Source: Candidatus Omnitrophota bacterium
GTDB lineage: Bacteria > Omnitrophota > Gorgyraeia > Zapsychrales > JANLHA01
Length of the DNA: 32,000 bases
Assembly (NCBI GenBank): GCA_963662715.1
Contig: OY759724.1
Coordinates: forward strand, 2,730,001-2,762,000
Reading direction: 5' to 3'
A program made the translations under genes and the position numbers. This document shows positions 1 to 32,000 of the stretch, piece by piece (the first letter of the stretch is position 1; each line of letters starts with the position of its first letter). The notes under the pieces were generated by a model, which was given only the letters and a program-made list of their open reading frames with translations, made no database searches and had not been told where the DNA came from.

Positions 1-349
1 TTTTTGCAAGCTATTCAAAAGAATGTACGGGAAATCCCCCGGGATATTCCGGCTGAATCCTCCCAATAGAATCTCTTCTCCCAAGGTAAAACAGAGACTG
101 TTTCCGGCCAGATCCTGATCAATTGCTTTTCCTGCAGGGTTTTTTCCTTACTTTAGACCTGTTTTCCTTCACTAAGATTATGAATAATGGCGTTTATTCG
201 AGAGAAATGAGTCAATAGCAAATATTTCCCATAAATGAGCAAATGCGTCCATTGAATAAATTTTAAAAGATGATATCCTTTTTTGGGTTATTAAATAGGA
301 CTTCAGACAATATGAAAAATTCCAAAAGCACATATAAACCAAACGCTGG

Positions 350-398
350 CCCGGACGTCACATGCTCCGTCGTGATGCCGGGTTTTTATTTTGTTTTT
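350..398 (+). terminator. Possible intrinsic terminator or attenuator hairpin plus U-tract in the long non-coding region upstream of the acidic-protein gene
   Basis: cccgg(350-354)/ccggg(378-382) and tcac(358-361)/gtga(372-375) can pair around a 10-nt loop, followed by tttttattttgttttt (383-398). The stem is interrupted and short. No supported gene lies between about 70 and 350. Confidence 0.3.
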
Positions 399-542
399 AA
401 AGCTGAAAGGAGGTGAGTTAAAACCGCTGTATTTTTTTAGGAGAAATTTTTAACGATTAATTAAGAAGTAAATTGAAGGAAAAAGGGTTAATGAAGGACA
501 GCATCGAGTTCTTCGCCCTCTATTGTCAAAGTGAGGAATGAA

Positions 543-2879
543 ATGAAAAAATTATTAATTTGGATTTTAGCAATAGCTTTTGCAGCATATCCGGTGGCCG
601 GTTATGCCGAAAGCATCGCTCTTTCTGATTCAGAAATGGATGAGATTGCAGCGGGTGAATGGGTGGTTCTTGCTGAAGGCGAAACTGTTGAAGATGTTTT
701 TTTCAGCCAGAACGAACTCCAGTCCACTGACGGTTCCCTGAATGAAGTGTCAGGTTTGAGCGTTGTAAACAGTGTTGACAGTGCGGTTGCCGTGCAGGCT
801 AACGTCGGCAATTCCGAAGATTTGGCGGAAGTTGAAGCCAATCAGGCCAACGAAGCCAACGTGCTCAACATGAATCCTTCGGTTGACAACTCAACTTCGA
901 ACACGGTCACCAACATCACTGAGCAGGATCAAGTGAATGCCTGGTCCAAAGAGACATCGACAACGGTCACTTTCTCTCATGAAGATGAAAACAATACCCA
1001 GATTTACGACAATGAGCAGTCATCTTCAGCCAACAGCTCTTCCGAATCCACATCAGCGACTTTAGATGCATCCGCTTCCGGATCTGCCTCATCTCAGGAA
1101 GAGCAGTCTGGTTCAACAACAGACTCAACTCTAAACGAAAATCATACAGCCAACACAGATAACACGGCTTTCCAGTATGACTATTCGGATGACACAACTT
1201 TTGATCTGGATGCTCAAGAGCAAGATTCATCTGCTTCTACGGCTGACACTCAAGAAGAAGAGTCCACATCGGCCAGTTTAGATGTGCAGGCCGATTATTC
1301 TGACAGTGCTGCTGAACAGTCAGAAGAGTCCACATCAGCGAGTTTAGATACACAAGCTGATTATGCTAACAGTTCTGCTGAACAATCAGAAGAGTCCACA
1401 TCAGCCGGTTTAGACGTGCAGGCCGATTATTCTGACAGTGCTGCTGAACAATCAGAAGAATCCACATCAGCTAGCTTGGATACTCAATCCGAATATTCTG
1501 ACAGTTCTGCTTTTGACGCCAACGCCAGTCAATCAGCGCAGGCTGAAAGCAGCTCCCAATCAGAAGACAGCACATCAGCAACTTTGGATGCCAACCTGTC
1601 CGCTTCCGAAAGTGCATCAGAGCAGGCTGCAGCCGAAGACGCGACATCAGCTTCCTTGAACGCTGATGCGCAGTATTCTGACAGCGCAACAACGGATTCC
1701 ACAACTGATTTTTCAGCGACTGAAGGAGAAACAACAGCAAGTTCACAAAGTGTTGACGGAACTTATAATCAGACCACAGACACTTGCGCAGATTGTGACA
1801 CCTCCACAACGACTTTTGAGGGAACAGCTGCCACAAGTGACTATTCTGACAGCAAAGATTACACCGCGGGCACAACAGCCGGTACAACGGAAAACACAGA
1901 TGCTTCTGGTTCGCTTGCCGGGACATATGATGCTTCTTCGGCAGAGTCCAGTTCAGCAGAGTCCAGCAGTGAAGCCTCAGGTGGGTTAAATGCCACTTAT
2001 GATGATTCTTCTTCTGAATCCGCGAGCGAAGCTTCTTCTTCAGATGCTTCAGGATCAGTTGCTGCGTCTAATGACACAACAGCATCAGGTTCTTTGAATG
2101 CCGCTTATGATGATTCAGCTTCTTCATCTTCTTCAGAAGACACAACAGCGTCAGGTTCTTTGAATGCTTCCTACGATGATTCAGCTTCTTCTGCTGCTTC
2201 AGAAGACACGACAGCGTCCAATTCTTTGAACGCCGCCTACGATGATTCAGCTTCTTCATCTTCTTCAGAAGACACAACAGCATCAGGTTCTTTGAATGCT
2301 TCCTATGATGATTCTTCTTCCGCATCTACTTCCGAAGCCGAATCATCTGATTCTTCATCAAGCTTGGTTGTCGGTTACACAGATGCTGATTCAGAATCTG
2401 TTGCTGCTTCTCATGATGTTGCTGCATCCACAGATAATATCAACACCACAGACCATGCTGATGAACACAGCTCATCATCATCAAACAGTTTCGAAGCTGA
2501 AGGCGCTTTATCTACATCTTTTGATCATGAAGAAGAGCAGGCCTCCGAATCAGCAGAAGCCCGCAACAATGATGAATTCAAAGATGAATACGAAAAGACG
2601 GAAGTGTCTTTTGAGACAAAAGATACTGAAGCAACAACTAATGATGCTTCTCAGGTTCTCACCAACATCACTGAAACGAAAAACACAGATCGCAAGAACA
2701 AGAGTGAAAAGAATGTGTTGATCATTTCCGGTTCATCACAGTCCGGAGTCAGCTCGTTGAGCACAGTGAATGCTGTTGGTTCAGCTGTTGCCGTTCAGTC
2801 CAACGTTATTAATGCCACAGGCAGTTTGACTGGTTCTATCAACCAATCAAATATTGCGAATGTGACAAACGGTCTTTAA
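543..2879 (+). CDS. Secreted hyper-acidic Ser/Thr/Asp/Glu-rich repeat protein, candidate major fibre subunit (FapC-like role). That it is a real CDS is far better supported than its function.
   Basis: ORF 531..2879. The ATG at 543 is preceded by GAGGA. Signal peptide MKKLLIWILAIAFAAYPVAGYA. LSDSEMDEIAAG motif directly after the signal peptide. Near-duplicate motifs LSVVNSVDSAVAVQANVGNS (N-terminal) and LSTVNAVGSAVAVQSNVINA (C-terminal). About 15 acidic 22-aa repeat units. A strong terminator follows the stop. Confidence 0.8.
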   Translation: MKKLLIWILAIAFAAYPVAGYAESIALSDSEMDEIAAGEWVVLAEGETVEDVFFSQNELQSTDGSLNEVSGLSVVNSVDSAVAVQANVGNSEDLAEVEANQANEANVLNMNPSVDNSTSNTVTNITEQDQVNAWSKETSTTVTFSHEDENNTQIYDNEQSSSANSSSESTSATLDASASGSASSQEEQSGSTTDSTLNENHTANTDNTAFQYDYSDDTTFDLDAQEQDSSASTADTQEEESTSASLDVQADYSDSAAEQSEESTSASLDTQADYANSSAEQSEESTSAGLDVQADYSDSAAEQSEESTSASLDTQSEYSDSSAFDANASQSAQAESSSQSEDSTSATLDANLSASESASEQAAAEDATSASLNADAQYSDSATTDSTTDFSATEGETTASSQSVDGTYNQTTDTCADCDTSTTTFEGTAATSDYSDSKDYTAGTTAGTTENTDASGSLAGTYDASSAESSSAESSSEASGGLNATYDDSSSESASEASSSDASGSVAASNDTTASGSLNAAYDDSASSSSSEDTTASGSLNASYDDSASSAASEDTTASNSLNAAYDDSASSSSSEDTTASGSLNASYDDSSSASTSEAESSDSSSSLVVGYTDADSESVAASHDVAASTDNINTTDHADEHSSSSSNSFEAEGALSTSFDHEEEQASESAEARNNDEFKDEYEKTEVSFETKDTEATTNDASQVLTNITETKNTDRKNKSEKNVLIISGSSQSGVSSLSTVNAVGSAVAVQSNVINATGSLTGSINQSNIANVTNGL
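1257..1520 (+). repeat. Four in-frame tandem 66-nt units (22 aa, EESTSASLD[VT]QADYSDSAAEQS type) inside the acidic-protein CDS
   Basis: Units start at 1257, 1323, 1389 and 1455 (exact 66-nt spacing). Units 1 and 3 are nearly identical, and units 2 and 4 resemble each other. More degenerate copies flank them (roughly 1040-1700). Confidence 0.9.
2073..2336 (+). repeat. Four in-frame tandem 66-nt units (22 aa, DTTASGSLNA[AS]YDDSASSSSSE type) inside the acidic-protein CDS
   Basis: Units start at 2073, 2139, 2205 and 2271 (exact 66-nt spacing). They alternate in type: 1 resembles 3 and 2 resembles 4. Degenerate copies lie upstream from about 1897. Confidence 0.9.
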
Positions 2880-2890
2880 TAAGTAATAAA

Positions 2891-2928
2891 AGGGTTGGGG
2901 GGAGGCATCTCCCCTCAACCCTGATTTT
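2891..2928 (+). terminator. Strong Rho-independent terminator immediately after the acidic-protein gene
   Basis: agggttggggggag (2891-2904) pairs with ctcccctcaaccct (2909-2922) as a 14-bp GC-rich stem with one G-U wobble and a gcat loop. It is followed by gatttt. Confidence 0.75.
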
Positions 2929-2961
2929 AAATGATGGTTTTTAAAAAGGAGATGGTCTGCG

Positions 2962-3417
2962 ATGTCTAGAAAGATAGGGTTTCTACTATTAAGTGTAGTT
3001 TTTCTGAATATGATTATCAACCCTGTGTTTGCAGATGGAAACGCAGTCGTCCTGTCTGATGAAGAGTTGGATCAAGTATATGCGCAGGGATTTAATTTTA
3101 ATTTTGATGAGTTTCTGGGAAATCTGGACAGCATTCTTTCTTCTCCTGACCTAAAAGTTGATTTAGATTTAGCCAAGGGTGGAACCGTGACTTTTACCGG
3201 TGATTCCGGAGTAGAGCAGCAGATATTTGCTACAGAAACCGGTGATATCAATTATATCAATTTGCAAGATTATGCCCAGCAATTTGCCAATAGTCTGATC
3301 AATGTGAATGCCGCAGGAAGCAATGTCCTGGTCGGGTTAAATTTGACCGTCCTCGTCAATTCGGTTGTGAACGGGGACATCAAAAGTTATAATTTCAATA
3401 ACAACAGTTCCAGGTAA
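2962..3417 (+). CDS. Small secreted protein sharing leader-like and N/V/A-rich motifs with the acidic protein (candidate minor subunit or nucleator)
   Basis: AAGGAG lies upstream of the ATG. Signal peptide MSRKIGFLLLSVVFLNMIINPVFA. LSDEELDQVYAQG follows directly after it. C-terminal ANSLINVNAAGSNVLVGLNLTVLVNS and an N-rich tail. Confidence 0.7.
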   Translation: MSRKIGFLLLSVVFLNMIINPVFADGNAVVLSDEELDQVYAQGFNFNFDEFLGNLDSILSSPDLKVDLDLAKGGTVTFTGDSGVEQQIFATETGDINYINLQDYAQQFANSLINVNAAGSNVLVGLNLTVLVNSVVNGDIKSYNFNNNSSR

Positions 3418-3476
3418 AGAAGCTTTTTATACATAATCATTGCGCCCTCCTTTTCTTTCATTTAATATATATCATT

Positions 3477-4160
3477 ATGAATAATAAAATTTTTATAATT
3501 TTAAGTGTTTTTTACCTTTTTGTTGCTCCCGGCCATGCGGCTAGCATTTCGGTGGGGGGCGTCAGTATAAACAAAAAGGTCAAAAATTTAAAAGAGCTTC
3601 GTCAGGAAAATGTTGTCACGCAAAGCCTTGATTATAGTTGCGGGGCCGCGGGTTTGTCGACCCTTTTGAATTATTATTTGAATGATCCTACCCCTGAAAT
3701 CGTTATCATCGATGCCCTGCTCAAAACCATCCCTTTGCAAAAAGTGCAAGCACGCCAGGGATTCTCTTTATTCGATTTAAAGAAATTCGCGGAATCCAGA
3801 GGATACCAGGTAACCGGGTATAAGATGGACTTCGAATTTTTAAAATCCATAGGCAAACCGCTTCTTGTCCCGATAAAATTCAAGAATTACCGGCATTTTG
3901 TCGTGGTTAAAGGTGTTGTCGGTGACAGGGTTTTTATCGCCGATCCGGCCGTAGGGAATATGACAATGAAAGATGAAAAGTTCAAAGCCATTTGGACCAA
4001 CGGCATCGGCTTTGTGGTTGAGCATCCGGAAGGCTCAAGGAACGAAGATTATGCTTTGCGTATTGAAAATGAAGATGTCCGTATGGCGAATTATCAATCC
4101 TTGAAGCGTCTCACCAGTCCTGCCTGGGTCCGGACAGCAATATTTACAAACGAATGGTGA
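3477..4160 (+). CDS. Periplasmic stand-alone C39-family cysteine peptidase (FapD-like role)
   Basis: Signal peptide MNNKIFIILSVFYLFVAPGHA. C39 signature Q-x5-C (QSLDYSCGAAGLSTLLNYY), His block YRHFVVVKG and FIADPAVG. There is no ABC-transporter domain. Confidence 0.75.
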   Translation: MNNKIFIILSVFYLFVAPGHAASISVGGVSINKKVKNLKELRQENVVTQSLDYSCGAAGLSTLLNYYLNDPTPEIVIIDALLKTIPLQKVQARQGFSLFDLKKFAESRGYQVTGYKMDFEFLKSIGKPLLVPIKFKNYRHFVVVKGVVGDRVFIADPAVGNMTMKDEKFKAIWTNGIGFVVEHPEGSRNEDYALRIENEDVRMANYQSLKRLTSPAWVRTAIFTNEW

Positions 4161-4166
4161 TCTTTT

Positions 4167-5627
4167 ATGCGTTTTAACCGAATATTATCAACAATATTGG
4201 TAGTGCTTTTCGTATGCTTTTTTGGGGTCTTCGTGTCCCGGTCGCGCCTTAGATATCCGGAAATTGATTTGACCGCTATTAAAAGGCAGTTAAGGGAGGA
4301 GATTAAAGACGAATTGCGCGCCGAACTGCTGCTTGAAATGGGAGATGTCATAACCCGGGAAGTTCAAAAAGAGGTTCATCTTTATCTTGCGCAGATACAC
4401 AAGCAAAAGGCTGATACAGAAAAGTATAGCCATTTGCAGCCCTCTGCTTCCTATGATGATGCTCTTGCCCGCAATTCCCTGACCCAGCAAGAGGAAAGAG
4501 AAACGATTCGGGAGGCTATCCAGCGGACGGTACGTGACGTCGTTCAGGAATACAATGCACAGCTTTCTGATGAGGAATTAGCCGCAACCGTAGCCAGCGG
4601 CGGACTTGATCCTGCGGTGACTCTTCCGGGCAGTTTGTCAAAAACCGTACAGGATGACCCTGTCCTGTTAGCGGCGGCCGAGGCATCCGCGGGGAGCCAA
4701 AAGCAGACATCCTCTTCTCAGCCGGTTCCCGTGAATTCAAAAGACGCGACAGCCGGTTCCAATTCCGGTAAAGTTGATTCTATTGAAAGGACATTGGTCC
4801 AAAAGGGAAGCATCCTCTTGCCTAAGGGGAGATTGCAGTTTGAACCCAGCCTGACCTATGCGCATTCCTCTTCCAACCGGCTATACATCGACGGCTTTAG
4901 TATCCTTCCGGTCCTTGTGGTCGGCGATATCTCTACAGAAAAAGTGCAGCGGGACGTTTTCATTAATACCTGGACATTCAAATACGGTTTAAGGCACAAC
5001 CTGCAGACAGAAGTCAGGGTTCCTGTCCGGTTTGAATATGACCGCATTACGAACACCGACAGCACAACGTTTGACCAGACGGATAATAAAGGCGGCCTGG
5101 GCGATATCCAGGTTTCTGTGAGCCGCCAGATCGGGTGGGAACACGGTCTCATCCCGGATTTGGTCGCGAATCTATCGGTGAAGTCCAATACCGGGGATGA
5201 ACCTTACAATACGGATATTGCCTTGGGAACCGGGCACTGGGCTGTCAGCGGGGCTCTGGTTGCGGCCAAGGCCAGCGATCCTGCTGTTATTTTTGGCAGT
5301 TTGAATTATACGTATAATATCCCCCGCAGCGATATCGAAAACTACGGAAAAATAGACCCGGGAGACTCGATAGGTTACAGTTTGGGAACCGCCATCGCGT
5401 TGAGTTATCAAACAGCCATCAATTTTTCATTTGATCATTCTATTACCGATAAAATGGTCAGGAACGGCCAAAAGGTCCCCGGCTCTTTCCTGAATGCCGC
5501 TAATTTCAAGACCGGTTTTAACTGGGCTTTGAATGAACGGGCTTCCGTGGATTGTTCTCTCAGCTTTGGCTTGACTCAGGATTCTCCTGATTTCACATTT
5601 GAACTCCGTTTCCCGTATAATTTCTGA
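4167..5627 (+). CDS. Outer-membrane beta-barrel protein with an N-terminal coiled-coil-like segment and low-complexity linker (FapF-like architecture)
   Basis: Starts 6 nt after the peptidase gene. N-terminal hydrophobic segment. Charged heptad-like stretch IKRQLREEIKDELRAELLLEMGD...QKEVHLYLAQIHKQK. S/Q/P-rich linker. C-terminal half has alternating hydrophobic strands, a GGLGDIQVSV motif and an aromatic terminus FELRFPYNF typical of OMP barrels. Confidence 0.65.
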   Translation: MRFNRILSTILVVLFVCFFGVFVSRSRLRYPEIDLTAIKRQLREEIKDELRAELLLEMGDVITREVQKEVHLYLAQIHKQKADTEKYSHLQPSASYDDALARNSLTQQEERETIREAIQRTVRDVVQEYNAQLSDEELAATVASGGLDPAVTLPGSLSKTVQDDPVLLAAAEASAGSQKQTSSSQPVPVNSKDATAGSNSGKVDSIERTLVQKGSILLPKGRLQFEPSLTYAHSSSNRLYIDGFSILPVLVVGDISTEKVQRDVFINTWTFKYGLRHNLQTEVRVPVRFEYDRITNTDSTTFDQTDNKGGLGDIQVSVSRQIGWEHGLIPDLVANLSVKSNTGDEPYNTDIALGTGHWAVSGALVAAKASDPAVIFGSLNYTYNIPRSDIENYGKIDPGDSIGYSLGTAIALSYQTAINFSFDHSITDKMVRNGQKVPGSFLNAANFKTGFNWALNERASVDCSLSFGLTQDSPDFTFELRFPYNF

Positions 5628-5763
5628 TCCCCTCTTGGGACATCTTCCCCTCTTATAAGATATATTGTCGTTGTGCCAGGAAAGATTATTATGATTGCCA
5701 AAAGACAAAGCCGCATGCTATGATAAAAACTCTTTTGAAATTATTTTATTTTGAAAAGTACTC

Positions 5764-6159
5764 ATGAACAGAAAGTTTTGCGCATTCTCGTTGATTCTTC
5801 TGAGCCTTGGCCTTGTATCGATCGTGAACATTGGTCAAGGGGCGGATTTAACGCGGCCTAAGGGCCAGCAGGAGAAGGAATGCCGTGTCCAGAATTGTCA
5901 CGGGCTCGAAATCCAATGCGGTTTCAGTGAACCCAAAGTGTGTACCGAGATGTATCAGTTGGGTGATTTTTGCCGCGCCTTTGCTGAATGTCGTTTTATA
6001 AAAGGTGAGTGTCAGTTTGTGAACAATGATCTTTTCCAGGGATGCAAAGACTGCGTTTTGGATTGCGAACGCAATAAAGATGAGATCAATCCGTTTATTT
6101 GTGAGGTCAAATGCCGGAAGGAATTTGAGCCGTATATTTATGGAAAACCCCTTAATTGA
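5764..6159 (+). CDS. Small secreted cysteine-rich protein, unknown function
   Basis: Signal peptide MNRKFCAFSLILLSLGLVSIVNIGQGA. 12 Cys in the roughly 100-aa mature part. I recognise no family. Confidence 0.55.
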   Translation: MNRKFCAFSLILLSLGLVSIVNIGQGADLTRPKGQQEKECRVQNCHGLEIQCGFSEPKVCTEMYQLGDFCRAFAECRFIKGECQFVNNDLFQGCKDCVLDCERNKDEINPFICEVKCRKEFEPYIYGKPLN

Positions 6160-6346
6160 ATATCTGTCTTTCGCACAACGCATACTCGTATTAACAGGGG
6201 CCGGTATTTCCACGGAAAGCGGTATCAGTGACTACCGAAGCCTTGGCGGATTATGGGATAGATTTCAGCCTGTCACCTTTCAGGAATTTTTTTCCCCTGT
6301 CAGCTATGAAAAAGAAAAAAATACTCGTCAAAGCCGTCCTTTTTGA
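6140..6346 (+). pseudogene. Truncated Sir2/CobB-type NAD-dependent deacylase: only about 53 N-terminal residues retained
   Basis: The ATG at 6140 gives MENPLIEYLSFAQRILVLTGAGISTESGISDYRSLGGLWDRFQPVTFQEFF, the sirtuin Rossmann N-terminus (GAGIS..SGI.D[FY]R). The frame then runs into unrelated sequence and stops at 6346. It overlaps the 3' end of the Cys-rich gene and the 5' end of the HAD gene. Confidence 0.6.
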
Positions 6347-6974
6347 TATGGACGGTGTCATCACAAACACCATGCCCGATCATTACCGCGCCTGGCGTTC
6401 GGTTCTGCGCGAGGAGGTCGGTATTGAAGTTTCTCACGAAGAGATATACAGACGGGAGGGGCAGAAGGGCATTGCCAGCGTGCAGGAACTTTTTGCCGAG
6501 CATAAGAAGTTTTATCTTCCGGAAACCGGAAAAGCTATCTTGCGGAAGAAAGAGGAGCTGTTTAAAAAGATTGTTAAAACGCGTTTCATTCAGGGAGCGA
6601 GACGTTTTCTTTCTTCCCTGCAGCGGCTGGGCCTTGAAATGGCGTTAGTGACAGGCACTTCGACGCATGAGATGCATCGTATCCTTCCGGACGCGATCTA
6701 CCGGCGTTTTTCTGTCGTGGTGACAGGGAACCATGTCACGGAAGGCAAGCCGTCCCCGGAACCCTATGCCCTGGCTTTAAAAAAACTGGGAATGAAACCC
6801 CGGGATGCTGTTGTTATTGAGAATGCCCCTTTTGGCGTCCGTTCGGCCAAATCCGCGGGGATAAAATGTTTCGCAATTGCAACTTCTCTTCCGGCGTGTT
6901 ATCTTAATGAGGCTGACGAGATATTTTCTTCGTTCCGCGACCTGAATCAAAAAATCGAATTTGCCTTGGTTTAG
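6306..6974 (+). CDS. HAD-superfamily hydrolase, beta-phosphoglucomutase-like subfamily
   Basis: MKKKKILVKAVLFDMDGVITNT (DxDG motif I), VTGTS, KPSPEPY, ENAPFGVRSAKSAG. The start is placed at 6306 because the 6228 extension is only the alternate frame of the Sir2 remnant. Confidence 0.8.
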   Translation: MKKKKILVKAVLFDMDGVITNTMPDHYRAWRSVLREEVGIEVSHEEIYRREGQKGIASVQELFAEHKKFYLPETGKAILRKKEELFKKIVKTRFIQGARRFLSSLQRLGLEMALVTGTSTHEMHRILPDAIYRRFSVVVTGNHVTEGKPSPEPYALALKKLGMKPRDAVVIENAPFGVRSAKSAGIKCFAIATSLPACYLNEADEIFSSFRDLNQKIEFALV

Positions 6975-7075
6975 GAACCGGGCGAATCAAAGCACCATTC
7001 GTTTCGTGTCCGTATAGGTCCCCTAACCCGTGTTTGTCCGGGGATGTTATTTTTTAAATCATCCGGCATTTTTTT

Positions 7076-7939
7076 ATGAAGATCAAAAAAATACTGCTTT
7101 TGTACAAAAAGAGCACTTATAAACATTATTGTCAGAGGTATTCTGCCGATTCCCGGCAGATGAAGACGAATTCCCGTTTTATCCGCAGATTTAAGAGGAC
7201 TCATGATGAACATTATAAAAATTTGTCTGTCATCCAGCATGTTTTAAAAACGAAGAAGTTCAACTACGATTCTGTCGCGCGCGGGTCACCCTGCGATTAT
7301 GCGTTATATGACTTGATTATCACTGTCGGGGGAGACGGCACTTTCCTGGAAGGGGCCCGTTTCGCTGCTCAGCAGCCTGTCCTGGGGGTGAATTCTGACC
7401 CGCAATGGAGTGTGGGGCGTTTTTGTTCGTCGACCACGCAGTCTTTCCCCCGTATTCTGGAGAAAGTTTGTGCAGGTCAGGCGAAAATATTATTGTTGAA
7501 CCGGATGAAGGTGAGCCGGAACGGTTCGCAGGAATCGGTTTTGGCCTTAAATGATATCCTTATCTGCCATAAGAATCCGGCGGCGATGAGCCGTTATATC
7601 ATAAAAGTCTCCGGCAAACAAGAAGAACAGAGCAGTTCCGGAATATGGGTTGCAACCGCTGCCGGCTCGACCGGCGCCATATATTCCGCGGGAGGGGATA
7701 GGCTGCCTTTGACGAGCCGGATGCTGCAGTTCCGGGTTCGGGAGCTATACCGGGGATGCGGCAAAACACATTGTTTTCATGCCGGATTGATTAACCCAAG
7801 ACAATCCTTGCAGGTGACTTCCCTGATGAAAGAAGGCATGATTTATATCGATGGGTCTCATGTAAAACAGGATTTCAGTTTCGGTGCACATATAAAAATC
7901 CGGTCTGCCAGTGATGCCTTAAGGTTTATCACGGTCTGA
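7076..7939 (+). CDS. nadK: NAD(+) kinase
   Basis: ITVGGDGTFLEGAR, LNDILI and AAGSTGAIYSAGG motifs typical of the NAD kinase family. Confidence 0.8.
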   Translation: MKIKKILLLYKKSTYKHYCQRYSADSRQMKTNSRFIRRFKRTHDEHYKNLSVIQHVLKTKKFNYDSVARGSPCDYALYDLIITVGGDGTFLEGARFAAQQPVLGVNSDPQWSVGRFCSSTTQSFPRILEKVCAGQAKILLLNRMKVSRNGSQESVLALNDILICHKNPAAMSRYIIKVSGKQEEQSSSGIWVATAAGSTGAIYSAGGDRLPLTSRMLQFRVRELYRGCGKTHCFHAGLINPRQSLQVTSLMKEGMIYIDGSHVKQDFSFGAHIKIRSASDALRFITV

Positions 7940-8027
7940 CTTGCCTTTTTGTCTTTTTCTTTCTTCCCCTGTTTTAGCCATATCATAACAATATCTTTCG
8001 TATGGATAAGACAATAAGATCTAAAAT

Positions 8028-9077
8028 ATGAATGATTCCGTGTTTAGAGAAAAACTGCTTTTGTGGTATAAAAAAAATGCCAGAAAATTGCCCTGGAGGC
8101 GTACGCGAGATCCTTATAAGATATGGATCTCTGAAGTCATGCTCCAGCAAACTACGGTCAAAGCCGTTATCCCTTACTATCAGAGTTGGATTAAGCAATT
8201 TCCGGATATCCATTCTGTCTCCCGGGCTTCTTCTGAAACGGTCCTTAAAGCCTGGCAGGGACTGGGGTATTACCAGAGAGTGCGGAATATTCATAAATCA
8301 GCCAGGATGATTTGCGAGCGCTACAACGGAAGAATCCCGGCGGATAAGGAGATTTTGCGCCGGCTTCCGGGGTTTGGGCCTTATACGACAGGAGCCGTGC
8401 TCAGCATGGCTTTTGATCAGCCCGAGGTCATTATTGATGCCAACATTCGCAGAGTATTGATGCGGGTTCTTGATATCACAGGTTATGCTGACTCAAAACA
8501 TGATCCCCGGATTTTAAAAGTATTAAAAAAGATTCTTCCGTTAAAGGCGTCCGGCTGTTTTAATCAGGCTTTAATGGAGCTCGGGGCCGTAATATGCCGC
8601 AGTTCCTGTCCTTTATGTCTGCCGTGCCCGGTCAGCAGGGAATGCAGGGCTTACCGGAAAGGGACCCAGGAAATAATCCCTCAGCCGAAAACCAAGACTT
8701 TGATCCGGCAGCATGCCGTTGTCGCTCTAATCAAACATCGGAAAAAATATTTTATCCAGAAACGTCCTTCGAAGGGGCTGTTGGCGGATTTATGGGAATT
8801 CCCCGGAGGCAAGATCGAACCAGGGGAAACAAGCCGGCAGGCCTTAGTCAGGGAGGTCCGGGAAGAACTGAAAGTTGAAATTGAGAAGGCGCGGCATATG
8901 ATGAACCTTACGCACTATTACACATGTTACAAGGTCCATTTGTCGGTATGGCTGTGTTCAGCCTGTCCGCTCCCCGGCGAAGACCGGACGCATCGTTGGG
9001 TCAGGCAAAAAGAACTTTCGGATTATGCGATGCCTTCCGGAAGCGCAAAAATAGTCGAAAGGATAAAAGTTTTGTAA
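8028..9077 (+). CDS. mutY: A/G-specific adenine DNA glycosylase MutY with a MutT-like C-terminal domain
   Basis: LLLWYKKNARKLPWRRTRDPYKIWISEVMLQQTTV, the Cys cluster C-x6-C-x2-C-x5-C (CRSSCPLCLPCPVSREC), and C-terminal LWEFPGGKIEPGETSRQALVREVREEL. Confidence 0.9.
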   Translation: MNDSVFREKLLLWYKKNARKLPWRRTRDPYKIWISEVMLQQTTVKAVIPYYQSWIKQFPDIHSVSRASSETVLKAWQGLGYYQRVRNIHKSARMICERYNGRIPADKEILRRLPGFGPYTTGAVLSMAFDQPEVIIDANIRRVLMRVLDITGYADSKHDPRILKVLKKILPLKASGCFNQALMELGAVICRSSCPLCLPCPVSRECRAYRKGTQEIIPQPKTKTLIRQHAVVALIKHRKKYFIQKRPSKGLLADLWEFPGGKIEPGETSRQALVREVREELKVEIEKARHMMNLTHYYTCYKVHLSVWLCSACPLPGEDRTHRWVRQKELSDYAMPSGSAKIVERIKVL

Positions 9078-9175
9078 AATTGTGGTAAAGAGATTAATCT
9101 TATAATATCATTGCATTAAATATCTAATAAAAGATATAATCGTATAAATATATTGTTATAATTAAGGAGAATCAT

Positions 9176-9961
9176 GTGCGAATATTGGTTACGAATGACG
9201 ATGGGATTTATGCCGAGGGATTATATGCTTTGGTTTCGGAAATAAAAAAAATCGGCACGGTTACCGTTGTCGCTCCCGACAGCGAACGCAGTTCCGTCGG
9301 GCACGGGATTACGTTGGCTCATCCGATTTGGTACAAGAAAGTCGTCCGTAAAGGACGTTTTTTTGGCTATGGCATCAGCGGCACACCGGCGGATTGCGTC
9401 AAGTTCGCTATTAAAATCCTGCTGAAAGACAAGCCGGACCTGATCATTTCCGGCATAAATCTTGGCAGTAATGATGGTTGCAGCGTATTTTATTCCGGGA
9501 CGGTCGCCGGTGCGCGCGAAGGGGCTTTGAACGGCATTCCTTCTCTTGCGGTCTCTCTGGATACGTTTGTCAGGCCTGATTATAAACTGGCGGCTAAAAT
9601 CGCCCGGCTGGTTTCAAAAATGATTTCTCAGGAAGGGCTGCCTCAAGGAACATTTTTGAATATTAATGTGCCGAATCAGCCCTTGCGGCATATCAGGGGG
9701 ATCAAACTTGCTCAGCAGTGCACGCGTCCCATTGAGGGGATATTCCAAAAACGGCAGGATCCCCAGCTCCGGACATATTACTGGATGAGCGGGAAAGCCC
9801 CTCGCACGAAAGGGTCTCAAAATAATGATACAAAAGCCCTAAAAGAAAAATACGTCACGATTTCACCTGTTCATTGTGATTTGACGGATTATCATTTTCT
9901 TCAGGAGATGAAAAACTGGAATGTCGACGGGATATCAAAAAGGTTGTTGAAGAAATCATAA
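9176..9961 (+). CDS. surE: 5'/3'-nucleotidase SurE
   Basis: GTG start 6 nt after AAGGAG. MRILVTNDDGIYAEGL N-terminus and GINLGSN, SGTVAGAREG motifs. Confidence 0.9.
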   Translation: MRILVTNDDGIYAEGLYALVSEIKKIGTVTVVAPDSERSSVGHGITLAHPIWYKKVVRKGRFFGYGISGTPADCVKFAIKILLKDKPDLIISGINLGSNDGCSVFYSGTVAGAREGALNGIPSLAVSLDTFVRPDYKLAAKIARLVSKMISQEGLPQGTFLNINVPNQPLRHIRGIKLAQQCTRPIEGIFQKRQDPQLRTYYWMSGKAPRTKGSQNNDTKALKEKYVTISPVHCDLTDYHFLQEMKNWNVDGISKRLLKKS

Positions 9962-9989
9962 CTGTTAAAAAATGAAATAGAGGTTAAGA

Positions 9990-11057
9990 ATGTTGCCTAA
10001 GAATCAGACCGCGCATACGCGTATTCTTATCGTTGATGATCAGAAACTGCATGGATTGTACTTGAAGAAAGTTTTGGCAGAAGAGGGGTTCGAAAATGTC
10101 GAATATTCTAATGATCCCCTTAAAGTCCTTCAGCTTGTCCGTGATTTTCACCCGGAGATTATCGTGCTGGACCTTTTTATGCCGCACCTGGACGGTTTTC
10201 AGATCATGGAGCAGTTAGCGGAATTCCGGAAAGATCATTATTTGCCTGTTTTAGCTTTGTCCTCTGAGAAAAGTTCTGATGTGCGGCTGCGGGCCCTACA
10301 GTCGGGCGCGACGGATTTCCTGAATAAACCCTACGAAAACATGGAAATCATTTTCCGTATCAGAAACATGATCGAAATGCGTACTCTTCATATGGAAGTT
10401 AAAAACCAGAATAAGATCCTGGAAAGTAAAGTGCAGGATAGAACCAAGGAACTGAGAGATACGCAGTTAGACATTATCCGCCGCTTGGCGCAGGCGGCGG
10501 AATTCCGTGATAGTGACACGGGGATGCATATTATCCGTATGAGTCAGTATTGTCAGAAATTCGGTGTCGCCATGGGGATGAGCCTGCCCGAATGCGATTT
10601 GTTGCTGCACGCGAGTCCTCTGCATGACATAGGAAAGATCGGGATCCCCGATGCGATCCTGCTTAAGCCCGGCCGCTTGACGGAAGAGGAATATGAAATA
10701 ATGAAAACGCATACGGTCATTGGAGCAAAACTGCTTGCCGGCAGCAATTCTCCCGTTATGAAAATGGCGCAAATCATTGCGATGACTCATCATGAAAAAT
10801 GGGACGGCTCCGGCTATCCTAAACAGTTGAAAGGGGATGAAATCCCGCCCGAGGGACAGATCGTCAGTATTTGCGATGTTTTTGATGCCTTGACATCCGA
10901 TCGCCCCTACAAACAAGCCTGGACCAGTGATGTTGCCGTTGAAGAAATTGTCCGCATGAAAAGCAAGCATTTTTCTCCGATTATTGTTGATCGCTTCCTG
11001 GAAGTGCTTCCGCTTATTGAAGATATCCGGCAAAAGAACTCGGATGGAACAACTTAA
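9990..11057 (+). CDS. Response regulator with HD-GYP phosphodiesterase output domain (RpfG-like)
   Basis: Receiver: ILIVDDQ...VLDLFMPHLDG...LNKPY. HD-GYP: LHDIGKIGIPDAILLKPGRLTEEEYEIMKTH and HHEKWDGSGYP. Confidence 0.85.
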   Translation: MLPKNQTAHTRILIVDDQKLHGLYLKKVLAEEGFENVEYSNDPLKVLQLVRDFHPEIIVLDLFMPHLDGFQIMEQLAEFRKDHYLPVLALSSEKSSDVRLRALQSGATDFLNKPYENMEIIFRIRNMIEMRTLHMEVKNQNKILESKVQDRTKELRDTQLDIIRRLAQAAEFRDSDTGMHIIRMSQYCQKFGVAMGMSLPECDLLLHASPLHDIGKIGIPDAILLKPGRLTEEEYEIMKTHTVIGAKLLAGSNSPVMKMAQIIAMTHHEKWDGSGYPKQLKGDEIPPEGQIVSICDVFDALTSDRPYKQAWTSDVAVEEIVRMKSKHFSPIIVDRFLEVLPLIEDIRQKNSDGTT

Positions 11058-11273
11058 ATTTATAAGATCTGTGCTTTGTTTTCAGGAAAAGTGATGTTAT
11101 AGTGAGGGATGAGTTTTTCGTATTGGGCCCTGTGAACAGACAAGGGGGACTCTTTAAGACTGTGAATCCTGTTTGCGCAGGGCGGGAAAAGGCCTCGCAG
11201 GAGATGTCCGGCGAGAACTTTTGTCAGGATTATGTGCGTCGAAGAGCCATGTGATTTATAAAACGGAGACAGC

Positions 11274-13559
11274 ATGACCGCAGAAAAAAAAGAATTCTTC
11301 TCCCGTGTCCCGGAACTCGATATGTCTGAAGGCACGGAGATGCTTACGGATTTTTCCCGGGAAGCGCAGCGCCATCTTATTGCCGCCCGTAATGCCCTGC
11401 TTATCCTGGAAACTGTCCCCTCTGATAAAGAGGCCATCGAGGATATTTTTAAAACTTTCCATACCATTAAAGGTCTGGCTGATTTCCTGGAACTGCATGA
11501 CATCTTTTCGCTCACCTCTTCCTCCGAAACATTGTGCGATAAATTCCGGAAAAATTTGCTGCAAGTCGATAATGACATGATTCATCTCATTACGCAATCT
11601 ATTGAAGCTTTGCAGAAGTTGCTGGAGCTGCTGGATGACCAGATCGCCAATGGGGGAGTTCTTAAAGGAGAATATTTAGATGTCAAGGACATTATTCTTG
11701 CGATAGAAGAAACCGTCAGCAGGAGTTCGGCGGTTGCCCGGCCCGTTAAACAGCTTGTAAAAAACATCCCCAAAATCAACTTTGAGCCGGACATGACGAC
11801 ATGTTCGCAATTGAAAAAACAGCTGGACCAAGGGGGAGACGGCGTCCCCTGTGATTCCGAAACGCTCGCGAAGCTCCTGCAGGATTTCGAAGAGACAAGC
11901 CGGGAGTTGAAAGTCGCTCAAAGCAAATTGCATGAACGGCAGAGGGAATTGATAAAAGAAAGAGAGTTGGCCATCAAGCTGACTCAGCAGGCCCAGGAAG
12001 AAGCCAGGACGAAAAGTGAGTATCTTGCCAACATGTCGCATGAAATCAGAACGTTGATCAATGCGATTTTAGGTTTTACGGATCTTCTGAAGGAGAGCGG
12101 ACTTAATGCCAAGCAGATGGAGCATTTGAACACCATTATTGTCAGCGGCAGGATGCTCCTCGAGATTGTTAATGATATCCTGGATTTTTCAAAGGTGGAG
12201 TCAGGCAAACTCAAGCTCGAAAAAATCGCGTTTGATCTTGATTACGTCGTTGAGGAAGTTTTTAAGATTATCCGCACCCGGATGGTGGGGAAATCCATTA
12301 ATTTGTATTTTAATATTGAGGAAGATGTCCCCCGGGGGGTGTTGGGAGACCCCACCCGCCTGAAGCAGATTTTTATTAATCTTATTGATAATGCCATAAA
12401 ATTTACCGATCACGGAGAAATAGGCCTGAATGTCAGTTTGATTGAGCAGGAAACGGGATTCAATGCCAATCCCTCTATTAAATTTGTCGTCAGGGATACC
12501 GGCGTGGGAATCCCTGACGATCGGCAGAGTGCTGTGTTCGATACCTTTACCCAGGCGAATGATTCCACCACCCGTATCTATGGCGGGTCGGGCCTAGGAC
12601 TGGCCCTTTGTAAAACATTTGTTGAGACGATGGGTGGAAACATCTGGCTGGAATCAAAGCTGGGGGAGGGAAGCCGGTTCAGTTTCATCATTACTTTTCA
12701 AGAAAGCCAGGAACCTGCGCCGCAAAAGAACCTTGATGTCCTGAAAGACAATGCCGGGGCCGAAGTGCTGATTGTGGATATGCACGAAACCTCGATACGC
12801 CAATTTATCCCGCAATCCGAAAAGGCCAAGCTGGACGTTATCGCCGTGTGCCATTCCGCCAAACAGGCTACGGAGCTGCTTTTAGTCAGAGAAAAAGAAA
12901 ACCAAAGCCTGCCGGCGGTTATCTTTGTTGATTTGCTGCTTCCGGATAAGCAGGGTTTTATGCTGGCGTACAAGCTTAAACAACAGGAGCATTACAAGAA
13001 TATTAAGGTCGTCGGGGTTTCATCGGATGTGAAAGTCGAAACGTCGGAAGAATTCCATCAGGCGGGTTTTGACGCTTTCCTGCCTAAACCCCTCATCCCC
13101 GAAGAATTTTTTGACCTTCTGCAAAGGGTCCTGGGAGAGAAGACCGACCATGTCCGAGTCCTGTCCGATGAGATGATTCAGAAAATATCCTGTTCCGGGG
13201 TCAGGGTGCTGGTCGCGGAAGACAGTATCCCGAACATGGAACTTTTAAAAATACATTTTGAAACATTGGAATGCACGTGTGATTATGCCTCGAATGGACA
13301 GGAAGCCATTGACTTCTTGCGGCAGAATGATTATGACGTCTGTTTCATGGATTTGCAGATGCCTGTGATGGGGGGGATCGAAGCCGCACGGGTTATCCGT
13401 AATGAACTGAAAAAGGGGCTGCCAATTATTGCTTTGACTGCGGCAGAACTCGAGGACGAAAAGGAACGCTGCCTTCAGGCGGGGATGACGGATTATCTGC
13501 CTAAGCCGTTTGGGGTGGATGAGCTGAAGGAAAAAATTATCCGTAATACAAAAATGTAA
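11274..13559 (+). CDS. Cytoplasmic hybrid histidine kinase: N-terminal HPt, coiled coil, HisKA, HATPase_c, two receiver domains
   Basis: HPt FKTFHTIKGLADFLE. H-box ANMSHEIRTLINAILGF. N/G boxes LIDNAIKFT, DTGVGIP, GGSGLGLALC. REC1 VIFVDLLLPD...FLPKP. REC2 VLVAEDS...FMDLQMPVMGG...YLPKPF. No transmembrane or obvious sensor domain is seen. Confidence 0.85.
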   Translation: MTAEKKEFFSRVPELDMSEGTEMLTDFSREAQRHLIAARNALLILETVPSDKEAIEDIFKTFHTIKGLADFLELHDIFSLTSSSETLCDKFRKNLLQVDNDMIHLITQSIEALQKLLELLDDQIANGGVLKGEYLDVKDIILAIEETVSRSSAVARPVKQLVKNIPKINFEPDMTTCSQLKKQLDQGGDGVPCDSETLAKLLQDFEETSRELKVAQSKLHERQRELIKERELAIKLTQQAQEEARTKSEYLANMSHEIRTLINAILGFTDLLKESGLNAKQMEHLNTIIVSGRMLLEIVNDILDFSKVESGKLKLEKIAFDLDYVVEEVFKIIRTRMVGKSINLYFNIEEDVPRGVLGDPTRLKQIFINLIDNAIKFTDHGEIGLNVSLIEQETGFNANPSIKFVVRDTGVGIPDDRQSAVFDTFTQANDSTTRIYGGSGLGLALCKTFVETMGGNIWLESKLGEGSRFSFIITFQESQEPAPQKNLDVLKDNAGAEVLIVDMHETSIRQFIPQSEKAKLDVIAVCHSAKQATELLLVREKENQSLPAVIFVDLLLPDKQGFMLAYKLKQQEHYKNIKVVGVSSDVKVETSEEFHQAGFDAFLPKPLIPEEFFDLLQRVLGEKTDHVRVLSDEMIQKISCSGVRVLVAEDSIPNMELLKIHFETLECTCDYASNGQEAIDFLRQNDYDVCFMDLQMPVMGGIEAARVIRNELKKGLPIIALTAAELEDEKERCLQAGMTDYLPKPFGVDELKEKIIRNTKM

Positions 13560-13591
13560 CAACCTTATTTTTAAAATAAAGGAATAGGCGT

Positions 13592-14002
13592 GTGGAAGAA
13601 TTAAATCATGGTAAAATACTCGTCGTTGACGATTCAGACCTTGAGCGGGAGCTCCTCATTGAAGTTTTAAAAGGCGCGGGAGTGCAGAATGCTTTTCTGC
13701 AGGCCAAGACCGGAGAAGAGGCCATTGAGATATTAGGGACACATTTTAAGGAGGTCGGTCTTATTCTTCTTGACTGGCAGATGCCAAAAATGTCGGGGAT
13801 GGAATTTATGGAAGCGGTTGTGAAGGTGCCGCAGGTCGCCAGTAAAGCTATTATCATGGTTACTGCTTCCGGGACGGATGAAAACAAGAAGAAGGCCTGG
13901 GCCGTCAATCCTAATCTTGTGGGGTACGTTGTCAAGCCGTATACGCCGGAATCTTTACTGGATGTCATTTATCCATTTGTTCAACTCAAGTCTTCGGATT
14001 AA
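13592..14002 (+). CDS. Single-domain CheY-like response regulator
   Basis: GTG start after AAGGAA. ILVVDDSDLERE, LILLDWQMPKMSG, MVTAS, VVKPY. Confidence 0.8.
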   Translation: MEELNHGKILVVDDSDLERELLIEVLKGAGVQNAFLQAKTGEEAIEILGTHFKEVGLILLDWQMPKMSGMEFMEAVVKVPQVASKAIIMVTASGTDENKKKAWAVNPNLVGYVVKPYTPESLLDVIYPFVQLKSSD

Positions 14003-14020
14003 AGTCGTGGGATTAAAGGG

Positions 14021-14608
14021 ATGTTTTTTTTAGGTAAAAAAAATAAAGAACTGGACAAATTCGCTGATTTGCTGGAGCAGGGAACGGTCGCGCTGTTCAA
14101 GGAGCGGGGCGATTTGCGCTTCTCCTCCGATCCCGTCAAGAGTAAACGGAGGATCATTGAATTTGAAGGGAAAATGCGGGCTGACGGCATGGAAAAGTTC
14201 GATAATGAGCCGACATATGTTTCTGCGGTTAATTTTTATGCCAGTGAGAGGGATATGGAAAAGAAGAAAACCCTGGGAGCCCTGGTTGTCTATGTGGAGC
14301 AGTCTTACATCGCAAAAATGATGAAACTCCTCAAATACCCTCCTATTGATGATGAAAGTGACGCCGCTATGCAGGATTCCTGCGGGACTTTATGCAATAT
14401 CATCTCAGGCCGTTTCAAATCAGAAATCTCCTCTGCGGGCTATATTGAGCTTGAAATGTCCCATTTCATGAATTACCGCAACTCCGCCTTTGCGGGCGTC
14501 GATTTCTGTTTCAATGAGTTTGACATGTGTGAGATTTCTTTTAACCTGGATAATGTGAAACGGCTTGTTATTGACATGACTATGGGCGCCGTTCCGAAGT
14601 TGAGATGA
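14021..14608 (+). CDS. CheX-like domain protein (putative response-regulator phosphatase fold, catalytic Glu apparently replaced)
   Basis: DSCGTLCNIISGRF aligns by eye with the CheX motif (..IGELGNMTAGK..). Size and operon context among receiver and HPt genes fit. Otherwise there are no recognisable motifs. Confidence 0.4.
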   Translation: MFFLGKKNKELDKFADLLEQGTVALFKERGDLRFSSDPVKSKRRIIEFEGKMRADGMEKFDNEPTYVSAVNFYASERDMEKKKTLGALVVYVEQSYIAKMMKLLKYPPIDDESDAAMQDSCGTLCNIISGRFKSEISSAGYIELEMSHFMNYRNSAFAGVDFCFNEFDMCEISFNLDNVKRLVIDMTMGAVPKLR

Positions 14609-14621
14609 CAAGGAGTATGCC

Positions 14622-14963
14622 ATGCCCCTCATCGTTGATTTAGACAAGAATTGTGCACAGTTAAAAATCGGTAAAGACATATATCTTAAAATTTTAAACA
14701 AGGCCATCACTCAGTCGACAGGGGATATGGAAGAGCTCAAGCGCGCTGTGCAGGAAACAGACCTGGATACGGTGCAGACGCTGTCCCATCGGCTGAAGGG
14801 AGATTATGATAATATGCGCATTACGGAAATTGCCGCCGTAGCGCGTACGATGAATAATTTGGTTAAGACCGGGAATGTTGATCAGGAGGAATTATCCCGT
14901 CTTTTTGCAGAATTATCCGAGATATTTCAGGAACTCAAATTTTTTGCTGATAACTTGGCCTAA
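14622..14963 (+). CDS. Stand-alone HPt phosphotransfer protein
   Basis: AAGGAG upstream. LSHRLKGDYDNMRI (H-x-x-K-G). About 113 aa, predicted all-helical. Confidence 0.7.
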   Translation: MPLIVDLDKNCAQLKIGKDIYLKILNKAITQSTGDMEELKRAVQETDLDTVQTLSHRLKGDYDNMRITEIAAVARTMNNLVKTGNVDQEELSRLFAELSEIFQELKFFADNLA

Positions 14964-14989
14964 AAAGACTATGGGGGATTTTAAATATT

Positions 14990-15334
14990 ATGGATGAACC
15001 TTTTCAGCTGGATATTGAGCAAATTAGTGCGGATTTAAAAATAAGATCGGATATTTATCTGCGTATTGTGAAAAGCTTTTCCGGGACCCTTAAGGACAAA
15101 ATAAGTGCTTTGGAAGAAGCTTTGCAGTGTTTTGATAAAGAAACCATGCGGAAAATACTGCATGAGATTAAAGGAACGGCGAGTAATTTAAGATTGACAA
15201 CGATTAATGAGGCTGAAAATTTAATGCATGTGGAAGTGAAAGGGACGGCAGATAAGGAGAAATTGAAAGAATACCTGGATATGCTTAAAAAAGAAACAGA
15301 TAAATTTTCACAATTTATTAATCAAATTCATTAA
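14990..15334 (+). CDS. Stand-alone HPt phosphotransfer protein (paralog of the preceding gene)
   Basis: ILHEIKGTASNLRL. Same length as its neighbour and a shared N-terminal LKI..DIYL[KR]I pattern. Confidence 0.7.
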   Translation: MDEPFQLDIEQISADLKIRSDIYLRIVKSFSGTLKDKISALEEALQCFDKETMRKILHEIKGTASNLRLTTINEAENLMHVEVKGTADKEKLKEYLDMLKKETDKFSQFINQIH

Positions 15335-15367
15335 TACCTGATATAATAGGGCATAATTTAGGAGAAA

Positions 15368-15772
15368 ATGATGCATAAAATACTTGTTGTGGATGATAAT
15401 TTTGAGAATCGGCAACTGCTGGCAGAGATTTTAAGAGAGGTCGCGGAATGTGATTTTGCTGCCAGCGGAAAAGAGGCTATCGACGCTTATAATTTATCTC
15501 TGCAAAGAAGTGACCAGTACAGCCTGATTTTGTTGGATATTGAACTTCCGGAGATTAACGGATTGGAAATCCTTGGTAAGATCAGAGAAAGCGAGAAAAA
15601 TGCCGGCATCGCCCTGGGTGACGGCATTCCTATTATTATCGTCACGGCTTATGAGAAGCGTTTCCTGGAAGCCTATGAGAAGGGATGCGATGACTACGTT
15701 CTTAAACCCATAGATGCTAACGTGTTATTAGCAAAACTGGCCTCTGTCTTAGAAAAATCTGACCAAGATTAG
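15368..15772 (+). CDS. Single-domain CheY-like response regulator
   Basis: AGGAG upstream. ILVVDDNFENRQ, LILLDIELPEINGLE, IVTAY, VLKPI. The start could instead be the second ATG at 15371. Confidence 0.8.
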   Translation: MMHKILVVDDNFENRQLLAEILREVAECDFAASGKEAIDAYNLSLQRSDQYSLILLDIELPEINGLEILGKIRESEKNAGIALGDGIPIIIVTAYEKRFLEAYEKGCDDYVLKPIDANVLLAKLASVLEKSDQD

Positions 15773-15815
15773 TCCCCTTTCCTGTTTAACCTGTTTAATG
15801 GGTTCCCATTTAAAG

Positions 15816-15844
15816 TTGAAAAGGCAAAGTGTTTGTAATATAAT
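15816..15844 (+). promoter_or_regulatory. Sigma70-type promoter for citrate synthase
   Basis: TTGAAA (15816-15821), 17-nt spacer, TATAAT (15839-15844), about 40 nt upstream of the gltA ATG. Confidence 0.5.
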
Positions 15845-15886
15845 ACTTTGCAATATTCAAGATCTTATAAGAAAGAGGTGTCTACT

Positions 15887-17179
15887 ATGTCTGAAAAAGT
15901 TAAGTTAATTATTAAGGGCCATACGCATGAATTATCGGTTATCGAAGGGACCGAAGGGGAAAAAGGTTTTGATATTTCCAAACTCAGACAACAGACGGGA
16001 TATATTGCTTTAGACAGTGGTTTCGCGAATACCGGGGCCTGTCAGAGCGCTATTACTTTTATCGATGGTGAAAAAGGTATCCTCCGTTACCGGGGTATCC
16101 CTATCGAACAGCTGGCGGAAAAGGCCACCTTTGTGGAAACGGCGTATTTGTTAATCAACGGGCATCTGCCTACGAAAGAAGAATTAACGAGATATTCCAA
16201 TGCTTTTACCCGTCATGCCAACCTGCACGAGGATATGAAGAAGTTTTTCAACGGGTATCCGGCGGCCGGTCATCCCATGGCCATGCTTTCGGCCATGGTT
16301 TGCGCCCTTTCGGTCTATTACCCGGAACTCATCAAGCCGGATCCCAAACCTGAGGATATTGATTTGACGGCCATTGAACTTATGGCGAAGATCCGGACGA
16401 TCGTGGCCTGCACGTATAAAAAATCCATCGGGGAGCCGTTTATGTACGCCCGCGAAGATTATGAATATGTGGCGAATTTCCTTCATTTGATGTTTTCTAC
16501 TCCAACGCATGAGTATGAATTCAATAAGAAGGTCGTAGACGCTTTACGTATCCTGCTTTTGCTTCATGCGGATCATGAACAGAATTGCAGCACCTCTACG
16601 GTCAGAATGGTGGGCAGTGCCTGGGCGAATTTGTTTGCTTCGGTATCGGCCGGGGTCTGTGCGTTATGGGGGCCGTTACACGGGGGAGCTAACCAGAAAG
16701 TCGTGGAAATGCTGGAAATGATCCTTGAAGACGGAGGAGATATCGACAAATATATTGAGAAAGCCAAGAATCCCAAAAGCCGTTTCCGTTTGATGGGGTT
16801 CGGTCATCGTGTTTATAAAAGTTATGACCCGCGGGCAAAGATCATTAAGAAGAAGACACATGAAGTGCTTAAAACCCTGAAGGTGCACGATCCCCTGCTG
16901 GACCTTGCCGTGGAACTGGAAAGTAAAGCTTTGGCAGACGATTACTTCATTGAAAGGCGGCTGTATCCGAACGTGGATTTTTATTCCGGCCTTATTTATA
17001 AAGCCATCGGTATCCCGACTCAAATGTTCCCTGTCATGTTCGCGATCGGGCGCTTGCCGGGATGGATCGCCCACTGGAAAGAGATGCGGGAAAATCCGCA
17101 TACGCGTATTGCCCGGCCGAGACAAATTTATGTGGGGTCGGAAAAACGAGACTATATCCCGATTGAGAAAAGAGGTTGA
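15887..17179 (+). CDS. gltA: Citrate synthase
   Basis: LLLHADHEQNCSTSTVR and GFGHRVYKSYDPRA signatures. The ATG at 15887 is preferred (GAAAGAGG upstream) over the TTG at 15848. Confidence 0.9.
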   Translation: MSEKVKLIIKGHTHELSVIEGTEGEKGFDISKLRQQTGYIALDSGFANTGACQSAITFIDGEKGILRYRGIPIEQLAEKATFVETAYLLINGHLPTKEELTRYSNAFTRHANLHEDMKKFFNGYPAAGHPMAMLSAMVCALSVYYPELIKPDPKPEDIDLTAIELMAKIRTIVACTYKKSIGEPFMYAREDYEYVANFLHLMFSTPTHEYEFNKKVVDALRILLLLHADHEQNCSTSTVRMVGSAWANLFASVSAGVCALWGPLHGGANQKVVEMLEMILEDGGDIDKYIEKAKNPKSRFRLMGFGHRVYKSYDPRAKIIKKKTHEVLKTLKVHDPLLDLAVELESKALADDYFIERRLYPNVDFYSGLIYKAIGIPTQMFPVMFAIGRLPGWIAHWKEMRENPHTRIARPRQIYVGSEKRDYIPIEKRG

Positions 17180-17214
17180 TCGTTTTCTAATTCTCAGCCT
17201 GGAAAGGAAATGAT

Positions 17215-18669
17215 ATGTTAGATTTTCGTCCTAAATTAATGCTGGATCAGCCTGCGCTTATTATCTTAAGCGGGAAAAAGGCTTATGAGCAGAAAAACTG
17301 GCTGAATCAGTTCCCGGCCGAGTTAAGGCCGTCTTTGTCGGCTCTGCAACAAAGTCAAAAATTCAAAGCGGAAAAAGGAGAAATATTCCCGCTTATTCTC
17401 AAGAACAAAGTTGTGCTTGCCGTGGGGCTCGGAGAACAGGGGCCGGGATATTTCACCGCATTAAGGTCGGTCACCCGAAAGGCCCTTTTATCGGAATTTG
17501 TCAGAAATATTAAGGAAGTTGAACTCTACCCGGCGGTAAAACAGGATGCCGAAATCGCGGCTGTTATTGAGGGCGTTTTAATCGGCGGGTACAACTGGGA
17601 TAAATACCGGACATTCAAAAAGAACGAATTTCCTGCTCATCAGCGGCAGGTTTTTTTGGTGGCTAAGGAGAAAAAGGCGTTCCTTGATGCCGTGATAACA
17701 TGCCGGGGCGTTAACCTGACGCGGGATCTGGTGAATGATAATGCTGATACCATTCATGCCGAATCTTTTGAAGAGGCGGTTATTTCTGTTATTAAAGGGT
17801 GTAAGCAGGCGAGCCTGACCGTTCTGAACGAGGAAGATTTAAAGGAAAAAGGCCTGAATCTTCATCTTGCGGTTAATAAAGGAAGCCAGTATCCTCCCAA
17901 ACTTATTATCGTGAAGTACCGGGGGGCTGCCAAGGAAGCCAAAACAACAGCTCTGGTGGGAAAGGGGATTACCTTTGATGTCGGAGGCCTTAATTTAAAA
18001 CCCTCCGGCCATCTGGAAACCATGCGTTGTGATATGAGCGGCGCTGCGGCGGTCTTGGGAACCCTGCACAATGTTATTCATCTCAGACTTAAAAAGAATC
18101 TTATTTTTGCTTTTGGCCTGGCTGAAAACGCCATCGGCCCTTTTTCCTATAAACCCGGAGATATTGTTAAAAGCTACAGCGGCAAGACGGTTGAAGTGGC
18201 CAACACGGATGCCGAGGGCCGCCTGGTGCTGGCCGACGCTATTTCTTATCTTGTCAAAAATTACAAACCCTCCCGGATCATTGATATCGCAACCCTGACC
18301 GGGGCCTGCGTCATCGCCCTCGGCCACGATTACAGCGGTTTGGTGTCGTCAAATAATCTTTTGGCCGAGAAGCTGCTTAAGGCCTCCGAGGTTACCGATG
18401 ACCGGTTGTGGCGCCTGCCATCGTATCCGGAACTTAAGGATTCCGTGGAATCGCAGGTCGCGGATATCCGGAACCTGGGATTCCCGCGCGGCGCAGCCGG
18501 AACCATCACGGCCGCGGAGTTTTTGCGGCAGTTTACCGGCAACACGGCGTGGGCCCATATTGACATTGCCGGGACAGCCTTTCGGGAAGGGAAAGAAAGA
18601 TTTTATTATTCCTCCGGCGCATCCGGTGCCGGGGTCCGGTTATTAACCGAATTTATCAAGAAGAATTAA
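17215..18669 (+). CDS. pepA: Leucyl aminopeptidase (M17)
   Basis: VGKGITFDVGGLNLKP and NTDAEGRLVLADA signatures. Confidence 0.9.
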   Translation: MLDFRPKLMLDQPALIILSGKKAYEQKNWLNQFPAELRPSLSALQQSQKFKAEKGEIFPLILKNKVVLAVGLGEQGPGYFTALRSVTRKALLSEFVRNIKEVELYPAVKQDAEIAAVIEGVLIGGYNWDKYRTFKKNEFPAHQRQVFLVAKEKKAFLDAVITCRGVNLTRDLVNDNADTIHAESFEEAVISVIKGCKQASLTVLNEEDLKEKGLNLHLAVNKGSQYPPKLIIVKYRGAAKEAKTTALVGKGITFDVGGLNLKPSGHLETMRCDMSGAAAVLGTLHNVIHLRLKKNLIFAFGLAENAIGPFSYKPGDIVKSYSGKTVEVANTDAEGRLVLADAISYLVKNYKPSRIIDIATLTGACVIALGHDYSGLVSSNNLLAEKLLKASEVTDDRLWRLPSYPELKDSVESQVADIRNLGFPRGAAGTITAAEFLRQFTGNTAWAHIDIAGTAFREGKERFYYSSGASGAGVRLLTEFIKKN

Positions 18670-18670
18670 C

Positions 18671-20236
18671 GTGAATTCGAAAATAATCCGTTTTTTATCT
18701 ATTATCCTGTTATTATTCTCCTTTTGCGCCGGGAGTCTTTTCCTGCAGGGAAAAGCTGCCGGGGCCAGGAACCAGGTCTTTTTCATTCAGCTGAATGACG
18801 ATACGATTAATCCCATCACCGCTGAATTCATTTCCCACGCCATCGATCAGGCGGAAGAACAGCAAGGCCAGTGCTTGATTCTGCAGCTGGATACGCCCGG
18901 CGGCCTGCTGGCGTCCACCAGGCAGATCGTCAAGCGGATTTTAGCCGCGAATATTCCAATTGTTGTTTATATCGCCCCCAGCGGATCGAGGGCCGGTTCG
19001 GCCGGTGTCTTTATCACGTATGCCAGCCATATTGCGGTGATGGCCCCTTCCACCAATATCGGCGCCGCGCACCCTGTGCAAATGGGCGGAGGGGGACGGA
19101 AAGGGCGGGACAAGGAATTCTGGGAAGATTTAAAAGAGATGCTCGATAAGTCGGCGGAAGAGGAATCATCGGCAGATAAACCGGAAGCCGGCCAGGAAGG
19201 TAAGGAACAGGACAAAAAAGAAGAGGAAGAAACAGCAGCTTCGGAAGAGAAACCGGCCGCAACAACGGAAGAGGCGGCGGAAGACGCACAAGGAAAAACG
19301 CAGGACACGGAAGAGGCCCTGGAGGCCGGGGACCTGACCCCGGACGAGAACCCGATGGACACCAAAATCTTGCAGGATACGGTGGCGTTTATCCGGGCTT
19401 TGGCCAAACAAAGGGGCCGGAATGTTGATTGGGCCATTAAAAGTGTCACGAAGAGTTTTTCTGTCACGGAAACAGAAGCGCTTGACCTGGACGTGATTGA
19501 TTTTATCGCCAGAGATGAAACCGAATTGCTGGAGAAGCTTGACGGGACCCCGGTGGACATCCGGGGGGGAACCGTCACTTTGAACACAAAAGACGCTTCC
19601 GTGGTCCGTCTGGAAATGAATGCGCGGGAGAAATTTTTTAATATCCTGGCCAACCCGAATATCGCCTACTTTCTTTTAATCCTGGGATTTTACGGTTTGC
19701 TGTATGAAGTGACTCATCCGGGGTTCGGTGTGCCGGGGATTATGGGGACGATTTTCCTGATCTTGGCTTTTTACAGCATGCAGACCTTGCCGACGAATTA
19801 TACGGGGCTGGCGCTGCTTGTGTTCGGTTTGGCCCTTCTGGTGGCAGAAGCCTTTGTCCCGGGGTTCGGGGTGCTGACCGCAGGGGGAATTATCAGCATG
19901 TTCCTCGGTTCCATTTTACTGTTTGATTCCCCGGAACCGATCATGCGTGTTTCCTTGCCTATCATTATTTCCATGCTGGCGACCACGGCTTTTTTGACCA
20001 TTTTTATGGTGCATCTGGCGATCAAATCCTTCAGGAAGAAGGCTGTGACCGGGCAGGAGGGGATGCGGGGCGCGCAGGGAGTCGTTAAGAAAAAGATTTC
20101 CGGCGGGCAGGACGGCAAAGTCTTTGTGCACGGTGAACTCTGGAACGCTGTCTCGGACGAGCCCCTTGAACCGGGAGATAAAATTATTGTCGAAGACATT
20201 AGCGGTCTGACTCTCAAGGTGAAGAAAGCCGCATAA
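18671..20236 (+). CDS. NfeD-family membrane-bound ClpP-class serine protease (stomatin-specific protease type) with an acidic insertion
   Basis: N-terminal signal or TM segment. ClpP-like LQLDTPGGLL, APSGSRAGSAG. Multi-TM middle region. C-terminal OB-like GKVFVHGELWNAVSD. Lies directly upstream of an SPFH gene. Confidence 0.8.
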   Translation: MNSKIIRFLSIILLLFSFCAGSLFLQGKAAGARNQVFFIQLNDDTINPITAEFISHAIDQAEEQQGQCLILQLDTPGGLLASTRQIVKRILAANIPIVVYIAPSGSRAGSAGVFITYASHIAVMAPSTNIGAAHPVQMGGGGRKGRDKEFWEDLKEMLDKSAEEESSADKPEAGQEGKEQDKKEEEETAASEEKPAATTEEAAEDAQGKTQDTEEALEAGDLTPDENPMDTKILQDTVAFIRALAKQRGRNVDWAIKSVTKSFSVTETEALDLDVIDFIARDETELLEKLDGTPVDIRGGTVTLNTKDASVVRLEMNAREKFFNILANPNIAYFLLILGFYGLLYEVTHPGFGVPGIMGTIFLILAFYSMQTLPTNYTGLALLVFGLALLVAEAFVPGFGVLTAGGIISMFLGSILLFDSPEPIMRVSLPIIISMLATTAFLTIFMVHLAIKSFRKKAVTGQEGMRGAQGVVKKKISGGQDGKVFVHGELWNAVSDEPLEPGDKIIVEDISGLTLKVKKAA

Positions 20237-20279
20237 TGCATCCGTGAAACATTATTTTCTCTCAAGAAAGGAGTGATCT

Positions 20280-21029
20280 ATGTTTTTTATCGGAGTTTTG
20301 CTTATTTTGTTTTGGTGGGCTTTTAACAGTTTTAAGATTGTCAGAGAATATGAGCGGATTGTCGTGTTCCGCTTAGGGAAAATCACCGAAGCTCCCAGGG
20401 GCCCGGGCCTGGTTTTTGTCTTTTTCCCCATAGAGACCGGCGTGACGGTGAGCTTGCGCTTGATCACCCTGGATGTCCCGCCCCAGGACATCATTACCAA
20501 GGACAATATTTCGGCCAAAGTGAATGCCGTGGCTTATTTCCGGGTCATGGACCCTATTAAGGCGATTGTGGAGGTGCAGAATTTCCAGTATGCCACGTCG
20601 CAGATGGCCCAGACGACACTGCGGAGCGTTCTTGGGGAAATGGAACTCGATGATCTTTTGGCCCAACGCGAAAAGATTAATGACAGCCTGCAGACACTGT
20701 TGGATAAACAGACCGATCCCTGGGGGATTAAAGTCACCAATGTGGAAGTCAAACATGTGGATATTTCCGATGAATTAAGAAGGGCCATGGCCCGTCAGGC
20801 CGAAGCCGAAAGGGAGCGCCGGGCCAAAATCATTGCCGCGGAAGGGGAGTTCCAGGCTGCGGAAAAAATATGTCAGGCAGCCACTATGATGGAAAAAACG
20901 CCGATGGCCCTGCAGCTGCGCTATCTGCAGACCCTGGTCGAGATTGGCAGTGAAAATAACACAACGACGCTTTTTCCTATCCCCATTGACCTTTTAAAGT
21001 CATTAACCCCGCAGAAACATGGCGAATAG
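20280..21029 (+). CDS. SPFH/band-7 (stomatin-like) protein
   Basis: AAGGAG upstream. N-terminal [40 protein letters not shown]. Classic NfeD-stomatin gene pair. Confidence 0.9.
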
Positions 21030-21044
21030 AAGGACGTTATTATT

Positions 21045-22433
<1,389 letters not shown>

Positions 22434-22442
22434 TCCCGTAAC

Positions 22443-23795
22443 ATGATGGATGCGATTAATCAACAGTATAACGAGCTGATAGCCACCCGTTCAGCCGAAA
22501 GCCAGGAAGCTTTTTTAAAATTGCTGGCGGATATGGAACGTCAGGACTGCAAGTTCGGCGACAAACTTATCCCGACTTTTTTTAAGCCGATTTTTATTTC
22601 CCATGAACAGGCCGGGCGTATCGAGTCTATCCTTTTTCACATCATTAATGTTTTGGAAAAAATTACCCGGCTTTATTTCTCAGAACCATCACTTCGGAAG
22701 TTTTTTCAGGTCGGAGACAGGGAAGCCTCCCTCGTTGAGATAGACCCCGGGTACTCGAAATCCGTGCTGATTTCAAGGCCGGATTCTTTCTTCGTGGACG
22801 GCACCCTGCGTTTTGTCGAGTTTAATTGTGATTCGCCGGCCGGGGCGGGGTATACGGATACTGAAGAGAATATCCTGCGGGCGCTTTTCCCTTTTGATCT
22901 TCTGCGGGAGCGCTATGAATTTGCCGTGACGAAAAGGCTGGAGGGGCTTACCCGGACCCTGCTGAGATCATATGAAGAATTTGCCGGTTCGGGGAAAAAT
23001 CCGCAGGTGGCCATTGTTGACTGGCATGATGTCCGGACCGTGAACGAATTCCGTATTATCCAGCGGTTCCTGAAAAACAAGGGGATAGAGGCCATCGTGG
23101 CTGACCCCCGGGAGCTGAAATTCACAAACGGCCGATTGTCCCATAAAGGATTTCATATAGATTTGATTTACCGCCGGGTGATCTTCCGCGAACTTATGGA
23201 AAAATATGATGATGTTCAGGACATGCTCACGGCTTACCGTGAAGGAAAAGTTTGTGTTGTCAATCCCCTCAGGTCAAGACTGGCTTCCAATAAAGCCATT
23301 TTGGCGATTATGACAAACATGAAGGAATACCGGCAGTTTTTCAGCAAAGAGGAAGTGGCCGTTATTCAGAAACATGTCCCCTGGACCAGAAGGGTTCTCG
23401 ATATTCAAACCCATTATGAAGATAATACCGTGTTTTTGAAAAGGCATATTAAGACGCACCGCGACCATCTTGTCCTTAAGCCAGCGGACAGTTACGGAGG
23501 CAAGAATGTCGTGATTGGCTGTGAATGTGAACAGCAGGAATGGGATAACCTGGTCGAGCGCATTCTTGTCAACCGGGAAGACTGGGTTGTTCAGAGATAC
23601 GTCACGATCAATCAGCTGGACGTCCCGGTTATGGCAGGAGAAAAGTTGACGTTCGCCGAAAAGAAATTTAATATTAATCCGTTTGTTTTTGACGGCTTGT
23701 ACTGCGGAAGTGTCGCCCGTCTTTCCGATCAGAGCGTCATCAACGTCAGTGCCGGCGGGGGCCTGGTTCCGGTTGTCGAATATAAAGAGGTCTGA
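22443..23795 (+). CDS. ATP-grasp-superfamily ligase of the circularly permuted / glutathionylspermidine-synthase-like type
   Basis: The E-x-N type motif VEFNCDSPAGAGY lies near residue 125, ahead of LVLKPADSYGGKNVVIG and WVVQRYV. This order is reversed relative to classical ATP-grasp enzymes. Confidence 0.45.
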   Translation: MMDAINQQYNELIATRSAESQEAFLKLLADMERQDCKFGDKLIPTFFKPIFISHEQAGRIESILFHIINVLEKITRLYFSEPSLRKFFQVGDREASLVEIDPGYSKSVLISRPDSFFVDGTLRFVEFNCDSPAGAGYTDTEENILRALFPFDLLRERYEFAVTKRLEGLTRTLLRSYEEFAGSGKNPQVAIVDWHDVRTVNEFRIIQRFLKNKGIEAIVADPRELKFTNGRLSHKGFHIDLIYRRVIFRELMEKYDDVQDMLTAYREGKVCVVNPLRSRLASNKAILAIMTNMKEYRQFFSKEEVAVIQKHVPWTRRVLDIQTHYEDNTVFLKRHIKTHRDHLVLKPADSYGGKNVVIGCECEQQEWDNLVERILVNREDWVVQRYVTINQLDVPVMAGEKLTFAEKKFNINPFVFDGLYCGSVARLSDQSVINVSAGGGLVPVVEYKEV

Positions 23796-23815
23796 TCAAT
23801 ATAACGAGGAGCAAA

Positions 23816-24568
23816 ATGGGGAAAAACATTATTTTTGACGTGCATAATCATCTGGGGGTCAGCCCTGATGGGGGGGAAAGCTCCCTGGAGAGCATTTTGG
23901 AGAACATAAAAAAATACCGGATCGGGCGGCTTGTCCTGTTCGCGATCGATGAGGAGGACTCCGGCCAGACATTTGAAAAAGTCAATGACCGGGTGATTCA
24001 GGCCCAGAAGAAATACCCGGATAAGATTATCGGTTTTGTCCGCATCGTCCCGTCAGCAGGAGAGGCTGCCCTGCTGGAGCTGAACCGGTGTCTGGAAGCA
24101 GGCGTGCGGGGCATTAAAATGAAAGCCCTGGACGGCTATCCTGTCACGGAAACCTTCTCGGTGCTCGACTGCATCAAAGGCATTCCCGATTTCATCGTGA
24201 TTGTCCATACCGACCACCGCCCCGGCTCAACCCCGTTTGACTGGCAGCCGGTGATTGAAAAATATCCCGATATCTATTTTGTGCTGGCTCATGGCGGAAA
24301 GGACCGTTACCGGGATTGCGCGGATGTTGTGAACCGTTATCCTAACACGTATGTTGAAACCTCCACGCTGTCCTATAACCGGACAAAATACATTTATCGC
24401 CATGTTGATGTGGACCGCATCCTGTTTGCTTCCGATTACCCCTATTCTCATCCGGCCATTGAAATGGCTAAATATGAAGTTCTTGTGCAGAAAGAAGAGG
24501 ACTTGCAGAAGATTTTTTTCCTTAACGCCTGCCGTTTGTTTGACCTGGAGCCCCGGTCTTTGTTATGA
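23816..24568 (+). CDS. Metal-dependent TIM-barrel amidohydrolase (amidohydrolase-2-like)
   Basis: GAGGAG upstream. IFDVHNHLG near the N-terminus, VLAHGG, LFASDYPYSHP near the C-terminus. Confidence 0.6.
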   Translation: MGKNIIFDVHNHLGVSPDGGESSLESILENIKKYRIGRLVLFAIDEEDSGQTFEKVNDRVIQAQKKYPDKIIGFVRIVPSAGEAALLELNRCLEAGVRGIKMKALDGYPVTETFSVLDCIKGIPDFIVIVHTDHRPGSTPFDWQPVIEKYPDIYFVLAHGGKDRYRDCADVVNRYPNTYVETSTLSYNRTKYIYRHVDVDRILFASDYPYSHPAIEMAKYEVLVQKEEDLQKIFFLNACRLFDLEPRSLL

Positions 24569-26529
24569 AAATATTCCGACATGTCAAGACTATCCGGTTT
24601 GCGTTCATCATCCTGTTTATCCTTTTTATGCCGCTTCCGTCAGGGGCCGGCATTGTGGAGCATTTAAGACATAAAAAGGCCCCGAATTTCCGGGAGCAGC
24701 TGGATTGGCTTAACACGGAAAGCCGTTTAACGTTAAACGATTTGCAGGGGAGATTTGCCCTGCTGAATTTCTGGGCATATTCCAGCGTTAATTGTCTTAA
24801 TGTCCTCCCGGATTTAAAAAAACTGCAGAAAAAATACCCGGGAGAACTTGTCGTTATCGGCATTCATTCCGCAAAATATCCCGCTGAGCGGGACACGGTG
24901 AATATCCGGGCAGCCGTGATGCGGTATGACCTGCCATATCCGGTCGTTAATGATTATCAGCTTCGCATCTGGCGCGATTACAATATTCATGCCTGGCCGA
25001 CGACCGTTCTGATCGACCCGGATGGCGTTATCATCCATCGGCAATCCGGAGAGAATATTTTTGACAGTGTTGACGCGGTTTTAAGATCCCATCTGCACCA
25101 TAAACACAAGAACCTTAAAAAGGGGCCTTTGCCGCTCTTGCTGGAGAAGTATAAATCTCCGAGGACGATGCTTAAGTTCCCGGGAAAAGTCCTGGCCGCG
25201 GAGGATGGCCGGCTCTTTATATCTGATTCCGGACATGACAGGGTCGTCCTTGCCGACCGGCAGGGACATGTCCTGGAGATTATAGGGAGCGGGTCTCCGG
25301 GATTTCAGGACGGCCCTTTTGAGACGGCCCGCTTCTCCGATCCGCAGGGGCTGGCTTTAAAAGGAGATGACCTGTATATCGCTGACCGGGCTAATCACGC
25401 TGTCCGGTGCGCGAATTTAACGTCGAGACGCGTCTCGACGTTTGCCGGGACCGGGCAGAAGGGAACGGTCCGCCTCCCCCAGGGCCCGGCCGCAGAGGCG
25501 GACCTCAATGCCCCCTGGGATTTAACCGTTCATAAGGACAAACTTTACGTGGCCATGAGCGGGGCTCATCAAATATGGGTGATTGATCTTGTCTCCCGGG
25601 ATCTCAAGGTCTTTGCCGGTTCCGGAGTGGAAAACCTTATTAACGGCTCTCTCCTTAAAAGTTCTTTTGCCCAGCCATCCGGGATTGCCGTTTCGGAAGA
25701 TACGCTTTATATCGCGGATAGCGGAGCAAATGCTGTTCGGAAAATTCCGTTAAGATTCGCGGCGCCTGTTGAAACTGTTCTGGGGCAGGGGCCGTTTCGC
25801 TTCGGGGATAAGAACGGGAGCGGAGATGTTGCTCTTTTACAGTATCCGCTGGATATCGCTCCGGTTCCCGGCGCTTTGGCTGTAGCCGATAGTTATAATA
25901 ATAAAATTAAAGTCATTGATTTGAATTCCGGCAGTATAGAAACTCTGACCGGGGCCAGGCCGGGAGGGTACCGGGACGGCCTGTTTCAAAATGCGCAATT
26001 TGACGGACCTGCCGGGTTGAGTTATGCCGATCACAAACTGTTCATTGCGGACATGAACAATCATTGTGTGCGTGCTTTGGACCTCAAGACAAAAATGGTC
26101 GGGACATTGATTTTAAGAGGGCCGAATCAGGAGTTGTTCGGCCGCACAAAATTAAAGGATTTTAAAGGCCCTCAATATAAAGTCCGTAAGCCCTGTTCAA
26201 ACAATATCGGACAACTGGTTTTTAAGATCAGGCTGCCGAGAGGATATAAAATTCTTTATTCCGGGAAACCTTTTTTCAAGCTTTTTACCCAGGACGGATC
26301 TTACCAGAATATTTATGGAATTTATGATGAAGAGTCAATATTTGATGTTTACGAAAAATTTCATACGGATAAACTTTATGCCGAAGTCCGCCTGACCTAC
26401 TGCCGGGAGGATGGGCAGGGGCAGTGCCTGGTTAATAGTTTTTTGTACATTATCACTTTGAAAGGCGACAGCCATATGGAAGATGTTTCTTTAACCTATA
26501 AAGCTCAAGCAGATAGGAGCAAGCCTTAA
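24565..26529 (+). CDS. Exported thioredoxin-like domain + NHL-repeat beta-propeller protein (NHLRC2-like architecture)
   Basis: ATGA overlap with the upstream stop. N-terminal hydrophobic segment. Redoxin-like LLNFWAYSSVNCLNVLPDLKKL...WPTTVLIDPDG. Repeated G.PQGLA...LYIAD / PSGIA...LYIADSGANAVR NHL-type blades. Confidence 0.7.
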   Translation: MKIFRHVKTIRFAFIILFILFMPLPSGAGIVEHLRHKKAPNFREQLDWLNTESRLTLNDLQGRFALLNFWAYSSVNCLNVLPDLKKLQKKYPGELVVIGIHSAKYPAERDTVNIRAAVMRYDLPYPVVNDYQLRIWRDYNIHAWPTTVLIDPDGVIIHRQSGENIFDSVDAVLRSHLHHKHKNLKKGPLPLLLEKYKSPRTMLKFPGKVLAAEDGRLFISDSGHDRVVLADRQGHVLEIIGSGSPGFQDGPFETARFSDPQGLALKGDDLYIADRANHAVRCANLTSRRVSTFAGTGQKGTVRLPQGPAAEADLNAPWDLTVHKDKLYVAMSGAHQIWVIDLVSRDLKVFAGSGVENLINGSLLKSSFAQPSGIAVSEDTLYIADSGANAVRKIPLRFAAPVETVLGQGPFRFGDKNGSGDVALLQYPLDIAPVPGALAVADSYNNKIKVIDLNSGSIETLTGARPGGYRDGLFQNAQFDGPAGLSYADHKLFIADMNNHCVRALDLKTKMVGTLILRGPNQELFGRTKLKDFKGPQYKVRKPCSNNIGQLVFKIRLPRGYKILYSGKPFFKLFTQDGSYQNIYGIYDEESIFDVYEKFHTDKLYAEVRLTYCREDGQGQCLVNSFLYIITLKGDSHMEDVSLTYKAQADRSKP

Positions 26530-26684
26530 ATATTTTCCGGCAGAAATCCTTATGTGCCGGCCGTTGCCTTAATCCGGTTTGTAGGTTAAAATATTTTATG
26601 GTGTGGGCATAAGGTACTTCTTGACTATTGCGGTTTTAACGTTTATCCTTATAGTAAACGCAATCCCGGCTTAATGAGGTAAAA

Positions 26685-27086
26685 ATGGTCAAACAATCGA
26701 CTAACGAGAAAAGACACGCGATAAGAGCCAAACGGATATTAAGCATTCAATATCGTGTGGTCAAAACCAAAGTCAAGAACGCGGATAAACGCTGGCATCT
26801 TTCCACCACGCATGATATGAGTTTCTTAGGGCTGGCTTTTTTTTCGGATGTCCCTCTGCATGTTGACGATGTCCTTGAACTTAATGTCGTGATGTCCGGT
26901 ATCCTGGATATTTTCAAAGGTTACGGCAAGGTTGTCAGAGTCGAAAAGAAGGTCACCGGGGCTTTTTTTCTGGTGGCGATTAGATTCGTAGAACTTAAGA
27001 AGACAACACCGAAATCCCGCAAGAAAACTTCCCGCACGTCAAGTGTTCCCGCCAAGCGAGTTAAACGCAAATCCGTTAAATCATAA
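26685..27086 (+). CDS. PilZ-domain protein (putative c-di-GMP receptor) with a basic C-terminal tail
   Basis: GAGGT upstream. RxxxR motif (RHAIRAKR) and D-x-S-x-x-G (HDMSFLGLAF). Tail KKTTPKSRKKTSRTSSVPAKRVKRKSVKS. Confidence 0.65.
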   Translation: MVKQSTNEKRHAIRAKRILSIQYRVVKTKVKNADKRWHLSTTHDMSFLGLAFFSDVPLHVDDVLELNVVMSGILDIFKGYGKVVRVEKKVTGAFFLVAIRFVELKKTTPKSRKKTSRTSSVPAKRVKRKSVKS

Positions 27087-27102
27087 TTTTTATTCTACCG
27101 TC

Positions 27103-27129
27103 TGCTGCAATTTATCATTCTTTGCAGCA
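27103..27129. terminator. Hairpin between convergent PilZ and pntB genes (weak bidirectional terminator candidate)
   Basis: tgctgcaa (27103-27110) pairs with ttgcagca (27122-27129) around an 11-nt loop. There is no clear U-tract on either strand. Confidence 0.3.
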
Positions 27130-27222
27130 CAAGGGATAATCCATAGTTCCCTACAGCCGCAGCAACAGGGGATTTTCTTTCCTCGGATTTGTGTCCATTC
27201 AGCTGGCAGGAGAGAGGTGAGT

Positions 27223-28617
27223 TTAATGGTTGGCTAACTCTTTGAACTCTGAGACCAGGCCTTGAATGGATGCTTTCGCATCCCCGAACAACATGCGGGT
27301 GTTCTCAAAGAAAAAGAGCCCGTTCTGTATCCCGGCAAAACCCGTGGCCATGGATCTTTTCAGGACAATAACGGTTTTGGCTTTATCGACATTGATAATC
27401 GGCATTCCGTAAATAGGGCTGTCTTCATCATCCCGGGCCGCGGGGTTGACCACATCATTGGCCCCGATGACAATGCAGACATCGACCGTATCCATAAGAG
27501 GATTAATGTCGTCCATTTCCACAAGCTGGTCATAGGACACGTTCGCTTCCGCAAGCAGGACATTCATGTGGCCCGGCATTCGGCCGGCGACAGGATGGAT
27601 CGCGTAACGGATCTCAGCGCCGTTGTCTTCCAGCAGTTCTCCCAGTTCCCTCACCACATGTTGCGCCTGGGCCACGGCTAAGCCATAGCCGGGGACAAAG
27701 ACAACAGAGCGGGCTGCTTCAAGGATGTAAAAAGCGTCTTCAACGTTGACCGGTTTCACTTCGCCTTGGATTTCTTTGCCGGACTTATGCCGTCCGGATC
27801 CGAAGCCGCTGAAAAGGACATTGCCCAGTGAACGGTTCATCGCTTTGCACATAATCCGGGTCAGGATCAGGCCGCTGGCCCCCACAAGAGACCCGGCGAC
27901 AATTAAAATATTGTTCCGGATCACAAAACCTGCCGCGCAGGCCGCTAGTCCCGAATAGCTGTTTAATAAAGAAATAACGACCGGCATATCAGCGCCGCCT
28001 ATCGGGATAACCACTAAAACGCCTAATATCAAAGAGAGGAGAATGATTAGAAGGAAAATCCCGTAGGATTGGGAGGCGTTAAGGCAGAAGAGAACACCGC
28101 TTAAGACAATCACCCCGAGAATGATGATATTAACAAACTGCTGCCCTTGGTAGAGCACGGGTTTGCTGACAATTTTTTCACTTAATTTGCCCCAGGCAAT
28201 AACACTGCCCGTAAAAGTGACGCCTCCGATCAGCACAGAGAGGAATATGGTGGTGACCGTGAGCAACGGGGCCTCCGGCTGAGAGTGATAGACCGCCCAG
28301 CCCACCAAAAGGCTCGCTAACCCGCCGGACCCGTTAAGGAGCGCAACCATCTCCGGCATGGCTGTCATAGCAACCATACGGGCCGCCAGAACACCCAGAA
28401 CCGTTCCGGCGATGCCTCCGATAAATATCCATTGAAAACTCAATCCCTGACTCAAGAGAGTCGCGGCAACGGCCAGGAGCATGCCGCCGGCGGAGATCAG
28501 GTTGCCTTTCCGGGCGCTGGCCGGGGAGCTTAAAAGCTTCAGGCCGAAAATAAAAAGCACGGCCGAAACGATGTAGGCGAAATTGATCAGAAGGTCTGTG
28601 TTCACGGGCTTCTCCAA
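27223..28617 (-). CDS. pntB: NAD(P) transhydrogenase subunit beta
   Basis: Multi-TM N-terminal half. C-terminal dIII motifs GYGLAVAQAQH, HPVAGRMPGHMNVLLAEA, IGANDVVNPAA. Confidence 0.9.
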   Translation of the reverse strand: MEKPVNTDLLINFAYIVSAVLFIFGLKLLSSPASARKGNLISAGGMLLAVAATLLSQGLSFQWIFIGGIAGTVLGVLAARMVAMTAMPEMVALLNGSGGLASLLVGWAVYHSQPEAPLLTVTTIFLSVLIGGVTFTGSVIAWGKLSEKIVSKPVLYQGQQFVNIIILGVIVLSGVLFCLNASQSYGIFLLIILLSLILGVLVVIPIGGADMPVVISLLNSYSGLAACAAGFVIRNNILIVAGSLVGASGLILTRIMCKAMNRSLGNVLFSGFGSGRHKSGKEIQGEVKPVNVEDAFYILEAARSVVFVPGYGLAVAQAQHVVRELGELLEDNGAEIRYAIHPVAGRMPGHMNVLLAEANVSYDQLVEMDDINPLMDTVDVCIVIGANDVVNPAARDDEDSPIYGMPIINVDKAKTVIVLKRSMATGFAGIQNGLFFFENTRMLFGDAKASIQGLVSEFKELANH

Positions 28618-28633
28618 AGCAAAGTTGAAAAAG

Positions 28634-28930
28634 TTAATGCGGCTTGGTTTCCTTTTTTTTGAACATGGCCAGCATCCGGTCGGTCACCAGATAGCCTCCG
28701 ACGACGTTAATCGTCGCAAAAGCGACGGCCAGCGTCCCCAGGACCGTGTTCATCACGGAATGTTCTGTCCCGGCAGAAATCAGCGCGCCGACCAGCGTAA
28801 TGCCGGAAATGGCATTGGCCCCTGACATGAGAGGCGTATGTAATGTGGCCGGGACTTTGGATATCAGTTCAAATCCGAGAAAAATGGACAGCATTAAAAC
28901 AAAAAATAGATATATAATATTGGCATCCAT
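28634..28930 (-). CDS. pntAB: NAD(P) transhydrogenase subunit alpha, part 2 (membrane part)
   Basis: 98-aa hydrophobic protein (LHTPLMSGANAISGITLVGAL) located between pntAA and pntB. Confidence 0.85.
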   Translation of the reverse strand: MDANIIYLFFVLMLSIFLGFELISKVPATLHTPLMSGANAISGITLVGALISAGTEHSVMNTVLGTLAVAFATINVVGGYLVTDRMLAMFKKKETKPH

Positions 28931-28942
28931 AACCGTGTCCTT

Positions 28943-30079
28943 TTAGGTTGTCAGGGCCTTAATGCGTTCCTGGACGATTTGTCCCTGGTGTGTGACGACC
29001 GCGGATTGACAGATATCGTCCGATAAATCAAGACGGAACGTTTTCTCCTGTTCATCCCAGAATGTTTCAATGAAGTTGGTTAAATTCTGGGCATACATCT
29101 GGCTTGCGTGGACACTCACCCGCCCGGGCAGGTTTCTTAAGCCGATAATCCGAACCTGATTCAGTTCAATCTCTTCTCCGATACATGACCCTTCGACGTT
29201 TCCTCCGGACTCAACGGCTAAATCGACAATAACGCTGCCCGGTTTCATATCCTGAATCATATCTTTCGTGATAATCAAAGGGGCCTTTTTGCCGAAAATC
29301 TGCGCGGTTGTAATGACAATATCGGACTGGGCGCATATTTTTGCCATAGCGGCTCTCTGCTGAGCCAACTGTTCATCCGTCAGCTTTTTGGCGTAACCGT
29401 CTTTGGTCTGTCCGGTTTCTCCGAGGTCGATCTTGATGAATTTGGCCCCCAGAGACGCGACTTGTTCTTCAACAACCGGCCGGGTATCAAAAGCATCAAC
29501 CCTGGCCCCGAGCCGTTTGGCTGTTGCGATGGCCTGCAATCCGGCAACCCCGGCCCCGATAACAAAGACCCGGCAGGGCGCTATGGTGCCGGCAGGCGTC
29601 ATCATCATGGGCAGGATCTTATTCAGGCGTTCCGCCGCCGTGATAACGGCGACATAGCCGGCTAAATTTGCCTGTGAACTGAGCGCGTCCATTTTCTGCG
29701 CGATTGTGGAACGGGGGATCATTTCCATGCTGACAGCTGTGATGTTATGCTCTCTGAATAATTTGATGAGATCCAGGCGCTGGAAAGGGTCCAGAAAACT
29801 GATATGAACGGCATCGCGTTTCATGACAGGAATTTCTTCCGGGGGCGGGGGCAGGACTCTGAGAATAACATCCGAGGACGTCAGAATATCCTGACGGTCC
29901 ATGATGTCCGCCCCGGCGTTTTTGTAATCCTCATCTGTGGCCTGAATGGATTTCCCGGCCCGGGATTCGATATTGACCGTATGGCCTTTTTGGACGAGGC
30001 GCTGGGCTGTGGCCGGAGTTATCGCGACCCGGGTTTCAAAACTTTCTGTTTCCCGCGGCATACCGATCCGCATTTTCAC
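28943..30079 (-). CDS. pntAA: NAD(P) transhydrogenase subunit alpha, part 1 (alanine-dehydrogenase-like dI)
   Basis: AAGGAG upstream. IGMPRETESFETRVA, VFVIGAGVAGLQAIATAKRLGA. Confidence 0.9.
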   Translation of the reverse strand: MKMRIGMPRETESFETRVAITPATAQRLVQKGHTVNIESRAGKSIQATDEDYKNAGADIMDRQDILTSSDVILRVLPPPPEEIPVMKRDAVHISFLDPFQRLDLIKLFREHNITAVSMEMIPRSTIAQKMDALSSQANLAGYVAVITAAERLNKILPMMMTPAGTIAPCRVFVIGAGVAGLQAIATAKRLGARVDAFDTRPVVEEQVASLGAKFIKIDLGETGQTKDGYAKKLTDEQLAQQRAAMAKICAQSDIVITTAQIFGKKAPLIITKDMIQDMKPGSVIVDLAVESGGNVEGSCIGEEIELNQVRIIGLRNLPGRVSVHASQMYAQNLTNFIETFWDEQEKTFRLDLSDDICQSAVVTHQGQIVQERIKALTT

Positions 30080-30311
30080 TCCTTTGGATGTTTTTAGCAG
30101 ACGGGAGCGTTATTGGTCCCTAACAATGTTCATAATATTCATATCAGAAGTTCATCTAAAGTCAAGAAGAAACTGGGTCAAAAGTAAATTAAATTTTTAT
30201 ATTGCAAAAGAAGGTGCGGGAACCCATACCTCATCTTGGAGGAAAGCCCGTTGTCCAGCCGGAACCGGACTATTCCGGGGCCAAAATTCTCCTCAATATT
30301 TCATTTGTGGC

Positions 30312-30340
30312 TTGACAATTATTCTTTACAAAGATATATT
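30312..30340 (+). promoter_or_regulatory. Sigma70-type promoter for the rseC-like/rnf operon
   Basis: TTGACA (30312-30317), 17-nt spacer, TATATT (30335-30340), about 37 nt upstream of the ATG at 30377. Confidence 0.5.
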
Positions 30341-30376
30341 AAAGCCATTAACTAACCGCAGGAAAGTAAAAGTGAA

Positions 30377-30811
30377 ATGGCGGAATCCAGGCAGGTTGTT
30401 GAACACGAAGGCATTGTTAAAGATATTACCGGCCGGGATGTTTATGTCGAATTATTAAAGACTTCCGCCTGCGGGAGTTGTGAAGCTAAAGACCGTTGCG
30501 GCCTCGCAGAAAGCCAGTATAAGGTGTTGGTTTTTCAAGATGCGGGAACCGGCTATTTTATAGGCCAAAAGGTCATGGTCGTATTAGAAGAATCTCAAGG
30601 GATCAGAGCCCTTGTCCTGGCCTATTTGCTTCCGCTTTTAATCGTTGTTTTCTCAATCCTGTTTTATTCCATTTTCGTTAAACAAGAGTATCTGGTAGGT
30701 TTATGCGCGTTATTCATGTTAATCCCGTATTATCTCCTGCTGTATCTTTTTCGCCATAAACTTAAACAGTCTTTTCGGATGAAGCTGTATCCGGACAGCA
30801 CGCATTTATAA
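30377..30811 (+). CDS. RseC/MucC-family (SoxR-reducing-system type) membrane protein preceding rnf
   Basis: GIVKDITGRDVYVELLKTSACGSCEAKDRCG N-terminal domain followed by two TM helices. Positioned directly upstream of rnfB. Confidence 0.7.
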   Translation: MAESRQVVEHEGIVKDITGRDVYVELLKTSACGSCEAKDRCGLAESQYKVLVFQDAGTGYFIGQKVMVVLEESQGIRALVLAYLLPLLIVVFSILFYSIFVKQEYLVGLCALFMLIPYYLLLYLFRHKLKQSFRMKLYPDSTHL

Positions 30812-30818
30812 TTACGGT

Positions 30819-31682
30819 ATGTTGATTATTTATACAATCTTGACATTAAGTATCCTGGGCGTCTCGGCTGCGGTCATCCTTTTCCTGGTCGCGCAGAAGT
30901 TCAAAGTCCACGAAGATCCCCGGATTGACCAGGTCGAAGAAGCTTTGCCTGCCGCCAATTGCGGCGGCTGCGGTTATCCCGGATGCCGTAATTTTGCCGA
31001 AGCCTGCGTCGCGGCCGATGATTTGACCGACCTTTTTTGCCCGGTCGGCGGGCAGGAATGTATGCACGCGGTCGCCAAGTTATTGGGAAAAGAACTTTCC
31101 GTTAACGATCCGATGATCGCCGTGGTCCGTTGCTCCGGGACCTTCGAGCACCGGCCCAAAACGAGTGTTTATGACAGTGCCCCGACCTGTGCCATCGCCG
31201 CCGCCGTTTACGGCGGGGACACCGGATGCTCTTACGGCTGCCTGAGCCTGGGAGATTGCGTCAGGGCCTGTAAGTTTGATGCCATATATATAGATGAAAA
31301 GACCGGGCTGCCGGTTGTTATCGAGGATAAATGCACGTCCTGTGGGGCCTGTGTGAAAGCCTGTCCGAGGAACATTATTGAACTGAGGAAAAGAGGCCCG
31401 AAGAACAGGCGTATTTATGTGTCCTGCGTCAGCCAGGACAAGGGGCCTGCGGCACGGAAGGTGTGCAAGGCCGCCTGCATCGGCTGCGGTCTTTGCGTCA
31501 AAGCCTGCCCCTTTGAAGCCATCACGTTAGAAAACTCCCTTGCCTATATTGATTTTAATAAATGTAAGCTGTGCCGTAAATGCGCTCCGGTGTGCCCGAC
31601 TCATGCTATTATGGAAATCAATCTGCCGGAACGAAAACCCAAAGAGAAACCCGTTGAGAGTCCGCAGAAGACAACGACATAA
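30819..31682 (+). CDS. rnfB: Rnf electron-transport complex subunit B
   Basis: N-terminal TM, CGGCGYPGCRNFAEA, then several ferredoxin motifs (CTSCGACVKACP, CIGCGLCVKACP, CKLCRKCAPVCP). Confidence 0.9.
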   Translation: MLIIYTILTLSILGVSAAVILFLVAQKFKVHEDPRIDQVEEALPAANCGGCGYPGCRNFAEACVAADDLTDLFCPVGGQECMHAVAKLLGKELSVNDPMIAVVRCSGTFEHRPKTSVYDSAPTCAIAAAVYGGDTGCSYGCLSLGDCVRACKFDAIYIDEKTGLPVVIEDKCTSCGACVKACPRNIIELRKRGPKNRRIYVSCVSQDKGPAARKVCKAACIGCGLCVKACPFEAITLENSLAYIDFNKCKLCRKCAPVCPTHAIMEINLPERKPKEKPVESPQKTTT

Positions 31683-31697
31683 AGTTTTTAAAATGAC

Positions 31698-32000
31698 ATG
31701 AGCCAAAAAAATGTTAAAACTTTTCCGCAGGGCGGCGTTCACCCGAAAGATCATAAATTGTCTGCGGACCGGACTGTGCGCAGACTTCCGCTGCCCAAGA
31801 CCGTAAGCATCCCGTTCTCCCAGCATATCGGCGCTCCGGCTGTCCCGCTGGTTAAGGCCGCGGACGAGGTTAAGACGGGCCAGCTGATCGCCCAGTCGGC
31901 AGGGTTTATCTCGGCCAATATTCATTCCTCGGTCTCCGGGAAGGTGAAAAAAATCGACCAGGTCAAAGATTTAACCGGGTACAAACGCCCGGCGTTTATT
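31698..32000 (+). CDS. rnfC: Rnf electron-transport complex subunit C, N-terminal part (runs off the window)
   Basis: Not in the ORF track because it is open-ended. The ATG at 31698 gives MSQKNVKTFPQGGVHPKDHKLSADRTVRRLPLPKTVSIPFSQHIGAPAVPLVKAADEVKTGQLIA..., the conserved RnfC N-terminus (F.GG[VI]HP...K). Confidence 0.85.
   Translation, partial: MSQKNVKTFPQGGVHPKDHKLSADRTVRRLPLPKTVSIPFSQHIGAPAVPLVKAADEVKTGQLIAQSAGFISANIHSSVSGKVKKIDQVKDLTGYKRPAFI

What the first reader, a model, noticed from the sequence alone, without database searches (positions are those of the whole stretch)
543..5627. Four-gene secreted-fibre cluster resembling a minimal, highly divergent Fap functional-amyloid system
Seen: four co-directional genes with gaps of 82, 59 and 6 nt. 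They are (i) a 778-aa signal-peptide protein, (ii) a 151-aa signal-peptide protein sharing two motifs with (i), (iii) a signal-peptide-bearing stand-alone C39 peptidase with intact Q/C/H/D motifs (QSLDYSCGAAG, RHFVVVKG, IADP), and (iv) a 486-aa protein with a hydrophobic N-terminus, a charged heptad-like helix, an S/Q/P-rich linker and a barrel-like C-terminal half ending in FELRFPYNF. Established: Pseudomonas fapABCDEF encodes amyloid subunits FapB/FapC, the periplasmic C39-like FapD, and the trimeric OM channel FapF, built as coiled coil + linker + barrel. As I recall them, FapC repeats have a G[VA]N[VI]AAG..NQQ.N core. Here INVNAAGSN and VNAVGSAVAVQSN look related. Inference: this is a Fap-like fibre export and assembly system with no FapA-like gene, very few core repeats, and an enormous acidic linker. 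That would be an undescribed variant if the organism lies outside the known Fap-bearing Proteobacteria.
Basis: partly seen in the sequence, partly recalled or inferred. Interest (0 to 1): 0.85.

Follow-up and report, generated by a model that had tools for sequence, protein, structure and literature searches.

The report
Fap-like secretion cluster, leader-tagged cargo
Four genes in a probable Omnitrophota genome encode a Fap-type export machine (a periplasmic cutting enzyme plus an outer-membrane pore) and two secreted proteins of a previously unnamed family that all carry the same bacteriocin-style cutting tag, which offers a testable answer to what this class of enzyme cuts.

Summary
Four co-directional genes lie at 543-5627 with gaps of 82, 59 and 6 nt, and every quoted motif is present.

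ORF3 is a signal-peptide-bearing stand-alone C39 peptidase related to FapD and FilB. ORF4 is a FapF-type channel by NCBIfam (E 5e-45). Its AF2 model's best PDB matches are the FapF crystal structures (TM 0.80-0.86). Both score far below the equivalog cut-offs.

ORF1 and ORF2 are not detectable FapB/C/E or FilA members. They form their own cargo family: a Sec signal peptide, then a 12-residue double-glycine-type leader (L-S-D-x-E-L/M-D-x-I/V-x-A-G), then one or two copies of a 50-60-aa Asn/Gln/Ala/Val-rich module.

The same leader sits inside ORF4, between the coiled coil and the linker. The gene order cargo A, cargo B, C39, channel recurs in about 20 Omnitrophota-type loci. The cargo family also occurs in Marinobacter and Desulfobacter.

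Best reading: a two-step Sec-then-C39/FapF secretion system for a polyanionic, probably self-assembling surface protein. It is a new variant of a known kind. Cleavage and amyloid formation are both untested.

The parts
543..2879 (+). ORF1, class A cargo, 778 aa. Computed pI is about 4, with 147 Asp+Glu against 13 Lys+Arg, 22% Ser and 11% Thr. It is the probable major secreted structural protein.
   Evidence: Homologues lie upstream of the C39 and FapF-like pair in about 20 loci. No Pfam or NCBIfam family matches.
543..608 (+). ORF1 Sec-type signal peptide, aa 1-22 (MKKLLIWILAIAFAAYPVAGYA).
   Evidence: Read from the sequence. The n-region, h-region and small-residue cleavage-site pattern are conserved in class A homologues. 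No signal-peptide predictor was available.
621..656 (+). ORF1 double-glycine-type leader, aa 27-38 (LSDSEMDEIAAG). The predicted C39 cleavage is after G38, giving a mature N-terminus EWVV.
   Evidence: The register matches Leu-12, Glu-8, Leu-7 and Val-4 of C39 leaders (PMC6363468).
699..884 (+). ORF1 N-proximal cargo module, aa 53-114 (..SLNEVSGLSVVNSVDSAVAVQANV..).
   Evidence: It aligns with the C-terminal modules in A3 and with the class A N-modules.
1256..1511 (+). First 66-nt (22-aa) tandem repeat array inside the acidic Ser/Thr-rich spacer of ORF1 (EESTSASLD.QADYSDSAAEQS, about 4 copies).
2073..2337 (+). Second 66-nt (22-aa) tandem repeat array in the ORF1 spacer (DTTASGSLNA.YDDSASS.SSE, about 4 copies).
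2691..2876 (+). ORF1 C-terminal cargo module, aa 717-778 (..SSQSGVSSLSTVNAVGSAVAVQSNVINATGSLTGSINQSNIANVTNGL).
2891..2922 (+). GC-rich hairpin (14 bp) directly after the ORF1 stop codon. It is a probable intra-operon attenuator or 3'-end stabiliser that sets the ratio of cargo A to downstream products.
   Evidence: The whole 82-nt ORF1-ORF2 gap that holds the hairpin folds at -34 kcal/mol, and stable hairpin folds (-21 to -68 kcal/mol, GC-rich stems) occupy the same position in 14 of 15 loci with different stem sequences. The function is inferred.
2962..3417 (+). ORF2, class B cargo, 151 aa. It is always single-copy and sits immediately upstream of the C39 gene.
   Evidence: A profile of this family finds 128 representative clusters among 1.84 billion proteins.
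3052..3087 (+). ORF2 double-glycine-type leader, aa 31-42 (LSDEELDQVYAQ, then GFNF), following the signal peptide at aa 1-24.
3229..3414 (+). ORF2 C-terminal cargo module, aa 90-151 (..INLQDYAQQFANSLINVNAAGSNVLVGLNLTVLVNS..).
3477..4160 (+). ORF3, a stand-alone periplasmic C39 cysteine peptidase, 227 aa. The signal peptide is aa 1-21. The catalytic residues are Q49, C55, H140 and D156.
   Evidence: Pfam Peptidase_C39 3e-23. NCBIfam FilB 3e-41 and FapD 4e-32, both below cut-off. The four catalytic residues are invariant in 19 sequences, including Aeromonas FapD. The best PDB sequence hit is LahT150, a double-glycine motif protease.
4167..5627 (+). ORF4, a FapF-type outer-membrane channel, 486 aa. 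It comprises a hydrophobic N-terminus (aa 1-25), a long helix (aa 35-86), a disordered linker, a plug-like helix (aa 199-212) and a beta-barrel (aa 223-486).
   Evidence: NCBIfam FapF 5e-45 and Pfam PF13557 5.5e-12. The AF2 model has pLDDT 79, and most 10-residue blocks of the barrel exceed 90. The top Foldseek hits are FapF 5o67, 5o65 and 5o68 at E 3e-24 and TM 0.80-0.86, ahead of COG4313 4rl8.
4563..4598 (+). Leader-like motif inside ORF4, aa 133-144 (LSDEELAATVAS, then GG), between the coiled coil and the Ser/Gln/Pro linker.
   Evidence: 22 of 35 homologues match the strict pattern. The AF2 model has a helix at 135-143.
5764..6159 (+). ORF5, a 131-aa secreted Cys-rich protein (13 Cys). Whether it belongs to the system is uncertain.
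   Evidence: It is adjacent to the channel gene only in close relatives. No family matches.

Best explanation
This is a two-step secretion and assembly system of the FapD/FapF type with its own cargo family.

Shown by sequence, profile and predicted structure:
- ORF1 and ORF2 begin with Sec-type signal peptides.
- Each is followed, 3-6 residues later, by a 12-residue motif whose register matches the leader recognised by C39 double-glycine peptidases: Leu-12, Glu-8, Leu/Met-7, Ile/Val-4 and Ala-Gly at -2/-1.
- ORF3 is a signal-peptide-bearing C39 peptidase with an intact Gln/Cys/His/Asp set.
- ORF4 is a FapF-like channel with a coiled coil, linker, plug helix and barrel.

Inferred:
- After Sec export and signal-peptidase cleavage, each cargo carries a propeptide of about 16-18 residues that looks like a bacteriocin leader.
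- ORF3 binds this helix in the periplasm and cuts after Ala-Gly, or Ala-x-Gly in ORF2. That step licenses or couples threading of the unfolded cargo through the ORF4 pore.
- The copy of the leader inside ORF4 either docks the peptidase beneath the pore or is itself cut to mature or gate the channel.
- Outside the cell, the 50-60-aa Asn/Gln/Ala/Val-rich modules self-associate. ORF1 has one at each end and ORF2 has one.
- ORF2 would act as nucleator, anchor or cap. ORF1 would be the bulk subunit, and its roughly 580-aa polyanionic Ser/Thr/Asp/Glu spacer would form a hydrated, negatively charged coat or matrix.
- The hairpin after ORF1 keeps ORF1 product in excess.
For: Machinery:
- ORF3 matches C39, FapD and FilB profiles, and ORF4 matches the FapF profile.
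- The ORF4 AF2 model's best matches are the FapF crystal structures.
- The C39 catalytic residues are invariant.
- The nearest solved relatives of ORF3 are double-glycine leader proteases.

Leader:
- It is found only in ORF1, ORF2 and ORF4 in the window: 3 observed against 0.004 expected.
- It is conserved at the same place, just after the signal peptide, in cargo genes of about 20 loci and in 64 of 132 representative or related family proteins.
- Four of those carry a true GG at the A-G position.
- The register equals the published Leu-12/Glu-8/Leu-7/Val-4 recognition helix (PMC6363468).
- Weak hits of the motif go to bacteriocin and RiPP leader families: LxmA leader, BlpC and CTB bacteriocin.
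- Proteins in the FapE gene position of alphaproteobacterial FapD/FapF loci carry canonical ..ELxx[MQ]RGG leaders.

Precedent:
- FapD is periplasmic, and its catalytic Cys is needed for FapC secretion. Its target is unknown, with FapE or the FapF linker suggested (PMC5557850).
- The Neisseria NapP/NapF pair is proposed to process and export GG-leader peptides (PMC11798529).

Cargo as polymer:
- The module is a conserved domain with invariant Asn residues.
- It is duplicated at both ends of class A proteins and in the Marinobacter 398-aa protein.
- It is repeated 13 times in tandem in P0228.
- The spacer is extremely acidic and low in complexity.
- The hairpin after cargo A is conserved in position.
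Against: - No cleavage, secretion or fibre has been observed. Every step after gene content is inferred.
- Position -2 is Ala, not Gly, in nearly all members. Position -1 is Gln, Lys or Arg in some class B proteins, including ORF2 itself, which is unusual for C39 P1 specificity.
- The module shows no significant similarity to FapB/C/E, FilA or any PDB chain.
- AF2 of ORF2 was uninformative, with pLDDT 42 from a 6-sequence alignment.
- The ORF4 N-terminus lacks an obvious signal-peptidase site, so its topology is unclear.
- The trimeric state could not be modelled.
Confidence: 0.6

Rival explanations
1. It is a genuine but minimal and divergent Fap functional-amyloid operon. ORF1 would be FapC-like, ORF2 FapB-like, ORF3 FapD and ORF4 FapF, building cross-beta amyloid fibres homologous to Pseudomonas Fap.
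For: - FapD and FapF homology and the FapF fold.
- The cargo layout of repeats separated by a variable linker is like FapC.
- The best, though non-significant, hhalign alignment to Aeromonas FapB puts N..L..[AS]Q..[IL]...VN.V.....Q.N[LI]A in one register.
- Short proteins in alphaproteobacterial loci look intermediate by eye.
Against: - ORF1 and ORF2 give no hit to the FapB, FapC or FapE models at E up to 1, while the same models hit the Aeromonas proteins used as controls.
- Module HMMs, even after iteration, and hhalign are non-significant against FapB/C/E.
- There is no gene in the FapE position.
- ORF3 and ORF4 score 111 and 154 bits against equivalog cut-offs of 330 and 700.
Confidence: 0.15
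2. It uses the same secretion machinery, but the cargo does not polymerise. The conserved module is a secretion or retention signal recognised by the channel or the cell surface. ORF1 is then a soluble or surface-tethered polyanionic protein, for example for cation or mineral binding, adhesion or shielding.
For: - The module sits at the extreme C-terminus of every cargo, as many secretion signals do.
- Module and channel co-occur in Omnitrophota and Marinobacter.
- The ORF1 spacer is strongly acidic.
- The AF2 model of ORF2 is low-confidence, so it shows no ordered fold.
Against: - Class A proteins carry a second module near the N-terminus.
- P0228 carries 13 modules in tandem, which is hard to explain for a simple targeting signal.
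- The invariant Asn/Gln positions and alternating small and hydrophobic residues are typical of stacking beta-repeats. This last point rests on general knowledge and is an inference.
Confidence: 0.2
3. It is a bacteriocin- or microcin-like peptide export locus of the Neisseria Nap type, in which the C39 and FapF pair processes and releases toxic or signalling peptides.
For: - Double-glycine-type leaders, and a C39 peptidase related to bacteriocin-processing enzymes.
- The Nap precedent.
Against: - The cargoes are 151 and 778 aa, acidic, repetitive and Cys-poor, not small cationic peptides.
- No immunity-like or modification gene is conserved next to the cluster.
- The cargo has a Sec signal peptide in front of the leader.
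Confidence: 0.04
4. ORF4 is an ordinary MetA-pathway/COG4313 hydrophobic-compound uptake channel that merely neighbours unrelated genes.
For: The Pfam Phenol_MetA_deg hit is above its gathering score. COG4313 channel 4rl8 is the second-best structural match.
Against: - FapF structures match much better: E 3e-24 and 27% identity, against 6e-16 and 16%.
- The FapF profile gives 154 bits against 47 bits for PF13557.
- The N-terminal coiled coil and linker are present.
- The link to a C39 gene is invariant in about 20 loci.
- C39 genes are not reported in COG4313 operons (PMC6173800).
Confidence: 0.01

Closest known systems
Pseudomonas Fap system (fapABCDEF): FapD periplasmic C39 peptidase plus FapF trimeric coiled-coil/plug/12-strand barrel exporter (Rouse et al. 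2017, PMC5557850; PDB 5O65, 5O67, 5O68)
   Same: - A signal-peptide-bearing stand-alone C39 with intact catalytic residues.
- A channel with an N-terminal long helix, disordered linker, plug helix and FapF-like barrel.
- Cargo genes upstream in one operon.
- Cargo made of conserved Asn/Gln-rich units separated by a variable linker.
   Different: - The cargo is not detectably FapB, FapC or FapE. There is no FapA and no gene in the FapE position.
- ORF3 and ORF4 are far below the equivalog cut-offs.
- Every cargo, and the channel itself, carries an explicit C39 leader motif, which the authors say canonical Fap proteins lack.
- The host is probably Omnitrophota.
Neisseria nap island: NapP (C39) plus NapF (FapF homologue) with GG-motif peptides NapA-C (PMC11798529)
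   Same: A C39 peptidase and a FapF-like channel are paired with substrates that carry a double-glycine-type motif. The proposed order is periplasmic cleavage, then export.
   Different: Nap cargoes are cationic peptides under 10 kDa that promote autolysis. Here the cargoes are 151-aa and 778-aa acidic proteins with a Sec signal peptide ahead of the leader and a conserved repeat module.
Acinetobacter baumannii filABCDEF putative pilus system (NCBIfam FilA NF050077, FilB NF050078, FilC NF050079)
   Same: ORF3's best NCBIfam match is FilB (142 bits) and ORF4 matches FilC. FilA also has a leader-like MDDAALSAATGQ directly after its signal peptide.
   Different: There are no FilD, FilE or FilF genes. 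ORF1 and ORF2 do not match FilA. Scores are far below the cut-offs of 475 and 630.
Peptidase-containing ABC transporters (PCAT/AMS: PCAT1, ComA, LahT) and their double-glycine leader peptides (PMC6363468)
   Same: The C39 fold and catalytic residues are shared. The substrate leader has Leu-12, Glu-8, Leu-7, Val/Ile-4 and a small-residue pair at -2/-1.
   Different: - The peptidase is not fused to an ABC transporter and is predicted to act in the periplasm.
- The leader follows a Sec signal peptide instead of forming the N-terminus of the precursor.
- Ala-Gly replaces Gly-Gly.
- Export is through an outer-membrane barrel.
Unannotated homologous clusters in Marinobacter (L029) and Desulfobacter (P0204)
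   Same: The same cargo family (leader plus module, at significant HMM E-values) and, in Marinobacter, the same gene order of cargo, C39 and FapF-like channel.
   Different: - Marinobacter has three cargo genes.
- Its channel has a classical signal peptide and no internal leader motif.
- These proteins are annotated only as hypothetical or transporter.

Membership tests
Fap functional-amyloid system (fapABCDEF) | FapF-type exporter: homology to FapF and the coiled-coil, linker, plug-helix and beta-barrel architecture. | tested here: met
   NCBIfam FapF E 5e-45 over aa 184-486. The AF2 model has helix 35-86, a disordered stretch at about 87-198, helix 199-212 and a barrel at 223-486. The top 18 Foldseek PDB hits are all FapF chains, at TM 0.78-0.86.
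Fap functional-amyloid system (fapABCDEF) | FapF and FapD at equivalog level (NCBIfam curated cut-offs). | tested here: not met
   ORF4 scores 154 bits against a cut-off of 700. ORF3 scores 111 bits against 330, and ORF3 scores higher against FilB.
Fap functional-amyloid system (fapABCDEF) | Periplasmic stand-alone C39 peptidase with a catalytic Cys and His (FapD). | tested here: met
   An N-terminal signal peptide is read from the sequence. Q49, C55, H140 and D156 are invariant in an alignment that includes Aeromonas FapD.
Fap functional-amyloid system (fapABCDEF) | FapB/FapC amyloid subunits with the GN.GN..AG..NQQ.N repeats. | tested here: not met
   ORF1 and ORF2 have no FapB or FapC hit at E up to 1, while the Aeromonas controls hit at 1e-20 and 1e-50. 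Module HMM and hhalign comparisons against FapB and FapC are non-significant.
Fap functional-amyloid system (fapABCDEF) | FapE, an essential minor subunit encoded between fapD and fapF. | tested here: not met
   ORF3 and ORF4 are 6 nt apart with no gene between them. No FapE model hit was found.
Fap functional-amyloid system (fapABCDEF) | The product is a cross-beta, formic-acid-resistant fibril, and the channel is a trimer. | not testable with these tools
   No multimer modelling or experiment was available. The ORF2 monomer model has pLDDT 42.
Acinetobacter Fil system (filABCDEF) | FilA cargo plus the FilD, FilE and FilF genes. | tested here: not met
   ORF1 and ORF2 do not hit FilA. The A. 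baumannii control hits FilA at 3e-98. No further genes of this kind flank the cluster.
Double-glycine leader / C39 substrate class | A leader helix with Leu-12, Glu-8, Leu-7 and a hydrophobic residue at -4. | tested here: met
   ORF1 reads L27, E31, M32, I35. ORF2 reads L31, E35, L36, V39. Most ORF4 homologues fit, but the window ORF4 has Thr at -4. The consensus comes from PMC6363468.
Double-glycine leader / C39 substrate class | Gly-Gly, Gly-Ala or Gly-Ser at positions -2/-1. | tested here: inconclusive
   Most members have Ala-Gly. ORF2 has Ala-Gln followed by Gly. Four family members have Gly-Gly in the same position.
Double-glycine leader / C39 substrate class | Actual cleavage of the leader by the cognate C39 peptidase. 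| not testable with these tools
   This needs an enzyme assay or N-terminal sequencing.
Pfam PF13557 Phenol_MetA_deg / COG4313 uptake channels | Pfam gathering score reached, and the channel acts alone in hydrophobic-substrate uptake. | tested here: inconclusive
   The Pfam score of 46.7 exceeds the cut-off of 22, so ORF4 belongs to this broad barrel family. However, FapF is the closer structure, and the obligate C39 and cargo neighbourhood argues against an uptake role.

The most novel reading that the evidence does not exclude
The periplasmic C39 peptidase uses one leader code to process both its cargo and its own outer-membrane channel. Proteolysis would thereby mature or gate the FapF-type pore. 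The exported proteins would assemble, through a new class of Asn-ladder modules unrelated to Fap or curli repeats, into a polyanionic amyloid-like coat. That coat would be a major surface structure of Omnitrophota nanobacteria, possibly involved in attachment to host cells. If so, this clade would supply the long-missing substrate rule for FapD-type enzymes in general.
Probability: 0.2. Interest if true: 0.8.

Novelty: new variant of a known kind. Interest (0 to 1): 0.62.

Why it matters
The target of FapD-type periplasmic C39 peptidases has been unknown since 2017 (PMC5557850, PMC6173800), although the enzyme's catalytic Cys is essential for amyloid export. This cluster and its relatives carry an explicit bacteriocin-style leader on every cargo and on the channel. 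That turns the question into a simple peptide-cleavage and mutagenesis experiment.

The work also defines an unannotated cargo family of at least 128 representative clusters, found in Omnitrophota, Desulfobacter and Marinobacter. It shows that the FapD/FapF module is a general two-step secretion device with interchangeable cargo: Fap amyloid, Nap peptides, Fil proteins and this family.

For Omnitrophota, which are largely uncultured, it points to a widespread and probably abundant surface protein system.

Tried and rejected
- tRNA and Rfam scans of the window found nothing.
- Exact look-ups of the window's ORF4 and ORF2 found no contig on record, so the source organism is inferred from relatives only.
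- The single-protein genome-contig scan returned only 4 loci.
- A word-indexed homology search with the module alignment returned only 9 short fragments and added little.
- The AF2 model of ORF2 had pLDDT 42, so I ran no fold search on it.
- A PDB sequence search with the module profile gave no hits, even at E up to 10.
- Module HMMs (three versions) and hhalign against Aeromonas FapB/C/E, A. baumannii FilA and the Cupriavidus, Croceicoccus and Polymorphobacter cargo were all non-significant. I therefore rejected filing the cargo under Fap subunits.
- I considered that window bases 1-69 are the end of the AraC/PocR regulator seen upstream in L001. The C-terminal peptides do not match, so this is not confirmed.
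- A literature search for 'FapD-like', 'FapF-like' and 'periplasmic C39' returned only noise. A search for FilA, FilB and FilC returned nothing.
- I found no paper linking Omnitrophota to Fap.

Full report
**Observation**

All are on the + strand, and the gaps are 82, 59 and 6 nt. Every quoted peptide string is present. G+C content across the cluster (0.40-0.49 per kb) stays within the window's overall range. The rest of the window is housekeeping: HAD hydrolase, NAD kinase, MutY, SurE, two-component proteins, citrate synthase, M17 aminopeptidase, NfeD/SPFH and fumarase. No tRNA or Rfam family is present.

**Organism**

The exact proteins sit on one 3.36-Mb NCBI/ENA contig without a name. The nearest named ORF4 relatives (61-64% identity and below) are 'transporter [Candidatus Omnitrophota bacterium]'. 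One of the closest genome loci is an Omnitrophota MAG. Two MAG records are labelled 'uncultured Planctomycetales'. I take the host to be Omnitrophota, which is an inference.

**The machinery**

ORF3 is a Peptidase_C39 domain (Pfam 3e-23). Its best NCBIfam matches are FilB (3e-41, 142 bits) and FapD (4e-32, 111 bits), both far below the curated cut-offs of 475 and 330. It has an N-terminal signal peptide.

I aligned 16 Omnitrophota-type homologues with the Marinobacter and Cupriavidus enzymes and Aeromonas FapD. Q49, C55, H140 and D156 are invariant. Its closest solved relatives by sequence are LahT150 ('double glycine motif protease', 6mpz), PCAT1 and ComA.

ORF4 reaches the Pfam Phenol_MetA_deg gathering score but matches the NCBIfam FapF model much better: 5e-45 and 154 bits over aa 184-486, against a cut-off of 700. 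An AF2 model built on 41 sequences has mean pLDDT 79, and most 10-residue blocks of the barrel exceed 90. It shows:
- an N-terminal hydrophobic helix,
- a 52-residue helix at aa 35-86,
- a disordered region,
- a short helix at aa 199-212,
- a barrel at aa 223-486.

The 18 best Foldseek PDB hits are all FapF chains (E down to 3e-24, target TM 0.78-0.86, 26-29% identity). The COG4313 channel 4rl8 follows at E 6e-16 and 16% identity.

**Synteny**

Exact-protein look-ups, a genome scan and a metagenome scan gave 28 related loci. Every locus with enough upstream DNA shows the same order: one or two 'class A' genes (ORF1-like), one 'class B' gene (ORF2-like), the C39 gene, then the FapF-like gene. 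This holds down to 35-45% ORF4 identity.

**The cargo**

ORF1 and ORF2 match no Pfam or NCBIfam family at E up to 1. The FapB, FapC, FapE and FilA models do work on positive controls from an Aeromonas caviae fap operon and an A. baumannii fil operon.

Aligning the cargo genes of all loci reveals a common architecture.

(i) A Sec-type signal peptide.

(ii) A 12-residue motif, L-[ST]-D-x-E-[LM]-D-x-[IV]-x-A-G, starting two to seven residues after the signal peptide.

(iii) Class-specific residues straight after the motif: [DE]-W-V-V in class A and G-[FL]-N-[FL] in class B.

(iv) A 50-60-aa module with consensus NTVNLSDNAQQNLSSLVNVNAAGSVVPVLLNLVVNINSTVGNLSQSN. Three Asn are invariant, and one Gln and one Ser are nearly invariant.
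- Class B proteins have one module, at the C-terminus.
- Class A proteins have two, one near the N-terminus and one at the C-terminus ending ..VVNG[LF]. A spacer of highly variable length separates them.

In ORF1 the spacer is about 580 aa, with 21% Asp+Glu, 38% Ser+Thr and 1% Lys+Arg. It contains two 22-aa tandem repeat arrays. The whole protein has 147 acidic and 13 basic residues.

**The leader motif**

The motif has the register of C39 double-glycine leaders. ORF1 reads L(-12) S D S E(-8) M(-7) D E I(-4) A A(-2) G(-1). The published recognition consensus is Leu-12-x3-Glu-8-Leu-7. [quoted passage not shown]

After signal-peptidase cleavage the cargo would start with a propeptide of about 16-18 residues that resembles a bacteriocin leader.

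In the window, the core pattern occurs three times in all six-frame ORFs, in ORF1, ORF2 and ORF4 only, against 0.004 expected from shuffling.

An exhaustive HMMER search with a class B profile found 128 representative clusters among 1.84 billion proteins. Of the 132 proteins fetched from that search and the module-profile search, 64 match a strict leader pattern at about residue 26-37. Four of these have Gly-Gly where the others have Ala-Gly.

Short motif-containing peptides and relatives give weak hits to leader-bearing families: LxmA leader at 0.009, BlpC at 0.05 and CTB bacteriocin at 0.03. These hits are suggestive only.

Two deviations from the canonical leader remain:
- Position -2 is Ala.
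- In ORF2 and some relatives position -1 is Gln, Lys or Arg, followed by Gly.

**The leader inside the channel**

ORF4 carries LSDEELAATVAS-GG at aa 133-144, between the long helix and the Ser/Gln/Pro-rich linker. Most Omnitrophota-type homologues have L[ST]D.EL...[VI]AG there, and 22 of 35 match the strict pattern. AF2 draws it as a short helix at 135-143.

Homologues that replace the coiled coil with an FN3-like PF16656 domain lack the motif, as does the Marinobacter channel.

Rouse et al. reported four relevant points (PMC5557850; PMC6173800):
- FapD is periplasmic and its catalytic Cys is required for FapC secretion.
- Fap proteins lack canonical C39 sequences.
- The target is unknown.
- They raised FapE or the FapF linker as candidates.

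The Omnitrophota-type system writes those two suggestions out in sequence: a leader on the cargo and a leader in the channel's periplasmic region.

**Relatives outside Omnitrophota**

The Marinobacter locus reached through ORF4 homologue P0113 is not a canonical fap operon. It has three cargo genes (398, 517 and 143 aa) with signal peptide, L.D..L..ITA[AG] and the same module, followed by C39 and a FapF-like gene. The module HMM gives E 1e-13 to 3e-5 on these proteins, and the 398-aa protein has two copies.

One small family member is a 'hypothetical protein' of Desulfobacter sp.. Another, P0228, has a signal peptide, the leader and 13 tandem modules.

A tblastn search against plasmid and chromid records gave other FapD/FapF-type loci:
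- Canonical Aeromonas fapBCDEF. Its FapE reads LADGELAHLRGR after the signal peptide.
- A. baumannii fil. FilA reads MDDAALSAATGQ after the signal peptide.
- Cupriavidus. A small protein there has KLDDVRGG.
- Croceicoccus and Polymorphobacter. The gene in the FapE position carries canonical leaders LSEEVLARQRGG-IRLP and ITDYELATMRGG-IRLP.

A leader-like tag on at least one cargo therefore looks like a general property of FapD/FapF-type systems. This rests on a handful of loci and on reading the sequences.

**Is the cargo related to FapB/FapC?**

By eye there is a family likeness (N..L..[AS]Q..[IL]...VN.[AV]......Q.N[IL]A). The best hhalign alignment to Aeromonas FapB uses that register, but at probability 0.6%. 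Module HMMs, including two iterated on 125 family members, give E of 0.1 or worse against FapB/C/E, FilA and the alphaproteobacterial and Cupriavidus proteins, even in a 16-sequence database. The module profile matches no PDB chain.

I therefore do not file the cargo under the Fap subunits. Remote homology is neither shown nor excluded.

**Regulatory detail**

A 14-bp GC-rich hairpin lies 12 nt after the ORF1 stop codon (2891-2922). The whole 82-nt ORF1-ORF2 gap that holds it folds at -34 kcal/mol. Stable hairpin folds (-21 to -68 kcal/mol, GC-rich stems) occupy the same position, after the last class A gene, in 14 of 15 loci examined, with different stem sequences. I read this as an attenuator or 3'-end stabiliser that keeps cargo A in excess, as expected for a major structural subunit. 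This is an inference.

**Mechanism proposed**

1. Sec export of ORF1, ORF2, ORF3 and ORF4.
2. Signal-peptidase cleavage.
3. ORF3 recognises the leader helix in the periplasm and cuts after Ala-Gly.
4. That step is coupled to threading of the unfolded cargo through the ORF4 pore.
5. The ORF4 copy of the leader recruits the peptidase or is cut to mature or gate the channel.
6. Outside the cell, the modules associate, with ORF2 as nucleator, anchor or cap and ORF1 as the bulk subunit carrying a polyanionic spacer.

The gene content, motifs, fold and synteny are shown. Cleavage, coupling and polymerisation are inferred. The AF2 model of ORF2 was too poor to help (pLDDT 42 from 6 sequences).

**Novelty**

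The FapD/FapF pair as a 'hybrid' secretion module is known. Co-located fapD/fapF homologues in five further phyla were noted but not characterised (PMC6173800). A Neisseria C39/FapF pair with GG-motif peptides was described in 2025 (PMC11798529).

I found no description of four things in the searched literature:
- this cargo family,
- the arrangement of a Sec signal peptide followed by a leader,
- the leader inside the channel,
- the system's prevalence in Omnitrophota.

I class it as a new variant of a known kind, with moderate-to-high interest, because it makes the FapD substrate question directly testable.

Noticed in passing
window 5764-6159 (+): ORF5 is a 131-aa protein with a signal peptide and 13 Cys, and it matches no family. 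It lies directly downstream of the FapF-like gene here and in the close relatives L001, L004, L008 and L010. In L002 and L005 it is displaced by about 3.7 kb, with radical-SAM genes inserted between.
   Followed up: partly
window 4167-4241 (ORF4 aa 1-25): The channel's N-terminus is an 18-residue hydrophobic stretch followed by SRSRLR, with no obvious small-residue signal-peptidase site. Some homologues (P0043, Marinobacter P0113) have classical signal peptides. It could be an uncleaved inner-membrane anchor. In that case, cleavage at the internal leader motif might be what releases the barrel.
   Followed up: partly
window 4040-4157 (ORF3 C-terminal tail): C39 peptidases of the Omnitrophota clade share a C-terminal extension ending ..RTA[VI]F[PT]xE[FWY]-COOH. 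The extension is absent from Aeromonas FapD and from the Marinobacter enzyme. Its role is unknown.
   Followed up: no
L011 10390-10761: An orphan cargo-like gene (signal peptide, LTDTELDQITAA, then ..VHVNAVNSAVSVQTD..) lies 7.7 kb downstream of that locus's C39/FapF pair. Cargo genes can therefore be dispersed.
   Followed up: no
P0096, P0098, P0099, P0102 (ORF4 homologues): A subgroup of FapF-like channels carries a PF16656 (FN3-like) domain in place of the coiled coil. Those examined lack the internal leader motif.
   Followed up: no
P0228 (1159 aa, metagenomic): This family member has a signal peptide, the leader ALSDKQLDAITAG and 13 tandem copies of the module (..TVTLNxNAQQxAxGLNLVNAAGSxVANGVNV..), spaced about 80 aa apart. 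It gives a spurious-looking DUF4830 Pfam hit.
   Followed up: partly
window 1-69 (+): This is the 3' end of an ORF that runs off the window (..FLQAIQKNVREIPRDIPAESSQ*). A non-coding stretch of about 470 nt follows before ORF1. The peptide does not match the C-terminus of the AraC/PocR regulator that precedes the cluster in L001 and L002.
   Followed up: partly
L031 6670-7503 (A. baumannii VB1190): The filB (C39) gene of this record is split into two ORFs (143 and 130 aa) and is not annotated, so it is probably a frameshift or pseudogene in that strain.
   Followed up: no

What the first reader, a model, noticed from the sequence alone, without database searches (positions are those of the whole stretch)
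621..662. Double-glycine-type leader-like motif placed after a Sec signal peptide in both secreted proteins
Seen: right after the predicted signal-peptide cleavage sites, ORF1 has LSDSEMDEIAAG-EW (621-662) and ORF2 has LSDEELDQVYAQG-F (3052-3093). Both fit the class II bacteriocin / peptide-pheromone leader consensus LSxxELxxIxGG, with AG or AQG in place of GG. Established: C39 peptidases cleave after such GG/GA/AG leaders, normally as the cytoplasmic domain of ABC exporters. Here the C39 enzyme has its own signal peptide and no ABC domain, and the substrates are Sec-exported. Inference: this is either a periplasmic propeptide-removal step or a targeting tag for the adjacent barrel. That combination of Sec signal, GG-like leader and periplasmic C39 is unusual.
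Basis: partly seen in the sequence, partly recalled or inferred. Interest (0 to 1): 0.7.

Follow-up and report, generated by a model that had tools for sequence, protein, structure and literature searches.

The report
Leader tag for periplasmic C39 peptidase
Two secreted proteins, and the outer-membrane channel next to them, carry a short bacteriocin-type "leader" right after their export signal; the same tag sits beside a periplasmic C39 protease and a FapF-type channel in about 75 related loci, so it is probably the recognition sequence of this protease family, which the papers I could search still describe as unknown.

Summary
Window 543-5627 (+) is a four-gene cassette:
- ORF1: a large acidic repeat protein.
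- ORF2: a 151-aa protein.
- ORF3: a signal-peptide-bearing C39 peptidase, related to FilB/FapD.
- ORF4: a FapF-type outer-membrane barrel.

ORF1 and ORF2 each have a Sec signal peptide, then 3-8 residues, then L-x-D-x-x-[LM]-D-x-[VI]-x-A-[GA].

In 81 sources holding a related C39 gene, a strict pattern matched 140 times. Of these, 134 were within 8 kb upstream on the same strand (133 behind a signal-peptide-like stretch), 6 were in the transporter's N-terminal part, and none were elsewhere.

Degenerate copies follow the signal peptides of Pseudomonas FapE and Acinetobacter FilA. Two C39 peptidases carry the motif themselves.

The conserved positions (-12, -7, -4) are those that LahT150, a solved C39 domain, uses to bind its leader. 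The most likely reading is a periplasmic C39 recognition and cleavage tag on Sec-exported fibre or matrix proteins. Cleavage itself is inferred, not shown.

The system is a new variant of the known Fap/Fil kind. A periplasmic C39 acting on Sec-exported proteins is already the Fap paradigm. The explicit leader was not described in the papers I could search.

The parts
543..2879 (+). ORF1: a 778-aa secreted, acidic, Ser/Thr/Asp-rich repeat protein. This is the large substrate, probably the bulk fibre or matrix component.
   Evidence: ORF listing. Two arrays of 66-bp tandem repeats at 1256-1511 and 2073-2337. No Pfam or NCBIfam family. Orthologues with the same N-terminus occur in L001, L002, L010, L013 and L015.
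543..608 (+). ORF1 Sec-type signal peptide, MKKLLIWILAIAFAAYPVAGYA. The cleavage site is inferred.
   Evidence: Read from the sequence: basic n-region, hydrophobic core, G-Y-A before the site. No predictor was run.
609..656 (+). ORF1 leader-like propeptide, ESIALSDSEMDEIAAG. Positions: L-12, E-8, M-7, I-4, A-3, A-2, G-1. The finding's coordinates 621-662 cover its core plus E-W.
   Evidence: The positions correspond to the LahT150 determinants in PMC6363468.
2703..2864 (+). ORF1 C-terminal module (aa 721-774, ...SSLSTVNAVGSAVAVQSNV...). It is shared with the C-terminus of the ORF2 family.
   Evidence: hhalign of A6 against ORF1: probability 88%, E 3.3e-6, 54 columns.
2891..2922 (+). A 14-bp-stem hairpin followed by a T-rich tail, between ORF1 and ORF2. 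It may be a partial terminator that sets the ratio of the large protein to the downstream genes.
   Evidence: Consensus scan only. Function not tested.
2962..3417 (+). ORF2: a 151-aa secreted protein made of signal peptide, leader and a conserved C-terminal module (AQQ..SL.NVNA.(G/N)S.V.V.LNL). This is the small substrate.
   Evidence: A profile search found 128 representative clusters, and nearly all full-length members start with a signal peptide plus the motif. AlphaFold2 is confident only for the signal-peptide helix and the leader helix at aa 33-38; the rest has low confidence.
3034..3090 (+). ORF2 leader-like propeptide, DGNAVVLSDEELDQVYAQG. The finding's second site, 3052-3093, covers its core plus F.
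   Evidence: L31, D33 and A41 are at least 90% conserved in the 57-sequence family alignment.
3477..4160 (+). ORF3: a 227-aa standalone C39 cysteine peptidase with its own signal peptide, so probably periplasmic. Catalytic residues: Gln49, Cys55 (nt 3639-3641), His140 (3894-3896), Asp156 (3942-3944).
   Evidence: Pfam Peptidase_C39 3.3e-23. NCBIfam FilB 3e-41 and FapD 4e-32, both far below their cut-offs. Q49, C55, H140 and D156 are invariant in 24 homologues, and the equivalent residues in 114. Closest solved structure: LahT150, 6mpz, E 2.4e-9.
4167..5627 (+). ORF4: a 486-aa FapF-type outer-membrane transporter. Layout: N-terminal signal or anchor, predicted coiled coil, linker, barrel (aa 210-486), ending in PDFTFELRFPYNF.
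   Evidence: NCBIfam FapF 5e-45 and FilC 3e-19, both below cut-off. PDB FapF 5o65/5o67, E 5e-32 over aa 210-486. A FapF-like gene directly follows the C39 gene in almost all of the 80 related loci.
4563..4604 (+). Internal leader-like motif LSDEELAATVASGG in the periplasmic linker of ORF4. It is either a pseudo-substrate docking site for the C39 or a cleavage site that releases the coiled coil.
   Evidence: Equivalent motifs occur in Omnitrophota FapF-like proteins: L001-L008, L010-L013, L015, L016, L018 and L019. None was seen in the Acidobacteriota or Proteobacteria homologues inspected. The peptide gives a weak match to the NCBIfam LxmA_leader model, E 0.0056, below cut-off.

Best explanation
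The motif is a conserved 12-16-residue amphipathic leader of the double-glycine type. It becomes the N-terminus of ORF1 and ORF2 once signal peptidase I has removed the Sec signal peptide. In the periplasm the standalone C39 peptidase ORF3 binds it. By analogy with LahT150, residues -12 (Leu), -7 (Leu/Met) and -4 (Val/Ile) would sit in a hydrophobic groove. ORF3 most likely cuts at the small-residue pair that follows: A-G in ORF1, and A-Q or A-Q-G in ORF2.

This cleavage, or the hand-over that goes with it, licenses the largely unfolded substrates to pass through the FapF-type barrel ORF4 to the cell surface. There the shared C-terminal module and the repeats would build a fibre or matrix.

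The copy of the motif in ORF4's linker either tethers the peptidase to the channel or lets it cut off the coiled coil.

Shown here: the motif, its position, its conservation, its exclusive linkage to C39 plus FapF-like gene pairs, and intact catalytic residues. Inferred: signal-peptide cleavage, periplasmic location, binding, the scissile bond, the coupling to export, and the nature of the product.
For: 1. Linkage. 134 of 140 strict pattern matches lie within 8 kb upstream of a C39 gene on the same strand, 133 of them behind a signal-peptide-like stretch. Six lie in the adjacent FapF-like protein and none elsewhere. 75 of 81 sources have at least one copy, and 4 of the 6 without one have too little upstream DNA (38-974 bases).

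2. Register. In the 134 instances: L-12 in 115, D-10 in 132, L/M at -7 in all (fixed by the pattern), D-6 in 123, V/I at -4 in 132, A-2 in 131; position -1 is G in 83 and A in 41; position +1 is G in 76. The median distance from the first Met is 31 residues. [quoted passage not shown] AlphaFold2 predicts a short helix over the motif in ORF2 (aa 33-38) and in P0125 (aa 31-39).

3. Active enzyme. Gln, Cys, His and Asp are invariant in 24 and in 114 homologues. The closest solved structures are double-glycine proteases.

4. Breadth. The arrangement recurs in records titled Omnitrophota, Acidobacteriota, Gamma-, Alpha- and Deltaproteobacteria/Desulfobacterota, Armatimonadota and Nitrospirae.

5. 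Characterised systems. Pseudomonas FapE has a signal peptide followed by IEMKDSELAELRGR|FVMPG. A Nitrospirae FapE-like protein has SLTDPEMAEIRGG|FQMPNG. Acinetobacter FilA has MQSMDDAALSAATGQ|DG. Profile alignment places these in the same register as ORF2's motif. In Pseudomonas, FapD Cys38 is needed for secretion, and FapE is the only Fap protein whose mature N-terminus is missing in mass spectrometry (PMC5557850).

6. The peptidase, not the barrel, is the common partner. The tag is also present on the transporter and on two C39 peptidases, P0125 and P0126. This fits a C39-binding element better than a barrel-targeting tag.
Against: - No cleavage has been demonstrated for any member.
- Position -2 is Ala, not Gly, in 131 of 134 instances.
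- In the ORF2 family the residue after that Ala can be Q, E, K, R or H. A canonical C39 S1 pocket would not be expected to accept these, so the scissile bond may lie one residue further on (A-x-G|), or the site may only be bound.
- Curated leader models do not recognise the ORF1 and ORF2 peptides.
- The FapE and FilA alignments are short and statistically weak: hhalign probability 36% and 2%.
- The AlphaFold2 models give no coordinates here, so docking of the leader into the groove could not be checked.
- FapB and FapC, the main Fap cargo, lack the motif. The tag is therefore not required on every protein that uses a FapF-type channel.
Confidence: 0.6

Rival explanations
1. The motif is a non-cleaved secretion or docking signal. 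The C39 protein acts as a periplasmic receptor or chaperone that holds the unfolded substrate by its leader helix and delivers it to the barrel. Any proteolysis is directed at something else, for example the transporter linker.
For: - The variable, often bulky or charged residue after the conserved Ala in the ORF2 family fits binding better than canonical Gly-Gly cleavage.
- Non-catalytic C39-like domains that bind substrates are known in type 1 secretion (as stated in PMC5557850 and PMC6173800).
- An internal copy in the ORF4 linker looks like a tether.
Against: - The catalytic Gln, Cys, His and Asp are invariant across the family, unlike chaperone-only C39-like domains.
- The FapD active-site Cys is required for secretion (PMC5557850).
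- A small residue pair (A-G, A-A, or A-x-G) is kept at the expected distance from the helix.
Confidence: 0.2
2. The motif is recognised directly by the FapF-type transporter (its coiled coil or its plug) as a targeting tag. The C39 peptidase has an unrelated role.
For: - The tag always co-occurs with the barrel as well as with the peptidase, because the two genes are adjacent in almost all loci.
Against: - The transporter itself carries the tag in Omnitrophota, and two peptidases carry it. That makes little sense for a signal read by the transporter.
- The conserved positions coincide with those that C39 domains read.
- FapB and FapC use FapF without the tag.
Confidence: 0.1
3. The motif is a structural or anti-aggregation N-terminal segment of a fibre-subunit family. 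It resembles a double-glycine leader only by convergence and is not read by the peptidase.
For: - Acidic amphipathic helices are common.
- The mature parts of the substrates are predicted to be disordered or aggregation-prone.
- No curated leader model matches ORF1 or ORF2.
Against: - The motif sits on proteins whose mature parts are otherwise unrelated: the ORF2 family, FapE, FilA, the transporter linker and a peptidase.
- It is never found away from a C39 gene in 2 million residues scanned.
Confidence: 0.07

Closest known systems
Fap (functional amyloid in Pseudomonas) secretion system: FapD periplasmic C39 peptidase plus FapF trimeric outer-membrane channel (PMC5557850, PMC6173800)
   Same: - A Sec-exported, signal-peptide-bearing standalone C39 with intact catalytic residues.
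- An adjacent FapF-type barrel with an N-terminal coiled coil and linker. The ORF4 barrel matches PDB 5o65 at E 5e-32.
- Substrates are Sec-exported and predicted to be largely unfolded.
- FapE carries a degenerate copy of the same leader after its signal peptide.
   Different: - ORF3 and ORF4 score far below the FapD and FapF equivalog cut-offs: 111 against 330 bits, and 154 against 700 bits.
- There are no FapA, FapB or FapC homologues and no FapBC repeats.
- The gene order is substrates, then C39, then barrel, rather than fapABCDEF.
- Here every cargo protein carries the leader, and the transporter linker carries one as well.
Acinetobacter Fil fimbrial locus, filA-filB-filC-filD... (NCBIfam NF050077-NF050080; Fil fimbriae of Acinetobacter sp. 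Tol 5, PMC3498257)
   Same: - The same gene order: subunit, then C39, then FapF-like barrel.
- ORF3's best curated match is FilB.
- FilA has a signal peptide followed by MDDAALSAATGQ in the same register.
   Different: - ORF3 scores 142 bits against a cut-off of 475, and ORF4 scores 70 against 630.
- ORF1 and ORF2 do not match FilA.
- No FilD (FadL-type), FilE or FilF genes follow ORF4.
Double-glycine (class II bacteriocin, competence pheromone, Nif11/NHLP) leader peptides cleaved by the C39 domain of PCAT/AMS ABC exporters, for example LahT150, PCAT1 and ComA (PMC6363468)
   Same: - Leader geometry: hydrophobic residues at -12, -7 and -4, acidic residues between them, a small pair at the end, and a predicted short helix.
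- The peptidase fold family is the same; the closest solved structures are these domains.
   Different: - The leader follows a Sec signal peptide instead of starting the precursor.
- The peptidase is a separate secreted protein, not the cytoplasmic domain of an ABC transporter.
- Position -2 is Ala, not Gly.
- The cargoes are 130-1000-residue surface proteins, not short peptides.
- Export across the outer membrane goes through a FapF-type barrel.

Membership tests
Double-glycine leader peptides (PCAT/AMS substrates) | Hydrophobic residues at -12, -7 and -4, arranged as a short helix before the cleavage site | tested here: met
   ORF1 has L-12, M-7 and I-4. Family-wide: L-12 in 115 of 134, L/M at -7 in 134 of 134 (fixed by the pattern), V/I at -4 in 132 of 134. 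A helix is predicted over the motif. The determinants are taken from PMC6363468.
Double-glycine leader peptides (PCAT/AMS substrates) | Gly at -2, and Gly, Ala or Ser at -1 | tested here: not met
   Position -2 is Ala in 131 of 134 instances. Position -1 is G in 83 and A in 41, otherwise Q, E, H, K or S. ORF1 has A-G and ORF2 has A-Q(-G).
Double-glycine leader peptides (PCAT/AMS substrates) | The leader is the extreme N-terminus of a cytoplasmic precursor, with no Sec signal peptide | tested here: not met
   A signal-peptide-like segment precedes the motif in 133 of 134 upstream instances, with a median of 31 residues from the first Met.
Double-glycine leader peptides (PCAT/AMS substrates) | The cognate C39 domain is fused to an ABC exporter | tested here: not met
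   ORF3 is 227 aa with its own signal peptide and no ABC domain. No ABC transporter gene lies in 1-6300.
Active peptidase C39 (as opposed to a non-catalytic C39-like domain) | Catalytic Cys, His and Asp, plus the conserved Gln | tested here: met
   Q49, C55, H140 and D156 are invariant in A2 (24 sequences), and the equivalent residues in A3 (114 sequences). Pfam PF03412 scores 82 bits against a cut-off of 22. Enzyme activity itself was not tested.
Fap system (Pseudomonas fapABCDEF) | FapD and FapF equivalogs | tested here: not met
   ORF3 against NF058616: 111 bits, cut-off 330. ORF4 against NF058560: 154 bits, cut-off 700. Genuine Pseudomonas proteins score 425 and 770 bits.
Fap system (Pseudomonas fapABCDEF) | FapB/FapC amyloid-repeat subunits and FapA and FapE accessory proteins | tested here: not met
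   ORF1 and ORF2 match no Pfam or NCBIfam Fap models. The ORF2 family aligns with FapE only over the signal peptide and leader.
Fil system (Acinetobacter filA-F) | FilA, FilB and FilC as defined by NCBIfam NF050077-79, followed by FilD | tested here: not met
   ORF3 against FilB: 142 bits, cut-off 475. ORF4 against FilC: 70 bits, cut-off 630. ORF1 and ORF2 do not match FilA. No FadL-type gene lies downstream. The gene order substrate, C39, barrel is shared.
Broader FapD-FapF type pair (co-localised secreted C39 plus FapF-like barrel; noted in further phyla in PMC6173800) | Adjacent, same-strand genes for a signal-peptide-bearing C39 and a FapF-homologous barrel | tested here: met
   ORF3 ends at 4160 and ORF4 starts at 4167. 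ORF4 matches the FapF structures at E 5e-32. The same adjacency holds in almost all related loci.

The most novel reading that the evidence does not exclude
The leader is the general recognition signal of a widespread two-step secretion route. Cargo crosses the inner membrane through Sec and loses its signal peptide. This exposes a double-glycine-type leader, which a periplasmic FapD/FilB-type C39 peptidase reads and removes. That step gates passage through a FapF-type barrel. In some lineages a pseudo-leader in the channel's linker, or on the peptidase itself, tethers or regulates the enzyme. If so, this explains what FapD does in Pseudomonas Fap amyloid export (it acts on FapE) and what FilB does in Acinetobacter Fil fimbriae (it acts on FilA). 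It would also allow cargo of such systems to be predicted from sequence alone across at least seven phyla.
Probability: 0.4. Interest if true: 0.8.

Novelty: new variant of a known kind. Interest (0 to 1): 0.68.

Why it matters
The Fap literature I could read says the substrate and recognition sequence of FapD are unknown and that Fap proteins lack a canonical C39 motif (PMC5557850, 2017; PMC6173800, 2018). I found no later paper that settles this.

This cassette and its roughly 75 relatives show an explicit double-glycine-type leader on every cargo protein. Weaker copies sit on FapE and FilA. That turns the open question into a direct experiment: mutate three hydrophobic positions, or map one N-terminus.

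The motif also gives a sequence rule for finding the cargo of FapD-FapF-type systems in uncultured phyla such as Omnitrophota and Acidobacteriota. These cargo proteins currently have no family annotation.

It also shows that the C39 and leader recognition module has been re-used outside ABC exporters, on the far side of the inner membrane.

Fap amyloid and Fil fimbriae are biofilm factors of P. aeruginosa and A. baumannii. A defined protease and substrate pair would therefore also be a target for inhibitors.

Tried and rejected
- **Close-relative genome scan.** A scan of genome contigs with ORF3 alone found nothing. The alignment-based scan worked.
- **Curated leader models.** No NCBIfam model matched the ORF1, ORF2 or acidobacterial motif peptides even at E <= 10. 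Only the ORF4 peptide gave a sub-threshold LxmA_leader match.
- **Pfam on the ORF2 family.** 45 members gave only weak, sub-threshold matches to DUF6160 (7 members, best E 0.0015). One member each weakly matched the lantibiotic and lactococcin families. The one paper that mentions DUF6160 is unrelated.
- **Solved structures.** A PDB profile search with the ORF2 family found nothing.
- **AlphaFold2 of P0125.** This C39 carries its own leader, and I wanted to see whether the leader docks in cis. The peptidase core is confident and the leader helix has pLDDT about 65-72, but no coordinates are returned, so contacts to the groove and to the catalytic Cys could not be measured.
- **AlphaFold2 of ORF2.** Low confidence outside the signal peptide and leader (pTM 0.26), so I ran no fold search.
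- **A pattern that was too loose.** My first pattern matched 1689 times and was uninformative. I replaced it with the stricter one.
- **Literature.** Searches on FapD/FapE cleavage, FilA/FilB, 'FapF-like' and periplasmic C39 found no description of this leader. A whole-word 'FapD' search returned mostly an unrelated medical acronym.
- **A paper I could not read.** The paper with the Edman sequence of FilA, cited in PMC3498257, is not held.
- **Rejected explanations.** A chance match or a low-complexity artefact; membership of the Fap or Fil equivalog families.
Full report
**What is in the window**

Positions 543-5627 on the + strand hold four tightly spaced genes.

- ORF1 (543-2879; the ORF listing starts it at GTG 531, but ATG 543 behind GAGGAA is the likelier start) is a 778-aa acidic, Ser/Thr/Asp-rich protein. 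It has two arrays of 66-bp tandem repeats.
- ORF2 (2962-3417) is a 151-aa protein.
- ORF3 (3477-4160) is a 227-aa protein with an N-terminal signal-peptide-like segment and a Peptidase_C39 domain (Pfam 3.3e-23).
- ORF4 (4167-5627) is a 486-aa protein. Its C-terminal 277 residues match the solved FapF barrel of Pseudomonas sp. UK4 (PDB 5o65/5o67, E 5e-32), down to the terminal PDFTF.L.FPY.F.

In NCBIfam, ORF3's best hits are FilB (3e-41) and FapD (4e-32), and ORF4's are FapF (5e-45) and FilC (3e-19). All four scores are far below the curated cut-offs. ORF1 and ORF2 match no Pfam or NCBIfam family.

**Check of the observation**

Nucleotides 621-662 encode LSDSEMDEIAAGEW, and 3052-3093 encode LSDEELDQVYAQGF. 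Each lies a few residues after a typical signal peptide...AYPVAGYA|ESIA-LSD... and ...INPVFA|DGNAVV-LSD.... The cleavage sites were read by eye.

It lies in ORF4 between the predicted coiled coil and the barrel.

**Is it more than chance?**

ORF2 has few close homologues, but in all six the block LSD.ELDQ[IV]YA.G is essentially invariant. A profile search of 1.84 billion representative proteins found 128 clusters. Nearly every full-length member begins with a signal peptide followed by the motif.

An alignment of ORF3 homologues was used to scan one genome per species. It returned 573 confirmed relatives, and the best 80 loci were kept. In almost all of these a FapF-like gene directly follows the C39 gene.

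I ran the pattern [LIMV]x[DE]xx[LM][DEGNSAH]x[IVT]x[AV](G|xG) over all six frames of the 80 loci plus the window (2.05 million residues). Results:

- 140 matches in total.
- 134 within 8 kb upstream of the C39 gene on its strand, 133 of them behind a signal-peptide-like hydrophobic stretch.
- 6 in the N-terminal part of the FapF-like protein.
- 0 anywhere else.
- 75 of 81 sources have at least one copy, usually two.
- Four of the six without a copy have only 38-974 bases of DNA upstream of the C39 gene.

The record titles span Omnitrophota, Acidobacteriota, Gamma-, Alpha- and Deltaproteobacteria/Desulfobacterota, Armatimonadota and Nitrospirae.

**Anatomy of the motif**

I anchored the register on the conserved Ala as -2. 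The 134 instances then give:

| Position | Residue | Count (of 134) |
|---|---|---|
| -12 | L | 115 |
| -10 | D | 132 |
| -7 | L or M | all (fixed by the pattern) |
| -6 | D | 123 |
| -4 | V or I | 132 |
| -3 | mostly T, Y or A | T 90, Y 16, A 11 |
| -2 | A | 131 |
| -1 | G / A | 83 / 41 |
| +1 | G | 76 |

The median distance from the first Met is 31 residues.

For the double-glycine protease LahT150, the crystal structure and mutagenesis show the following (PMC6363468):

- Residues -4 to -11 form a two-turn helix.
- Ala-3 is nearly invariant.
- The acidic residues are dispensable.
- V-4T is tolerated.

ORF1 (L-S-D-S-E-M-D-E-I-A-A-G|E-W) fits this register exactly, except for Ala instead of Gly at -2.

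In the ORF2 family the residue after the Ala can be G, Q, E, H, K or R, and a Gly nearly always follows it. The scissile bond could therefore be A-x| or A-x-G|. I cannot decide which.

AlphaFold2 predicts a short helix over the motif in ORF2 (aa 33-38; that ten-residue block has pLDDT 84) and in P0125 (aa 31-39).

**The peptidase**

Gln49, Cys55, His140 and Asp156 of ORF3 are invariant in 24 diverse homologues, and the equivalent residues in 114. Its closest solved relatives are LahT150, PCAT1 and ComA peptidase domains. It therefore looks like an active enzyme rather than a non-catalytic C39-like domain.

**Who else carries the tag**

- In Omnitrophota the linker of the FapF-like transporter regularly contains a copy, for example GLTDEELDRVVVG, VSDEELDKIVAAGG and ISDEELSEYVASGE. 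I saw none in the acidobacterial or proteobacterial transporters I inspected.
- Two longer C39 peptidases, P0125 and P0126, carry RRPLSDEELDMILAGQ after their own signal peptide. Their locus has three tagged upstream proteins and a FapF-like gene.

Because the transporter and the peptidase can both carry the tag, the C39 domain is the most economical common reader.

**Link to characterised systems**

I rebuilt the FapF barrel sequence from the PDB alignment and used it to fetch a genuine Pseudomonas fap operon. Its FapD, FapE and FapF pass the NCBIfam equivalog cut-offs.

- FapB and FapC lack the motif.
- FapE reads MNTYRWLTVLCLAASMPAYA|SSAFKPIE-MKDSELAELRGR-FVMPG.
- A Nitrospirae locus with fapD, a fapE-like gene and fapF has SLTDPEMAEIRGG-FQMPNG, a canonical Gly-Gly. 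The only part of this protein that the FapE model recognises is this N-terminal region.
- Profile alignment of the ORF2 family with the two FapE sequences aligns only the signal peptide and leader, in the same register. The alignment is weak: probability 36%, E 3.8e-4.
- An A. baumannii locus whose products pass the FilA, FilB and FilC cut-offs has FilA = MKMFTKLALVSSLAISANAMA|MQS-MDDAALSAATGQ-DGIN. Its gene order is filA, filB (C39), filC (FapF-like), the same order as in the window.

Published work supports a FapD-FapE relationship (PMC5557850 and PMC6173800):

- FapD is periplasmic.
- Its Cys38 is required for FapC secretion.
- FapE is the only Fap protein whose mature N-terminus was not seen by mass spectrometry.
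- The authors state that Fap proteins lack a canonical C39 sequence.
- They state that the substrate of FapD is undetermined.
- The 2018 review also notes co-localised fapD and fapF homologues in five further phyla.

I found no paper describing the leader. Subscription literature was not searchable, so prior description cannot be excluded.

**What the cargo is**

ORF1 and ORF2 share the N-terminal tag. They also share a C-terminal module of about 55 residues...AQQ..SL.NVNA.(G/N)S.V.V.LNL... in ORF2, and SSLSTVNAVGSAVAVQSNV in ORF1 (hhalign probability 88%, E 3.3e-6). The same two-protein pattern, one large Ser/Thr-rich protein and one small one of about 140 aa, recurs in Acidobacteriota and Marinobacter.

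Outside the signal peptide and leader, AlphaFold2 has low confidence for ORF2. This fits a substrate that stays unfolded until it assembles, but it is weak evidence. I infer surface fibre or matrix proteins by analogy with Fap and Fil. This is not shown.

**Most likely mechanism (confidence 0.6)**

1. Sec export and signal peptidase I expose the leader as the new N-terminus.
2. The periplasmic C39 binds the leader through positions -12, -7 and -4.
3. The C39 cuts at the small pair that follows.
4. The cleavage, or the hand-over that goes with it, licenses passage through the FapF-type barrel.
5. The ORF4 linker copy tethers the enzyme or is itself cut. Rouse et al. speculated the latter for FapF.

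Rivals: a non-cleaved docking signal read by the C39 acting as receptor or chaperone (0.2); a tag read directly by the barrel (0.1); a convergent structural segment (0.07).

**Comparison and novelty**

The locus works like Fap and Fil and belongs to the same broad FapD-FapF-type class. It fails the curated membership tests for both the Fap and the Fil families, and its cargo proteins are unrelated to FapB, FapC and FilA.

It resembles double-glycine leader systems in leader geometry and peptidase fold. It fails three of their defining features:

- Gly at -2.
- A leader with no preceding Sec signal.
- A C39 fused to an ABC exporter.

I class it as a new variant of a known kind. The explicit leader, however, appears to be undescribed. 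It offers a direct handle on an open question.

Noticed in passing
window 4563-4604 (ORF4 aa 133-146): A third leader-like motif, LSDEELAATVASGG, lies inside the FapF-like transporter between the coiled coil and the barrel. Similar copies are common in Omnitrophota homologues. None was seen in the acidobacterial or proteobacterial ones inspected.
   Followed up: partly
P0125/P0126; L081 4789-5868: Two 359-363-aa C39 peptidases carry the leader motif (RRPLSDEELDMILAGQ) after their own signal peptide, plus a long C-terminal extension. This may mean self-processing or zymogen-like control. The locus also has three tagged upstream proteins and a FapF-like gene.
   Followed up: partly
window 2891-2922: A strong 14-bp-stem hairpin followed by a T-rich tail lies in the 82-nt gap between ORF1 and ORF2. 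It may be a partial terminator that sets the ratio of the large protein to the downstream genes.
   Followed up: no
window 2703-2864 and 3241-3405: ORF1 and ORF2 share a C-terminal module of about 55 residues (NVNA(A/V)GS.V.V-type; hhalign probability 88%). It is also conserved in the small proteins of Acidobacteriota and Marinobacter, and could be an assembly or channel-recognition element.
   Followed up: partly
window 1256-1511 and 2073-2337: ORF1 contains two separate arrays of about four 66-bp (22-aa) tandem repeats, 81-83% identical. This is typical of length-variable surface proteins.
   Followed up: no
L031 11623-12900: In the Nitrospirae Fap-like locus a 425-aa ORF that looks like a transposase or integrase (judged by eye, not scanned) sits between the fapE-like gene and fapF. 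The operon may be disrupted.
   Followed up: no
window 5764-6159: A small (131-aa) Cys-rich protein with a signal peptide lies directly downstream of ORF4. It matches no Pfam or NCBIfam family, and whether it belongs to the cassette is unknown.
   Followed up: no
window 9990-13559: A response regulator with what looks like an HD-GYP-type domain and a large hybrid histidine kinase (both judged by eye from the translations, not scanned) lie 4-8 kb downstream. They could be cyclic-di-GMP-type regulators of a surface-matrix locus.
   Followed up: no
L083 (NZ_CP104448.1): Several 3.6-4.1 Mb A. baumannii records in the plasmid collection appear to be chromosomes labelled as plasmids. The fil operon region in this record carries no annotation in that table.
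   Followed up: no

Follow-up and report, generated by a model that had tools for sequence, protein, structure and literature searches.

We analysed a 32,000-nucleotide window, the whole stretch of DNA under study, which carries near its start a four-gene cassette on the forward strand. The first two genes encode predicted secreted proteins, a large one with a long acidic region (ORF1) and a small one (ORF2), while the two that follow encode a C39 cysteine peptidase (ORF3) and a FapF-like outer-membrane channel (ORF4), relatives of the protease and channel that Pseudomonas uses to export its biofilm amyloid. A preliminary description had pointed to near-duplicate, uncharged segments rich in Asn, Val, Ala and Gln at both ends of ORF1 and again in ORF2. 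The features of the locus are collected in the table.

Features of the cassette, in window coordinates
Coordinates	Strand	Feature	Description
543-2879	+	ORF1, 'type A' cargo protein	778 aa from the ATG at 543; the alternative GTG start at 531 overlaps the ribosome-binding site GAGGA; signal peptide, leader, N module, acidic repeat linker, C module
543-608	+	Sec-type signal peptide of ORF1	MKKLLIWILAIAFAAYPVAGYA; read from the sequence
621-656	+	Double-glycine-type leader of ORF1	L(-12) S D S E(-8) M(-7) D E I(-4) A A(-2) G(-1), followed by EWVVL
711-881	+	N-terminal copy of the Asn-ladder module	NELQ...VSGLSVVNSVDSAVAVQANV...NQANEANVLNMNPS; contains the segment 747-815
882-2711	+	Acidic Ser/Thr/Asp/Glu linker	About 14 degenerate 22-aa repeats
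1256-1511	+	Tandem array in the linker	Recent, 66-bp unit
2073-2337	+	Tandem array in the linker	Recent, 66-bp unit
1785-1796	+	CxxC (C-A-D-C)	Only cysteines of mature ORF1, in the middle of the linker
2712-2876	+	C-terminal copy of the module	NVLIISGSSQSGVSSLSTVNAVGSAVAVQSNVINATGSLTGSINQSNIANVTNGL; ends at the stop codon; contains the segment 2748-2876
2891-2922	+	GC-rich hairpin	14-bp stem, 12 nt after the ORF1 stop, followed by a T-rich stretch
2962-3417	+	ORF2, 'type B' cargo protein	151 aa; signal peptide, leader, conserved GFNFNFDEFLG, one module copy
2962-3033	+	Signal peptide of ORF2	
3052-3090	+	Leader of ORF2	LSDEELDQVYAQ(G)
3250-3393	+	Module copy of ORF2	NYINLQDYAQQFANSLINVNAAGSNVLVGLNLTVLVNSVVNGDIKSYN; contains the segment 3286-3378
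3477-4160	+	ORF3, stand-alone C39 cysteine peptidase	227 aa, with its own signal peptide
4167-5627	+	ORF4, FapF-like outer-membrane channel	N-terminal hydrophobic segment, helical (coiled-coil-like) periplasmic region, linker, barrel
4563-4604	+	Leader-like motif in the periplasmic region of ORF4	LSDEELAATVASGG
4794-5627	+	Barrel of ORF4	Residues 210-486

To evaluate if the three segments were true copies of one another, we translated them and compared them with each other and with related proteins. All three translated exactly as had been described. The N- and C-terminal segments of ORF1 shared 16 of 23 residues, and a local alignment of the two ends scored 98, against 43±7 for shuffled sequences (z=7.6), while the C-terminus of ORF1 against ORF2 alone gave only z=3. 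Because this last value is low and the composition is biased, a chance resemblance between low-complexity Asn/Ser/Val-rich stretches had to be considered. When orthologues were added, however, all three segment classes aligned without gaps over about 55 columns, with Asn invariant at four positions and Ser at one, and with Gln and two Val nearly invariant. To test the relationship independently, we built an HMM only from C-terminal modules of other organisms' proteins, which scored the C-terminus of ORF1 at 46.6 bits, its N-terminus at 17.0 bits (best of 3000 composition-matched shuffles, 12.2), ORF2 at 13.4 bits (best of 3000 shuffles, 9.5) and the acidic middle at 0.9 bits. All three segments thus exceeded every shuffle, and together with the library scan described below this refutes a chance resemblance. 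The observation in the preliminary description is therefore confirmed, with two small corrections: the conserved unit is longer than had been marked, and the second half of the N copy does carry acidic residues. The last 55 residues of ORF1, in contrast, contain only N, Q, S, T, G, A, V, I and L, with no charged, aromatic or Pro residues.

To determine how widespread the module is, we searched protein collections with it. Word-indexed protein searches were nearly blind to the family, returning 6, 3 and 5 hits, and a scan of a genome collection with the ORF2 family found only two MAGs, with conflicting taxon labels. Only a full HMMER scan showed its size, finding 436 protein clusters that carry the module, 175 of them at E≤1e-10, with 1 to 18 copies per protein. 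Named members are Omnitrophota 'hypothetical proteins'. Pfam and NCBIfam scans of 20 family members found no family, apart from weak matches on the leader (DUF6160, Lactococcin), and the module profile against PDB sequences gave only chance hits to leucine-rich repeats. Searches of the literature on FapD substrates, DUF6160, the Fil system, C39 peptidases with COG4313, amyloid in Omnitrophota and Gorgyraea found no description of this cargo family.

ORF1 matched the family profile, and orthologues of 795-823 aa sit in the same cassette in four of the numbered relative loci (L001, L003, L004 and L007). The acidic region between its two copies proved to be a dispensable linker of variable length, being absent in a 108-aa single-module relative (P0008), about 35 aa in another relative (P0033), about 130 aa in typical relatives and about 600 aa here, and its length and copy number also differed between orthologues. 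The mature protein has 142 D+E, 11 K+R and 255 S+T in 740 residues. The cysteine pair of the linker is conserved as TDTC[AE]DC in L001, L003 and L004, and Cx2-3C is also present in linkers of several other type A proteins.

Both cargo proteins carry a Sec signal peptide followed directly by a double-glycine-type leader (LSDSEMDEIAAG|EW), a shared motif that the preliminary description had missed and that is more directly interpretable than the module. The N-terminus of ORF1, including its signal peptide, recurs in orthologues and in about 30 type A relatives. The leader is near-invariant and sits directly after the signal peptide in 155 of 164 proteins; a logo over these 155 showed L-12 in 90%, D-10 in 92%, E/Q-8 in 80%, L/M-7 in 99%, V/I-4 in 98%, A-2 in 97% and G-1 in 70%, with a median start at residue 29, and Ala-Gly is invariant in the type A alignment. 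This matches the recognition rule of C39 peptidases, L(-12), E(-8), L(-7), a hydrophobic residue at -4 and small residues at -2/-1 (PMC6363468). ORF2 meets the rule only in part, since it has Ala-Gln at the aligned -2/-1 positions, followed by Gly, so that its cleavage site is uncertain. The equivalent of the leader-like motif in ORF4 is present in the FapF-like proteins of L001, L003, L004, L005, L007, L009 and L010 and in Ca. Gorgyraea (L017).

We next examined the two downstream genes. ORF3 matched Pfam Peptidase_C39 (3e-23) and the NCBIfam models FilB (3e-41; 141.6 bits, cut-off 475) and FapD (4e-32; 111 bits, cut-off 330), both below the curated cut-offs. In an alignment with PDB 6mpz (2e-9), Gln49, Cys55, His140 and Asp156 coincided with the catalytic residues of LahT (numbering from PMC6363468). 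Residues 210-486 of ORF4 aligned to residues 23-334 of the FapF chain over the whole barrel (PDB 5o65/5o67, E=5e-32), and ORF4 also matched NCBIfam FapF (5e-45; 154 bits, cut-off 700), NCBIfam FilC (69.6 bits, cut-off 630) and Pfam Phenol_MetA_deg (5.5e-12). Both proteins are thus homologues, not equivalogs, of the Fap components.

To evaluate if this arrangement was conserved, we compared nine independent loci that reach past the cargo genes. All nine showed the same order of two-module (or multi-module) protein(s), one-module type B protein and C39 peptidase, and the FapF-like gene followed in all eight that extend that far, namely the group of the window, L005, L009, L010, L014, L015 (cut off), L017 and L020, while L008 ends after the C39 gene. 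A type B gene follows the type A gene(s) in every locus examined. In Ca. Gorgyraea, exopolysaccharide export genes lie next to the cassette, a matrix context. A strong hairpin with different sequence occurs at the same position after the type A gene in L001, L003, L004, L005, L007, L008, L009, L010 and L014; it is a probable partial terminator or mRNA-stabilizing element that would set a high ORF1:ORF2 ratio, a function that is inferred, and it fits a major-subunit/minor-subunit arrangement. Rfam found no riboswitch or known RNA in positions 1-6300, only sub-threshold hits on the hairpin, and no sigma-54 promoter lies upstream of ORF1.

Among the closest known systems is the Pseudomonas Fap functional-amyloid system (fapABCDEF), which also uses Sec export, a periplasmic stand-alone C39 peptidase (FapD) and a FapF barrel, and whose N/Q/A/V/G-rich imperfect repeats are separated by variable linkers, with a major subunit that contains a CxxC and a minor subunit. 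No FapC or FapB homologue was detectable here, however: ORF1, ORF2 and 10 relatives gave no hit to the NCBIfam FapC or FapB models even at E≤10, while the FapC UK4 control scored 231 bits, and hhalign of the module against FapC gave a probability of 0.05. The cassette has four genes, not six, and ORF1 and ORF2 gave no NCBIfam hit in a library not confirmed to hold FapA and FapE models, although ORF2 could be a functional analogue of FapE. The major protein has two modules, not three repeats, its linker is a huge acidic repeat array, and the cargo carries a canonical double-glycine-type leader, which Fap proteins are stated to lack (PMC5557850).

In the uncharacterized Acinetobacter Fil 'putative pilus system', a cargo with a signal peptide and a leader-like motif (FilA: MDDAALSAATGQ|DG) is followed by a C39 peptidase (FilB) and a FapF-like barrel (FilC), in that gene order, and the same logic holds in a Croceicoccus plasmid operon. 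FilB is the best NCBIfam hit of ORF3, but ORF1 gave no FilA hit and only a weak DUF6160 match of its signal peptide plus leader (residues 5-42, E=0.006, 17 bits, cut-off 27), whereas a genuine FilA scored 333 bits. FilA has no Asn-ladder module, as it gave no hit with the family HMM, and no homologues of FilD-F follow ORF4, the next genes being unrelated. Curli also has a major subunit and a minor nucleator that share a beta-strand repeat with conserved Asn/Gln/Ser, with terminal repeats of CsgA that drive polymerization and extracellular assembly after secretion of unfolded subunits. Its channel family is different, it has no C39 step, and the repeats here are separated by a long linker. We found no Curlin_rpt or other Pfam hit at E≤1 for ORF1, ORF2 or eight relatives, including an 18-module protein; the first five ORFs of the cassette region matched only C39 and FapF-type models, and the ten ORFs scanned further downstream, up to 18669, are housekeeping or signalling genes.

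The leader follows the pattern of double-glycine leaders processed by the C39 domains of PCAT/AMS transporters, such as those of LahT, ComA and CvaB substrates, although P2-P1 is Ala-Gly rather than Gly-Gly/Ala/Ser. It resembles Nif11 or lactococcin-type leaders, with a weak Lactococcin leader hit for one relative (P0066), and the best solved relative of ORF3 is a double-glycine protease, which raised the possibility that ORF1 and ORF2 are bacteriocin- or RiPP-like precursors with toxic or signalling N/Q-rich parts, whose leaders would be removed during export, as with PCAT transporters. We consider this very unlikely, since the leader lies behind a Sec signal peptide and would act in the periplasm, ORF3 has its own signal peptide and no ABC or transmembrane domains, with matches to the PCAT models covering only the peptidase domain, no modification enzymes or immunity genes were found in the cassette, the cargo is 150-1300 aa of repetitive protein, and the export partner is an outer-membrane FapF homologue.

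To assess the fold of the module, we generated AlphaFold models. ORF2 with a 6-sequence alignment was uninformative (pLDDT 41.6), while a fused N+C construct of ORF1 with full-length relatives gave an all-beta model with strand/hairpin content in both copies, at low confidence (pLDDT 61.0, pTM 0.45). Foldseek against PDB gave no significant match, and the two FapC fibril entries at the top (E about 1, TM 0.13) are not counted as evidence. The spacing of the invariant Asn residues (19, 11, 16) is not a simple solenoid period. These results leave room for a non-polymerizing surface or matrix protein, in which the copies pack only within one chain as a small beta-sandwich or solenoid. ORF1 would then be a monomeric, highly anionic adhesin, or a cation-binding or hydration layer, that merely uses the C39/FapF-type route, and ORF2 a separate small secreted or anchoring protein. 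Relatives with 6-18 modules in one chain could fold on their own, there is no detectable homology to known amyloid repeats, and the Fil relatives are not annotated as amyloid. This reading is the strongest of the alternatives, but we regard it as doubtful, because some single-module members leave only about 70 residues after the predicted leader cleavage (P0008, 108 aa as translated) and are unlikely to fold alone, a module shared by a major and a minor protein of one operon, plus the conserved hairpin, is typical of polymer systems, and FapF-type channels are known only for unfolded, self-assembling cargo (PMC5557850).

The module might instead be mainly a targeting or docking signal for the channel or the cell surface, acting as a C-terminal secretion signal or as a strand that inserts into or binds the barrel, not as a fibre core. 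In type A proteins one copy always ends exactly at the C-terminus with a conserved N-x-A-T-V-V-N-G-(L/F) tail, and module proteins are strictly linked to the channel gene. This possibility appears unlikely, given that a second copy sits near the N-terminus, giants carry up to 18 internal copies, the module of type B proteins is followed by a further conserved tail, and the leader already supplies a recognition element.

Taken together, our results suggest that ORF1 and ORF2 are the cargo of a four-gene secretion and assembly cassette, a third branch, beside Fap and Fil, of Sec/C39/FapF-type export, a reading to which we assign a probability of about 0.5. In this view, the Sec system exports both proteins to the periplasm, where each exposes its second leader, LSDxE(L/M)Dx(I/V)xAG; ORF3 would bind it and most likely cleave after Ala-Gly, giving a mature ORF1 that starts EWVVL, and ORF4 would pass the unfolded cargo across the outer membrane and, through the motif in its periplasmic arm, could recruit the peptidase or be cut by it. 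Outside the cell, the ~55-aa modules with their fixed Asn/Gln positions would stack on one another, as do the imperfect repeats of CsgA or of FapC, which are joined by flexible linkers (PMC12822426). The N and C copies of ORF1 would come together with the acidic linker looping out as a strongly anionic brush, and subunits would add end to end into a fibre or sheet. ORF2, made in smaller amounts because of the hairpin and with a more hydrophobic module, would serve as a minor subunit, a nucleator or cell anchor analogous to FapB/FapE or CsgB/CsgF. The module homology, the conserved gene order, the leader motif and the kinship of ORF3 and ORF4 rest on the sequence analysis, whereas cleavage is inferred from the motif, the catalytic residues and gene linkage, export is inferred by homology to FapF, and everything from module stacking to fibre or amyloid formation and the role of ORF2 is inference, without an experimental datum for any family member. 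Evidence for a functional amyloid, defined operationally by cross-beta fibres, ThT or Congo-red binding, resistance to SDS and need for formic acid, is only indirect, namely the beta-prone composition, the Asn/Gln ladder pattern, the low-confidence all-beta model and the export machinery. The spacing of the invariant Asn residues and the acidic second half of the N copy speak against this reading, and multi-module giants could be monomeric beta-repeat proteins rather than polymers. A 2025 review reports that amyloid-propensity predictors perform inconsistently on bacterial functional amyloids (PMC12822426). The interpretation in the preliminary description, that the segments form an amyloid or assembly core, is therefore only partly supported: homologous beta-prone modules, a variable acidic linker between them and a position directly upstream of relatives of FapD and FapF make a secreted assembly subunit plausible and the segments good candidates for a new extracellular fibre, but no detectable homology to curli or Fap repeats was found, and head-to-tail stacking and a nucleator role for ORF2 remain inferred.

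A bolder and more tentative reading is that this cassette is the founding example of an undescribed branch of FapF/C39-dependent extracellular fibre systems, widespread in Omnitrophota and other uncultured bacteria, whose Asn-ladder modules polymerize into amyloid-like fibres decorated with variable, here hyper-acidic, loops, and whose export uses two consecutive leaders, the second removed by the FapD-like peptidase at a channel that carries a copy of the leader to recruit the peptidase or to be gated by it. If so, it identifies by sequence what FapD-type peptidases recognize. Rouse et al. (2017, 2018) showed that the catalytic cysteine of FapD is needed for secretion but could not name its substrate, noted that Fap proteins lack a canonical C39 site, and saw fapD-fapF pairs in five further phyla without known cargo; here the cargo of such a pair carries a textbook double-glycine-type leader just after the Sec signal, and the channel carries one too, which gives a precise cleavage or recruitment hypothesis. 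The two-module plus free-linker design tolerates 0 to 600 residues of insert, making it a natural display scaffold that could be of interest for engineering curli-like materials, and the abundance of acidic and Ser/Thr residues in ORF1 suggests cation binding or hydration of the cell surface. The unannotated family of at least 436 clusters would add candidate extracellular fibre and matrix proteins, mostly from uncultured lineages such as Omnitrophota, to the two well-studied Gram-negative amyloid systems, curli and Fap.

To establish whether the three Asn/Val/Ala/Gln-rich segments pointed out in the preliminary description are genuine copies of one element, we first translated them and compared them with one another. 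All three segments translated to the peptides originally quoted, the first two lying near the two ends of ORF1, whose true start is probably an ATG located behind a GAGGA ribosome-binding site, and the third lying in the next reading frame, ORF2 (151 aa). The two ORF1 segments share 16 of 23 residues, and a local alignment of the two ends of ORF1 scored 98, compared with 43±7 for shuffled sequences (z=7.6), while the comparison of the ORF1 C-terminus with ORF2 alone was marginal (z=3). Adding orthologues settled the matter, since the N copy, the C copy and the ORF2 copy aligned without gaps over about 55 columns, with four Asn and one Ser invariant and one Gln and two Val nearly invariant. To test this independently, we built an HMM only from the C-terminal modules of proteins of other organisms. 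This profile scored the ORF1 C-terminus at 46.6 bits, the ORF1 N-terminus at 17.0 bits (best of 3000 composition-matched shuffles 12.2), ORF2 at 13.4 bits (best of 3000 composition-matched shuffles 9.5) and the acidic middle of ORF1 at 0.9 bits, the shuffles having been run for the N-terminus and ORF2. A chance resemblance between the segments is effectively excluded. The last 55 residues of ORF1 contain only N, Q, S, T, G, A, V, I and L, while the mature protein has 142 D+E, 11 K+R and 255 S+T in 740 residues. The original observation of three related segments therefore stands, although the conserved unit is longer than the stretches first marked. The coordinates of these and the other features are collected in the table.

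Table. Positions of the features described in the text, in the window and in other loci
Sequence	Feature	Coordinates	Remarks
Window	3′ end of an AraC/PocR-type regulator gene	2-118	+ strand, frame 2; cut by the window edge
Window	ORF1	531-2879	782 codons; probable start at ATG 543
Window	N copy of the module in ORF1	711-881	Segment first marked: 747-815
Window	First 66-bp tandem array in the linker	1256-1511	About 4 copies
Window	CxxC (CADC) in the linker	1785-1796	Only cysteines of ORF1
Window	Second 66-bp tandem array in the linker	2073-2337	About 4 copies
Window	C copy of the module in ORF1	2712-2876	Segment first marked: 2748-2876
Window	GC-rich hairpin	2891-2922	14-bp
Window	ORF2	2962-3417	
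Window	Module copy in ORF2	3250-3393	Segment first marked: 3286-3378
Window	ORF3, C39 peptidase	3477-4160	
Window	ORF4, FapF homologue	4167-5627	
Window	Leader-like motif in ORF4	4563-4604	ORF4 residues 133-146
Window	Secreted protein with 13 cysteines	5764-6159	131 aa
Window	Response regulator with an HD-GYP-type domain, hybrid histidine kinase and further receiver	9990-14002	
L017 (Ca. Gorgyraea atricola)	HD_5-domain gene	8863-9684	
L017 (Ca. Gorgyraea atricola)	Split FapF-like gene	18450-19930	ORFs of 300 and 187 aa
L018 (Acinetobacter baumannii)	FilA, FilB and FilC genes	4646-7874	
L019 (Croceicoccus marinus plasmid pCME4A9I)	Operon with C39 and FapF-like genes	4543-7714	

To determine the context in which the segments occur, we scanned the neighbouring reading frames against Pfam, NCBIfam and solved structures. 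ORF3 is a stand-alone C39 cysteine peptidase with its own signal peptide (Pfam, 3e-23), for which the best NCBIfam models were FilB (3e-41) and FapD (4e-32) and the best solved relative was the double-glycine protease LahT (6mpz); Gln49, Cys55, His140 and Asp156 align with the LahT catalytic residues (residue roles from PMC6363468). ORF4 is a homologue of FapF, the outer-membrane channel of the Pseudomonas functional-amyloid system, its residues 210-486 aligning to the whole crystallised barrel at E=5e-32, and a helical periplasmic region precedes the barrel. In contrast, ORF1 and ORF2 matched nothing in Pfam or NCBIfam at E≤1 in these scans. The ORFs scanned in the rest of the window are housekeeping and signalling genes. 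Directly after the cassette lies a gene for a secreted protein with no family match, which is conserved at this position in L003 and L004, two loci closely related to the window, but is replaced by other genes in the close relative L001. Upstream, the same AraC/PocR-type regulator precedes the cassette in L001, L003 and L004, making it a candidate regulator of the operon, and it is followed in the window by about 420 nt of untranslated leader with no Rfam match.

To evaluate how widely the module occurs, we searched protein collections with a profile of leader plus module. While word-indexed searches found almost nothing, a full HMMER scan of 1.84 billion representatives returned 436 clusters at E≤1e-3 and 175 at E≤1e-10. 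The family presents four architectures. Type A proteins are about 300 aa long, with one module near the N-terminus, one exactly at the C-terminus and an acidic, Ser/Thr-rich linker between them, ORF1 being an expanded case. Type B proteins, such as ORF2, carry one module near the C-terminus, after a conserved GxNxxF(D/N) box and a variable linker. Type C proteins, such as the family members P0062 and P0066, are single-module proteins of about 130 aa, and the giants carry 6-18 tandem modules, as in P0010 (1283 aa, 18 matched stretches). A role of the module purely as a targeting signal fits badly with the N-terminal copies and the 18-copy giants, and we consider it unlikely. None of these proteins, not even the one with 18 modules, hit any Pfam or NCBIfam family in the scans, and no solved structure matched the module profile. 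Where sources give names, the proteins are called "hypothetical protein", and the named organisms are Candidatus Gorgyraea atricola and other Omnitrophota. Two MAGs (L001/L006 versus L007), close genomic relatives of the window, share the cassette and its flanking genes with it, yet they are labelled Planctomycetales and Omnitrophota. At least one label is probably wrong; we suspect that the Planctomycetales label is a binning label.

To determine whether the module proteins are consistently linked to the putative export genes, we retrieved loci from metagenomes and genomes and scanned their ORFs with the family HMM and with ORF3 and ORF4. Every locus with enough sequence showed the same order, namely type A or giant gene(s), then a type B gene, then the C39 peptidase gene and then the FapF-like gene. 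The loci examined were the window and its close relatives L001-L004 and L007, the more distant L005, L008 (where the contig ends after the C39 gene), L009 and L010 (each with two type A genes), L014, L015 (where the type B gene is cut by the contig end), L017 from Ca. Gorgyraea and L020. L017 encodes giants of 1283 and 1000 aa, a 130-aa type B-like protein, the C39 peptidase and a split FapF-like gene, followed by exopolysaccharide export genes, while L020 encodes a 1151-aa giant, a 134-aa type B protein, the C39 peptidase and a 337-aa FapF-like barrel. The module proteins are therefore the cargo genes of a conserved cassette. In the Ca. Gorgyraea atricola MAG, the N-terminal part of the split FapF-like gene carries a Pur_ac_phosph_N (fibronectin-like) domain in place of a coiled coil, and the split is either a frameshift or assembly error, or a real pseudogene. 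In addition, an HD_5-domain gene lies directly upstream of the giant module proteins in Ca. Gorgyraea, with Wza/Wzz-type polysaccharide export genes downstream, and in the window a response regulator with an HD-GYP-type domain, a hybrid histidine kinase and a further receiver lie a few kb downstream of the cassette, which may link the system to c-di-GMP and matrix regulation.

Both cargo proteins also share a second motif, which the preliminary description did not report. In ORF1 and ORF2 the Sec signal peptide is followed at once by LSDSEMDEIAAG|EW and LSDEELDQVYAQ|GF, respectively, the leader-bearing peptide of ORF1 reading ESIALSDSEMDEIAAGEWVV. Over 155 family proteins the motif starts at median residue 29, with L at position −12 (90%), S/T at −11 (85%), D at −10 (92%), E/Q at −8 (80%), L/M at −7 (99%), D at −6 (83%), V/I at −4 (98%), A at −2 (97%) and G at −1 (70%), and Ala-Gly is invariant in type A proteins. 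This is the recognition rule of C39 peptidases for double-glycine leaders, in which Leu-12, Glu-8, Leu-7 and Val-4 sit in a hydrophobic groove and small residues sit at the scissile site (PMC6363468). Two weak library hits point the same way, as ORF1 residues 5-42 match DUF6160 (E=0.006) and the leader of a relative matches the Lactococcin leader (E=0.085), although a reading of ORF1 and ORF2 as bacteriocins is effectively excluded. DUF6160 turned out to be FilA of the Acinetobacter "putative pilus system", which has a signal peptide followed by MDDAALSAATGQ|DG and whose gene is followed in A. baumannii (L018) by those for FilB (C39) and FilC (FapF-like). The Croceicoccus marinus plasmid operon (L019) shows the same pattern, with small proteins carrying VSEDALQATAG and LSEEVLARQRGG on either side of its C39 gene, ahead of a FapF-like transporter.

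The FapF-like proteins of this family also carry the motif, as an LSDxEL...xGG leader-like sequence in the periplasmic region between the helical segment and the barrel. In the window it reads LSDEELAATVASGG, and it is conserved in eight other loci (L001, L003, L004, L005, L007, L009, L010 and L017, the last from Ca. Gorgyraea). It could be a peptidase docking or cleavage site, in agreement with the published suspicion that FapD cuts the FapF linker. Rouse et al. showed that the catalytic cysteine of FapD is required for secretion, and stated that Fap proteins lack canonical C39 sites and that the target was unclear, with FapE and the FapF linker as suspects (PMC5557850). They later noted fapD-fapF pairs in five further phyla (PMC6173800), and a 2025 review still says that FapD "is thought to" process FapE and the periplasmic region of FapF (PMC12822426).

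We next examined the acidic middle of ORF1. The linker consists of about 14 degenerate 22-aa units of the form x-E-S-T-S-A-S-L-D-x-x-A-D-Y-S-D-S-A-x-x-x-S, and includes two young 66-bp tandem arrays whose copies are 81-88% identical and encode 22-aa acidic units. Copy number differs between orthologues, which range from 795 to 823 aa, so the linker is expanding and contracting quickly. Ordinary type A proteins have a linker of about 130 aa with related LDYD/ETLD elements, and a Cx2-3C is present in several of them. The CxxC of ORF1, in the middle of the linker, is conserved in orthologues and recalls the conserved CxxC of FapC. The linker is therefore tolerant of length change and is evolving fast, as expected for an exposed loop and not for a core.

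To evaluate the fold of the module, we predicted structures with AlphaFold. The model of ORF2, based on 6 sequences, gave a pLDDT of 41.6 and was uninformative. Joining the N and C parts of ORF1, with 31 full-length type A relatives in the alignment, gave an all-beta model in which each module has a short strand followed by a long hairpin (strands 57-67/73-85 and 131-141/147-159), although at a mean pLDDT of 61 and a pTM of 0.45. A Foldseek search against PDB found nothing significant; the two best rows were FapC fibril structures, but at E of about 1 and TM of 0.13, and we do not count them as evidence. An hhalign comparison of the module with FapC gave a probability of 0.05, and a FapC control hit the NCBIfam FapC and FapB models while the family did not. 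The main alternative to a fibre, that the modules fold only within one chain and that the proteins are monomeric surface proteins, is less likely in our view, but it is the strongest of the rival readings.

A GC-rich hairpin lies 12 nt after the ORF1 stop codon and is followed by T-rich sequence; Rfam gave only sub-threshold generic hits for it (FinP, a miRNA). A strong hairpin at the same place, with different sequence, follows the type A gene in all nine other loci tested (L001, L003-L005, L007-L010 and L014). We infer that it probably acts in partial termination (as an attenuator) or in transcript stabilisation, making the type A protein the abundant product and setting subunit stoichiometry.

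Taken together, sequence and homology establish the Sec signals on the cargo proteins and ORF3, the N-terminal hydrophobic segment on ORF4, a C39 peptidase with an intact active site, a FapF-type barrel, the conserved double-glycine-type leader on both cargo proteins and its counterpart on the channel, the conserved shared module and the strict gene linkage. What these components do is inferred from them. In the most likely mechanism, ORF3 would bind the leader after Sec export and cleave after Ala-Gly, and ORF4 would pass the unfolded cargo to the outside. The modules would then stack, N copy on C copy within a chain and onto the next subunit, as the imperfect repeats of FapC and CsgA do, with the acidic linker projecting as an anionic brush and ORF2 acting as the minor subunit, a nucleator or anchor. 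We assign a probability of about 0.5 to this reading as a whole, the polymerising fibre core being its more tentative part. The earlier proposal of an assembly core in a curli/Fap-like setting is thus supported only in part, since the homology of the three copies, the loop-like linker and the Fap-type context hold, while amyloid formation itself remains a hypothesis.

On this evidence the system would work like Fap and like the uncharacterised Fil system, but it is a member of neither, as ORF3 and ORF4 fall far below the curated cut-offs of both and the cargo is unrelated to FapB, FapC and FilA. We found no description of the cargo family, or of the leader on FapF-type cargo, in the searchable literature. 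Given that a leader also follows the signal peptide of FilA and that similar motifs occur in the small proteins of the Croceicoccus operon, a leader behind the Sec signal may be general for the cargo of FapD/FapF-type pairs.
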